A DNA stretch of 63,857 nucleotides, counting the filler, from Folioceros fuciformis (lineage: Eukaryota), in the NCBI GenBank assembly GCA_049999805.1. It is 9 parts of 9 records of this genome, joined end to end, with 100 filler letters (N's around TTAATTAATTAA, not from the genome) between each part and the next. Parts side by side here need not be neighbours in the genome. Positions count along the whole stretch, not along the records: positions 42,476 to 55,206 come from JBNGIO010005343.1; 8 more parts are not named here. One strand, given 5' to 3'. Positions 1 to 63,857 of the stretch are shown one piece after another (positions within the stretch are counted from its first letter, which is position 1; each line of letters begins with the position of its first letter). The notes beneath the pieces are model-generated. The model saw only the letters and a list, made by a program, of their open reading frames with translations, had not been told where the DNA came from and ran no database searches. A program made the position numbers and the translations under genes.

Positions 1-254
1 TCCCCGCGCCCGTGCTCGCGGCGCTGGCGGCCTGCAGTGCCCCGGGTTGGCTGGCCACATACCCGCACGCTTGCGGCACTGGCGGGTTGGCGCCCCGCCC
101 CGACCCGACCGGGGGCTTGGAGCCTCCGCTTGCGGGGGCGTCCCGTGCTAAGCCTGGGCGTCCCGTGCTCCTCCTCAATGTCGCACAAGGCCCAGTTCAC
201 TTCGATGTCTTGTGCACCATCACCCTTGCTCTACACCAAGCTCTAATACACCTT

Positions 255-266
255 GCTCTAATACCA
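255..266 (-). promoter_or_regulatory. tRNA-iMet primer binding site (one mismatch)
   Basis: Reverse complement is TGGTATTAGAGC versus canonical TGGTATCAGAGC, 2 nt from the LTR end. Confidence 0.8.
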
Positions 267-268
267 CT

Positions 269-563
269 TGAAGGAACGCTCTAAGAGCTACATGGTGAAG
301 GAGAAGAGAGGAGGAGGCAAGGAGGAGAGGAGAAAGAGAGGTCACACTCTGACAATAGAGTCACACAATACAAGGGAGCTCAAGGGGGTATTTATACCCT
401 CTATAAGAGCTCCCTAAGAAGCTTCACAAGAAGCCCACAGGAAGCTGCACAAGAACCTTCCTACAGATTAGCTTAAGCTAAACTAAACTAATGATACTTA
501 ACTAGATACTAATCTTAGACTAAACACATTAGTCTAAGCACATTGGGCTTTAATAACCCTACA
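269..563 (-). mobile_element. 5' LTR of Tork/Tnt1-like Copia family (LTR family A)
   Basis: Minus strand reads TGTAGGGTTATT...GTTCCTTCA, matching the LTR at 18390-18660. It is followed by a PBS-like TGGTATTAGAGC at 255-266. Confidence 0.9.
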
Positions 564-572
564 CTCACAGTG

Positions 573-949
573 TCATGCAAGAAATGCAGAGCTTGGACAT
601 GAAGATGGCATCTTAGAGTTGTCCTTAGTGCCCACAATGTCAGTATCATGTAAGTCAAACAGTGGAGTGCTGAAATTGTTGGAATCACTCTCTGGAATGA
701 TGCCAACCCCACTCCTTGGATCTTGAACATTAGGAATACCTACAAACTTAGGGTTTCCTTCACAAATAGAAGCCATAGCTTGAAAATAAGGCCAAGTAGA
801 ATTCACCTGACATGTGCTTGACTTCATCTCCTTCTTCTTGTAGTACCGTTTCTTAAGATTCTCTAGCTTCTGCTTGCACTTCTTGCCACATAGACCATCC
901 AGGTGACAAGTACTAGCAACCTCTTTGGCCATTTCAGACCAGTACTTGT
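573..949 (-). pseudogene. Myb/SANT-like (trihelix/MADF) DNA-binding domain fragment, possibly Harbinger-derived
   Basis: Translation NKYWSEMAKEV...KKCKQKLENLKKRYYKKK...STWPYFQAMASI fits the trihelix pattern. It is cut on both sides by LTR elements. Confidence 0.6.
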
Positions 950-2640
950 TGTTAAAATAAGGTTATCTTAATAAACCATAATTACATAATATTAGTTACT
1001 ACGTCATTAAGTTAATTAATAGTTTAATTAATAGTTACTCTAATAGGTAAGATATCTAGGGGTACGACATTCAGTAAACAACATAAAAATAATTTTGTAC
1101 TCAATATTTTATTATTATTTTCTTTCAGGTTTAAGTTTAGGTTCTAGCTCAAACATGGTATCAGAGCACTTTAGATCTTACAGGGCCAGATAGAGAATTT
1201 TATTTTCTTTAATCTCATCTAAAAAAATTTAGAATCTAATCTCTAGAAAAATAGATATAAAGTTTTTTAAATTTTAGATTTATTTTATTAAAGAAACCAT
1301 GCAAACATAGAGAATTCTATGGGTTTCTTTAATACAAATCATGTATAGAATTAAGATAGGTAGCAAGAATGCTTAGAAAAAGGTTTAATGCTTGTGAAAC
1401 TTGCCAGCCAAATGATTATTTAATCTTTAAACGTCCTATTGTTATTAATTATATTAATGACAAATTATAACATTTAAGACTTACTAGATCTTCTAAGAGG
1501 CTGTTTTTAAACTCAGCAATTGCTGAACATAATGAGAAGATAGGGAGGNNNNNNNNNNNNNNNNNNNNNNNNNNNNNNNNNNNNNNNNNNNNNNNNNNNN
1601 NNNNNNNNNNNNNNNNNNNNNNNNNNNNNNNNNNNNNNNNNNNNNNNNACATCAGACACCTATTATGAAGCCTCCATTTATAAATAAGGACTCAAAAAAA
1701 TTACATTTAAATTTTTTATTTGGAAATGAGGAGCTTGAATAGCTAGCTCAAAAGCATATATCGATTCTCTCAAGATGTCTTCCATACATTTATTGAAAAA
1801 GAAAGATCGCTTTGACGGGAGAGAGTTTGATATATGACATTTTAGGATTAATTGTATCCTAAAAGAATTCCATTTAATGGCAATTGCAGATGGTTCAGAA
1901 CCGAAACTAGTAGTCAGAAGTAGTAGACCTCCTACACGAGGAGGAACTATAAATAAGACAACACAAAAAGACATATATGAATGGGAAACCAAAGATATTG
2001 CAAGTGGTGGTATCTGGCCTTACATTCAACATGATAAATCATATCAAGTTATGTAAGACTTCTAAAGAAGCTATTGAATTACTATCTGACACATATCAAT
2101 GCACAGATATGATGTTGGAGGTCGCAGCCGAACAGGCTCTTCATGGCTTGAAAATGCGAGAAGGTGACTCTTTAGAAAATCACCTAAACAAATTCAGAAA
2201 ACTTCGAGCTAATCTTGCAGCAGTAGGGACTACATTAACGGAGCATAAGGCTTCTATTACATTACTTGCTTCATTACCTCCTAGCTATACTCAATTCAGC
2301 ATCGGACTACAACAATTCGTAACTCTTACCCCTGCCTCGGTTGGGGTAGCACAATCCTCTAATCTCACTGTCCAGTGTGTAACAGCTGCACTCCAACAAT
2401 ATGAACAAACGAAGAAGTCGCGGGTTCTTCAGGCTCTAGATCAACGACAAGAGCTATGTAAAAGAAAATTCGATGAGAATAATGGGAAACTAAAAACTAA
2501 GGCTAATGTAATAAGGAGCTCAACCCCTGGTATGCTTGCTGTTTGTTTAACATCCTCAGCTGCAAATAGATACAGCTGGTTCTGGGACAGCGGGGCATCA
2601 AATCATATGTGTTTAGAAAAATTAGTCTTTCAAGTCTATG
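950..2640 (+). mobile_element. 5' part of a degenerate Copia element (LTR about 950-1155, PBS, gag, protease)
   Basis: TG...CA AT-rich LTR, then exact TGGTATCAGAGC at 1156-1167. Frameshifted gag (DRFDGREFD...; LKMREGDSLENHLNKF...LLASLPPSY) and protease WFWDSGASNHMC. Confidence 0.85.
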
Positions 2641-3489
2641 GGAACATTCCCATCCTACGTAGAGGAGGAGCCTCAAGTTGAGGAACAAGGGGATCTCTCT
2701 CCTACCAAACCTGTAGGTGGTGGTGAAGGAATAGCCCAAGAGATCCACACAGAGGAAGGTACAGTGGAAGCTCGTGGATCCAAAAGAAGACGAATCCCAA
2801 TAATGGAGGGGGGCCTAGTGGTTCAGCCTTCAGACTTTGCCTCTCTTCGAAAGCCTTCCTAGCCACACCTTTTTGAAAAGGGAGTCAACGAATCTTCTAT
2901 GGCGGCACCGACAGTCCTAATCTTCATCGGTGCGCACTGCCCTAGCAATTATTGGTAGGACTTAGCCTCTTGGTAGGTGTGTGCAATTAAAGTTGGTGGC
3001 GCCTAGTGTGAGAGAAGGGTAGCGCACCACCTACATGTAGGAGAGGGTTCATGTGTCGATCTCTCCTATAAGGAGGGGCTACACAAAGAAATGAACCACC
3101 ACATTCTGCACTCTTCTCATGGCGAGTTCTCATGCTCAGCAAAGTGTAGGAATCTCGTTGCCGACTATGTGCCATCATAGTGCCTAGTTGCGGCTAGAGT
3201 TGCAGTGGTCGAAGTGCTTGGCAAAGGGCTCATACTCTTCCATGGGCACCCCTGCAAGTTGCTTCCCTTGTGAATGGTTGTTGTGCTGCTATGGGTGTGT
3301 GGCAATACCTATGTGGCTGTTGGCTTGAGGGTAGACTCCAGGGAAAGACTTCTTGGGAGTTCTTGCTAACAAGCGCAAGCACGCAGCAACCAGCCCAAGG
3401 AAAAACTTGTTGGTCGTTGGACGTAGGGAGACGAGCAGCTGGATCGTTGTGGAAGGTGTTGTGAGGAGACTTGTGAGGGAGGGGTGTTG

Positions 3490-4130
3490 GGTGTAGGGAG
3501 GTAGAAATCGGTAGGGGAGGCATTGGGGCCCTTCCAAGTGAAGGAATGGTGCCTTCCTACTAACTGGACGTGTTGAAGGTGCGCGGGAAAGGTTGAAGGT
3601 CGTAGGCGAACGATAAATAGAGTTGGAGGGAGTGGAGTAGGCTCGGAGGAAAACTTGTTGGTTGCTGGGTATAGGGAGACGAGTAGCTAGATTGTGGGTA
3701 GAGGAAGGTGTCGTAGGGAGCCTTGTGAGGAAAAGGTATTGAGTGTAGGGTGGTAGAAATCGGTAGGCGAGGTACTGGGGCCCTTCCAAGTGAAGGAATG
3801 GTGCCTACCTACTGACGAGACGTGTTGCAAGATTGGTAGGAACGTGATTGGAAGGTAGAAATCGGTAGGGGAGGTAATGGGGCCCTTCCAAGTGAAGGAA
3901 TGGTGCCTACCTACTGACGAGACGTGTTGCAAGATTGGTAGGAACGTGATTGGAAGGTAGAAATTGGTAGGGGAGGTACTAGGGCCTTTCCAAGTGAAGG
4001 AATGGTGCCTACCTATTGATGGGTTTAGGGTAGGAACGTGATTGGAAGGTAGAAATCGGTAGGGGAGGTACTGGGGCTCTTCCAAGTGAAGGAATGGTGC
4101 CTACCTATTGATGGGACGTGTGGCCAGATT
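3490..4130. repeat. Tandem array of about 102-bp GTAGG-rich units
   Basis: The core GTAGAAATCGGTAGGGGAGGTACTGGGGCCCTTCCAAGTGAAGGAATGGTGCCTACCTA recurs five times; the minus-strand ORF shows a 34-aa period. Confidence 0.85.
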
Positions 4131-4244
4131 GGTAGGTACGTGGTTGGGAGAGTTGACTAGTGTAGGGGAGCGATAGACGTAGCTGACCAAGCTCAGAGGG
4201 GAGCGATTCCAGGGAAACCTACAACGACCGTGGGATTGATGTGG

Positions 4245-6630
4245 CCACGATACATGTGAGCGGGTGCCTGGTAGGGATACCATACCCGCTTGCCCACAAG
4301 TCCTCCTCTTGGCCTACAAGTATATACACATTAGAGTTCGATTCACTTCTTTTGAATCCCATAGGAATTAGAAATATGTCCAGCCTTTGGTACCAGGCTT
4401 TAGGTGATTGCTTGAGCCCGTATATGGCTTTAACTAACTTGCACGCCTTGTCCTCCTATCCCTTTTTTATAAAACCAGGTGGTTGAGACATATAAATATC
4501 CTCCTCAAGATTACCTTGCAAGAAGGCAGTCTTGACATCCATTTGGTGGATAAACATGGAGTAGAAGGCCACAAATGCAAATATAACTCTTAGTGATTGA
4601 AGTTTTACCACAAGCAAGAAAGTGTCGAAATAGTCAACACCAGGTACTTGTGTAAACCCTCTGGCACATAGTCTAGCCTTGTATCATTCGATACTGCCAT
4701 TTGCCTTCAATTTTCGCTTGAAGACCCATTTACAGCTTATGATTTTTCTACGTTTAGGTTTGTCCACTAGTACCCATGTTTTATTATCCATTAATGAGTT
4801 ATACTCGCACTGAATTGCAGGTTCCTATTTCTCTTTATCATGGCCAGTTCTAGTAGCCTCGATTGTCAAGGGATCAAGGCCATCATTGGCCACAAGAAAG
4901 GCTTCAACTCTTGGGTCTTCTAGATTTTCTAGATCAGGTCCAAACTCTTTTTTTTCTTCTGAATGTGAGTTGGAGGGATCAGCTGGGGTGTGTGTGATCT
5001 TAGAGGACTGCCATTCAGCATTTGTGTAAGGCTTTTCTGACCATTGGGATCTAGGAGGTCGATTTCTAGTGGAGCGTCTCAAGGCTCCCACTGGCTGCAA
5101 GTTGTCTCTTGGTTGATGAGGTTGTGAGGGGACAGGATGATCAGGTTGAGGTTCGACAGGCTGGTTAGCAACAAAGTCATCAATAAAATCTGCTGCTATG
5201 TTTCCCCTGTCAAGGTCACTGCCTAGATCACTATCTGAGGTATGGCCTTGATTAATTGGCTGATTGACTTGGGAATGGTTGACCTAATGGAAGTTGCTGA
5301 CCTGCACGAAATGGTGCTCCCACTACAGCTGGAGCTGCTGCTAATAGGGTATCATCCTCCTCGTCCTCCATAGTATCTGCAAGATCATCCTCCTCGTCCT
5401 CCATTTTGATATATCTCTTAATAAAGAAAGCATAAGGGAAACTCCACAAGGGAGGTAAGAGTCTCATGAGGTAAGGAATTTGTAACCTTAGGTTGAAGGG
5501 CTCTCTTCTCATTAAAAATGGTTGATCTTGCATGAAACACCTTGTGCTTGAGGGGATCATACAACTTGTAGCCGTGAATCCCAAATGTATAGCCAATGAA
5601 GATGCATGGTGTAGTCTTGGAGTACAATTTTCTGCATAACTGCCGAGCTACATGTGCATATGCAAGGCTACCAAGTATACGCAATGAAGAAACATCCGGC
5701 TTCCTTTTGTGCCAAGCCTCAAAGGGTGTCACCTTAGCAAGTGGAGCAGTAGGGAGGATGTTTTGTAGGCAGCCTCTGCTGTAGTAATAGCTTCGGCCCA
5801 AAATTTTAGAGGTAATCCTGCTTGATGAAGCTTGCTTAGGGCTGATTCTTGCAGCGATCTATGCTTACGCTTTGCTCTCCCATTCATCTCTGAATTATAA
5901 GGGATTCTCAATTGACGAGTGATTCCCCTCAGCTTGCAGAAATCTTCAAACTCATTGGAAAGGTATTCGCCACCATTATCCGAGCGAAGAGACTTCAACA
6001 ACTTGCCAGTATGGCACTCTGCATAGGCCAAGTAGTCCTGAAAAGTCTAGAAAACCTCACTCTTTGCCTTCAGGATATATAGAGCTGTAAAATATGAATA
6101 GTCATTCATATAGACTATAAAATATCTGCCACCTCCTATAGAGGGTACCGACATAGGACCACAGACATCAGAGTGAACAAGAGAAAATAGCTCAGTTTTG
6201 GGCTTGTCCTTTCCACTACAGAAATGTTGTTTCCTTTGTTTTCCATGGATGCAGGCTTCACAAAAAATTTCTGGAATGTGCTTAATAGATTCCATACCAC
6301 TGACCAGCTATTCCTTTACTATCCTGGTCATGATTGCAGTTCATGAATGCCCTAAATTGCAATTCCATGTGAAGACTTGAAGATGAATTGGGATTCGGAG
6401 AGGAAATTGCATAATTATGAGCTGTAGGTATACTGTCATTATCACACAGCAGTGGAGCTATATTCAATTTATATAGGTCATTATGTACAAGTCCTATAGC
6501 AACTGGAATTTGCATATTTGATTTCCTATAAATATAACATGCCTCATCTTCTAGCATAGTTCTATAGAGTTTAATTCTGCCTAAGCACATGCTGTTAACC
6601 AAGTTTTTGGCTATAGCAGGAACATAAGGG
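4245..6630 (-). mobile_element. Degenerate Copia pol (GAG-pre-integrase, integrase, RT)
   Basis: CEACIHGKQ, LVHSDVCGPM, LRSDNGGEY, FWAEAI and CIFIGY motifs, plus RT motifs (CKWVFKRK, MDVKTAFL) on the minus strand, with stops and frameshifts. Confidence 0.9.
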
Positions 6631-6899
6631 TGTTTATCAAATTGAGAATGCTACATCTGCCATAGGTAGGGTACTTATTGCTCCCTTCGTAGGTAGGTTG
6701 CCTATCATTCCCACCCATTGTCGTAGGTAGACAGTCTACCCCATTGCTGTAGGTGGGGTGTCTACTATATAAGTACCTTCCCTACCTACGTAGGTATCTT
6801 CCATTTTTCCACGTAGGTACTCTCTAGGTATGTAGGTAGACATCCTCCTATGTAGGTATTTTCTTATTCTAATCTATCAGAATAGAATTAAAAAAAACT

Positions 6900-7220
6900 C
6901 CATAAAAACCTTCACTAGTCCATAAAAACCTTCACTAGCCGCTCACTACCTACCATGGCACTTGCCCAAAACCCTACCTACCATGGCACTTGCCCAAAAC
7001 CCTACCTTCAACATGCCTGAACAAAAAGAAGCCAAATTAGACTTTCCTAAACCTTCCATATACTTCTCTTCGAATTATTCTGAACAAACCTTCCACATAC
7101 CTTCAAACTATTCTGAACAAAAAGAAGCCAAATTAGACTTTCCTAAACCTTCCACATGCCTCTCTTCAAATTATTCTAATTATTCTGAACAAAAAGAAAC
7201 CAAGTTAGACTTTCCTAGAC
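6900..7220. repeat. Cluster of short tandem duplications
   Basis: CATAAAAACCTTCACTAG x2, CTACCTACCATGGCACTTGCCCAAAACC x2 and TGAACAAAAAGAAGCCAAATTAGACTTTCCTA x3 (the last imperfect). Confidence 0.75.
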
Positions 7221-7324
7221 CGATTACCAAACTTTTTCGATTGCAGTCCTAGGTGCCTCCATTGATGAGAGTCAAACAAATGCTTTCACAAGCACCACAA
7301 TGCCTCTGTTGATGAAAGTCAAAC

Positions 7325-7760
7325 ACATGCTTTCACAAGAGTTCGATATGTCAGACCTAGGTGAGTTGCATTGGTGTTCAGGCACAGAGTTTAAACATGA
7401 TAGAAACATGATAGAAATGCTGGAATTGTAACTATTCATCAAGAAACCTATATAAAAACAATGTTAACAAGATAGAACATGGCTGATGCCAAGCCAGCTA
7501 GTACTCTTATGGCCATTGGCATCAAACTCAGCAAGGATCAGTCTCCTAGGAATGAAGAGGAGATCAAATCTATGCTTAGTGTACCGTACAGCCAAGCAGT
7601 TGGCTCTCTGAATTATTGCTCAACTAACTTTAGATGTGATATTTCGCAGCCTGTGAGTGCAGTGGCACAATTCCTCAGCAACCTTGGACCAATCCATTGG
7701 TCAGCCGTGAAAAGAATAATAAGGTACCTAAAATCAACTGCTAGCCATGAAGAAAACTAA
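7325..7760 (+). mobile_element. Copia RT C-terminal fragment
   Basis: EFDMSDLGEL; VPYSQAVGSLNY; HWSAVKRIIRYLK. Confidence 0.8.
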
Positions 7761-7901
7761 GGTACCTAAAATCAACTGCTAGCCATGAAGAAAACTAAGG
7801 TACCTAAAATCAACTGCTAGCCATGAAGAAAACTAAGGTACCTAAAATCAACTGCTAGCCATGAAGAAAACTAAGGTACCTAAAATCAACTGCTAGCCAT
7901 G
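7722..7901. repeat. 38-bp tandem repeat running into a gap
   Basis: AGGTACCTAAAATCAACTGCTAGCCATGAAGAAAACTA, about 4.7 identical copies. Confidence 0.9.
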
Positions 7902-8001
7902 NNNNNNNNNNNNNNNNNNNNNNNNNNNNNNNNNNNNNNNNNNNNTTAATTAATTAANNNNNNNNNNNNNNNNNNNNNNNNNNNNNNNNNNNNNNNNNNN
8001 N
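7902..8001. other. Artificial scaffold linker (N-TTAATTAATTAA-N). The same linker occurs at 27107-27206, 30797-30896, 35819-35918, 42376-42475, 55207-55306, 58455-58554 and 60565-60664
   Basis: Identical 100-nt structure with a six-frame stop linker, repeated eight times. Confidence 0.97.
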
Positions 8002-8189
8002 TTGAGGGCAAAGACGGAAGCTAGTTGGGATCCTGGCCACAAGGCGGAATCGGATCTCAACGGAGGATTTAGGCTCGACGTGTCATCCTAAATTGTGGAC
8101 AGAAGAATCAGAACGAGGGTAACAAAATCTACAGTACATTTCGACAGTTTCTGACTAGCATTTTGCTTGATTTGCATCGATTTTGAAAT

Positions 8190-9126
8190 ATGGCGTCCTC
8201 GGAAAATGTCATGTTCAATATTAAGAAGTTAGATGGTACTAACTTCCCGTTCTGGAAAGAACAAGTGTATAATGTTCTAGTGCAGAAGAAGCAAATCAAG
8301 TCGATAAAGTTGCTAGGAGTGAAACCTGTTAGCATGACTCAGGATGAGTGGCAAGATCTAGATGAGCTTGCTAGGTCTACCATCATGCTAACATTGTCGA
8401 AGTCGGTCTACTTCAACGTGAAAGACAAGACCACAAGCTACGAGCTATGGCAGAAGTTGTGTGACCTGTACGAGAAGCAAAGTGATGCTTCTCAAGTGTA
8501 TTGGTTGAAACAGTTGGTGGACTTGAAGATGAAGGAAGGGACGAGGATGTCTGATCATTTGAACGAGTTCAATACCATTTTCAGCCAGCTCTCATCTCAA
8601 TGTATCTCGTTTCCAGATTCCATGAGAGCTATGTTTCTGTTGGTCACATTACTAGAGAGCTGGGACACCTTTCGTACAGCTCTGAGTAATTTCGCTCCTG
8701 CCAGTGGTCTTACCGTTGTAAATGTAGAAGGTAGCCTGTTAACAGAGGAGGTGAACAGGAAGAATATGGAACCTTCAAAAGGTTCCAATGCCCTCATGAT
8801 GAGAGGAAGGTCCACTTCAAAGAGGAAGTACAAGGAGCGAAGTTCTTCTCGTAGTAAATCTCGTAGTCGTAACAATGTTGAGTGTTACCATTGTCACAAG
8901 AAGGGTCACATCAGGAAGGACTGCGAGAAGTTCAAGAAGGACAAAGGAAAAGAGAAGAAGCAAAGCGACAACAAGGCAAGTCCCGGTACCAAGCCTAACG
9001 AGGTGAATTTTGTTGACGATGGAGATGTTCTTATCTCGTCTTCCTTCGATTCTGCACAACTGACAGCCGTGGAGAGTCTCTTATTCTCTAATTGGATAAT
9101 TGACTCTGAAGCATCTTTCCATGTTA
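8190..9126 (+). CDS. gag: Copia Gag with CCHC zinc knuckle and start of protease
   Basis: FNIKKLDGTNFPFWK; CYHCHKKGHIRKDC; WIIDSEASFHV. Open until the 10-N gap. Confidence 0.85.
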
Positions 9127-9373
9127 NNNNNNNNNNTACTGCGGTGCATCTTATTAACAGATCTCCTAATAGGGCTGTGGATGGACAGGTTCCAGAGGAG
9201 ATGTGGTCTGGAAAGAAGCCGTCATACAAGCATCTATGAGTGTTTGGCTGCGAGGCATACTACCATGTTCCGAAGGAGTTTTGGGACAAGTTGGCACCCA
9301 AGTCAAAGAAATCTATTTTTCTTGGCTATGGTGAATCTGCTGAGATGGGATACCGTCTATGGGATCCAGAAGC

Positions 9374-9563
9374 TGAAAAAACTACTAGGGAGAGACACAG
9401 CAAACTTTTCAATGAATAATAACAATGATGATCATTAAGTTCACAAAGAGTTGTCCTTATATACTAAACCCTAAGTGTTACTACACATAACCCTTCGTTA
9501 TATATATAACCCTAAACTAAGGTAACTAGTGGCCGTGGTTATAATAACCCCTGGGGTTTAACA
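9374..9563 (-). repeat. 3' LTR of nested Copia
   Basis: TGTTAAACCCC...TTTTCA on the minus strand; near-identical to 16310-16499. Confidence 0.95.
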
Positions 9564-10010
9564 CACCCCCTTAACCACGGAACACTGGTTAGCCTACAAA
9601 CCGAGATTGAGGACTGTGATGGCGGGACCACTGTTGTTGGCGCTGAATCTGTGTACCCAGGCGATTGCAGCCTTCGATCTGATCTGGTACTGGAAGGAAG
9701 ACCAGGAGAAGCGAGCTAGGAGAAGACGGAGAGCACCAGCAGCACGGGATGAAGAAAATGGGTTATGCTTTGCGACAGAGCAACGAATTGAAGTGGCAGA
9801 TTGGGAGGCGAAACTGTCAATGGTAATGGCAATGAGACCAGTGAGGAGGCAAGCTTGTATCCCAGAGGCCCAGCTGAAGCAGTTGAAAGACCAGCTGGAG
9901 CAGGCTACCAGAGTCCCATTGCCGAAGTAGAGCACAGCCAGGTGCCGCACGATTAGACAGGAGAAAAAAAACTTCATCCGCCCAGCACCTGAAACGTCCA
10001 CCTGCAGCTG

Positions 10011-13000
10011 TCAAGGCAAGTAGGAAGAGTACTCTACCAGGCCCAATGCCTCCATGTGAAAAACATGCTTGCTTGTTGGTAAGCTCTTGGTAAGCACATC
10101 AGCTGTATTCAGCTCCGTGGATATGTGCTGGATCTTAATCATCTTGCGCTCCACGGAATGTCTGACATAGTGATGGTGAATTTTGATGTGTTTGGTGCGC
10201 GCTTGAAAACGAGGGTTCCCAACCAAAGCGATAGTAGACATGTTGTCGCAGAAGATGGTTGTGGGAATCGACTGTGGAAAGCCCAAGCCAACTAGAAACA
10301 TACGCTCCCATTCAGCCTCCTTGGCTGAATCCGTAAGAGCTTTGTACTCGGCCTCCGTGGATGAAAGGGCTATTGATGCCTATTTCTTTGAACTCCAGTT
10401 GACAACGGCACCGGAGAGCATGAAACAATACGCGGAGATGCTCTTGCGTTGATCGGGGTCCGTAGCCCAGTCAGCATCTGCGTATCCTTCAAGAGTGATG
10501 GCATTGTCAGTGCCCTGGAAGCAGAGTCCAAAGGTAGATGTGCCTTTAAGGTATCGGAAGATCCTTTTAACTGCCATCCAATGTATGGGGCTGGGGTTCT
10601 CAAGGTATTGAGAAACCACACTAATTGAGTGCTGGATATCGGGCCTTGTCCAGCAGCCAATGTAGTTGAGACATCCCACAGCGTGACGGTAAGGGATCTG
10701 ACTCATAGCTTCACGTTCATAGTCGTCTTGTGGACTCTATTGAGCAGAAAGTTTAACCCCGACGCTGCCTGGTGTACTGACAGGCTTAGCATCCTGCAAG
10801 TTGAAGCATCGAAGTGTCTCACCAATATATTTAGTCTGGTGTAAGACAAGTATGCGGTTAGTCCTATCTCTCAACAGCTGAACGCCAAGGACAAAGGTAA
10901 GTGATCCAACGTCCTTCATATCGTACTCCTTGCGCAGCATACCTTTCACCCAGTCTAGTAGTTCTCTGTTGTTAGATGCTAGTATGGCATCATCAACGTA
11001 AAGTGCTAGGATGACCAAGTGACCGCCCTTGGAATAGATGTATACGTTGGCATTAGCTGAATTCTGGAGGAAACCTATCGACTTGAGGTACTTATCTATA
11101 CATTTGTACCACTCACGAGCACTTTGCTTCAAGCCGTATAGAGTTTTCTTCAGTCTGCAAACCCAATCTGGATGTGCATGATTCACGAACCCTCAGGCTG
11201 ATCCATGTAAATATCTTCTTCAAGCTCTCCATACAGAAAGGCGGTTGAAACGTCATCTATTCGAGATCCCAGTCTCTCGCAGCTGCAAGGGCTAACAACA
11301 TTCTGATGGACTATGTCTTCACAACAGGGCTGAACGTCTCATTGAAGTCTATGCCTGCAACTTGGGAGAAACCCCGAGCAACTAGACATGACTTGTAGCG
11401 TGCGATTTCTCCCTGAGCATTCAGCTTGTGTTTAAACACCCATTTGCAGCTAACCGTTCTCCTCCCAGCAGGTAAGGGACAAAGCTCCCATGTCCCATTC
11501 TGATCAGCGAGTTATATTCATCTTGAATTGAAGGAATCCAGTGCTGTTTGTCCGGACCAATAATTGCCTCTAGATATGTGCGAGGTTCTGCTGAGTGGAG
11601 AGTACTGGTGGAGAAGGCCTCACAGAGACGAGCAGATCGATGAATCCTGAAATCCTCAGATTCATAGGGCCTTGTGGTCCAATTTTCCCTAGAGGGACGA
11701 TGTCTATTGGGATACCTACGCTCTTCAACAACTAGTTCAGGTTCGGGGGCAGATTCCTCAGCAGTCTCTAGCTCATCAGCTTCTACAGCTGATTGCTTAG
11801 CGGGTACTAGCCCCTCAGCAGGTTCTAGCTCGTCAACAGATTGCACAGTAGCATCTGCAGGTTCAACAGACTGTATATCTGCATGTGAGCTGTCCTCGAG
11901 CTCATGTTCCTCAGCAAGTGGGAAGTCTACCACTTCAGCATCGGGTATTGGATAATCGCCCTGAGCCATATTATCTTCCGATGGAAACTGTCCAGGTGCT
12001 GCAGGCAACAATTGTGTCGTTTGTGCAGGCATAGGGACAGAAAGTGCTGGGGATTGAGATTGAGCTGCAGTTCCACCCCCTGAACCACCAGCCTGTAAGT
12101 CGAAACGAGGAGCAGGAGGCGGTTCATATGCAGCATCTTGAGGATACTCAGAGGGGAACTTGTCAAAATCAGCAACATCCAAAGGAGAGGATGCTGAAAA
12201 GCTTGTGGCTGTGGCAGTAGGAGCCTGCAGTTCCTTATAGGTGACGCTTCGGGCAAATATTGAAGACCTGGAGTGAGGATCATAGAGCTTATAGGCTTTC
12301 GTCTCCTCACCATAACCAACAAACACGAGGGGTCGAGCCCGAGCCTCAAGCTTCCTGTGCTGTTCTTCATGAATGTAAGCATAGGCAGGTGAACCGAATA
12401 CGCGAAGGCGAAGCAAACTAGGTTTGCATTTCCAGATCATCTCAAAAGGGGTCTGGTCAGGGATTGCAGAAGTAAGGAGCCGATTGAGAATATAGGTGGC
12501 AGTGACAACTGCCTCTGCCCAGTAAGCTTTACTGAGCCCTGACCAGGCCAGCATACTCCAGGTCATGCTGAGTAGAGTTTGATTACGTCGTTCTGCTACC
12601 CCATTTTGTTGGGGAGTATAAGGAATACTTAGCTGGCGGACTACACCCTGAGCTGCAAGATATTCATCAAAAGCGGCATTCACGAACTCGTGCCGATGTC
12701 TGATCTTAAGCTGCGGAGGTGAGCCCCAGTCTGTCGCTATATCATTGTGAGCCACTCTTTAAATAGCAGGAAAGTGTCTGATTTTCGCTTGAGTTGGTAT
12801 GTCCAGGAATATCGACTTAAATCGTCGGTGAGTGTGAGGTAATAAAGAGAACCTCCCAAAGACTGGACATGGATCTTTCCAGAGATGTCCGCATGTACTA
12901 GGTCAAGGATGGCAGAAGACCTATGAGCCAAAGTAGCAGGAAAAGGTAACTCTTTTTGCTTGGCTACTATGCAGGCATCACAAAGAGGAAGGTCTTTGAA

Positions 13001-15103
13001 GCACTTGGGAAGAGGTTCCCGATAACATTCCAAGTTGGACATCTTAACCAACTTGTCCTTGTTAGCATGACCGAGACGGGCATGCCAGAGTTGTGCTAGA
13101 GCAGCCTGAGACCTATCAACGAGATGGACACTGTTAGCAAGAAGACACTGCATATCCAGCCTGTATAAATCCTGCACAAGTAAGCCCTGGGCAACAACAG
13201 AGGAGGATCCAGGCTCACTAAGTGTGCATCCGCTAGCACTGAATTTAAGCTCTAAATTCTTGAGCTGCATCAACTGGCTAAAAGAGAGTAGGTGCTTTGC
13301 CATGTTAGGTACGAAGAGGACATTGTCAATCTGGAAAGTCTGGCCATTAGACTGCCGGAAAGAGCAAGAGCCACGACCAAGAATTTTCAGACCTGTCCTA
13401 GTGAGTTCATCACCAAATAGGACTTTTTCAGCTGTGTGAAGAGGAGTGAAATTACTCATCAATTTTCTGTTGTGACAGACGTGTGCTGTTGCTCCTGAAT
13501 CGAGATACCAGGCATCATCAAGCCTGGAAGCTGCAGACAGGCAAACGGTCAATATCACTGCTTGCTTGCCAATTGAAGAGGCCTTTGTCGGCTTGGCCTT
13601 GGAAACCGTATTAGCCTCAAACATTTTGTTAGTTTTCTCGGCCTTTTTAGGTTCTCTAGATTTCTTCTTCCTACACTCTCGTTCCCAATGACCGAGAGAA
13701 CCACACCAGTTGCAGGACCCTTGCCTTTTGATCTGTCCTGGTCTTGAATCTTTCGAAGATCCAGCTACAGATAAAAGCTTGTCTCTGCCTTGTGGTTTAA
13801 ATTTGGTTGTAGAAAGTACTTTGTCAGAAAGTACTTTGGTGCGACCAGAGTTGGAGTGAGGTTGACGGGATTGCTCTTCCTGGAAGAGAGCGCCAACAAC
13901 ATCTGCAAAATTGATCATGACTGGTTGTCCTGTAGTAGCAGCTTTGCCTGCATCTCTAAGCGTGGCACCATAACTGGTAACGAAGGACTGATAGCTGGGA
14001 GGAAGGCTTGTTAGAAGTTGTACAACTGCATCAAGTTCGGGCATGGGAAAACCAAGGGAGATCAAATTGGCTCGAAGTTGTCTGAACTTCATCACGAAAG
14101 CAGCAACCTTTTCTCCTTCCCGCATGCGCAGAGTGAAGAGTTCACTCCGGACGGCACACAAGGTAAGCACGTTCTTCACGTCGTACGTCTGTGCTAACTG
14201 TGTCCAGATGTCTTCAGCCTTAGGGAGGAAGGCCACATCAGGCACTAACACATCGTCCAGCGTGCTAATGATGAGTGCACGTGCGACAGTGTTAGCGTTC
14301 TCCCACCTGTCCTGGTCAGCTTGAGGAGAAGTGACAACGGGTTGTTGGAACTGCCCGCTCACGACGCTCCACACATGCCGAGCATCAAGGGCTGCACGCA
14401 TACGAACGCTCCATACAAGGTATTTAGTTCCATTGAACCTATCACGTTCCTTAAATTCTATTGTGTAGGTTGGCTGGTATGTGGAGAAAGGAGGCAGAAA
14501 GGCAGCCTGTTGCGCCTGCTGTGCCAGCGCTGTGCTTGGCAAAGGTGGAGTCGGTGGCCCTTGTTTAGGCAGAGGTCCTTGTCCAAGCCCTGTTCCTTGC
14601 CCGCTCACGGGATTTCCATACCCGACTCCATATCCCGGTAGGGGATTGGCAAATCCAGCTCCTAGTGTAGGCAAAGGATTCCCATATCCCGCTCGGAGAG
14701 ATGGCAGGGGGTTGAAATATCGTGCAGCAGAGAAACTCGGGTAGGATGAGACACCAGATGCTTGGGCAGCAGGGAAAGTTGCTCCAGCGCCAGTCGAGGT
14801 GAAGTATGGTCCTGTGGCAAAGTTGTTAAACATGCCAGTGTTGCTCTGACCTGATATGCCTGCAGGATTGCTGGAGTTGTTAATTCCTGTGTTTCCTGCC
14901 GCGTTTGTTGTAAGCATGAAGGTGCCGAGCGATCCGTGCGTTTGAGGGCTTGGAGTTGAAGAGATCCCCGCGGCAGTGGGTGCACCTACATCAGTTGAGG
15001 CGCCTGCCTCCGGGGTAGCACCTGCAACAGACCCAGGATCTCCAGCAAAGAGCCCGAGATCATCATCAGCATCGGAGCCCGTGTCTCCAGAATGTTCAGC
15101 CAT
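10011..15103 (-). pseudogene. gag-pol polyprotein of nested Copia (frameshifted)
   Basis: DRFNGTKY, CNWCGSLGHWEREC, WYLDSGAT, LVHADISG, PQQNGVAERRN, LYGLKQ, LYVDD, YADADWA and RTKHI, spread over several frames. Confidence 0.93.
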
Positions 15104-16309
15104 ATTTTCGGTGCAAAGTCAAAAACGCCTGTTTTCTGATTGTGTGGTGTTGACAAGAAACGGGATTCCGAGGATGTCAGGTGGCAAGTGATTAGGAGGC
15201 AAAGCGGCAGACTAGCGATTAGAAGGCAAAGCGGCAGGTTGGGGCCGCTTGAAATCCTATCCTTCCGCTAGAGCACGTTGCTTGGAGTCCCGTCGCTCCA
15301 CTGATGCTCGCGTTGCCATCCCTCCGCAGATGCAGGAAGAAACCCTACCCGCGACGCTTCGGATCTCCCTTGCTCGATTGCGAATTTGCCAAGCAAGGAG
15401 TCGGGGGATTCCCGCTAAGGTCACAGGATGGTGCGCCGACAGTCGTCGGCTACAGGATCCCCGCTGATCTCGAGATCCTCACTAAATCTCTTGACCAAGA
15501 TATACAATTGTTCCTTAATCTCGTTGATTTCCAGGAAAAAAATTTGCTCTGTAAGAGCTTGTGTTCGCGTCGTATGCCTAAACAGCATCACTTGAAGGTC
15601 TCCTAGGTTAGCAGCAGGTTCACCAGCAACCTCACTGAGCAAGTGAAATCGAGAGGCTTCTAATGCATGATTATGCCTAGATGCTTGCTCACGACTGTTC
15701 TGTGATTTTCGTTTATCCTGTTGCAGTTTCCTAAATCTAACTTCTATGTCAGGATAACTTTTAGGAGTATGGGGCCTAGGAGGCCTGGAAACCTGGACTT
15801 GTGAAGTTCTAGTCACTAGAGAATTTGTGGGAAGTTGGGCTGAGTGCCTCTGGTGGTCACTTTCCCTAAAGAAGCTTCGAGTGCCAGGCTCCTGAGTTTT
15901 GTTTCTGCGAGGCATCTTGCGCCTAAGATATATTCTGCATATCTCCCTTAGCAGTGCAGCGGAAATGTTTTTGCGTGCCAAGTGAAAATTAGGAAATACA
16001 CATATGATATATTCCCCATTTATTGAATTAGCACGAAAATGTAGTTCGCAATTTTTGATGAAGGAAAAACTACTGAGAAGTATAGGACGATAGTGCGTTG
16101 AGAAGTATAGGACGATAGTGCGTAGAATCTAAATATGATAGCCTGTATTCCTTAATAATGACTTCTTTCATGAAAAGTGACTTCTTTCATGAAAAATAAT
16201 GCAACCATATGATAGCCTGTATTCCTTAATAGTGACTTCTTTCATGAAAAGTGACTTCTTTCATGAAAAATAATGCAACCAAAAATTATCAGAGAAGCTC
16301 TTGATACCA

Positions 16310-16499
16310 TGAAAAAAACTCCTAGGGAGAGACACAACAAACTTTTCAATGAATAATAACAATGATGATCATTAAGTTCACAAAGAGTTGTCCGTATATA
16401 CTAAACCCTAAGTGTTACTACACATAATCCTTCGTTATATATATAACCCTAAACTAGGTAACTAGTGGCCGTGGTTATAATAACCCCTGGGGTTTAACA
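16310..16499 (-). repeat. 5' LTR of nested Copia
   Basis: Adjacent to the PBS and matches 9374-9563. Confidence 0.95.
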
Positions 16500-16504
16500 G
16501 AAGC

Positions 16505-18348
16505 CAAGAGGATGGTTCGCAGCAATGACGTGTTCTTCAATGAGACCATGAGACCAAGATGCACAAGAAGCCTACTCCAACTGTGGAAGTGCGACGGGTG
16601 GTCTTTCAAGAAGATGGACTTCATCGTCCCGCGCAGGTTGAACGTCGTGCTGTGCAAGAACAAGTTTCTCCACTTGTAGAAGAGGAGAGAGTGCAACCAG
16701 CTCCTGTCAAGGCGCTAGTGCTTCGTAGGTCAGGAAGGATCTCACGTCCTCCTGACAGGTATGTTGCATCTCTTGATTATGTTATGCTGACGGATTGTGG
16801 GGAGCCCTCTTGTTACCAAGAGGCCATGTCAATGACTGACAAGGACAAGTGGGAGAAGGCGATGCAGTCGCAAATGGATTCGCTCCACAAGAACCAAACT
16901 TGGGAGTTGGTTCGGTTGCCTAAGGGCAAGAAGGCGTTGCCATGCAAATGGGTGTATAAGATGAAGGACATACCCCATTATGACAAACCCAAGTACAAGG
17001 CACGATTGGTTGCTAAGGGTTTTAAGCAACAGCAAGGCATTGACTTTGATGAGACCAAGTTGTCAAAATGACCACCTTGCGATGTGTCCTTGGTCTGGTT
17101 GCGAGGCACGACATGGAACTTATCCAGATGGATGTGAAGTCAGCATTTCTGCATGGTGATCTCTAGGAAGAGGTTTACATGCAGCAACCAGAGGGTTTCA
17201 TTGAGAAGGGCAAAGAAAGTCTGGTGTGCAGGTTAAAGAAGAGTCTTTATGGTTTGAAGCAGGCACCCATGGAGTGGTATTTCAAATTCCACTCGTTTTT
17301 GCTTTCTCAAGGCTACAAACGTAGTGATGAGGATCATTGTCTCTATATGAAGCAAGCTAAGGATGGAAGCTTGCTCATTCTGGTCCTCTATGTGGATGAT
17401 ATGTTAATTGCTGGGACTAACAGTGATGAGATTTCAGCGTTGAAGTCAAAGTTGAATGGTCGCTTTGACATAACAGACTTGGGAGAGGCAAGCCATATTC
17501 TTCGCATGCGTATTCGTCGAGACAGACAGAACCATTTGCTTTACTTGTCTCAGACTGAATACATTAACAAGGACTTCAACGTTTCAATATGGAGAAGGGG
17601 AAGGTATTAAGTACTCCGTTGCCTCCATATGTGAAACTTTCAAGCAAGGATTGTCCAAGCTCTGCGAAGGACAAAGCTGAAATGGAGAAGGTTCCATACT
17701 CATCAGCTGTAGGGAGTTTGATGTATGCAATGATTGCTACACGTCCTGACATTGCCTTTGCAGTGAGAGTGGTTAGTAGGTTTATGGCAAACCCTGACAG
17801 GAAGCATTGGGAGGTAGTGAAACGAGTTATGAGGTACTTGAATGGTACGAAAGCTTTGTGCATATGTTTTGGTAGTGAAGATGCATCTGTCATGGGATAT
17901 ACAGATGCGGATTATGTAGGGGATATGGACAAAAGGAGGTTCACATCCGATTATGTCTTCATGTGCACTGGAGGGGCAGTCTTATGGCGATCGCGTTTGC
18001 AATCGTGCATAACGCTATCTACCACAAAGGCCGAGTATGTTGCAGCGACTGAGGCATGCAAGGAAGCCATGTGGCTTGCTCGTTTAGTGGGAGATTTGGG
18101 GATCAAGGTTGAGCTGCCAATGTTGCATTGTGATAGCCAGAGTGCTATCCAATTGGCGAAGAATCCAGTGTTTCATGCGAAGACCAAACATGTGGAAGTG
18201 AAGTATCACTTTATTTGAGAGGTGTTGGAAGACAAGAGGGTACAACTTGTCAAAGTTCACACCAGTCAGAACCCTGCAGATGTTCTTACCAAGGGGCTCT
18301 CTTTGGAGTAATTCACACAAGCTTGGACACTCATAGGCATGAGGTAGG
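16505..18348 (+). pseudogene. Host Tork-like pol: integrase tail, RT, RNase H (frameshifted)
   Basis: YKARLVAKGF, SLYGLKQ, LYVDDML, YTDADY, CDSQSAI and AKTKHVEVKYHF. Confidence 0.92.
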
Positions 18349-18389
18349 CCACTCTCCTATGAAGGTAAATTGACCTTTAAGGGGGAGGT

Positions 18390-18660
18390 TGTAGGGTTAT
18401 TCAAGCCCAATGTGCTTAGACTAATGTGTTTAGTCTAAGATTAGTGTCTAGTTAAGTATCATTAGTTTAGTTTAGCTTAAGCTAATCTGTAGGAAGCTTC
18501 TTGTGAAGCTTCTAGGGAGCTCTTCTAGAGGGTATAAATACCCCCTTGAGCTCCCTTGTATTGTGTGACTCTATTGTGAGAGTGTGACCTCTCTTTCTCC
18601 TCTCCTCCTTGCCTCCTCCTCTCTTCTCCTTCACCATGTAGCTCCTAGAGCGTTCCTTCA
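18390..18660 (+). repeat. 3' LTR, family A
   Basis: TG...CA, 271 bp, directly after the PPT; contains TATAAATA. Confidence 0.93.
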
Positions 18661-19160
18661 ATGAGTTTACGAAGGCCACTACCAACAGTCCCTCTTCCTG
18701 GGTATAGGCCATACGCCTTGTGTTTTTTTGGGACCCTTCATGTGTGATCCCTTTTGCATACATGTGACGTAGATTGATGTGAACTTCTTTTGGCAGTGAA
18801 TCTCAAGAAAAAGATAGGGAGGAATCCCCTAGTCAAGATAGCAAGGAGTTCCTTCACTCTATGCAAGGAAGAAGGGTGAAGAGAAGACGGTCTCCAACTG
18901 ATCAAGGGGCTTACTTCTTTTTGCTCAAAGTTTAGCTGCTATTGAGTTTGCTAAAATATCAAATTAATTGCAGTTGCAGAAGCTACTCTTAGAACATGAG
19001 AGGAAGAACCAGTTGGAGATGTAGAAGCTTATGTTAGAACATGAAATTATGAGAGAGCAAATTCATACAGAGAACCACGTTCGCATGGTAGAAGCCTTAG
19101 CTGCAAGGAGGTCTCCTAAGAAAGCAAGGGATGACAAAGAGAGCCTTGATGACATTAACT
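18661..19160 (+). pseudogene. Decayed coiled-coil ORF, possibly the C-terminus of a Harbinger Myb-like protein
   Basis: Stop-interrupted reading ...LQKLLLEHERKNQLEM*KLMLEHEIMREQIH...; resemblance is weak. Confidence 0.3.
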
Positions 19161-19479
19161 TATGTTCCATTTTTAGGTTTGCATGCATTTTGGTGTGCAA
19201 CCTTTCTCTCCCCTCTTTGTATTTTGGTGTGCAATAGTATAAGATTTTTATTCATATAGTTATGGATTATTTATTTATTTATTTATTTATTTTCTACAAT
19301 GATGAGATACACTCCTCCTCCTCATTTACAATTATCTAGAATGATGTCATCTTCTTCCCTATTTGAACATTCTTTTTTTTTCCAATGATCCCTAGAGGAG
19401 AATATGCAGCTCCATAGGAGCTGCGTATTCTAGAGGAGAATGTCCTCTAGAACCTTGGCGATTAGGGGGTTAGGGCTTG

Positions 19480-21312
19480 TGGACCCTCTGAGTAAGTCTA
19501 AGGCATTACACGCATAGTGGATCATTAGGGCAGCTGATCCATCCCCTTACCCATGGAAGAGCTTCCTTATCCAACACTTGAAATATACTTAGGCTGTTCC
19601 GCAGGGGCAACGATGTGTGGACAACATCTTGGTGGACAGGCCCCTACTAGACACTAGCAACTGTTCCCCGCTCTTCAAGACAATTTGGTTCAGCTATTTG
19701 GAGGTTAAGAATCTTCTTCGCCCAACTCTCCCTCTTTCCTTGGATGATGTACTTAGGCTCCCCTTGCAAGGATATCACCAACTATGGAGGTAGGAGTTCA
19801 TCGCGCCGGTTTATCAATCCCAAACATTCAGTAGGGCAGGCAAACAAGGCCTGTCTTGTGTGGGCCATCTGTGGTGTAGGCAAGGAAATTGCCGGAAAGG
19901 GATCGACACGCTAAAGGGAGAGTTTGATCTCCCTACTCGCCATCTTAGGCTCATCTTTAGGTGGCTTCAGAATGGTATTTCAGAAAGCGGCATAAAGGTG
20001 CTGCGGGTTCAAACGGAGGTCGGAGGGGACTCATGGGCAACCTATGAGATGGAAGGCACGGAAGAAGAGGAGGATATGGAGGGGGAGCCGGCTCTCCTTG
20101 ACTTTGATTGGGCAGTGTATATCTTCATACCAAACCAACAACCGGTTGCTTTGTCCTTCACAGTTGCATCTCCATGTGGGTTTCTTGCAGGATAGGCTAG
20201 AGAGGAGTTTGCCTTTGGCAATGGAGTCCTATGTCCAATCACGGTTCTCTATCACTCGACTCGAGCAGGTAGGTGGCTTACCACTGACGAAATACCAAGT
20301 GGTCATCAATTTGCTATCGCAACCAAGAGCATGTGTTGGTTTCGGCTTGCGAAGAACTCTGATCTTACTATGAGGCCTAACCTTTGGCATTGGCCTAAGC
20401 CCCCGGGTGGTTCTAGTGATAGTTTGCACTCTTTCTTTGACATGTGCATCGTAGATATCTACCACTGGCTCATCAAGAAGCAAAGGAGTAGCAAGCGTGA
20501 ACCAGTGGCCTTAAGGTACAGGCTTCCCATTGCCCGACAACACTTGGCTCTCAAACTCCTTTGGATGGCCGTTGGCATTCCTCCAAAGGTCAAGTTCCTC
20601 GTCTGGTGTTTGTTTCAAGTTTGTTTACCTATAGCGGATCGGTGGGATGGGCTACTAGCGGTAGTAGGGGAGGAATTTTGTAGGATGTGCCCCCTTGGTG
20701 CTCCTAACAAAAGCCAACATTTGTTCTTCCGGTGCACCTATGCTTAGGAAGTCTGTAGATGGTTGCAGCGCCTCTTTCCAGTGGCGAATATTTCTGTTAC
20801 AGAGCAGACATCTATCTTTGGCCTTAGACAGTCGTCTGGCAAGCCTCTCTTCTGGTTCTAATGGTGGGGCTTACTGTGGAGCTCTTGCCTCTACGGTCTA
20901 TGGTTAAATTGGACAGAGGTAGTGTACGGTGGTAAGGATCCATTGTCACTCAAGGCCATGCTTTGGACTATTTGGGGGCAGGTACTCATTGCGGCAAAAG
21001 GGATAAGGGCCAACTCATCGAGGAAATTCAAACGTAGCGATTGACGTCGAGCTGGTTTTCTCATTTCGAGAAATGAGATGAGATGGAACCCCCTATGCCC
21101 TTGGAGGACGTAAGACCATTGGTGTATCACCAGTGCGGTGGTGGGATCTATCTCGTCGATACATCGCTCCTCAGGGGCTGCTACCTCAGGGGCTTTATCA
21201 ACTTGTCTAAAAATGCTAGCCGCATAGGACATTCGTTCCTTGCCTAGCATCTTGTATTGCCTTCTCTAGCACAAGCTATTATAATCCGACCTTTTTTCCA
21301 CGAAAAAAAAAA
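19480..21312 (+). mobile_element. Degenerate L1-type LINE 3' fragment (zf-RVT) with poly(A)
   Basis: LW..GIPPKVKFLVW...LP....C..C.....HLFFRC.YA zf-RVT motif at about 20560-20745; A10 tract at 21303-21312. The 5' boundary is approximate. Confidence 0.75.
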
Positions 21313-21586
21313 GCGAAGAGGAAAGGGAAAGGCTGCATACCAAAGTGGAAAGAGGAAAGGAAAACTCTACTAACCTAAAATGTGTGTGAGAAGGTGGTCT
21401 TATATAGGCCTTGGCTGTATTATGAAAAGGCATTTATCATTAAATCCATATTACCATCCTGGGTTTGGTGCCTGACCATTAAATATAGGCCTGCACAAGT
21501 CAAGTTGCGAGACAGTACGCCATGAAAGCCTAAATTAAATGTAGGCTTGCACAGGTCAAGTTGCGAGACACTACGCCGTAAAAGCC

Positions 21587-21705
21587 TAACAGCGATCCAT
21601 CACCGTGCTATCGCAATTTTTCTTTGTTTAGCCTTCATAATGGTAACAGCGATCCATCACCGTGCTATCGCAATTTTTCTTTGTTTAGCCTTCATAATGG
21701 TAACT
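21587..21705. repeat. 57-bp tandem duplication
   Basis: TAACAGCGATCCATCACCGTGCTATCGCAATTTTTCTTTGTTTAGCCTTCATAATGG x2. Confidence 0.9.
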
Positions 21706-22421
21706 ATTACTGCGCTGTTCATTTTGTCGCCTATGTTCAAAGATTATTCAATAACTCACATAACAAAATGAAAATTGTGGTTAAAATAAAATATAGTCTA
21801 TTAGACAACTCATACAAAGGGAATATGAAGTTAAAAATGTAACTGCGGTTATTGAAGCTGAAGGTGCATTTGATAGCTCATTCAACAAAGGAACCTAGGA
21901 TTAGACCTGTAACTAAAATTACCATATTTCAAGATTATGGGACTGGACATGTAACTTAAGCTAATATAACTCAAGATTCATTCCAAAGGGTATATGAAGT
22001 TCGAAATAGAATAGAATATAATTGAAAATATATTTAAAATATTATTTATATATATAAGTAAATAAATAAATAATGACCATGCAACATAGGATGATACATA
22101 TACATCTATCCCAAGACAAACTTACACGGCAGTTTTGGAATTTCCCCGATTGCATTCCTGATCATCTTTGCATTCTTGAGCATCTTTGTGCCTCGGTGTT
22201 GTTTTTGCTTGTGATACACGTAGCGGTTTAGGCCCACTTGGAGAGGTCGTATACAAATACAAATAAAGCGGACATTTTAGACAGAGAATTGTCACAAGGA
22301 TGCAACACGCTTGCCGTTCCCGACCAAAGAGACAAACACACACGTTGGAGCTTGGGCATGGCTCTTCACCAAACGCAAATACACGACGTCTGTTACAGAG
22401 CGCCTAAATCCAATCACACCG

Positions 22422-25400
22422 ATGGCTTGGCCATTTCAAGATCATCAGAGTTGTCACGTCCGTTGGCCATTGATTACATTCAACCGCCTGGCTATCGGCG
22501 CATCCACGACCCTGTTCGCGTGTTGCTGCTCCGCCGCTATGCCGCAGCGGGCTGGACTGGACATGCACATGGGTCTTCGTGTTGCTGATGCTCGAAAGTC
22601 TGCAGTGTACGAAATGTGTCTGTCATTTGGGGCCGTGAAGAAATTGTGTGATCAAGGGCAGCTCATTGAGGCTGTCGAGGCTCTGGGAGTTCTGGTGAGG
22701 AGAGACAGTGCTGTTTCTCAGTCTCTGTTTTATTCTGTTCTCAAAAAGTGTGTGGTTTACAAGGATTTGGGTCTGGGTCGCCGTGTCCACGCTCTAGCTG
22801 TGAAGGCGGGGTATGAGACGGACACATTTTTGTGTAACCATATCGTGCGAATGTATGCATCTCATGCCAGGTTGCAAGAAGCGATGGATGTGTTCACCAG
22901 AGTTGCCCAACCGGATGCCTTCATGTGGTCTTCGATAATCACTGCACATGTTAACCGCGGACAAGCTAAGCAGGGCGTAGAACTGTACCACTGGATGCGT
23001 GAGTCAGGTGTGAAGCCAGATGGGCATGTATTTGTGGCAGCGCTTCAGGCTTGTGCAAGGGGAGCAGACTTGGAGACTGGGCAGCAGTTGCATGCTGACG
23101 TCTTAGCCAGTGACGTTGAGCGTGATGCTTTTATTTGTAACTCCTTGTTGGACATGTATGCCAAGTGTGGCAGCTTGGACGACGCTCGTAGATTGTTTGA
23201 TGGACTTGCTCAGAAGACGGTTGTGATGTGGACCACTCTGATAGCAGGATACGCTCAGCAGGGCATGGGGTGCGAAGCTCTTCGTCTTTATGAGGCTATG
23301 CAAGAAGAGGGCATGCCTGCCAGTCCTGTGACGTTTGTGTGCCTCCTGCAGGCATGTGCAGGTGTGGGCACCCCGGCTATGGAACAGGGGAAGCAGTTAC
23401 ATGCACAGATAATTGAAAGAGGGTTTGAGGGTGATGTGTTTGTGGCCAACGGTTTGATCGACATGTATGCAAAGTGTGGTAGCCTAGAGGATGCTCAGGG
23501 AGTGTTCGATGGCCTTGGTGAACGAAATGTGGTCACGTGGAATGCCATGATAGGAGGTTATTCTCAGCAGGGCATGGGGCAAGTGGCACTTGATCTCTAC
23601 AGGTCTATGCAAGAAGAAGGAAAGATAGCACCTGATGCTGTGACATTCATGTGTCTCCTGCAGGCATGCGCGGGTGTGGGGACTCCGGCTCTGGAGACGG
23701 GGAAGCAGTTTCATACACAGATTCGAGAGTTAGGACTCCAAGCTCATGTGTTTGTAGCCAACAGTTTGGTGGATATGTACGCAAAGTGTGGCAGCGTGGA
23801 AGTTGCTCGGGACGTGTTCAACGGACTTAGTGAAAAAACCGTGGTAACATGGAATGCCATGATGGGAGGATATGTCCAGCAGGGCATGGGGCAGAAAGCC
23901 CTTGATCTTTATAGCTTAATGCAAGAAGAAGGCATGATTGCACCCAATCCTGTGACATTCGTTTGCCTCCTGCAGTCATGTGCTAATGTGGGCGCCCCAG
24001 CTTTGGAAACGGGGAAGCAGCTGCATGCACGGATTGGAGAACAAACGCTTCAGTCAGACGTCTTTGTGGCCAACAGTCTGGTGGACATGTATGCAAAGTG
24101 TGGCGGCATAGAGGATGCAAGGGGAGTGTTTGACAGACTGGGTCATACGAACGTTGTCATGTGGACCACCCTTATTTCAGGATATTCTCAGCGCGGCATG
24201 GGGGAGGAAGCCCTTCATCTGTACAGGGCTATGCAGGAAGAGGGACTGGTGGCACCCAACTCTGTGACATTTGCGTGCCTCCTTCAGGCATGTGCAAGTG
24301 AGGGGAGCCTGTCATTTGAGAAGGGAAAGCAGCTTCACGCAGAAATTACAGAACAGGGGCTTCTTGCTGATGTTTTTGTGGCCAACAGTTTGATAAACAT
24401 GTATACAAAGTGTGGCAGCCTTGACGATGCTCATGGCGTGTTCGATAGACTTGATCAAAAGAATGTAGTGACGTGGAATGTCATGATAGGAGGATATTCC
24501 CACCAGGGCATGGGGCAGGAAGCACTTCGCCTCTACAGGGCCATGCAAGAAGAAGGCATTTGTGCACCAGATTATGTGACATTTGCTTGCATCCTGCAGG
24601 CATGCTCAAGTGTGGGCTCGCAAGCTTTAGAGAAAGGAAAGCAGCTTCATGCACAAATCAGAGAACGGGGACTTCAGGCTGATGTAGTTGTTGGTGGGAG
24701 CCTGGTAAACATGTATGCTAAGTGTGGCAGCCTCAAGGATGCAGAGATTGTGTTTGACGGACTTGCCGAAAAGAATGTCGTGACGTGGACTTCTCTGATA
24801 GCAGGATATTCCCAGCAGGGTATGGGTCACGAAGCCCTTCGTCTATACCGGGCTATGGGAGCAGAAGGCATGGTTCCACCTGATTCTGTGACATTCGTGT
24901 GCCTCCTGCATGCGTGTGCCAGTGTAGCAGCTTTGCATGTCGGGAGGCAGCTTCATGCACAGATTAAAGTCAAAGGCCTTCAAGATGATGTTACGGTGGG
25001 CAATAGTTTGATTAATATGTATGCGAAGTCAGGGAGCATGGTGGATGCGCAGGAGGTATTTGACGCATTACCCGAACGAGATATTATGACCTGGAGTTCG
25101 CTTGTGGCAGGATACACGTCCAAAGGAGACAGTGAACAGGTATTTGACCTGGTTTTGAAAATGGAAGAGGATGGCATACAGCCAGATGGCGTAACCTTCC
25201 TCAGTGTGCTGACCGTATGCAGTCATACGGGTCTAGTAAACGAGGGGCAATATCACTTTGAGGCTATGAACAAACAGTATGGCATCAATCCTACAGTGGA
25301 GCACTACACATGCATAGTGGATCTTTTAGGTCGTGCAGGCAGGCTGGCTGAGTCACTCGCTTTGGTACAGGCCATGCCTGTACCGCCTAATGCTGCAGTT

Positions 25401-25724
25401 TGGCATACTCTTCTGGGTGCGTGTCAAAAGTGCAGCAACGTGGAGGTTGGACTCCATGCTTTTGCTGAGGCAATTAAGCTAGACAAGAGAGATGCTGCAG
25501 CATATGTGTTGATGTCAAACATATACACTGGTGCCCAGATGTGGGAGCAAGCACAGGAGATGCAGGAGAGGAGAGCAGAAATTGGGGCATGGAAGGAGCC
25601 AGGCCAGAGCTGGTGGATAGACATGGATGGGATCTTGCATAGTTTTTTGGTTGCCAACAAGGAACATCCAGAACGTAGTCATGTTTTGACGTCCTTCACC
25701 AGTATGTCCACAGTTCATGGATAG
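22422..25724 (+). CDS. PLS-class PPR protein (about 26 PPR motifs, E1, E2, truncated WW-type DYW N-terminus); probable organellar RNA-editing specificity factor
   Basis: Intronless ORF: L-S + 7x(P-L-S) + P2-L2-S2 + E1 (PNAAVWHTLLGAC) + E2 (AAAYVLMSNIY) + KEPGQSWWID. No HxE/CxxC. First in-frame ATG is 22422; the true start is uncertain. Confidence 0.93.
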   Translation: MAWPFQDHQSCHVRWPLITFNRLAIGASTTLFACCCSAAMPQRAGLDMHMGLRVADARKSAVYEMCLSFGAVKKLCDQGQLIEAVEALGVLVRRDSAVSQSLFYSVLKKCVVYKDLGLGRRVHALAVKAGYETDTFLCNHIVRMYASHARLQEAMDVFTRVAQPDAFMWSSIITAHVNRGQAKQGVELYHWMRESGVKPDGHVFVAALQACARGADLETGQQLHADVLASDVERDAFICNSLLDMYAKCGSLDDARRLFDGLAQKTVVMWTTLIAGYAQQGMGCEALRLYEAMQEEGMPASPVTFVCLLQACAGVGTPAMEQGKQLHAQIIERGFEGDVFVANGLIDMYAKCGSLEDAQGVFDGLGERNVVTWNAMIGGYSQQGMGQVALDLYRSMQEEGKIAPDAVTFMCLLQACAGVGTPALETGKQFHTQIRELGLQAHVFVANSLVDMYAKCGSVEVARDVFNGLSEKTVVTWNAMMGGYVQQGMGQKALDLYSLMQEEGMIAPNPVTFVCLLQSCANVGAPALETGKQLHARIGEQTLQSDVFVANSLVDMYAKCGGIEDARGVFDRLGHTNVVMWTTLISGYSQRGMGEEALHLYRAMQEEGLVAPNSVTFACLLQACASEGSLSFEKGKQLHAEITEQGLLADVFVANSLINMYTKCGSLDDAHGVFDRLDQKNVVTWNVMIGGYSHQGMGQEALRLYRAMQEEGICAPDYVTFACILQACSSVGSQALEKGKQLHAQIRERGLQADVVVGGSLVNMYAKCGSLKDAEIVFDGLAEKNVVTWTSLIAGYSQQGMGHEALRLYRAMGAEGMVPPDSVTFVCLLHACASVAALHVGRQLHAQIKVKGLQDDVTVGNSLINMYAKSGSMVDAQEVFDALPERDIMTWSSLVAGYTSKGDSEQVFDLVLKMEEDGIQPDGVTFLSVLTVCSHTGLVNEGQYHFEAMNKQYGINPTVEHYTCIVDLLGRAGRLAESLALVQAMPVPPNAAVWHTLLGACQKCSNVEVGLHAFAEAIKLDKRDAAAYVLMSNIYTGAQMWEQAQEMQERRAEIGAWKEPGQSWWIDMDGILHSFLVANKEHPERSHVLTSFTSMSTVHG

Positions 25725-25947
25725 TGGCAGCAACCTGTATGTGTCAACTGCATCTTTTAGCAAACTGGAACGAGTTGATGTATTCAGGTTCCTTTTGGGT
25801 GCCTCCACAGTTTCTCTCGACGGCTGAAGAATAAGGGGAGTACTGGAATCTCACCGCGTTCAGTACAACAGTGACTTGGAATTTGAGAAGATTATCCACG
25901 GAAACAGGAAGTCGCATTTGGGGTGGTTGAAATGGAAGATACCTTTC

Positions 25948-27106
25948 TCACGACAGTAAACTATTGCAAGTTCGCTTTGTCTGGGAATTCGCTACCCCCA
26001 GGTTTAAAGTTCCTTCCGGAAGAGCCCCTTGACAGTCACCTTCTCGCTGTGACCATACAAACCCTTCAATTTTGGCGCAAAGCTGTGCCAGCCATACATG
26101 AATACTTGCACTCTCCGGATGTCTCGTGTCTCCAACCCAAAAGCTGTGCACCAGTCCGTCTACGTCTGCCCACCAGCTCTGACCTGGTTGCTTCCATGCG
26201 CCCGTTTCTGTTCTCCTGGTCTGCATCTCCTCTGCTTGCTCCCACATCTGCGCGCCAGTGTATATGTTCGCCATCAACACGTACGCCGCAGCATCTTTTT
26301 CATCTATCTTTAATGCCTCGCCAAATGCATATTGTCCCACCTCTACGTTGCCACACTTTTGACAAGCGCCCAACAGAGCATGCCACACCGCAGCATTGGG
26401 TGGTACAGGCATCGTCCTTACCAAGGCCAGTGACTCGTCCAGGCGGCCTGCCCGACCGACTAGATCCACCATGCATGCGTAGTGCTCCATTGTCGGGGTG
26501 ATGCAATAGTCTACAGTCATTGCATCAAATAACCTTCGTCCCTTGTCTACCAGACCTGTATGACTACATACCGTTAGTACACTAAGGAAAGTGATGCTGT
26601 CTGGCTGTATATCATCTTCTTTCATTCTGCGAAGCAAGCCAAAGACCTGCTCGCTATCTCCTTGGCGGGTGTATCCAGCAATGAGGGCACTCCAGGTGAC
26701 AACAGTTCTTTCGGGCATCGCATCAAATACCTGCTGGGCGTCTACCATGCTCCCCGATTTTGCATACATGTTGATCAAACTGTTTCCTACCGTGATATCA
26801 GTTTGCAGCCCCTGATCTTCAACCTGTGCATGAAGTTGCCTTCCCACATTCAACGCTGCCACGCTTGCACATGCCTGCAGGAGGCACACAAATGTACCAG
26901 AATCAGGTGCAACAATGCTTTCGTCTTGCATCACCCTGTGAAGCTGCAGGGCCTCTTGTCCCATGCCCTGCTGAGAATATCCTCCTATCATGGCATTCCA
27001 CGTCACGACATTTTTCACAGCCAGGGTGTCAAACACACGTTTGGCGTCCTCGAGGCTGCCACACTTGGCATACATGTCTACCAAGCTGTTTGCTACAAAC
27101 AAATCC
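25948..27106 (-). CDS. Second PLS-class PPR-E protein with WW-type PG box, 5' truncated by gap
   Basis: S-P-L-S-P2-L2-S2-E1-E2 followed by KQPGQSWWADVDG; no deaminase motif. Confidence 0.92.
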
Positions 27107-27206
27107 NNNNNNNNNNNNNNNNNNNNNNNNNNNNNNNNNNNNNNNNNNNNTTAATTAATTAANNNNNNNNNNNNNNNNNNNNNNNNNNNNNNNNNNNNNN
27201 NNNNNN

Positions 27207-28740
27207 CGCTTCCTCTTTCTCCGGTTCTTTCGTCTTCTTTCTCAGCAATGCCCCTCCTGGGCTCCTATGAACGTTGAGGAATGGTGAGGTACCGGAGCTA
27301 AGGGAAGAGGAATCCCTTCCACTCCGAACTCACGGATTCGGCTCCGTCACCCACACCAACCACGTGACCACTTCAAGGATAGCTGGGGAGCTTCTCTCCC
27401 ACTCGGCGAGGCGCCTCCTCCCGATTCGTCCCCGGACCTGATCACGGAGCGCCCACCACCTACACCCGCACCCCAGGTTGCTACGTGCGCTCCCTTGCCT
27501 GGACCTCCCGTCCAGCAACGGCCATCGCTAGGTCCCTGCAGGGTCGACAGTCTGGCTGGTTCTTGCTCCTTTCTTAGGCCTTCAAGCTGGCCTCTTGTAC
27601 ACGGTGATGGCGGTTTTTCCACCATAAAGCCTGTTAGGCAGGGGAGGTGCGCTCTTAAATTCTGAGCGACTTGGGTCCAAATAAAGCACACTAAAAAAAC
27701 CTAATCTAGCCTGCATTTACTATCGCCCTGTCCCACGCCGCTGGCGGCTTCCTCCTGGCCTTTGCACGTCACCCCTCGCTGCTCCTCCTCTCGCTTTTCT
27801 GCCTCTCCGTTGGTCCGGCAGATCCTCCCAGAGGATCTCCACATCACTGCTGCTACTGCTGGGCCTGGCTGGCAGCGTAGGTGGGTCCCGCCGCTGTGGT
27901 CCACCACCCCTCCTCCTTCTTTGGTTGCTGAGGACAGCCACATGCCCCCGTTCTACCCAGCGCTGGGCCTCCTCTTCCATCAGTTCCTCCAGAACTGCCT
28001 CCGCATAGCAGTGGGGCAGCCCTGTCACCCACCATCTGTAGTGGGAGAGTCCCAGGCGCGTCCTCAGTTGTAGGACGTAGCCCCACGTCCCTCCTGTGCC
28101 CATACGTACATACAGAAACAGCTTCAGAACTCTGGCCCCTTCTACATACAGGCCTGGCACATAGGAGGCCTCCTCCTCATATTGCAGCACAATCCGACCT
28201 TCTGTCATAACAGAGGTGCTTACCCCGTCCTCCCTTGGGCTACCTCGGGTTGCCTGCTCCCCCTCCTCTCACACCCTGCGCCGTCTCTCCCGTCGTCCTG
28301 GCACTTTCTCCTCTTTCAGTTGCTTCACGCTTCAAGTTACTCCCGCTCCCCGTACTTTCGGATGTTGGACAGAGCTCCCCTTTCTCTAGGGTTTTTATAC
28401 CCTGCCTACTTTCTCCCCTTACGCGCGTCGGGCTACCTCCAGTCGTCCCTCTGGTAACGGTTGCCCTGCCGGCTACCGTTGCCCCGTCACCTCGGGCCCT
28501 TACTTTTGCCTACCTTAATGTTCTCAATGACCTGAGGGCCAAGGAGGCACTCGCTGCTTCCCCCTCCTTGTCCCGATCTCCCGTACTCCCCAAACCCCGA
28601 AGCCCAAGGTGGACTTTGGGTGTAAACACCCCGGTCTTACTCGCTTACTAAGCCGATTCGCCTGTCCCTTCACAAAAGAATCACAACCTGCTCATTCCGT
28701 CGCTCAAAATGGGGGTTCCGAAAGTGTTTTTTCGTTCACA
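27207..28740 (-). repeat. Long 3' LTR of Gypsy element (family B)
   Basis: Begins TGTGAACG on the minus strand right after the PPT AAGGGGAGTA (28741-28750). Its first ~500 bp match 55307-56356 and 57414-58454. Confidence 0.8.
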
Positions 28741-28976
28741 TACTCCCCTTCTCATTTGTTGGCGCCCTCGCCAACCTACACATAATACCTCTTCACCCGC
28801 CACCCATTCACCCTGGTTGGCAGCAGCTGTCCGTCCATCTGTTGCAGCTGAATGGAGCCATTGTCAAAAACCTCAGCGACCCGGTATGGTCCCATCCACC
28901 TCAGATGCAATTTCCCTAGAAAGTGCATATACCTACTGTCATACAACAGAGCCAGATCACCAGGTACTGCCTATTC

Positions 28977-30796
28977 CTATTGCTTCATCCTGCGGTCATG
29001 CCATTCCTTCCTCCTAGTCTGCATCTCCTGCATTGTTTCCAAAGCTTTTTCCATGTCTTCAGTGTGTTTAATGAAACTAACGAGGCGCTCCAACTGACTC
29101 TCCTCCACTGTCATCCGATTCATGTTTTGAACACGTGGGGTTAACACTTCAAACTCCACAGGCATCACCGGGTGATGGCCATAAGTAAGATAGTAAGGAG
29201 TTTTCTGGGTGGTGACCCTCTTTGCAATTTGGTACGCCCACAGCGCCAAATGGATCTTGAGATCCCAATCATAAGAATACTCCACTGTCATCTTGTTCAG
29301 TATTCGACACAAAAGACCATTCGCTTTCTCTGTCAGCCCATTCACCTTCGGATTGTAGGGGGTAGTTCGCCTGTGCTGCACATTGAAATGGTCCGCCAGA
29401 TGGGTGATTACCTCATTGACAAAGTGGGTACCCCGGTCACTTACCAACTCCAGCGGACAGCCATACCGAGCAATTGCTTACTCGAACAGAAATTTCGCGA
29501 CCACATGCGCAGTGTCCACTTGCAGGGGCTGCGCCTCCACCATCCTTGTGCAGTAATCCGTCGCAACTAGAATGTATTTATTCTGCCGGACTCGAGTCTT
29601 TGGCTGGATCGGTCCCACAAAATCGATTCCCCACTTCCCGAAGGGTGCCAAAGTCAGAATCGGCACCAACGGCCATTGCGTCGACGGGGTAGGCTTCCCC
29701 ACCCACTGGCAGGCATCACATTTTTTCACGTACTGTGCTGTATCTTTGTACATCGTGGGCCACCAGTATCCCGCCTCCAGGATCTTCCTGCAAGTAATAT
29801 GTGCTGCGAAATGGCCACCTGCCTCCCCGTCGTGCAGGCCCCTCAGCACTTGCTCAATCCTCTCTCCTGTTATCCATAGACGTTGACATCCATCTGGTCC
29901 CGTTCGATACAGCTCCCCTCTGCTGCGGGTGAAAGATCGAGTGTAGTGCACCCAAGCTTGCCCCCGCTGCCCTCGATACATCAGTAGGAATGACCCCCGA
30001 CTCCATGAATTCCGCTACTTCCAAATAGGTGGGCCGAATAATCTTGATCCTCCCCTTCTCGTTTCCCGCTACTCCACCATTCTGCTGGCGCTTACGATTG
30101 GGCACAGCCGCTTCACCCTCGATTTCTGTTGTGAACAGAGTTTCATCTGGAAACTCATCCTCTTGATCCCGGCTTACCTCCTCCGACTGTAGTCGCGAGA
30201 GGTAGTCGGCGTTGACGTGCTTGCGCCCCTCGCGGGTCTCCACTGTAAAGGTGAGCTCCTGCAACAGCAAAACCCACCTGGCTATCCTTCCTGACAGATC
30301 TACCTTGTTCACCCAATGCTTTAGCGCGAAATGATCCACATGGAACACGAATTCGTAGGATAGCAGATAATGCCAAAATTTCCAGACTGAATACACCATT
30401 CCCAGGGCTTCCCGTTCCGTGGTCGAGTATTTCCGTTCTGCCACTGTCAGTTGTCGCCCCGCATAATAAATCAGGTGGTCCCTCTTCTTCTCATCTCTTT
30501 GGCTGAGCACGACTCCGATGGCAAAGGCTGAGACATCGACATATACGTGGAATTTCTTGCTCCAATCGGGTCCTTTGAGCGTTGGGGCAGTTACAAGCGT
30601 CCTGAAACGCATCCTCCCGTGCTGACGTCCACACCCATTCCTCATTCTTCCTCAACAAATTGGTCAACGGCGCTGCTCTTTTAGCGAAGTTCTTGATGAA
30701 CCTCCTGTAGTATCCGACCATCCCAAGAAATCCCCTCAGCTCCTTTAGTGTGGTCGGTGGTCGGAGTGCTTTAATGATCTTTACTTTGTCAGGATC
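28977..30796 (-). mobile_element. Gypsy (Athila/Tat-like) pol: RT end, RNase H, integrase; degenerate
   Basis: GYYRRFIKNF, YSTTEREAL, GRIARWVLLLQE, GHF...GYWWPT...CDAC, WGIDFVGP, SDRGTHF and YNPKVNG, in RT-RH-INT order. Confidence 0.93.
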
Positions 30797-31118
30797 NNNN
30801 NNNNNNNNNNNNNNNNNNNNNNNNNNNNNNNNNNNNNNNNTTAATTAATTAANNNNNNNNNNNNNNNNNNNNNNNNNNNNNNNNNNNNNNNNNNNNAGGC
30901 TATGCATTTGCTCCCCCCTCCTCCACAAACAATTCCCGCAATAGATTTATCGCTCACCATGTCCACATTGTGCAGTCATCCTCCACCCACATCCACAACA
31001 TGTCCTGGAGGCATACGCCCCTATGCCTGTAGTATTGGCACACTACAGTCACCATCCGATGTAGCGAGTATGCATCCGGCAAATAGTCCACACACTCCAG
31101 GCCCGCACGATAGGCCGA

Positions 31119-31966
31119 GTGGTTAGCAGGTTTATGTCAAACCCTGGCAAGAAGCATTGGGAGGCAGTAAAAGGAGTTATGAAGTATTTAAATAGTACAA
31201 AAGCTTTGTGCATATGTTTTGGAAGTGAAGATGCATCTGTCGTTGGATATACGGATGCTAATTATGCAGGGGATATGGACAAAAGGAGGTACACATCAGG
31301 TTATGTCTTCATGTGCACTGGAGGGGCAGTCTCATGGCGATTTCATTTGCAATCATGCATAACGCTATCTACCGCAGAGGCCGAGTATGTTGCAGCAAAT
31401 GAGGCTTGCAAGGAAGCCAACTTGGGGATCAAGGTTGAGCTACTAGTGTTGCCAGAGTGCTATCCAATTGGCAATGAATCCAGTGTTTCATGCGAAGACC
31501 AAACATGTGGAAGTGAAGTATCACTTCGTTTGAGAGGTGTTGGAAGACAAGAAGGTATAGCTTGTCAAAGTTCACACCAGTCAGAACCTTGCCAATATTC
31601 TTACCAAGGGGCTCTCTACGGAGCAATTCGCACAAGCTCGGACACTCATGAGCATGAGGTAGACCACTCTCCTATGAAGGTAAATTGGCCTTTAAGTGGG
31701 AGGTTGTAGGGTTATTAAAGCCCAATGTGCTTAGACTAATGTGTTTAGTCTAAGATTAGTATCTAGTTAAGTATCATTTGTTTAGATTAGCTTAAGCTAA
31801 TCTTTAGGAAGCTTCTTTCGCAGCTTCCTGTGAGCTTCTTGTGAAGCTTCCTTGGGAGCTCTTCCAGAGGGTATAAATACCCTCTTGAGCTCCCTTGCAA
31901 TAGAGTGTGAGAGACCTTGCTTTCTCCTCTCCTCCTTCATCATGCTGCTCCCCTAGCGATCCTTTA
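31119..31966 (+). mobile_element. 3' fragment of Tork-like Copia (RNase H, PPT, LTR family A at 31705-31966)
   Basis: Closely similar to 17770-18660. Confidence 0.9.
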
Positions 31967-32459
31967 AGGAGGCGACCCCAACCCCACCTACCTATAGGAT
32001 GAGCTGCGACAGGAGACCCGATGAGGGAGATGAGCACAAGATGTGGGAGCGAGAATGCAGGCAAGAAGGGAGGTTTAGGGGGTAGGAAGGACAACCCCAA
32101 CAAAGTGAGGAATGTGTTCCATAGCTTGAGATCCATGGTGGATGTGGTGCAGAAAACGACATAGGCCTTGGTTGTAGGGATGGAAAACTTGAAGGTGGGT
32201 ATGGATACGCTGAAGGCAAGTATGGACGAGGCAAATCCAGAATTAGAATGAGCATACACGACAGAGATATAGATTGACAACATAGGCATCTAGTGGTTGT
32301 AGGGGATGTAGGCAACTAGTTGGTGTAGGGAATGCAAGCAAAGTAGTAGTGGTTGCAGGGGATGTAGGCGGACTGGTGGCTAGGGGTAGTTGTAGATTGA
32401 GTGGTAGGCAGACAACCCTAAGAAGCGAACCCATTTTTTGGTTAGAGGGTTTGCATGTA

Positions 32460-32632
32460 GCGGCTTAGCAATAGGTAGGGTGGCACATTGTGTGAAATGT
32501 TCAGCAACCAATTGTGTGCCTTAGCAATAGGTAGCGTGGCACATTATGTAGAATGCTTAACAACCAATTGTGCGGCTTATCAATAGGTAGGGTGGCACAC
32601 TGTGTGGAATGTTCATCAACCAATTGTGTGGC
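32460..32632. repeat. About 57-bp tandem repeat x3
   Basis: TTAGCAATAGGTAGGGTGGCACATTGTGTG...CAACCAATTGTG repeated. Confidence 0.75.
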
Positions 32633-33922
32633 TGATGGTTACTTGTAGGTATGGTCTGTGTTCTCTTAATGTTTTCATGGATTGCAATAACACATCGCAG
32701 TTGCAAAGTCGAAATGATGATTGTCTGCCTTGAGTGGTCACTTTAAACCCTGTACACTCAGCTAAAACACTTCATTAAACCTTGTACATTGAGTGGCAAG
32801 GAGGCTTGCGAACCCTTGTACACTAAGCAGCTAGAGGCCTATAAACCCTAAAATGGGGAATATGCTGTAAAGATCTAGTTGGGTGCCGGTGGTGGAAAAT
32901 CCTAGAAAGAGAATATTATGTAAAGATCTAACCCTAGCGAAGATAAACATATATGATAATTTTGTAGAGTCTGAACTGAAAACCAAGAGGTTTACTCTTG
33001 TTTCCTGAAATATATATGTGTTGTGGTGTTTTTTCCATGTCCCCTTTGCTGCCGATATCGGTTTGTTAGGTTTGCCGAAAGGGACAAGAAAAAAATGGGC
33101 GTGAGAACAAAATATTGGTGAAGATACCGAAGGAAAAACCATTCAAAAACGTATAGAGAGAGAGTGTCCCTTTGGCATGGCATAATGGAGCATACACATC
33201 AGCAACGTGTATACTGTACATCTTTTGAAGTAACGAGGTTCACTTTGTGTAGGTTCACCCAAACCGTGTCGGCAGTCTACTCCCAACGACCTCGACAACC
33301 CCTCAGTCAAACGGTCAACTCGTTTTGTTCTTGCGGGCGGCAGCGAAGGAGCCGCGAGCACAGTGACGTGCCTGGATGAGGCAGCAGCACGTGCCGGCAG
33401 AGGCTCAAGTATTAGTACACACCTACATACTGTATAGTACTTGTACATACAGTAGGCAGAGAGGCCACTACATATTTCGTTTGTTGTCGGATTCTGAAGA
33501 TGTGCACTGTGTTTGCGCACTCCCAATACGGTGTTGACGGGTCAGCCTGTCTTTGAAGCTCGTGACCCGCTCTCCCCTTTCCCGTCGCCTTCCTTACCGA
33601 AAAGGCTGCTGCTCGGAACCGGGGGCTTCCTGCCTGCTGCTCGTTGTCTCTCTGGGTTTGCTGCCCACTTCACGTTTTGAGTGTAGTTTGGTGGCACAAC
33701 CTTGTGCTCGCAGGCCGGCGTTCTCCTGCAGGCGGCTACGACGGAGCAATGGGTGCACTCCAGCTGAAAGAATTGTGGAGGTAGTACGATGGATGGATTT
33801 CAGCATGAACCAGCGAGAATTCAGTTGGCACAGTTTGTGGGACGCCTTGTGGGTGGAAGTGTTACTATGATCTCACAGGGTTAGCTGTAAGGATTGTACA
33901 GGAGGAGGGCACCTGTGATGAC

Positions 33923-35224
33923 ATGACGCTCGTTGTGGAATTGTTGCCCATCGGGGCACTCCTGGCTATGGTCACCACGACAATGCTGGAGACTGCCCTG
34001 GCAGCTCAGGATGTGTTGATTGAGAAGGAGAGTTTCGAATGCTTGGCTAGGTACCTGCAAGACGTGCAGCCTGTGCTGGCGGAGATGACTCGACGAAATA
34101 TTGAAGAGTCCAGTGCTACCAGGCTGGCCCTGGACTCCTTGAAGGAGGATATCGCGAAGGCAAACAAGCTCATCAATTACTGCAAGACCACGTCCCGGTT
34201 TTACCTGTTTTTCAAGTGCATGAAAATTGTGAAGCAGCTGCAGGCAGTGACTCGTGACATTGGGCGGTCCTTGGAGCTGCTGGGAGTTGCCATTGCAGAA
34301 GTGTCGGTAGACATCAGGGATAACGTGGTGAGACTCCAGAACGAGATGATGGCTGCTGAGTTTGAGACTTCGGATTCTCGGAAGCGAGTACTGGAAAAAC
34401 TGAATCGCGGTCTTCAGCAGCAGCTGAGGGACCAGAGGTTTGCCGATGACCTCCTCCGGGATATCGCAATGGCTGTCGGTGTGCCCGTGAATGACTCGAG
34501 CATTCAGCAAGAGCTTGCCAGCTTCAAGAGGGAGAAGGAGGAGGCTACGGAGAGGAAGGAGCAGGCGGAGGAGGCGTTCATGGAGNNNNNNNNNNNNNNN
34601 NNNNNNNNNNNNNNNNNNNNNNNNNNNNNNNNNNNNNNNNNNNNNNNNNNNNNNNNNNNNNNNNNNNNNNNNNNNNNNNNNNNNNTTATTGCTCTGCTTT
34701 CGTGGAGTGATGCGGCCAAGGGGCTGCAAGATGCCAGTATCACGTACCCGCCTAGGGACCAGAATCCTATACCAGTGTTTGACTCTTTCATTTGTCCGTT
34801 GAAGCACGACGTCATGGAGGATCCCGTGCTTGTTGCTACAGGCCAGACATATGAACGAGAGCAGATTGAGCGATGGTTCGCCGAAGGGCATACCAAGGAT
34901 CCCGTGACTGGTCAGGAGCTGCCGAACTTAGAGCTGAGGCCAAACCGTCCTCTTCGCCATTCAATCGAGGAATGGAAGGAGCGCAACTTCTGGCTGAGCA
35001 TCGACAAGGCAAAGCAGGCTCTGGAAGGAGGGGATACCTCGAAACAGGTGGCGGCTCTACATGATCTTCAGCAACTTTGTGAAGATGACAGTAGAAATAA
35101 GGTCAGGATCGCTAGTCGAGGAGTACTAGCTGACATCGTCAGACTGCAGGCACACAGCCGTGATGTCAAGACCGAGTGTTTGTCGGCAGTGTCGGCAATT
35201 GTGCGCGACCACGATAGCAACAAA
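33923..35224 (+). CDS. U-box/ARM-repeat E3 ubiquitin ligase (PUB43/44-like), first coding exon; spans a 100-N gap
   Basis: N-terminal helical domain (SRFYL..KC..IV..LQ..TRDIGRSL), U-box SFICPL..DVMEDPV....GQTYERE.IE.WF..GH..DPVT, first ARM repeat; GT donor at 35225. Confidence 0.88.
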
Positions 35225-35394
35225 GTGAGCGGCTCATCCCAGCAGTGATGACTACTGTACTGGTAGTCTCCACTCAATCTCGTATTTTAAGACTGTTGGG
35301 TACCATGCTGAGTTTGTGTATGGAGCTGCTGGGTGAGCTCGGTTTCCGGTGTGTTTGGTAGTCGTAGCTTACACCCTGCTTTCTCTGTGGGCAG

Positions 35395-35710
35395 GAAATC
35401 CTAGCAGAAAAGGGTGGAGTGGGAATGATCGTGCGGTGGCTCTCTCGGGATGATGCCTTGTCAAGAGGAGCGGTGAAGCTGCTGTTAGAGTTGCTGCAGT
35501 GTAAAGATGGAGTCAACCAGAATGTCGGAAGAAGGATTGCACAAGAAAAGGGTGCTATTCTCCTACTGGTAACTCTTGGGAACAACACTGACAGCGAAGC
35601 TGTCAATGCTGCCAGGAAAATCCTTGAGCAACTCTCCGATAGCAATGAGAATGTTGTACAGATGGCCCGAGCCAACTGGTACAAACCACTCGTTGACCGA
35701 CTGAGACAAG
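35395..35710 (+). CDS. U-box/ARM E3 ligase, next exon (gene continues beyond the gap)
   Basis: Pyrimidine tract with CAG acceptor at 35394, phase 0 consistent; GAILLLV...VVQMARANWYKPLVDRL.QG; GT donor at 35711. Confidence 0.82.
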
Positions 35711-35918
35711 GTTCACCTTTCAACTTGTCTTTTATGTTTACCTGACATTCCACGCTTAACACATCTCCCCGCGGGCTTCATGCAAGAAGCGATTCAGACT
35801 TACGGGCCTGTGTTTCTCNNNNNNNNNNNNNNNNNNNNNNNNNNNNNNNNNNNNNNNNNNNNTTAATTAATTAANNNNNNNNNNNNNNNNNNNNNNNNNN
35901 NNNNNNNNNNNNNNNNNN

Positions 35919-36125
35919 TACCATTAGTTTAGATTAGCTTAAGCTAATCTGTAGGAAGCTTCTTGTGCAGCTTCCTGTGCGCTTCTTGTGAAGCTTCCTA
36001 GGGAGCTCTTCTAGAGGGTATAAATACCTCCCTTGAGCTCCCTTGCATATTGAGACTTTGTGTCAGAGTGTGACCTCTCTTTCTCCTCTCCTCCTTCACC
36101 ATGTAGCTCCTAGAGCGATCCTTCA
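35919..36125 (+). repeat. Partial LTR, family A
   Basis: Matches the 3' two-thirds of 18390-18660 and ends GATCCTTCA. Confidence 0.88.
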
Positions 36126-37892
36126 GGAACACCCTACCTGATCCGCTCCGGCCTGCCTGGCTATCTGGCTAGAGGCCCCTAGCTGGTTTTCCATTTGGAT
36201 CCAATCCAACTAGCCGCCAGCTCCAGCCGACTGCTTGCCTTTGGGATCCGACTCTGGCCAATTTGTTGTGTCCTCCAGCCTTCGGCCCCACCTGATCTAT
36301 TGGTCGCCCGCCGGCTCCTAGGTCGCTTGGCTGTTGCCCACAACCGGCCTTTGCAAGCCAACCGCTGTCTAACCGATCAGCCAGGCCGCCTGCCTGGCAC
36401 CAGCTGACCCGCCTCTAGCTTGCCATCCATCCAGATCTGTCCCAGCTAGCCGCCAGGCAGCTGCCTGATTGCTTGCTAGCGGGCCTGGTCTATCTGCCGC
36501 CGTTCCACCAGCCAGCCCGGCTAGCCCAACCAGCCGGCCTCCCAAATCAGCCAGCCAGCCTGTAGGCTGGCTACCCTCTATGCTCTAGGTTGCCTAGCTC
36601 CAGTCGTGAGCAGCCACAACCAGCCCTATCCACGCCGCCAAGACTCGGCCCTGATCTGCTCCTATCAGCCCGGCTAGACGATTAGCCAGGCTTCCCAGAT
36701 CCGCCAGTAGCCCGCCTGCTCATCGACCAGCTAGGCCGTTTGCCCGATCTTTGCTAGTCCTTGGATTATCTGCCTGGCCGTCTCCTCGTTCAGTCGCTTG
36801 CAAACTAGCCTCGATCAGCCGCAGCCAGCCCGGCTAGGATCAGCCCGAGGCCTGCTTGGCTTGGGTCCAGCACCGCCCTTGGCTTCTCAGCTGCCGGCCT
36901 CCCGCTGACCGACCACCTCCAACCAAGCCCCCTACCTGGCCTGGCTACTCCCAAGCGTGCCTGCAGCTTGCAAGCCTGGCTGCCTAGCACCCATGACCAG
37001 CCAGCCAGCCCCTACCAGCCAGCAGACCCGCCCCCGACCAGAGCCGTCTACGAGCCCGACAGTACCTTGGCCTGCTACTGCTGCGGATCCAACTCCGGTC
37101 CTGAGTCGCTCAGGCCGCCCACCTGCTCGGCATGCCTTTAGCTGCATCCAGCCAGCCAGCCCCGTCCTTGGCCTAGGTCCGACCAGCCGATCCCAGGACC
37201 ACTGCTACTCAGCCCCCTGCAGCCCAACGGCTTCTCCACAGCAGCCGCCGATCCAGCACCTGTTGCCTGGCCAGATCGAGCCCCCTCCTGGATCTGGCAG
37301 CCTTGGCCGGCTCCTAGCCGGTCTGCTAATTTGCGGCCCACCGTGAATCACCCTGGCCAGCCCTCTGACTTCCCAGGCCTCAGCCCGAATCCAGCTTGCT
37401 TGCTCCGAACGTGGCCTCTTGGCAAGTTGGATCTGCTAGCCACCAGCTGCTGCCAGTCGCTTATCCAACTAGGCCGACTGAAGCCCTAGTCAGCCGTCCT
37501 GACAGACGCAATCTAGGCCAGCTGGCCATGATTGCCTGAACCCTGGGTCGCCCGACTACTGCCACCAGGCTACCCCCTTGCACCTACTACCAGCCGATCA
37601 CAGGACTCCGATCCGGCCATAGGAAAAATGCATATATATATAGGTAGCATTTAAGTAGCCAGCCTTAATTAATTAATTATGCATTAGGGCGAAACACCGG
37701 GATATGAAACGCTTCGGCTTTTCATAGGAGTCACGACCTGATAGGGTCGTAACCTAACTAACCGTCACCACCGTTCATGACACCGTGAACCGGCGCACAC
37801 TTCTCGGCTTAAGGTCGATCTCGGCCACAAACAATCTAATCAATTCTTTTCTGCAATCATGCAATCTACCGATCCTAGTCTGTAATTTTCCA

Positions 37893-40800
37893 TGGTATCA
37901 GAGCCATGGATGCACCATTGTCCCTACCTAAGCATTGCACAACCTGCAGAAGTGTAGAATGCATCAAAAATTTGTCGCATGAACACTTCCTCATGGTAAT
38001 CTCTGCAAAGCGATTAGCGCTGGTTAGGACTGGAGACATGGCGCACGAGGTTCTTGCAGATGTTGTCTTTCACTACTATTCATAGAAAGGTGGGATGCCG
38101 ATAGCACGTGGAAAGGGGAAATTACCTGTAGACCCGTTTGCTTGTAGCCCTGGTCTAAGTGTAGAAGCACAGCACAGAAGTCTCCAAAAATTCTTCAATT
38201 CGTGTCCCAGGCTTGCATCACGTGGTNNNNNNNNNNNNNNNNNNNNNNNNNNNNNNNNNNNNNNNNNNNNNNNNNNNNNNNNNNNNNNNNNNNNNNNNNN
38301 NNNNNNNNNNNNNNNNNNNNNNNNNNCGCACAGAAGGCAAGTGAGATTTCCACTTGCAAGATTTGCACAAGCATGTATCCCCCTAAACCTAAGCCATTCC
38401 TCTAGGAAATTTACAACCTCGTAAGGTCTAAATCAGAGAGACATAGACAGCAGGTGTGTGACCTGACTGATAGGGTCATCAATTCCCAGAGACATTGTGA
38501 TCCTCACACGTCAAATAGAGTTGTTGTCCAGGCTTCCTTTTTTTCACAAACCTGCAAAGCAACCTGACCAGACCTGCTTAAACCTGGAGATGAATCAGGC
38601 ACAGCCAATGAGCTTTGAGTCATGGGAGCGAGAATCCTTATCTCGTGCGTCCCATGACCAGGCATCTCCCTAAATCTGGCTCATGTCCCATAGCAACCGT
38701 GGTAGGGGTACAAGAAACCCAAGAGGCAGACGTAGAGGTCGTGGTACTAGAAGGGGTGCAAACCCCGACGTGAATCCTTTTCAGTTGACCCACTTAAACT
38801 AAATCAGGAGGTTGCATCCTCCTAGTCAAGCACAGGGTTGTATGCTGTACCTGTAGCACAGCTAGCCCAGGCATACGCTGTTGCACAAGCAGGAGTAGCA
38901 CTCGCACACCAAGCTGTAGGAAACATGGCACAGCAACCACCTCAGACTGTCACAAACAACACAACCACGGTCAATAATATAAAAATTGACTTTAAGGAGA
39001 GACAGATTTAATGGGACCCAGTTTGACATCTGGGCACTAAGGGTTCAAACCATTTTGAGAGAGCATGATCTCTAGGGCATTGTGGCGGGCACAGTGCCCA
39101 AGCCTCCTTAAGGAGCAGCTCAGGCGGACATAAATGCTTGGGCAAAGCTGGACCTTCGAGCTTTGGGCATCATTCAGTCAGCCCTGGACGGGTCTATGAT
39201 GCACCATACTCAAGACGCAGACACAACCAAGGATGTGTGGGATTCCTTGAACCAGATTTATAGAGTGTCGAACGGGTACTCGATGGTGAGTGCTACTCGT
39301 GCCTTCTACAACTGCAAGATGAAGGAGCACGAGTCAATAGAGCAGCATGTAATCAAATTCAGGATGCTAAGGTCGAAACTCACCTCTAGTGGGACTGCAA
39401 CAATGGAGATGCAGGCTACAGTAGCCCTGCCCTCTCCCTGCCGGACAGCTATCGAGTATTTGTGAGCAACCAGTGCACGCACATGCGAAATGTGGCCCAG
39501 GCCACACCTGCAGGACATACACCTGCAGTCTCCCTCTCTGACCTGATTGGAGCCCTCCTGGAGGAAGAATCCATGAGGATCGCAAGTAGGGGTGGTACCT
39601 CCTCCAGGGGAGAGACCTCAAACATAGTTCTCTACACTAACAGAGGCTCAAAGAGGCTGCCACCATGTCAGGGTGGACAATACCAGAATGCTGGAGGCAG
39701 TGGGAGTTTCAAGCGTCGCCCACCAATAGCTGCTAACAAGAAAAAGGGCCCCTGCAACTGGTGCCTCATCCCAGGGCACTGGGAGGCAGAGTGCGGGAAA
39801 AAGAAGGCGGGAGAGCCCCGCCGTACAGTCCCACCAGAAGCTAACATGGCATTCAGAAAGCCTAGCACAGTTCTAGCAGTCTATATGGTTTCTACACCAC
39901 AGTACAGGCATGCGTGGTACCTTGACTCAGGTGCGTCATCCATCGCACATCTGCCACACACAGTCTACATTTTCTGAGTATAGAAAAGTCCCAAAGGGTC
40001 AGGTCGTACTGCTCGGTGACGATCGTGGCCAATTGTAGGAATAGGCAAGGTCCCTATCATGTCGACGAGTGGAAGGGTTGAAACCTTGCTAGAGGTCCTG
40101 CACGTACCAGCCCTGGTTAAAAACCTGGTGTCAGTCTACCTGCTAGACACACAGCACAAGCTAAGCACCATGTTTGCAAATGGCCAGTGCCACGTAGTTG
40201 ACCAGGGAAACAAAGGAGAAATGTTTGCAATAGGGACTCCAGTACACAACCTATACAAGCTGGACATCCAGTACGAACTTGGCAGACCAGTGGCAAACTT
40301 GACACAGGCACAGCAGGATGAGCGTGACGCCAAGCTTTGGCATGCCCGGCTGGGTCACACAAACTTTGACAAGTTGAACATGATGGTAAAAAATGATTCA
40401 CTTTACCGTGAAAATTTCCTGATGAAGCATGCTGAGAAGCCCTTCTGTGAGGCGTGTGTGTTCGGCAAACACCACCGTGCTCCCTAAGCTGGAGCAGCTG
40501 ACGGAAATTCAAGTGAATCGTAAACAGAAGGAAGCAATGTAGGCAGCCAAGATGAAGCCGCTGTCACAGAACCTGAACAAGGACAATCTTCGGAAGTAGA
40601 AGTGGAATCGGCTCCAGAAGCTGAGATTCCAAGACGGAGCAGTAGGAGGCACACAGCCTCGCCTGACGAGTGGGTAAACCCACCGCTTACCTACAACTCA
40701 TTCCTTGTGCCGGATGACAGCGCACCTAATAGTTTGGGCGAGCCCCAATCTTACAAAGAAGCCGTCAGTGGACCTGAAGCAGCAAAGTGGTCAGTTGCAA

Positions 40801-42375
40801 TTGATTCTGAGTACCAGTCATTGATAGACAGCGTGGGAATTGGTGGACATACCTCCTAGCAGAAAACCAGTAACCTGCAAGTGGGTATTAAAGAAAAAGC
40901 TCGCAGCTGACGGAAGCATAGCACGGTTCAAGGCACGACTTGTGGCAAGAGGGTATAGTCAAGTTGAGGGCCTAGACTATACATAAACCTTCTCTCCCGT
41001 AGTCAGTGCCACCTCAGTCCGCACACTCTTTGCAATAGCAGCACAAAGGGACTACGCCATGGAACACATGGACGTGAAAACTGCCTTCCTGAACGGGACT
41101 CTGGAAGAAACAATTTTCATGAGTCAACCAAAAGGGTTTGTGGACCCCAAGCAACCAAGAAAGGTGTGCAGACTAATCAAGACCATCTATGGACTGAAGC
41201 AACCCCCATGAGCTTGGTACAAACGCATCGACACATACCTCAAGCAGTCAGGATTTCTGCAGTCAGAATCTGACTCAAATGTGTACAAGCTGGAGGAGAA
41301 AAATGGAGTGGTCTTCCTGGCTCTCTACGTGGACGACGCAGTCCTCATCGCCAGCAACCCAAATATAATGGCCAAGGTCAAGACCATACTTACCTCGGAG
41401 TTTTCTATGACCGACTTGGGTAAGCTCACATGGTTTCTTGGCATAGAAATCCTGCAAGACATGGGACACCACATAGTGTTCATACACCAGGCTCAGTATA
41501 TAAGCCAATTGCTAGCTAGGTATAGGATGGTGGATAGCAAACCTGCTGCAACACCAATGGCCGTTGGCGAGAAACTGAGCACTGAGCAGTCACCTAAATC
41601 AGAAGCAGAGAGGCAGCAGATGGAAAGGGTTCCATATCGGTCAGCAATATGCTCGCTGATCTATTGCAGGAACTGAACAAGACCAAACCTGTCGTATGCA
41701 GTGGGAGTCACCTCCCAATTCCTAACCTGCTATGGACCAGCACATTGGACTGTCGTGCAAAGGGTGATGAGATACCTGAAAGGCACTCCAAGACTTGGCC
41801 TGTTGTACAAGCAGAGGCCCAAGAACCTGCTGCTGACGAGCTTCTGTGACGCAGACTGGGCAGCCGATGCCGACACTCGCAGGTCAATATCGGCCAATTG
41901 CCTGCTGCTGGGAGCACATGAGTATGATGCTACAGTCATTTCTTGGTACTCCAAGAAACAGCAGGTCGTGGCCCTCTCATCTACTGAAGCAGAGTATGCT
42001 TCTACAGCTACTGCTGCTCAAGACATAGTCTATGCAAGGGAGCTGCTCTCCTCTTTAGGTGAAACCCAGAATGCACCTACTCTGCTCTTGTGTGACAATC
42101 AGTTAGCAATAGCATTAGCGCAAAACCCTATTATGCATGCAAGAACTAAGCATATCGAGGTGAAGCACCATTTTATTAGACAGGTGATTAGCAATGGGTA
42201 GGCAACCTTGCAATATGTGCCAACCAATGACAATGTGTCAGACCTGCTAACCAAAGCCTTAGCAAAGGACAAGCATGACAAATTCTGTAGGGATCTGGGT
42301 CTGGTAGAAGGAAATTAGTGTCAAAAACAAAAAAACACTCCCACAAGGTCAGCACATGCACAATCTTCATGCAGG
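37893..42375 (+). mobile_element. Degenerate Copia internal region lacking the integrase core
   Basis: PBS TGGTATCAGAGC at 37893-37904 after CA; gag, CNWCLIPGHWEAEC, WYLDSGAS, LWHARLGH...CEAC, then RT (LYVDD) and RNase H (CDADWA, ARTKHI). Confidence 0.9.
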
Positions 42376-44168
42376 NNNNNNNNNNNNNNNNNNNNNNNNN
42401 NNNNNNNNNNNNNNNNNNNTTAATTAATTAANNNNNNNNNNNNNNNNNNNNNNNNNNNNNNNNNNNNNNNNNNNNCAGATACCTACTCTGATCACGACGA
42501 AGTCACGGAGTGGAAGGTGGAAAAAAGGGGATGGAAACAAACACTCTAAGACTTGGCTAGGCAGAGCTCGGAAGGAAAACCATAAGGTGGAGAGGTAGTC
42601 CCATACCCTTTGCACTTAAGTGGCGAGTCATTATACAGGTCACGAACGCTTGGTCCAGAAAAACACTATTAAGGTGGAATCTTCTTAGGACGACTTGTCA
42701 ATAACCTAAAATTGTCGTGTTGTGCCACTCAACATCGCACTCATCATGGTTCATTAGTTAACCATACTCACACCACACCACATTACACACACATTAAACA
42801 CTACATGATGGTGCCGTAAGCTTGTAAGAGTTGAAGCATTTGCTTCCTTCAGACACCAAAAAATGCACCTGCACCCACACTTCTCAGAGCTGTAACTTGG
42901 CTTCTCAAGTCCTCGATCAGGTCACATAATCTTGCACACTCCGCACACGCACACCTCAACCGGATTCCAACAAGAGAATGCTCCCTCAAGTGAAAGCCTA
43001 TTCCCAGAATGCAAGAGAATACAAGCTTACAGCTGCAGCAGACACCACTGAGCTAGGCTTTTATGCCTGCTACCTCAGACTTCCTGCAGCCACATCCACA
43101 CATTAGTTGTGTGTCTATCTAGTTGACTTTATATTATATTATATTTTCCAATCATCTCCACTAAATAATTATTAATTACCACTAATGCCATCATTTATTA
43201 GCATCACTTAATTATTGACTAATTACTATTTGCATGCATCTAAGTGACAGCACACAATGATGCTTGACAAAACTCCGGCAATCCACCTAGTTGGGCGAAG
43301 TGTTAATGAGAGGCTTACGTGGGTACCTCTGTTAACGGTGCCGAACGTGGGCTCATGATGGCTAGTGGCGGTGATGTGGGTCCTGCCAATGATCCTTCTC
43401 TGCTTGTTGTAATGTGTGGGGTCAGGACCAGCTCAGGTACTAGATCCACCAAAGGAGAGACCTCCAACCTAGGAGTGGGTTGAGCATGAGAAGGGTTGGT
43501 CGGACTGGTTAGAGTTGTGGGGGGTCCGAGAGAGGGTGTAGTCGGGCCTTCGTCAGCAGTCAGGACTGCCTGCACAGTTTCCTTAAGCACTCAAAGTACT
43601 TCCCCATGGTAGAAGGTGAAGCCATCATTGGTCTGCTAGATGGCATCAGTGACCATCCTCCGTAGGGTCCTGTACTCCAGCCTCCAGAAGGTCTGCATGT
43701 TGTCTTGCGGCCAACTCTACGTACCTATAGGGACAAAGGTGGCTCGGATCTCTTCCTTAAGATGAAGGGTGGTGATGGCTTCCGACTAGTTTCAGAGTAG
43801 TCCAACCTTAGCATCAACGTTCCACTACTCCAATTTGCTTATCCGCATTCGTAACTCCTCGTTCTCAACCCGGAGCTTCTTCGCCCGGTCCATTAGCACC
43901 TTCCGTTTGCCGTCCCACAGCTACCCATGACCCTGCATGTTATCTCGCAAGAGGCCTATCTCTGCCCAATGCGTCCAAACCTCATGTTGTGTTGTCTTTG
44001 CCTCCGCTTGGACACCCCGGAGTTTGCCCATGAGGTCCTCTATCTGCCGGAGCACCTTTGTAGCCTTCCGGGTGAGCTCCTTTTCAGTGTCTACAGCTCT
44101 ATTCCGCTCCCTCTAGTAGCAGTCACAGTCAGCGGTGTGTTGCTTGTATGCCCCCTAGAGGTCTACCT

Positions 44169-44652
44169 TGAAAGGATCAATAGAGTAGTATGGTAAAGGA
44201 GAGGAGAGAAGAAGGGAGGAGGAGAGGAGAGGAGAAAGAGAGGTCTCACAGTGTCTCTCAGCTCTGTTGCAAAGGGAGCTCAAGAGGGTATTTATACCCT
44301 CTAGAAAAGCTCCCAAGGAAGCTTCGCAAGAAGCTCACAGGAAGCTATGCAGGAAGCTTCCTAAAGATTAGATTAAGCTAATGATACTTAATTAAACACT
44401 AATCTTAGACTAATTACATTAGTCTAATTAAACTTATCACACTAGTTTAATTAGACTAATCACATTAATCTAATTAGACTAATCACATTAGTTTAATTAG
44501 ACTAATCACATTAGTTTAATTAGACTAATGTAATTAGTTTAATTAGACTAATGTAANNNNNNNNNNTGTAATTAGTTTAATTAGACTAATGTAATTAGTT
44601 TAATTAGACTAATCACATTAGTCTAAGCACATTGGGCTTTAATAACCCTACA
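44169..44652 (-). mobile_element. Solo LTR of family A with TSD TACCT
   Basis: TACCT at 44164-44168 and 44653-44657; no PBS or PPT adjacent; internal AT-rich tandem expansion. Confidence 0.88.
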
Positions 44653-45599
44653 TACCTCTCACTGCATCTAGACCGCACGCTCTTCAGCATGCGCGACCTC
44701 CATGATGGCTCCCTGTGTCTCCCGTAGTTGATCCCGCTTAGTCTGCTCCTCGAGCCGCCTAGAGAGGTCTTCTAGCTACTCTGCGCTCCGGGTCTTGAAG
44801 TCCCACAACTCCTTTATATAGCCGTCCTGCTCCTCCCGTAGCGTTTTAGTCTTCATTACCCACCACTGTAATAGAAAGGGATGGCTCCTTTGCTAAGGAA
44901 TCTACCTCTTCAACCTATGCAATCCAAAAGGGCTGGTTCTCAACGTCCCTCTCACAAGGCATAGCAATCATGTCTCCTTGTTTGAGTTCAGCTACATTTC
45001 CACTCAATCTCGCCACTTCCACCTCTATTGTGCCAATGGGTTGATAGTGACCAATATACATATGTCTAGCGTCAGCTTGGGTTTGTGCTTTCACATGTTC
45101 ATCATGTGCTATGTTGCTTTCGTCTGCGAAAATCTGAGTTGCATTGTCTTCCCTACTGAACCATACCCATGGACTATCCAGATTACGCTCCTCCCAATTG
45201 ATTGATTTTCTGCACGATACTTTCTTATGTCATCCAGAAAGCCTGCCACCACTCCTTGTCCTTGTGGCTAAGGTATCTATCCATTAGTTGCTCAACGACT
45301 TTTTGGATCTACGCCAAGGATACAAATGGGCTTGAATATTGTTGCTTCCCATGAATTTGAAGTAGACATTGTGTCCCATCGATGATTGGAGTCATTGGTA
45401 TCTAGTGCAAAAATTCCAAACCCTCCACTGGTTCCCGCTGCCCTGATGTTGAAAGTTGCTTGCCTCAAAGAACAATCACTAGCGCCCCTCCCCACCGCTC
45501 CTCCCTTGTAATTTTGAATTGATGTTGGTAACTATGATTGTGCAGGTTGCATATTACAGCATCATTGTGACCACGCTTGCCCATCCCATTTGGCCAGAC

Positions 45600-46030
45600 G
45601 AATCCTCTGAAATCAGCTACCTACATCACAATTTTCACATCTACGTTGGGCGTATATGCTTGGTTGATGAGCTTCAACATAGTTTCTAGTGAAAGAGCCT
45701 TCTTATGCTTCAAGACCTTAGAAAAACTAGACAACATTTGGTCAACGACATCATGAGTATGATCGACGAGCAGAAACCCTATCTTCACTTTGTCACATAT
45801 TTGTTTTTCCACCAGCATATACAGATATGCAAACAACAGGATGTTCTTGTTCTCGCGAGCAGTGTTGTCCACTTGTGGTAAAAAGTCTTCGGCGAAAACC
45901 CTCCGTATGCAGAAATCACATCCTGTATTACGTGGATTACTAAGTTCACATCGTTCGTGTATTTAGAAAGTTTACGTAAACCTTTGTCCACATGCCTGTA
46001 TTGTAGACAAGACACCCAACCACATGAACG
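45600..46030 (-). pseudogene. Sola-like (DUF7869-type) DDE transposase remnant
   Basis: DNTARENKN..LFAYL..LV......VKIGFLLVDHTHDVVDQMLS matches the DN..RENKN...FL.VGHTH..IDQ.FS pattern. Confidence 0.65.
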
Positions 46031-46053
46031 CAAATGAGACCCCTTAGCAAAAT

Positions 46054-46480
46054 TGTGGTGGCAAAACCCCAAGCAATTGTTTGCCAAAGGGTTCAACCTT
46101 TAGTGTCCACACTTATCCCATTGTTGTTGAGACATTGGGTTTCGTTCCCACAAAGGAGCAATGGGGTTCCTCGCTGCTATGGATGGAGGGTCGGCCTCAA
46201 TCAACTCAATGAGAGATTCGAGGGCTCCCCTCTAGCTCTGATCAAGCGTGAGGCACTCCTCACTGTCCATCAGTCGACTGCACCTTTCGGTGCCCACAAA
46301 TTCACTCCAAGCACTACAACGACACTAACCTCTCAGGTTTGCGACTTCCCTTACTCACTCACTCACTCACTCACTCACTCACTCACTCACTCACTCACTN
46401 NNNNNNNNNCTCACTCACTCACTCACTCACTCACTCACTCACTCACTCACTCACTCCAGCACTACCAACAACACCACTAC
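46054..46480. repeat. Dispersed repeat (probable LTR terminus, family C) with (CACT)n microsatellite at about 46352-46455
   Basis: Starts TGTGG and aligns with 63525-63857. Confidence 0.7.
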
Positions 46481-49400
46481 CTTTTACACTTCCCTATTGA
46501 CTCCCCCATTCGGCAAGAGCCACTAAACTAACCCCAAAGAAGAGTGTGCCGCCACCCACGATCCTACCGGACACCATGCAAGCATGGTCGGCACTCACTC
46601 CAGTCCTACAAAGAAATAAGAATGACATATCATGGGGCACAACATGGAGAGCACAATCAAGAATTAAAGGGACCCAGCCCTTAACCCTGGCCACTACTTC
46701 TTAAAGCTTTACAGACGCTGCACAACATGCACAGCCAGCACACTCTTGTATCCAAGTAGGAACAGCCCGCAAGAGATCGTGAAGTGACAAGTGGGTTGTA
46801 GAGGCTCATAGTCTCTTATAGAGGACTCCTAGCTCTAGTCCCCTTCCTCTCTCTACAGGTTGCCCATTAGGACACGACAAGCAAGACAATAGTTTATAGC
46901 ACACCATTATTGTAGACTACTCTACCCTACCATCAACTTGACGAGCCACCACCCCCTCGTCCCTACCAACAGCCTTTGCTGATCCTTGGCTGTTGTCCTC
47001 TCTTCTAGACTTGGTGGGCGTCGCCTTCTTATTGTTGAGGCAAAGGCTTCTCCTACCATTGTTCCCATGACGGTGAGGTTGCCTCCAAGCCGACTTCACT
47101 CCTTCAGCATCTCCCCTAACGGTTCCCATAGTGGCTGACACACAGCCCTCATGGGAGGAGCACTTGTCAGTTTGTTAGTTTAGTCCTGAAGGGATGTTCT
47201 ATAGGGCCAAAGGACAGTAGGTCAGACCCACTCGAGACGTGTTAGTAGCAAGAAGAACACAACAAAAGATGTTAATGGAGAGGTTGCAGAAGGTGAACTC
47301 CTGCTAAAGTGGGTTAGGGTAGCAAACATGCATTCATTACATCCAACCAACGACCTCAAGGGATAGTTGACCACTAGACTGTCAAATAGTCCTGAGACGG
47401 AAGGCCCTTGGTGTTAGTATGAACAGTGGGAGAAGAAAGGGGAGAGATCAGAAGAGTGATCAACAGCCGGAACCGGGCTTGAAATCAGTAGTTTATTCAG
47501 CAGAATCGGCTTCTAGCCGAAACGGTTCCTCGGCTATTGAAAACTAATCCCGAGGTGTTGGAACAATTCTCGGACTATCAGGGGAAGGAAACAGGTGAGA
47601 AAGAGTAGAGTCGGAAATTTTGGAATTAAATACAGAAAAATAGAAAATAGAAATTATGGGGAAATTGTGAAAATCCTAATAGTAGGATTGCATCTAATCT
47701 TGCATGATCATCTAATCTAGCATGATCAAGACGCCATGCTCAGAAAGATATTTTGTGTTTTTAATCTGCGGAAGGTGTATACAGAGTGTGTCTTAAATAG
47801 TGTCACTGAGTGTCTCTTCCGAAGAGGCACACCCGTTTGTAATTATTAAACACTATCACTTATGGTCTATGGTAACTAGCTGGTCGGCAGGGTTACGGAT
47901 AGATTATCCATTCCGTAACACTCCCTCTTAAGCTGAACGTAACCTGACCAGTGGTGGAGGCTATCTCCCATGGAGCGTGACACTCCTCTTTGGTGCGCTC
48001 CCTCTGAAGGCTAATGAGAGCATGTACAAGCCATCTTGAGGCACGGCACTAAAGAGGCACAAGTCAGGATTTGTGGTCCTGAAAAAGTAGCATGACTCCT
48101 TTGAAGCAAGCATCTTAAGATCGCCTTGCTTTAGCAACTGAGTCATGGAGACTAGGTTCTTGCCCATCTGTGGGACTAAGAGCACAGGCTTCAAGGTAAG
48201 CAGCGAACCATCCTCAAGGGGAAATTCGCAAGTGCCTTGTCCCATGATTGGCAAGCTGGATCTACTTTGTTCGTCATTGAGTAATACCCTTTCCCTGAGA
48301 GGACGAGTATCCAGCTTGGTGAATAGAGTACGATCGCTGCATATGTGGACGGTGGCTCCACTGTCCAGATACCACCCCACATCTTGATGCAACTTGGTGT
48401 TGAGGCAGACCATAAGTATCTTTACGATGTTTGTCTCCGCTGTGCTGGCGTTCCCCTTAACTGCAATACTGGTTGCTTATTCTCAGGTCAGCCTTCTGCA
48501 GCTCTCCGGCCTCTTTCTTGCGGCACTCTCGTGCCCAATGGCCAGCAACTCCGCACCAATTGTAGTTTCCAGCTCGACGAGTAGGGGCAGAGGTTGAGTC
48601 ACCTTTAGGGGTGACGTTCACCTTGCCCTTCGAATTCCTCCCGGGTTTGAAGCGGGTGGAAAACGCCCTGTCTGCCTCGAGCTTGGACCCTCCTGTAGAA
48701 TTAAGACGGCTCTGCTCCTATTGATATAGAGCGCCTATGATGTCCTCCACCATCAAGGTGGGAGTCATGCCTGACTTACAGTGGGTAGATACCAACATCA
48801 GGTTGGTAACAAAGTTTTGGTAAGAGGCTGGTAAGCTCATCAACAGTTGTGCAGCAGCATCGGTCTCCGACATGGTGGAGCCAAGGGAGGCGAGCTGCCC
48901 TCGTAGTTGTCTGAACTTCGAGGTATGAGTAGAGATCGTATCTGTCTCCTTCATCCTTAAGGAGTTGAATTCCTGCCTTACACTATACAAGGTTAGAACA
49001 TTGTTAACATTGTACGTGTTCGATAGTTGGTTGCAGATTGCAGAGGCCTCCGTGAGGAAATCCACGCTGGGCACTAGACTCGAGTCAAGCCCGCTGACGA
49101 GGAGAGCAATTGCAATCCCATTCAAATAGTCCCATCTCTCAACAACAGTGGCAAAAGGGTCGGGCTTCGGAAGGGTGCCATCAACGATCTTCCAAATGCC
49201 TCAACCTATCAAGATGGACTTCATGCACACGCGCCACACTGGGAAGTGCTAGCCGTTGAACCAATCTTTTTCCTTCATATGATCGGTGTAGACGGGGCCT
49301 GCACCTGTGAAGGTGGATGAAGTGCTACTTGCCATAGCTGTTGGGGAGTCTAACAAGTGAGTTAAACTGTTGTATCATGTGGTCCACAAAGGAATTGGAG

Positions 49401-49984
49401 GTTGTGGTCATAAACTCGGGTGCTTAGGACCACTCAGTGTCCGACTAGTCAGGAATTTGCAAGCTATCCACTTCTGATTTTGCTATACGACGAAGGCGAA
49501 AGACTAGGTCCACCAAACACTGAGTTGTGTGCTCGAGCTAATCCCGCAGAAGAAAAGTTTGATCTGCAAATGCCGAAGATTCCGGTTGTAGGATAGGCGC
49601 AGCTGGCTCAATCTTCACTTACACATCTACTAGTGGTGGTTCAAAACTCCCAGGGTCCAAATGCTAGTGTGAAATGGCGCTTGGGAGAACCGGTTTGGAA
49701 CCGATCCCCGAAAAAGCCGTGTTCACACTGGTTGGGGCNNNNNNNNNNNNNNNNNNNNNNNNNNNNNNNNNNNNNNNNNNNNNNNNNNNNNNNNNNNNNN
49801 NNNNNNNNNNNNNNNNNNNNNNNNNNNNNNNNNNNNNNGGTTGGGGCGGCCCGTACCGAATCAACACCGAAATGACAACTTAAGTTGCCACCTCGTTGGC
49901 GGGGCAACGATTCGCCTGCGAAATGTTTCGGCCCGGGCACAGATTCGCAAGCACCCGCCCGCCCGCTCGCGCGCCACTTTGTGG

Positions 49985-50230
49985 GCACATCGGCCTCCGC
50001 GATGGCGTGCTGATCATCGGCGCGCGATGGCACTGGCCTCCGCGATGGCGTGCTAATCATCGGCTCACGATGGCACTGGCCTCCGCGATGGCGCACTGAT
50101 CATCAGCGTGCGATGGCACCGGCCACCGCAATGGCGCGCTGATGATCGGTGCGCAATGGCACCGGCCTCCGCGATGGCGCGCTGATGATCAGCACGCGAT
50201 GGCACCGGCCTCTGCGATGGCGCGATGGCA
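49985..50230. repeat. GC-rich tandem repeat of about 43 bp
   Basis: GGCCTCCGCGATGGCGYGCTGATCATC...GATGGCAC recurs 5-6 times. Confidence 0.8.
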
Positions 50231-51110
50231 GCGCCTGTGGTAGGCTGCGATGTTGATCGGCTGCGGGTGAAGATCCCCCAAGCCCAGGCGTCTCCTCCTG
50301 TTGTAAATTTGCTTCAGAGCTGCCCAATTTCTAATCGAAATTCGTAGTGAATTGGCCGTCATCCTACAATCCGACATATGCACTCAATTCCTCCTCATAN
50401 NNNNNNNNNNNNNNNNNNNNNNNNNNNNNNNNNNNNNNNNNNNNNNNNNNNNNNNNNNNNNNNNNNNNNNNNNNNNNNNNNNNNNNNNNNNNNNNNNNNA
50501 CAGCCCAGGCGCACTGCCGCAGCGATCCCTCTCCCGGGTCAGCTTGTCCAATCCCGGAAGAAAAGAAATCAGCAGTTGTGTAGCCCGCCAGCTGCCTCGG
50601 AGGAGGGAAATAGGGGTGAGTGGCTGCAATTCCTGTTGGAATTGCTGTTGCTCGTTGTCTCTTTCGTCTGGAGCGACGGTGAGTGGCAACCACAAATTGG
50701 AAGTGGGCACAGGGGCGCGCTGGCCTAGGCATGCACTCCTTCGAGGGTCGGGGGAAACTGGTGCCAGATCTTGTTGTCCTCGCGGTGCGCCTGCTTGGGA
50801 AGTCTGCATTCTAGTCGCGAAGGGAAGGAGAGGCACCGCACCTCTCCCCTTGTTGTTTTTAAAGTTCATTTGGACTTCTTTATGGTCATATTTGCAGGCT
50901 TGCAACTAACATGCAAGCTGCGAAAACGGGAGGGGTTAGCTAGGCTCCCATCAAACCTTCGGGATTAAGCACCCCTGCCCTGGATGAGGGCTTGGATAGG
51001 GGACCTGTATGAGTACTTGATACTTTCTTTTTATTTTAGAATCATTCATGCTTTGATTCCATGTGATCATCTAATCTAGCATAATCAAGACATCATGCTC
51101 AAAAAGATAT

Positions 51111-51440
51111 TTCGTCTTTTTAATCTACAGAAGGTGTATACAGAGTGTCTTAAATAGTGTCATTGGGTATCTCTTCCGAAGAAGCACACGTGTTCGTCTT
51201 TTTAATTTGCAGAAGGTGTATATAGAGTGTCTTAAATAGTGTCATTGGGTGTGTCTTCCGAAGAAGCACACCTGTTCGTCTTTTTAATCTATGGAAGGTG
51301 TATACAGAGTGTCTTAAATAGTGTCATTGGGTGTCTCTTCCGAAGAAGCACACCTGTTCGTCTTTTTAATCTGCGGAAGGTGTATACAGAGTGTCTTAAA
51401 TAGTGTCATTGGGTGTCTCTTCCAAAGAAGCACACCTGTT
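51111..51440. repeat. About 82-bp tandem repeat x4 inside the 5' LTR
   Basis: TTCGTCTTTTTAATCT...GAAGGTGTATACAGAGTGTCTTAAATAGTGTCATTGGG...GAAGCACAC; present only once in the 3' LTR. Confidence 0.88.
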
Positions 51441-52746
51441 CATAATTATTAAACTCTATTAATTACGGTCTCTTCCGAAGAGGCACACTTGTTCGTAATT
51501 ATTAAACACTATTAATTACGGTGTATGGTAATTAGCTGGTTGGCAGGGTTACGGGCAAATTATCCAATCCAAAACAGAAATTAAGAAAAAAGAATATATG
51601 GGAATATGAATGCCGTATATGTATTCAATACGTATCAAATACATTGGGGGGGAGGAGTTGGTGTGTGTGTGTGTGTGCGCTGGCCTAGATAGCGGGAGAT
51701 CACTAGTCGGCGCTCCTCAATCCTGCAGCGCGGGCTGCGGATCAAGCCTGCATGAGCAGAATCGGGACAGGGCAGATGGGAGATGAGAAGGCCGGCAAGG
51801 CTAAGGGACATGGAGGAAGGGTGCAGGGAAGGGACAACAGTGGGGGTAGGCATGGTGATGGGAAATCGGCGTGGGGAGTGGATCGGGGAGGAAATCAGGA
51901 CACACGGGAGGGGAGATGGGAAAGAGATCAGGGAGGAGATGGGGTTGCAGCTGGCCTTGCAATGGTTGGCAAGAACCGGGCTAGCCGAGAAATCAAAAGA
52001 AACAAGGCAGGGGGCGTTGGAGGATGGGATCAGGATGGCAAGGCTTGTAGAGCGGCCGAGATCGGAATGGTGGGGATGGATTGGGTCAAGAAGTCAATCG
52101 GCCATGTCGCTGCTGGTCCCTGTAGCACCCAAATCCTTCAGCTTGGCTCCAGCTCCTCTAGTGTGTACATTTAATCCCAACACTCAAGGATCCGTCCTCG
52201 TACATGCAGCTTGGATCCAAGAAGGAAATGGGGCAAACAAATTGAGAAGGAAGGGGGAAAAGAGGAAGCGGGGAAAGGAAAATGTAGGAGAAGGGAGGAA
52301 GGGAGGGAGAGGAATAGGAAAGGGAGCGACCGCAATTCTGCCCTAGCTAGGGTGTAGCCCTTATGGCCGTTCAGTCAATCGTGCAACCCTTTTAGCCAGC
52401 CACAACCAGACCACCCCGACATATCCCCATATTCCCTCTCCTAGGTTCAAACAATTATTTTATTATTTTATTATTTAATCACCAAATCTAAAGTCAACCT
52501 TCCTGACCCTATGGTCGGGTACTACTTTTCCATGTCTAGGACCAAACCTATACCCACTCTAATAACCAAACCAATTATTTACTGGTTAATTAATTTAATT
52601 AGCCCAAGGAAAAATAAGAAAAATGACCAGAAAATAAAGAAAATTTAGGGAAAGTAATTAGAAAAAGAAAGCCAAACCATACCACTATCAACCCTTTTTG
52701 ACCAAAATAGACAACTATCCCAAACTTTGGAGGTTCATATATGTAG

Positions 52747-53688
52747 ACCCTGAAACAAGCTGAGCAGTACAAAGAGAAGATACTTCCGGAATGCTTCTAA
52801 GAGAATGCAAACGCAGCTAGGAATTGGAAAGAAGTGAAAGACCTTCAGTGTGAACTCGCAAAGGAGGACTATGATGCTAAATTATCGACATTCAAAGTAC
52901 TAAGCAGCAAGCAGAAAGTGAAGTACCATGTGATGACTGGTGATTTGCGAGAAATGGAGGGGTACTTGGGCAGGCGGGAATATAAACTACTCATCTTAGA
53001 TCTTCCATGGGGAAACTATTGCGACGCAAGGGACAAGGAGGTTTGCGTAGAAGACCTGGAAAAAATAATGGAAGGTGTTTAAAAAATTACTGAGAGTCAG
53101 ACCTTTTGGGTAATATGCATGCACAAGCCAGGTCAAATACAAGTCATGAGAGATGGGCTGCAGAAGTGGTGCATGAATGGTCTGGGACAAGGTCTGTGAA
53201 TTCATGACAGTTGGTTATGGTATTCATCCAATGATTGGGATTCAACCCTAAACCCTAAACCCTAAAGCAATGCTCTCAGTAATAGTGCAGCCAAAGACAT
53301 TGGAGCGATGCCTAGGATCATAAAGCACACCGTTGTCATCAAGAAACTATTGAACGTATCCAATGACATGCGAGTTGTCAATCCCTATCAAACGCCGCTT
53401 GGTTTAATGGTGCTCCTTTTTGGGCTCTTTAGCGATAGAGGTGAATGGGTGATTGATGGGTGTGCCGAAAGCAGAAGTAGAGTGCTTGCCGCACTTTTGG
53501 AAGGGCGAAACTCTATAGCCATCAACTTAGACCAATGGCACACTATCTTTATCGAGTGGAGAATAACTGGGCACGAAGTGTTTCCATCGGATGAGGAGGA
53601 GTTGATGACCAAGCTGCATAATAGGGGCCACTCTGTATTCTTTTCTCACAAGTTTGTAAGCAGAAGGTCGGTTAGACCAAGAGCTTAG
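52747..53688 (+). pseudogene. Decayed beta-class N6-adenine/N4-cytosine DNA methyltransferase-like gene
   Basis: GDLRE...YKLLILDLPWG (motif IV-like, DLPW at 52999-53010), then VNPYQTP..LM..LF.LFS..GEWVIDGCAESRS..AALLEGRNSIAINLD (motifs X, I, II). In-frame stops at 52798, 53080, 53197 and 53263. Confidence 0.7.
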
Positions 53689-53914
53689 ACCCTACAAATG
53701 GTCCAAGGGAACACTGCACCTTTGGATTGTCTAGAACTCAGCCAATCTCAAGGGCACGCATTGAAGAAGAGCAAGGGGAAAGGAAACAAGAGAGTGAACA
53801 CTGAAGGTCAAGACACAAGAAAGGGACTGGAGGAACAACCTGGTGATAAGCCATGGGTGCCAGACCATATTGAGACCATATTGAAATAATTTGCAATCTT
53901 AGTTAACTATAGAA

Positions 53915-54400
53915 ATTAAAAGTGGATACATTTTTTTTTCTAGTAATTCCCCTTATTTCTAGGAGGAGCAATAATGGGGATGTGAATCTCTTGTATAACA
54001 CCAACCACCTATGGAAGACCTTGCAATTCAAGAAACTCCACTGCATATGCAATCATGTTTCTCTTTCCAAGCCACGTGATGTAGATATCATGCAACTCAG
54101 AAACCAAGGCTTTACAAAATTCAAAAATAGTATTACAAACTACAATTTTTTTTTGTATCCATACATAGCAATTGCTAACAGTTTGAAGAATCTCTCTAGT
54201 GGCCAACCTCTTTGAGGGTCATAAGAACTCTTGCATCCACAAAGACGGCTTTTCGAAACGTGGTATCTTACTTAAACAACAAAGAGTCAATTTCAGCATA
54301 CAAATACTAAAAGGTGTCTTCATGAACTCACTAATTATTTCTCAACCTCTCATCTTTATAAGACTCAAGGAGCAATTGATATGTGAATCATTGGTTTCCT
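53915..54400 (-). pseudogene. PIF/Harbinger transposase remnant (N-terminal half)
   Basis: Minus strand reads ...DTTFRKAVFVDARVLMTLKRLATREIL...EFCKAL...LQGLP*VVGVIQEIHIPIIAPP, like the F...G+P.V+G.IDG.HIPI.AP of DDE_Tnp_4. Confidence 0.7.
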
Positions 54401-54989
54401 TTTACACAACAAGTTTATCTTTGTTTTCTTTTTCTACTTTTGGACTTAATAACGTTTGGGGAGAAAGGTTTCGCCAACCAAAAGAGATTTCAGCAAAAAT
54501 CTATATAATTTCTTTTTATTTTTATTTTTTTTGGTCTTTTTGTAAATCCTTGATACCATCTTTTACTGATTTCGGTATAGGAACATATCGGTGCATTCAA
54601 GTATGTGCCAAGACCCCATGGGCATGCACTTGTCCACACTAGGAATTGGCTAGTAGGCACTGCTATGTACCAAGATTTGGCTGGCACGCCCTCTACACAC
54701 CAAGAGTAGCTTTGCAGGCCTAACTTTGTGCTAAGAGCCTACTAAGTGCCAAAGTGTACACTAGGAGCCAATTAGCTCACTTAAGTGCACATCCAGTTGT
54801 TGCGCACTAGTCTTAAAAAAATATGGAAAAAAAAGAAGCAAAATCCCCATTTTTCAAGTAGTGGCACGACCAAGTGCGAGCTCAAAAAAATATTTTAAGT
54901 TTTCTTTCTATCTTAATTTTTTTAATTCATTATTTTTCTTGAAGATTATTATTTTTATCATTTTTAACTCTTTCTACACACCTATGTAG

Positions 54990-55206
54990 TGAAGGACCGC
55001 TAGAGGAGCCACATGGTGAAGGAGGAGAGGAGAAAAGAGAGATCACACTCTCATACAGAGTCTCAATAGCAAGGGAACTCAAGGGGGTATTTATACCCTC
55101 TAGAAAAGCTCCCTAGGAAGCTTCTTACGCAACTTCCTACAGATTAGCTTAAGCTAATGTAAACTAATGGTACTTAACTAGACACTAATCTTAGACTAAA
55201 CACATT
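54990..55206 (-). repeat. Partial LTR, family A
   Basis: Matches 269-530. Confidence 0.88.
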
Positions 55207-55306
55207 NNNNNNNNNNNNNNNNNNNNNNNNNNNNNNNNNNNNNNNNNNNNTTAATTAATTAANNNNNNNNNNNNNNNNNNNNNNNNNNNNNNNNNNNNNN
55301 NNNNNN

Positions 55307-56356
55307 GGACTTGCCATGTCGCGCACCAGCCACCCGTTCGCTTCCTTTCTCGTACCTGCCTTGAGCAGCGTTTCCGCGGCTCCCATTCCGCCACGCCTCT
55401 TCAGGGACTCCAGCACCAGTCCCCCTTCCTCCTGTTGGTCGCGCCCGTAGACCCTCCTGATCAACTCCAAGTTCCATTCCTAGAGTCTGCCTCTGATCCC
55501 CTCCTCGCGTACAGGCTCTATCAACCTCAAGGCTCACTCCCTGACCAGTTGGGGTGCTGCATGGTTCCACTTCTGGGTCATAAAAGTTAGACCTAGCTCT
55601 ACCACCAACTTTCCTGCCCTGACCCTCCAGTGCTCTATATTTGGCCACATGAGTAGGTCGATTCGGGGGATAGGAGGTCCCCCCTCCTGTCTAGAGGCTG
55701 CTGCTCCAGGAATCAGTTCAGGCCGCGACCTCATCCTGGCTGTCCTCCTCCCCTCACGCCCGGGCTCGGAACTCTTCTGTCCTAGGACGGTCACGCTCTA
55801 GCTCATCCTCGGTTCGCCCAGCTCTCTCCACCGCTCGCGCCTTGGAGGTCTCCCACTCCCCTGTGCCTGCTCAATCCTCACGCCCTACGCCGTCTGCCTC
55901 GTCGTCCTGGCGCTTTCTCCTCCTTCAGCCGCTTCACGCTTCAAGTTACTCCCGCTCCCCGCGCTGTCGGATGCTGGACAAAGCTCCCTTTTCTCTAGGG
56001 TTTTTATGCCCTACCTGCTTTCTCTCCTTACCGCCCATCGGGCTACCACCAGCATATATAGAGACCCAAGGGGGCCCGGACCACCAAAGGTCATGGACAT
56101 ACTCCACTCATCTACCTACAGACCTGGTCCTTAATGTTCTCAATGACCCGAGAGGCAAGGAGGCACTCGCTCATTCCTCCTCCTTGTCCTGGTCTCCAAT
56201 ACACCTCAAACCCCGAAGCCCAAGAGGGACTTTGGGCATAAACACCCTGGTCTTATTTACTTACTGAGCCGATTCGCCTGTCCCTTCACAAAAAAAATCA
56301 CAACCTCCTCATTCCGTCGCTCAAAATGGGGGTTCCGAAAGTTTTTTTCGTTCACA
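55307..56356 (-). repeat. Gypsy family B terminal repeat (partial)
   Basis: Starts TGTGAACG on the minus strand; inverted copy of 57414-58454. Confidence 0.85.
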
Positions 56357-56425
56357 TGTGCTCATAGACTTAGACTCGTATGTGGTCTATTATGACCACA
56401 TCAACAACAAAATTGTATTATTCTC

Positions 56426-56900
56426 CTAGATGAGAAAAAGGTCAACCTGAAAAGAAACCCTGTGAAGTAACGTATATGGGCGCTCCCTAAAGGTCATAAA
56501 ACCAATCTCTTTGACCAAGGAAAACATGACATCGCACATTGTATTGTACTTAGCAATGCATTGTCCCCCAACAGGGCAATGAGCAAGATGAGAACCAAAG
56601 TTGTTAAGTGGTATGCCCACCGTTGCAAGAAGAGAGAGAGCAAGCCAAAGGTTGGACCAAACCAAGGTGGAACCTCATCATAGTAGAGAATGTGGCTGGT
56701 ACGACTTTGAAAGCCTGGATGCTAGGTCAAACCATGAAACTATGCTCTTTTTTAAGGAAGTAGGTTTTGTGTTCAAACCTTTTAATTATTGCAACCAAAC
56801 TATTGAAATGATTGAAAATGAGACTCTTCCACCCCAAATAGTAGTAGCACATGAATTTTCAATTTTGAACGTGGAGGGTGGTGATTTCACGAACATTGAA
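56426..56900 (-). pseudogene. CRE/R2-type non-LTR retrotransposon C-terminal remnant (Zn knuckle and start of restriction-like endonuclease)
   Basis: ...FSTMMRFHLGL..P...SC.GH / FGSHLAHCPVGGQCIAKYN..CDVM..LVKEIGF...RE.P......VDL. Confidence 0.55.
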
Positions 56901-57061
56901 GACCAATGGCTTTGAAATTTGGACGTCGTACTGAACTTGGAGACAAATCATTATTTGGGGTAACAACTTGGTTCAAGCTATTGACTTAAGATTATGTTAC
57001 ATTTGATTAGGTTGATAGTCTTAGTTTGGTTGGAACATTTTATCTAGGTCACAATTCCTCT

Positions 57062-57225
57062 GGAAATGGGCTAGTAGATCAACACACCAGAGGAAATGGG
57101 CTAGTAGATCAGCACACGAAAATGGGCTAGTAGATCAACACACCAGAGGAAATGGGCTAGTAGATCNNNNNNNNNNCTAGTAGATCAACACACCAGAGGA
57201 AATGGGCTAGTAGATCAGCACACAC
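57062..57225. repeat. About 30-bp tandem repeat
   Basis: GAAATGGGCTAGTAGATCAACACACCAGAG units spanning a 10-N gap. Confidence 0.85.
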
Positions 57226-57413
57226 AGTGAAGTGTATATATGTGACGAACCGAATGTTTTGTTTAAGTGAGTACATGTGGCTTCTAAAAGTATCTTCTTT
57301 ACAAGGTAGTAATCATGTTTAAAAATATACATCCACATGCCCACATTATGTTTTTGACTAAAAAAGGATCAAATCTAGAAATGTGGTTGAGATTACTCGT
57401 TCTTGAAAATGGT

Positions 57414-58454
57414 TGTGAACAAAAAAAACTTTCGGAATCCCCATTTTGAGCGACGGAATGAGCAGGTTGTGATTCTTTTTGTGAAGGGACAGGCGAATCA
57501 GCTTAGTAAGCGAGTAGACCAGGGTGTTTATACCCAAAGTCCACCTTGGGCTTCGGGGTTTGGGGTGTATTGGAGATCGGGACAAGGAGGAAGGAGGAAG
57601 TAGCGAGTGCCTCCCTGACCCTCGAGTCCTTGAGAACATTAAGGTAGGCCAAAGTAAGGGCCGAGACAACGGGGCGATGGTAGCCGGCAGGGCAATCGTC
57701 GCCGGAGGAACGACTGGTGGTAGCCCGATGGGCGGTAAGAAGAGAAAGCAGGTAGGGTATAAAAACCCTAGAGAAAGGGGAGCTTTGTCCAGTATCCGGA
57801 AGCGTGGGGAGCGGGAGTAACTTGAAGCGTAAAGTGGCTGAGGAAGGCGAAAGCGCCAGGATGACAGGACAGACGGCGCAGGGGGTAAGGGTCGAGTAGG
57901 CGCAGGGTAGTGGAAGACCTCCAAGGCGCGAGCGGTGGAGAGATCTGGACGAACAGAGGAAGGGCCAGAGCGCGACCAGGACACAAGAGTTCTGAGTCCG
58001 AGCGCGAGAGGAGGGGCACAGCCAGGATGAGGTCGCGGCCTGAACTGATCTCTGGAGCAGCAGCCTCTAGACAGGAGAGGGGACCTCCTGTCCCCCAAAT
58101 CGACCTACTTCTGTGGCCCAACATGGAGCATTGGAGAGTCAGGGCAGGAAAATTGGTGGCAGAGCTGGGTCTGACTTTTATGACCCAGAAGTGGAACCAT
58201 GCAGCACCTCAGCTGGTCAGGGAGTGCGCCCTGAGGCTGATAGAGCCCGTACGCGAGGAGGGGATCAGAGGCAGACCCCAGAAATGGAACTTGGAGTTGG
58301 TCAGGAGGGTCTACGGGCGCGACCAACAAGAGGAAGGGGGGCTGGTGCTGGAGTCCCTGAAGAGGCGTGGCGGAACGGGAGCGGCGGAAACACTGCTCAA
58401 GGCAGGCACGAGAAAGGAAGCGAACGGGTGGCTGGTGCGCGACATGGCAAGTCC
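57414..58454 (+). repeat. Gypsy family B terminal repeat (partial), containing an ORF from 58027
   Basis: TGTGAAC start; homologous to 28240-28740 and 55307-56356. Confidence 0.85.
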
Positions 58455-58554
58455 NNNNNNNNNNNNNNNNNNNNNNNNNNNNNNNNNNNNNNNNNNNNTT
58501 AATTAATTAANNNNNNNNNNNNNNNNNNNNNNNNNNNNNNNNNNNNNNNNNNNN

Positions 58555-60564
58555 TACGGATGCTGATTATGCAGGGGATATGGACAAAAGGAGGTCCACA
58601 TCAGGTTACGTCTTCATGTGCACAGGAGGGGCAGTCTCATGGCGATCTCGTTTGCAATCATGCATAACGCTATCTACCACAGGGGCCGAGCATGTTGCAG
58701 CAACTGAGGCATGCAAGGAAGCCATATGGCTTGCTCGTCTAGTGGGCGATTTAGGGATCAAGGTTGACCTGCCAGTGTTGCATTGTGATAGCCAAAGTGC
58801 TATTCAATTGGCAAAGAATCCAGTGTTCCATGCGAAGACCAAACATGTGGAAGTGAAGTATCACTTCATTCGAGAGGTGTTGGAAGACAAGAGGGTACAA
58901 CTTGTCAAAGTTCACACCAGTCAAAACCCTGCAGATGTTCTTACCAAGGGGGCTCTCTTCGGAGCAAGACGGATGAATAGGACCATCCAGGAGCGGATGC
59001 GTAGTTTGTTGTCAAACTCTGGATTGCCTAACGGATTTTGGGCCGAAGCAATGGCTACTACGGTGCATCTTATTAACAGATCTCCTAATAGGGCTGTGGA
59101 TGAGCAGGTTCCGGAGGAGATGTGGTATGGAAAGAAGCCGTCATACAAGCATCTACGAGTGTTTGGCTGCGAGGCATACTACCATGTTCCTAAGGAGTTT
59201 CGGGACAAGTTGGCACCCAAGTCCAAGAAATGTATTTTTCTTGGCTATGGTGAATCTGGTGAGATGGGATACCGTCTGTGGGATCCAGAGGCCAAGAGAA
59301 TGGTTCGCAGTAATGACGTGTTCTTCAATGAGACCAAGATGCACAAGAAGCCTACTCCAACTGTGGAGGTGCGACGGGTGGTGTTTCAAGAAGATGGATT
59401 TGACCGTCCTGCGCAGGTTGAACGTCGTGATGTGCAGGAACAAGTTCCTCCACTTGTACAAGAGGAGAGAGTGCAACCAGCTCCGGTCGAGGAGCCATTG
59501 CTTCGTAGGTCAGGAAGGATCTCACGTCCTCCTGACAGGTATGTTGCATCTCTTGATTATGTCATGCTGACGGATTGTGGGGAGCCCTCTTGTTACCAAG
59601 AGGCCATGTCAGTGACTGACAAGGACAAGTGGGAGGAAGCGATGCAGTCGCAGATGGATTCACTCCACAAGAACCAAACTTGGGAGTTGGTTCGGTTGCC
59701 TAAGGGCAAGAAGGCGTTGCCATGCAAATGGGTGTATAAGATGAAGGACATACCCCATTATGGCAAACCTAAGTACAAGGCACGATTGGTTGCGAAGGGT
59801 TTTAAGCAACAGCAAGGTATTGACTTTGATGAAATTTTCTCACCGGTTGTCAAAATGACCACCTTGCGATGTGTTCTTGGTNNNNNNNNNNNNNNNNNNN
59901 NNNNNNNNNNNNNNNNNNNNNNNNNNNNNNNNNNNNNNNNNNNNNNNNNNNNNNNNNNNNNNNNNNNNNNNNNNNNNNNNNTCACGTCCTCCTGACAGGT
60001 ATGTTGCATCTCTTGATTATGTCATGCTGACGGATTGTGGGGAGCCCTCTTGTTACCAAGAGGCCATGTCAGTGACTAACAAGGACAAGTGGGAGGAAGC
60101 AATGCAGTCGCAGATGGATTCACTCCACAAGAACCAAACTTGGAAATTGGTTCGGTTGCCTAAGGGCAAGAAGGCGTTGCCATGCAAATGGGTGTATAAG
60201 ATGAAGGACATACCCCATTATGGCAAACCTAAGTACAAGGCACGATTGGTTGCGAAGGGTTTTAAGCAACAGCAAGGTATTGACTTTGATGAAATTTTCT
60301 CACCGGCTGTCAAAATGACCACCTTGCGATGTGCTCTTGGTCTGGTTGCGAGGCTCGACATGGAACTTGTCCAGATGGACGTGAAGTCGGCATTTTTGCA
60401 TGGTGGTCTCCAGGAAGAGGTATACATGCAGCAACCAGAGGGTTTCATTGAGAAGGGCAAAGAGAATCTAGTGTGCAGGTTAAAGAAAAGCCTTTATGGT
60501 TTGAAGCAGGCGCCCAGGGAGTGGTATTTCAAGTTCCACTCATTTATGCTTTCTCAAGGCTACA
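58555..60564 (+). mobile_element. Tork-like Copia pol pieces: RNase H fused to integrase-RT, plus a duplicated RT start
   Basis: RNase H at 58555-58966, then RMNRTI...FWAEA...CIFLGY...YKARLV; 59982-60340 repeats 59521-59881. Confidence 0.88.
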
Positions 60565-61017
60565 NNNNNNNNNNNNNNNNNNNNNNNNNNNNNNNNNNNN
60601 NNNNNNNNTTAATTAATTAANNNNNNNNNNNNNNNNNNNNNNNNNNNNNNNNNNNNNNNNNNNNACTACAAAGTAATTGAAGGCACGAAACCCGAAGCGT
60701 CAGGCCATCATGGTCATGTCTTTGTTTGCATCATGTTAAGCTCAAAGTCACCGTGGTGTCCATGATCTGAGCTCTAATAACAGAGTACCTAGCCGTAATG
60801 CATGCCATTCCGAATCACTATAATCTCACTGCAGCATAACTGTAACTATTTGTATTCCAGCTGTATACAACACAAATACCTTGCGCGAGTTACTTGACAA
60901 CGCCTTATACCTCACAATGCGTATCAAGTTACATTGCATGGTTGCTTGTGTTTTGAGAGGACAGCATAGCAGTGCGCATTGAAAGCAAGCTTCGTAGTTC
61001 ACGCTCCATAGTGCACG

Positions 61018-61440
61018 ATGAGGATTGATCTCCAAGTGGTGCTTGCTCAGTTGGAAGAAGATAAACCTATGCAACTTGGATATGTGCCGCTGTGCATTGT
61101 TGTTAAGGATTATGATGCAGGCTCACATGTGTATAGAGGGTGTGTTACTTGTTTCACAATGATCTCCCCAAATGGTTGGTGCAAAAAGTGTAAGGAAGTT
61201 GTAAGTGGCAAGCTGCATTATCGTTTACGACTACTGCTTGCAGATTCAAGTTCCAAGACATGGGCAACCGCTTTCTAAACTAGAAGGGATTTTATGAGGT
61301 TGACTCCGGAGTAGTTCAGTATGAAAGAAGTGAGAGGAGAAGCCTCAACTTTGCTTAGAAGGTTGCAAGGAAGGCATTTCTTTTGCCTCTTCTCCAATAA
61401 GAGAGCCACTGCTCACCACCCTGCAAGCGTTATTATTTTA
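61018..61440 (+). pseudogene. RPA1 C-terminal OB-fold/Zn-ribbon-like remnant (possible Helitron cargo)
   Basis: YRGC..C.......C..C.......YRLRLLLADSSSKTWATAF matches the Rep_fac-A_C pattern. Confidence 0.6.
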
Positions 61441-61818
61441 TGAGTTGATGAGTGTATGTGTAGGACTTGTTTCCAACCATTTCAGAGCTAGGGAGCACAC
61501 TAGCTAGACCACACCTAGGAAAACCATGTTGTGCTAACAACCCAAGAACACCAAGCATTGAAGGTCTATCCTTAGGTGTCATGGACACGGCCATGCCCAC
61601 ATCTTCTTATGCAAACATGAATTTACAACTAGCAAACAAGACTTTGTCATCTTCTACTGCTCTTGTCATTTGCTCCTGCTTATACATAGTTGGGGCTATA
61701 GTGATTATGTTCCTCCCAACTACCACTCTTGCCACTATTTCTCTCATACTTTGCCTTGCATTGTGCTGGTTTTTGTAAGACTTCCCCACATTCTGTATTT
61801 GAAAAACGAAAGATGTGT

Positions 61819-62030
61819 CTTAAAGTGGAAGCGTCTTTTGTCCATCCATGTAATCACAAAAATGGTATATGTACACACATTCATGATTCCAGCAAGCAAT
61901 AATGAAAACTGCCTGGTTCGATATACCAATGCCAAATCTATGACTTAAAGTGGAAGCATCTTTTTGTTCATCCATGTAATCACAAAATGGTATATGTACA
62001 CACATTCATGATTCCAGCAAGCAATAATGA
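61819..62030. repeat. About 126-bp tandem duplication
   Basis: CTTAAAGTGGAAGC...CAAGCAATAATGAA at about 61819 and 61945. Confidence 0.8.
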
Positions 62031-62411
62031 ATGATTTTGCCATGTAGACTAATGTTGTACCATCTTCTCATGCAAGCAATGCAACCACNNNNNNNNNNNN
62101 NNNNNNNNNNNNNNNNNNNNNNNNNNNNNNNNNNNNNNNNNNNNNNNNNNNNNNNNNNNNNNNNNNNNNNNNNNNNNNNNNNNNNNNNCGATATACCAAT
62201 GCCAAATCTAACAGAAACTATGCTTCAGGTGCGTTTGTTCCAATAGCTACATGCTCCATGCTTGAGGTGTGTTTGTTCCAGCAGCTACATGCTCCATAAA
62301 TGATCACTCCTTCTTCTGCTTAGAATGCTTCCAACTACTTTTCGTTTCCCAAAATGCAAGCTTCCTTTTTAAGCTGTTATCAGAATTGGTAGGATCAACC
62401 AAGCTAGGAAG

Positions 62412-62662
62412 TGTAGGCAACATGGTCTTCACTGCAAAGTGAAGCCTAGGAATAGTCTAGCGTCAGCTAGTCAACAACTAGGTTAAGTTAAATAAGTTTT
62501 AGCTAGGGCTAGATAGCCTAATGTGAAAAGACACATAATCACAAAATACCTAACCGCCATAGTGTATGGCATAAGCCACAAGACATTGCTTTTGTTATTC
62601 ACTATTGCAGACAATCATTCTCAATGTAAGATGCTTCTCTTGTTTTTGTATGGTATCAGAGC
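62412..62662 (+). mobile_element. Probable 5' LTR plus PBS of another LTR element
   Basis: Exact TGGTATCAGAGC at 62651-62662. A candidate LTR starts TGTAGG at 62412 but lacks a CA end. Confidence 0.5.
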
Positions 62663-63524
62663 AAGGTGGTAAGCGATGCCATGGAGAGGAGGAGATTGTG
62701 GTCTTTCCTTCTTCTTTTTTTTGAAACAAAAAAAATGAAAAAAGGAAAATGTGAGCAATAAATCCTTGTGAGCAACAAGCCGGGATGCATCACACCTCTT
62801 ATGGCCAACGGGTTTTTTTTTTCTTATCTGTGCCGTGGAATTCAAGGAGCACTCGGCCGTGTCCATGAGATCGGAGGTGTGATGCCATAGCGTAGCACGG
62901 TACGACGATGGCGTGGTGCTCCATGGTAGTGAGCGCCCGTTTCCTTTGAGGCCCTGATGCACAAGGTGCGAGGCGAGGTAATGAATCTCAGGCTACACAG
63001 ATGTCTCTCCAGGCTGCCGATTCACATGGATGGACAAGGAACCAACCACGGCAACATCTGCGGCAGCAATTGAGGCAGGGAATCAAACCCTGCAGCGGCG
63101 CGGCAGCAAATTTATGGCACGATTGAGCGTGGTTGTGAGGGCTCCGCTCCCTACCAACTGTAGGCACAAACCGGCCTGGTGTTCTTGGATGGTTGCGGAG
63201 CAGAATCCGGCCGCGGCAGCATCGAATAGAGCAGGAGCAAGCCGTGGATGCACCAGCCGGGGCAGGTGTAGGCCGCGGTGGCAACAATCTCAAGCAGAAT
63301 CAGGCCTGGCAGAGACATGACAGCAATCGATGGCAAACTCAAGCACCGGCGGCAAGGACTGAAGGCAGAATCAGGCCATGGTGACAGCACTTTCTTTTTT
63401 TTTCGATGGAGCAACTTCGGCGGCAGCAATCAGACCGTCACTTGGTGCTCCTGCACACGAGGCTGTGCATCTTTGATGGTTCCGCCCGATGGCGCCAACC
63501 TTGTGTTGAATTCATGGCACAACG

Positions 63525-63857
63525 TGTGGAGGCGAAACCCCGGGCACTGATTGCCCACGGGTTCCACCTTTAGTGGCCACTCTTATCCCACTGTCGTTGA
63601 GACATTGGGTTTTGTTCCCACGAAGGAGCGATGGGGTTCCTTGCTGTTGTGGATGGAGGGTCGGACTTGATCGACTCGATGATGGATTCGAGGGCTCCCC
63701 TCCAGCTCTAATCAGGCGTAGGACAGGCCTCGCTGTCCGGCGGTCAGCTGCACCTCTCTCAGTGCCCACAAACTCACTCCAGTCACTACAACGACCCTAA
63801 CCTCTTAGATTCTGCGACTTCCCTCACTCACTTCACTTACTCTCTCACTCCAGCACC
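63525..63857. repeat. Dispersed repeat family C (runs off the window)
   Basis: Homologous to 46054-46480. Confidence 0.7.

Follow-up and report, generated by a model that had tools for sequence, protein, structure and literature searches.

What is a prokaryote-type DNA methyltransferase sequence doing in the transposon-rich DNA of a plant, and can it still work? The question is raised by one locus in a stretch of 63,857 nucleotides (the window) from the genome of Folioceros fuciformis (assembly GCA_049999805.1), which joins parts of nine records through blocks of N, the locus lying in the part taken from JBNGIO010005343.1. A first-pass annotation, made from the sequence alone, had placed at 52747-53688 a reading frame with four stops that carries the motifs of a beta-class N6-adenine/N4-cytosine methyltransferase, the catalytic motif first and the SAM-binding motif last, and had proposed that this is a dead copy, possibly from a multicopy or mobile family. 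On translation, all four motif-like strings are indeed present in frame 1 of 52747-53888, in the order noted and all on the plus strand: a motif IV equivalent, DLPWG (in ILDLPWG, 52999-53013, residue 85 of the frame); NPYQTP (in VNPYQTP, 53380-53397), a degenerate form of the NPYQKP of the family described below (HPTQKP in phage and bacterial enzymes); a motif I equivalent, DGCAESRS (in WVIDGCAESRS, 53455-53478, residue 237), which corresponds to the SAM-binding loop; and a motif II-like strand, GRNSIAINLD (53503-53532), which reads GRNV.AVE.D in the family. The four internal stops are there as well (at 52798, 53080, 53197 and 53263), but the frame extends further than was thought. Beyond the TAG at 53686-53688 (plus strand), which falls in the variable C-terminal tail, the same frame stays open to a TAA at 53887-53889 and likeness to paralogous contigs reaches ∼53876, so that this TAG is a fifth premature stop rather than the end. 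We thus delimit a decayed short-form beta-class amino-methyltransferase-like ORF at 52741-53889 on the plus strand, intronless and without frameshift, from an ATG at 52741 to the TAA at 53887-53889. A further TAG directly follows the candidate ATG (52744-52746, plus strand; upstream translation ...SYM*TLKQAEQ) and is premature if 52741 is the start; in the alignment, homology to the relatives begins at about residue 10 of the frame as first delimited. When 41 family proteins were compared with the window by tblastn, every match fell in one frame, between 52753 and 53667, and the window holds one copy.

This copy is dead and without activity, because it carries five to six in-frame stops, of which two fall at conserved aligned positions, lacks both SAM-loop glycines, reads QTP in place of QKP, and has a telomere-type repeat in place of part of its central region. 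The premature TAA at 52798-52800 (plus strand, as are all the following) interrupts a conserved N-terminal PE.F.(Q/E/H) stretch (ILPECF*EN versus YPEAFVQH and LPSTFQEH), and the TAA at 53080-53082 occupies a conserved aligned position in an F-x-x-x-T block; a TGA follows in the translation at 53197-53199. The next stop, the TAA at 53263-53265, is carried by a (CCCTAAA)3 repeat of the plant telomere type at 53246-53266, which is matched once in the window and in 0 of 100 shuffles. At this site the alignment has a gap where the relatives carry ∼20-25 more residues, including an R-L-x4-E-x2-T-I-G block, and one paralogous contig does not align over 53172-53263. The glycine-rich loop of motif I is gone from the pseudogene (GCAESRS) and present in the relatives (GCSGSGS, in DGCSGSGS, in P0001 and P0002). 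Since the relatives keep it, its loss, with both glycines of GSG missing, reflects the decay of one copy and does not exclude descent from the beta-class family. The tryptophan of DLPWG is, judging from the aligned relatives, probably a secondary change too, from the arginine of the nearest ones (CGG/AGG to TGG).

The family from which the copy decayed was sought with the read-through peptide, in which stops were written as X. Against 1,835,955,588 proteins, phmmer returned 37 matches at E≤1e-3 and 6 at E≤1e-10, the best being P0001 (E 1.9e-23), and the pseudogene aligns collinearly with its relatives over ∼290 residues. Identity to P0001 is only 32-36%, which implies that the databases searched do not contain the actual parent. 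The direct match to PF01555 that the first-pass annotation proposed as a check is not there: scanned against Pfam-A and NCBIfam, the peptide matches neither PF01555 nor any methyltransferase family, which on that annotation's own terms counts formally against its reading, although the relation is clear by other routes. (A DpnI match at E 0.024 in the same scan lies below the cut-off and was judged to be noise.) PF01555 is matched at E≤0.01 by 36 of the 37 relatives, in all of which it is the top family, and at or above its gathering score (26.7 bits) in 32 of the 37. The peptide itself matches phrog_18293 (methyltransferase, 3.6e-6) and phrog_3008 (DNA methyltransferase, 1.3e-4), while its relatives match phrog_67 and phrog_498, both annotated as DNA methyltransferase. 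A family profile (A1, which includes the pseudogene itself) was compared with the PDB, and the 12 matches are without exception beta-class DNA N6A/N4C methyltransferases: M1.HpyAVI/DpnA (1.8e-12), CcrM (8.6e-12), MboIIA, RsrI, N4C enzymes and PvuII. The fold was compared on the AlphaFold model of a relative, P0028, in place of the pseudogene; its methyltransferase domain (pLDDT ∼90) superposes on CcrM, M1.HpyAVI and rotifer N4CMT, and in Foldseek ranks 1-35 among the matches listed are taken by beta-class DNA methyltransferases (CcrM 3.7e-13; M1.HpyAVI TM 0.82).

Motif IV precedes motif I, the circularly permuted order, in the pseudogene and in every full-length relative. Motif IV itself departs from the canonical (D/N/S)-P-P-(Y/F/W) in that its first proline is replaced, giving DLPWG in the pseudogene and D-[ILVAF]-P-[YHRC]-G in the family. 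Phage proteins with high PF01555 scores carry the same variant as DLPYG (P0030, with 96.9 bits over the full profile, and the ORF at 3115-3915 of contig L001), and it therefore falls inside the range of the PF01555 family. By the profile and motif-order comparisons the pseudogene clearly descends from the beta-class (PF01555) amino-methyltransferases. The first-pass view of a dead, prokaryote-type amino-DNA-methyltransferase copy is thus borne out by the PHROG, phmmer and PDB-profile matches, by the motif order and by the stops.

The named relatives are plants and their algal kin. All 15 organism-named members belong to Chara braunii (3), Riccia sorocarpa (3), Adiantum nelumboides (7), A. capillus-veneris (1) and Ginkgo biloba (1), which points to a little-studied gene family common to stoneworts, liverworts, ferns and Ginkgo. 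The literature searched yielded no description of this family, although members may be listed in the supplementary figures to the Marchantia DN4MT1 preprint or in supporting tables that accompany PMC4738411. A search for further relatives close to P0001 added P0002 and P0011 only, and at least five proteins stand among the matches listed for profile A1 when 8000 candidates were taken from a set of 5.8 billion proteins, a result that says nothing on absence from angiosperms. The nearest relatives of the pseudogene, P0001-P0003, read DLPRG at motif IV, with arginine in place of the aromatic residue, and even this living subfamily may thus not be a conventional enzyme.

Family members have a basic N-terminal and an acidic C-terminal tail, and the long forms have ∼500 additional N-terminal residues that match no known family. 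Within these, a domain of ∼200 residues is conserved in P0028, P0042, P0043, P0044, P0033 (twice), P0023, P0004, P0026 and P0021; it is not found in any of the six frames of the window. Against Pfam this domain matches nothing but DUF6551 (E 0.019), a PDB profile search with it gives nothing, and its model (pLDDT 55) reaches at best a VIA-align Z of 3.9. By language-model features of the Atlas it resembles clusters of eukaryotic hypothetical proteins, fungal DUF3723 and ParB_N (the last at rank 15), which is a lead only; an assignment to ParB is not established, as the Pfam, PDB-profile, model and Z results all fall short of it.

A small, quickly built tree of 25 rows (21 eukaryote-type including the pseudogene, two phage-type with DLPYG, and two outgroup) groups the pseudogene with P0001-P0003 (SH-aLRT 96), and unites the 21 eukaryote-type rows in one clade (SH-aLRT 99) whose sister is the phage-type pair. 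The end branch of the pseudogene measures 1.4, versus 0.3-0.75 for its three nearest relatives. We consider it very likely that a nuclear plant gene left this dead, intronless copy, and that the gene belongs to an uncharacterized streptophyte clade of beta-class SAM-dependent amino-methyltransferases whose nearest non-eukaryotic relatives are the PF01555 DNA methyltransferases of phages and bacteria. In intact members, the D-x-C-S-G-S-G loop would serve to bind SAM and the D-x-P-Y-G loop to methylate an exocyclic amino group, and their predicted target is most likely the N6 of adenine in DNA, less so the N4 of cytosine. The clade may go back to a single ancient transfer into streptophytes, with a phage or a bacterium as donor, after which genes were duplicated and often decayed, a single-transfer scenario that rests on the 25-row tree with its two phage-type neighbors and two outgroup rows.

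A more specific history can be drawn from these data, which we put forward tentatively and hold to be rather doubtful as a whole. The locus would be the relic of an undescribed streptophyte family of beta-class DNA amino-methyltransferases that came from phages, have a D-x-P-Y-G loop, and comprise short forms and long forms with the conserved N-terminal domain. The acquisition of this family would predate the divergence of Charophyceae from land plants; lineages whose sperm are flagellated (Chara, liverworts, ferns, Ginkgo) would have kept it and duplicated it time and again, whereas the other seed plants would have lost it. If so, plants would have a second prokaryote-type DNA amino-methylation system, independent of Marchantia DN4MT1 and writing 6mA or 4mC, which could serve the male germ line or the defence of the genome.

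The surroundings of the ORF raise a different possibility, namely that the methyltransferase gene is the cargo of a mobile element (a transposon or an endogenized virus) and spreads by transposition, the copy being a decayed insertion and not a former host gene. That the locus lies in transposon space, as first proposed, is plain. Copia gag/Pol pieces are found on both sides of the ORF, and a very high-copy repeat at 52447-52737 adjoins its 5' end (summed word depth 4e3-5e4 versus 6-10 in single-copy flanks), with its end at 52737, after which a contig of run X4 diverges; X4, presumably an RNA run, covers repeat parts only, and no RNA run is listed as containing the stretch, neither of which bears on expression. 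A second such repeat starts at 54990, beginning with TGTAGTGAAGG and running into an N block (54990-55206; depth 1.8e4-4.8e4), and 49 contigs have heterogeneous sequence before 54990. Copy number was gauged from the contigs assembled from public runs: a few copies that are 80-90% similar occur in the same sample, with likeness confined to the coding region (∼52782-53876), and would predict 2-5 further copies in the genome. The idea of mobile cargo draws further on the several gene models per genome (the seven of A. nelumboides and the three each of Riccia and Chara), on the many fragmentary ones (P0023 and P0026 without the middle of the domain, P0035 and P0044 truncated), on the two whole modules within one of the Chara gene models, P0033, on the very short branches among the Adiantum copies in the tree (0.03-0.19), and, as a lead only, on the resemblance of the long-form N-terminal domain to DUF3723 and ParB_N clusters. 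However, within the window the ORF is not linked to any transposase, integrase, capsid or packaging gene, no pair of inverted or direct repeats was found to bracket it, and its summed depth of 16-50, versus 6-10 for single-copy sequence and 1e4-5e4 for the flanking repeats, denotes a low copy number. The 2.25-kb segment was also considered as an insertion into one repeat; the joints from 52737 to 54989, 54992 or 55171 have only 23-24 letters on one side and were not used as evidence. Searches for the genomic context of relatives led to phages only: P0028 as query found no related loci among metagenome contigs, alignment A3 found one phage-like metagenome contig (L001), and two scans of the IMG/VR viral contigs, with A3 (no match) and with alignment A6 (L002 and L003), gave no more than distant phage enzymes (34-45% identity over ∼60 residues). 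Transposition as the means of spread thus seems to us unlikely, if worth keeping in view. As to the first-pass proposal of a multicopy or mobile family, the multicopy part gains some weak support from the few similar contigs and from the several models in Adiantum, Riccia and Chara, while the mobile part finds none in terminal repeats or element genes. The family lends no particular weight to the seed-free host of that proposal, since it takes in Ginkgo.

A decayed plant gene of the PF01555 type remains our preferred reading, and it leaves the question of what the parent family methylates. Several transferred amino-methyltransferases of prokaryotic descent act on RNA or protein and not on DNA, and the parent family might be another case. 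The D-[ILV]-P-Y that replaces DPPY at motif IV is similar to N-[IL]-P-Y, the form seen in rRNA adenine dimethylases, and some relatives show secondary matches to UPF0020, TRM5-TYW2 and Cons_hypoth95, weak (E 7e-5 to 0.01) and below cut-offs. In the parts of their survey that treat such enzymes, Iyer et al. also argue that shifts to RNA function have been frequent (PMC4738411). Against this stand the rank of PF01555 as top family in every relative with a match, the restriction of the PDB matches and of the leading Foldseek ranks among the matches listed to DNA methyltransferases, and the presence of the DLPYG variant in phage PF01555 proteins. The first-pass annotation had itself named best matches among RNA methyltransferases as an outcome that would speak against it, and these did not appear: MT-A70 (PF05063) is matched neither by the pseudogene peptide nor by the relatives in the Pfam scans, and the matches of relatives to UPF0020, an RMKL-like RNA methyltransferase domain, are all weak, none reaching the gathering score by its own matched stretch. 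An RNA or protein substrate is accordingly improbable in our view.

It is scarcely credible that non-coding or transposon sequence has come to look like these motifs by chance, or that the segment stems from bacterial or phage contamination or mis-assembly, for which the empty Pfam/NCBIfam scan and the several N blocks near the locus might speak, given a best match at E 1.9e-23 among 1.84e9 proteins that is collinear over ∼290 residues, named relatives that are all streptophytes, a CpG observed/expected ratio of 0.44 at the ORF that is similar to that of the adjoining plant DNA, and contigs from two runs (52725-55019 and 52971-54196, 0 differences) that join the ORF to plant repeats, these runs being probably of the sample used for the assembly and hence not independent.

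Among known systems, the bacterial and phage beta-class enzymes (PF01555: CcrM, M1.HpyAVI/DpnA, M.RsrI, M.MboIIA, M.BceJIV, M.PvuII) share with the plant family a catalytic loop N-terminal to the SAM loop, and the succession of Q-K-P, a D-x-x-x-G-S-G loop and an R-N-x-I-G/A-V-E/D strand. They have (D/S)PP(Y/F) and HPTQKP where the plant family has D-[ILVAF]-P-[YHRC]-G and NPYQKP, and the plant family differs in being nuclear and eukaryotic. Closest is the phage DLPYG subgroup (L001 ORF and P0030), which has the same motif IV variant. Aligned by hhalign, profile A1 and the CDLPYG methyltransferase of a phage contig match with a probability of 98.7% (E 1.8e-16) over 206 columns that include motif IV, and in the ESM-Atlas the nearest large clusters to P0016 are phage PF01555 clusters. 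These phage proteins nevertheless differ in keeping HPTQKP and DNC-x-GSGTT, in being short, and in having ∼17% identity to the consensus of the plant profile; those of L001 lie in a phage-like contig next to other methyltransferases.

The MT-A70 clade (METTL3/METTL14/METTL4) also has the permuted order, and its aromatic motif IV, DPPW, is superficially like the DLPWG of the pseudogene. Among the Foldseek matches listed for the P0028 model, all the beta-class DNA enzymes come ahead of the METTL3 structures, which appear only from rank 37 (3.6e-8). In Marchantia polymorpha, MpDN4MT1a/b are described, in the portion of the preprint at hand, as sperm-specific N4-cytosine DNA methyltransferases with TSPPY that cluster with prokaryotic N4C enzymes (bioRxiv 10.1101/2021.02.12.428880), and are likewise prokaryote-type beta-class amino-methyltransferases in a land plant. 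The present family likewise has members in a liverwort (Riccia), and its named members come only from lineages with swimming sperm, but TSPPY is found at motif IV in 0 of 45 family proteins and not in the pseudogene, DN4MT1 being compared by its published motif description only. The bdelloid rotifer N4CMT is a horizontally acquired PF01555 enzyme with a C-terminal chromodomain, for which extracts of the two reports give no eukaryotic homologues (PMC8885841, PMC10406627; PDB 8s9m/8s9n/8s9o). It is matched by the family profile (E 4.4e-6) and by the P0028 model (Foldseek E 1.6e-10), yet differs in motif IV and in its chromodomain, which Pfam scans find in none of 44 relatives.

The copy itself does nothing, and its value is that of a pointer to a gene family. 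Few N6A methyltransferases are recorded in land plants in the sections of Iyer et al. 2016 concerned with them (PMC4738411), and besides Marchantia DN4MT1, no PF01555 DNA amino-methyltransferases are described as a land-plant gene family in the literature searched. Should intact members prove active, defined enzymes would make it possible to test the disputed 6mA and 4mC of plant DNA in tractable species; should the genes instead be the cargo of mobile elements, they would provide a case of a plant element carrying its own DNA-modifying enzyme. As a separate observation on the same window, its U-box ORF reaches no more than 42% identity with named angiosperm proteins and 37% with one from Ginkgo, while its best matches stand at 52%.

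A decayed open reading frame resembling a beta-class amino-methyltransferase lies at about 52741-53889 (+), these limits being set by the TAA that closes the frame at 53887-53889 and by an upstream in-frame ATG at 52741, followed at once by a TAG at 52744. In frame 1 of the translation of 52747-53888, the motifs that the first-pass annotation had quoted for 52747-53688 are all present as described: the motif IV DLPWG (52999-53013), NPYQTP (53380-53397), DGCAESRS in the SAM loop region (53455-53478) and GRNSIAINLD (53503-53532), all on the forward strand. Its four stops are also there (TAA at 52798, 53080 and 53263, TGA at 53197), but its extent was too short, as the frame runs on past a TAG at 53686. 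Premature stops number five or six and are of all three kinds, and therefore no alternative genetic code rescues the pseudogene. Using tblastn with 41 family proteins, we found one copy in the window, with every match in a single frame (52753-53667) and no frameshift or intron-like break. The pseudogene belongs to the short form of its family, because the N-terminal and middle domains of the long forms are absent from the window in any frame.

The read-through peptide (X at stops) matched no methyltransferase family by hmmscan against Pfam-A and NCBIfam, including PF01555 (N6_N4_Mtase), an absence that had been named beforehand as refutation. The proposal of a dead beta-class amino-methyltransferase gene is nonetheless supported. 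When 1,835,955,588 representative proteins were searched exhaustively with phmmer, 37 matched at E<=1e-3 (six at E<=1e-10, none at E<=1e-30), the best being P0001 (E 1.9e-23, 36% identity to the pseudogene peptide). PF01555 was matched at E<=0.01 by 36 of the 37, as top family in all 36, and its gathering score of 26.7 bits was reached by 32 of the 37; the sole relative without a match, P0035, is an N-terminal fragment. The peptide itself matched two phage methyltransferase families, phrog_18293 (3.6e-6) and phrog_3008 (1.3e-4). A profile of the pseudogene and 15 relatives (A1) found 12 different PDB sequences at E<=0.01, every one a beta-class DNA N6-adenine or N4-cytosine methyltransferase; among them are M1.HpyAVI/DpnA (1.8e-12), CcrM, MboIIA, RsrI, TTHA0409, M.BceJIV, rotifer N4CMT and PvuII. 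In the AlphaFold model of the long form P0028 (27-row alignment), the methyltransferase domain has a pLDDT of ~90, and Foldseek ranks 1-35 as listed against the PDB hold only beta-class DNA enzymes (CcrM, 3.7e-13; M1.HpyAVI, TM 0.82; N4CMT, 1.6e-10), METTL3 appearing from rank 37 (3.6e-8). RNA methyltransferases or MT-A70 as best matches, the other outcome that would speak against the proposal, were not found: MT-A70 is absent from the Pfam matches of the 37 relatives, and RNA-methyltransferase families match weakly, under their own cut-offs. Amino-methyltransferase activity of the intact members, on DNA or on RNA, is putative.

The alignment with the relatives is collinear, from an N-terminal 'PE.F..H...A..WK' to a C-terminal 'LP.E.QE' stretch. 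Motif IV, D-[ILVAF]-P-[YHRC]-G in the family, reads DLPWG in the pseudogene and DLPRG in its closest relatives, the W presumably being one step (CGG or AGG to TGG) from their R. The Q-K-P motif NPYQKP has become NPYQTP, the SAM loop (G/E)DWV(L/I)D(L/G)C-S-G-S-G-(T/S) reads GCAESRS and lacks both glycines, and the strand after it, GRN-V-x-A-V-E/D, reads GRNSIAINLD. Two of the stops fall at well-aligned conserved positions. The central region is short by ~20-25 residues (R-L-x4-E-x2-T-I-G block), in place of which lies a perfect plant-telomere-type repeat, (CCCTAAA)3 (53246-53266, +), carrying the stop at 53263; the window has a single such 21-mer, and 100 shuffles gave none. A quickly searched maximum-likelihood tree of 25 rows, with support by SH-aLRT only, joins the pseudogene to P0001-P0003 (96); its end branch measures 1.4, and theirs 0.32-0.75. 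Judged from its sequence, this copy can neither bind SAM nor be translated. The pseudogene is in itself ordinary; what makes it interesting is the uncharacterised streptophyte family behind it.

Names were sought for 30 of the 37 relatives: 12 had an organism, and the other 18 came from Logan, ENA or JGI. Adding P0041, a further cluster member, and two matches of the A1 profile search brought the named proteins to 15, from Adiantum nelumboides (seven), Adiantum capillus-veneris (one), Riccia sorocarpa (three), Chara braunii (three) and Ginkgo biloba (one). None of the 15, obtained with a decayed query and from the profile matches listed, is from an angiosperm, which only suggests that the family is absent there. 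Several members without an organism name are complete on contigs of 1.6-2.8 kb that look like transcripts. The long forms (P0028, P0042, P0043, P0004 and P0033) share a conserved N-terminal domain of ~200 residues, with a tentative resemblance to ParB seen by eye, and a middle domain. P0033 (Chara braunii GBG86584, 1825 aa) contains two complete modules, each with N-terminal domain and methyltransferase, with long low-complexity sequence, Ala/Pro and Glu-rich, between them; the model reflects either a tandem duplication or the merging of two genes. In P0041 (Adiantum nelumboides MCO5614432), residues 27-131 match gypsy-type pol at 29130-29912 (-) with at most 44% identity; the fern gene model is probably chimeric, with a piece of retrotransposon joined to the methyltransferase. 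The domain has already been recognised automatically, since UniRef labels Riccia P0007 and P0034 and Chara P0033 and P0043 'DNA methylase N-4/N-6 domain-containing protein'; no published description of the family was found in the literature searched.

The Marchantia enzymes MpDN4MT1a/b are described as having a TSPPY motif and grouping with N4C enzymes of prokaryotes (bioRxiv 10.1101/2021.02.12.428880), whereas TSPPY occurs in none of the 45 proteins inspected; the family thus appears to be another PF01555 lineage, set apart by that published description. Rotifer N4CMT is a chromodomain fusion for which eukaryotic homologues are reported to be lacking (PMC8885841), whereas Pfam scans of 44 relatives show no chromodomain. 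The catalogue of eukaryotic N6A methyltransferase clades by Iyer et al. (2016) places few in land plants and derives a haptophyte clade from phage ParB-terminase loci; in its text we found no mention of a streptophyte clade of this kind (PMC4738411). The nearest non-eukaryotic relatives found for the family are phage enzymes. L001, a phage-like metagenome contig of 7915 bp, encodes a PF01555 enzyme with the CDLPYG loop seen in the family, to which the family profile aligns with a probability of 98.7% (hhalign, E 1.8e-16); in the 25-row tree the L001 enzyme and P0030 together form the sister group of the eukaryote-type clade (clade support 99). The large Atlas clusters nearest P0016 are phage PF01555 clusters, a lead only. 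In L001 at least four methyltransferase ORFs follow one another, at 3115-3915 (DLPYG), 4109-5029, 5019-5324 and 5325-6143 (TSPPY).

The window is plant nuclear DNA. Its copia and gypsy fragments are numerous and the pseudogene sits between very high-copy repeats, in agreement with the transposon space first proposed. It also holds two intronless PPR genes, tail to tail, one encoding a PPR protein of 1147 residues with E motif (22281-25724, +) and the other a second PPR-E gene (25948-27150, -), a U-box gene (33809-35248), a DUF7869 match (Pfam, E 1e-25) in an ORF fragment at 45624-45962 (-), and copia gag, zinc-knuckle and Pol_BBD pieces at 47964-49200 (-). Upstream of the pseudogene lie tandem arrays of 43-bp units (49945-50266, ~6-7 copies) and 82-bp units (51029-51520, ~5-6 copies). 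N blocks at 55207-55306, 58455-58554 and 60565-60664, and others at 44557, 49739, 50400 and 59882, some with TTAATTAATTAA mid-block, are probably gaps, linkers or withheld sequence and yield spurious repeats in the repeat search.

The stretch was found in two DNA runs of one sample, whose contigs were aligned to 51600-55200 at >=80% likeness. The assembly was probably made from this very sample, so that the contigs do not confirm it independently. Contigs with 0 differences cover 52725-55019 and 52971-54196, and the stops and the telomere-type repeat therefore come from reads, not from the assembler. Summed word depth is 4e3-5e4 in the flanking repeats (52447-52737 and 54990-55200, the latter running on to an N block after 55206) and ~6-10 in a single-copy part (53899-54866). 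The left repeat stops at 52737, four bases ahead of the ATG; the right one starts at 54990, ahead of which 49 contigs are heterogeneous, and opens with TGTAGTGAAGG, like an LTR end. Over 52810-53898 the depth is 16-50, the excess coming from contigs 80-90% alike, at 52821-53125 (54 differences), 53264-53609 (40), 53273-53876 (76) and 53336-53875 (95). Three diverged contigs lose their likeness at 53875-53876 and extend 81-264 letters more. From these contigs and this loss of likeness, the same genome has a few diverged copies of the pseudogene, alike only in the coding region. One paralogous contig has no alignment over 53172-53263, overlapping (CCCTAAA)3. Of the suggested multicopy or mobile family, the multicopy part is weakly supported and mobility is hypothetical. 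The ORF has no terminal repeats around it and no accompanying transposase or viral gene in the window. A further run of that sample, X3 (beside X1 and X2), departs from 51600-55200 in strand-wise blocks, almost all of its differences being C>T (164) or G>A (90), as expected of a bisulfite or enzymatic-conversion library, and could serve to read cytosine methylation across the pseudogene locus.
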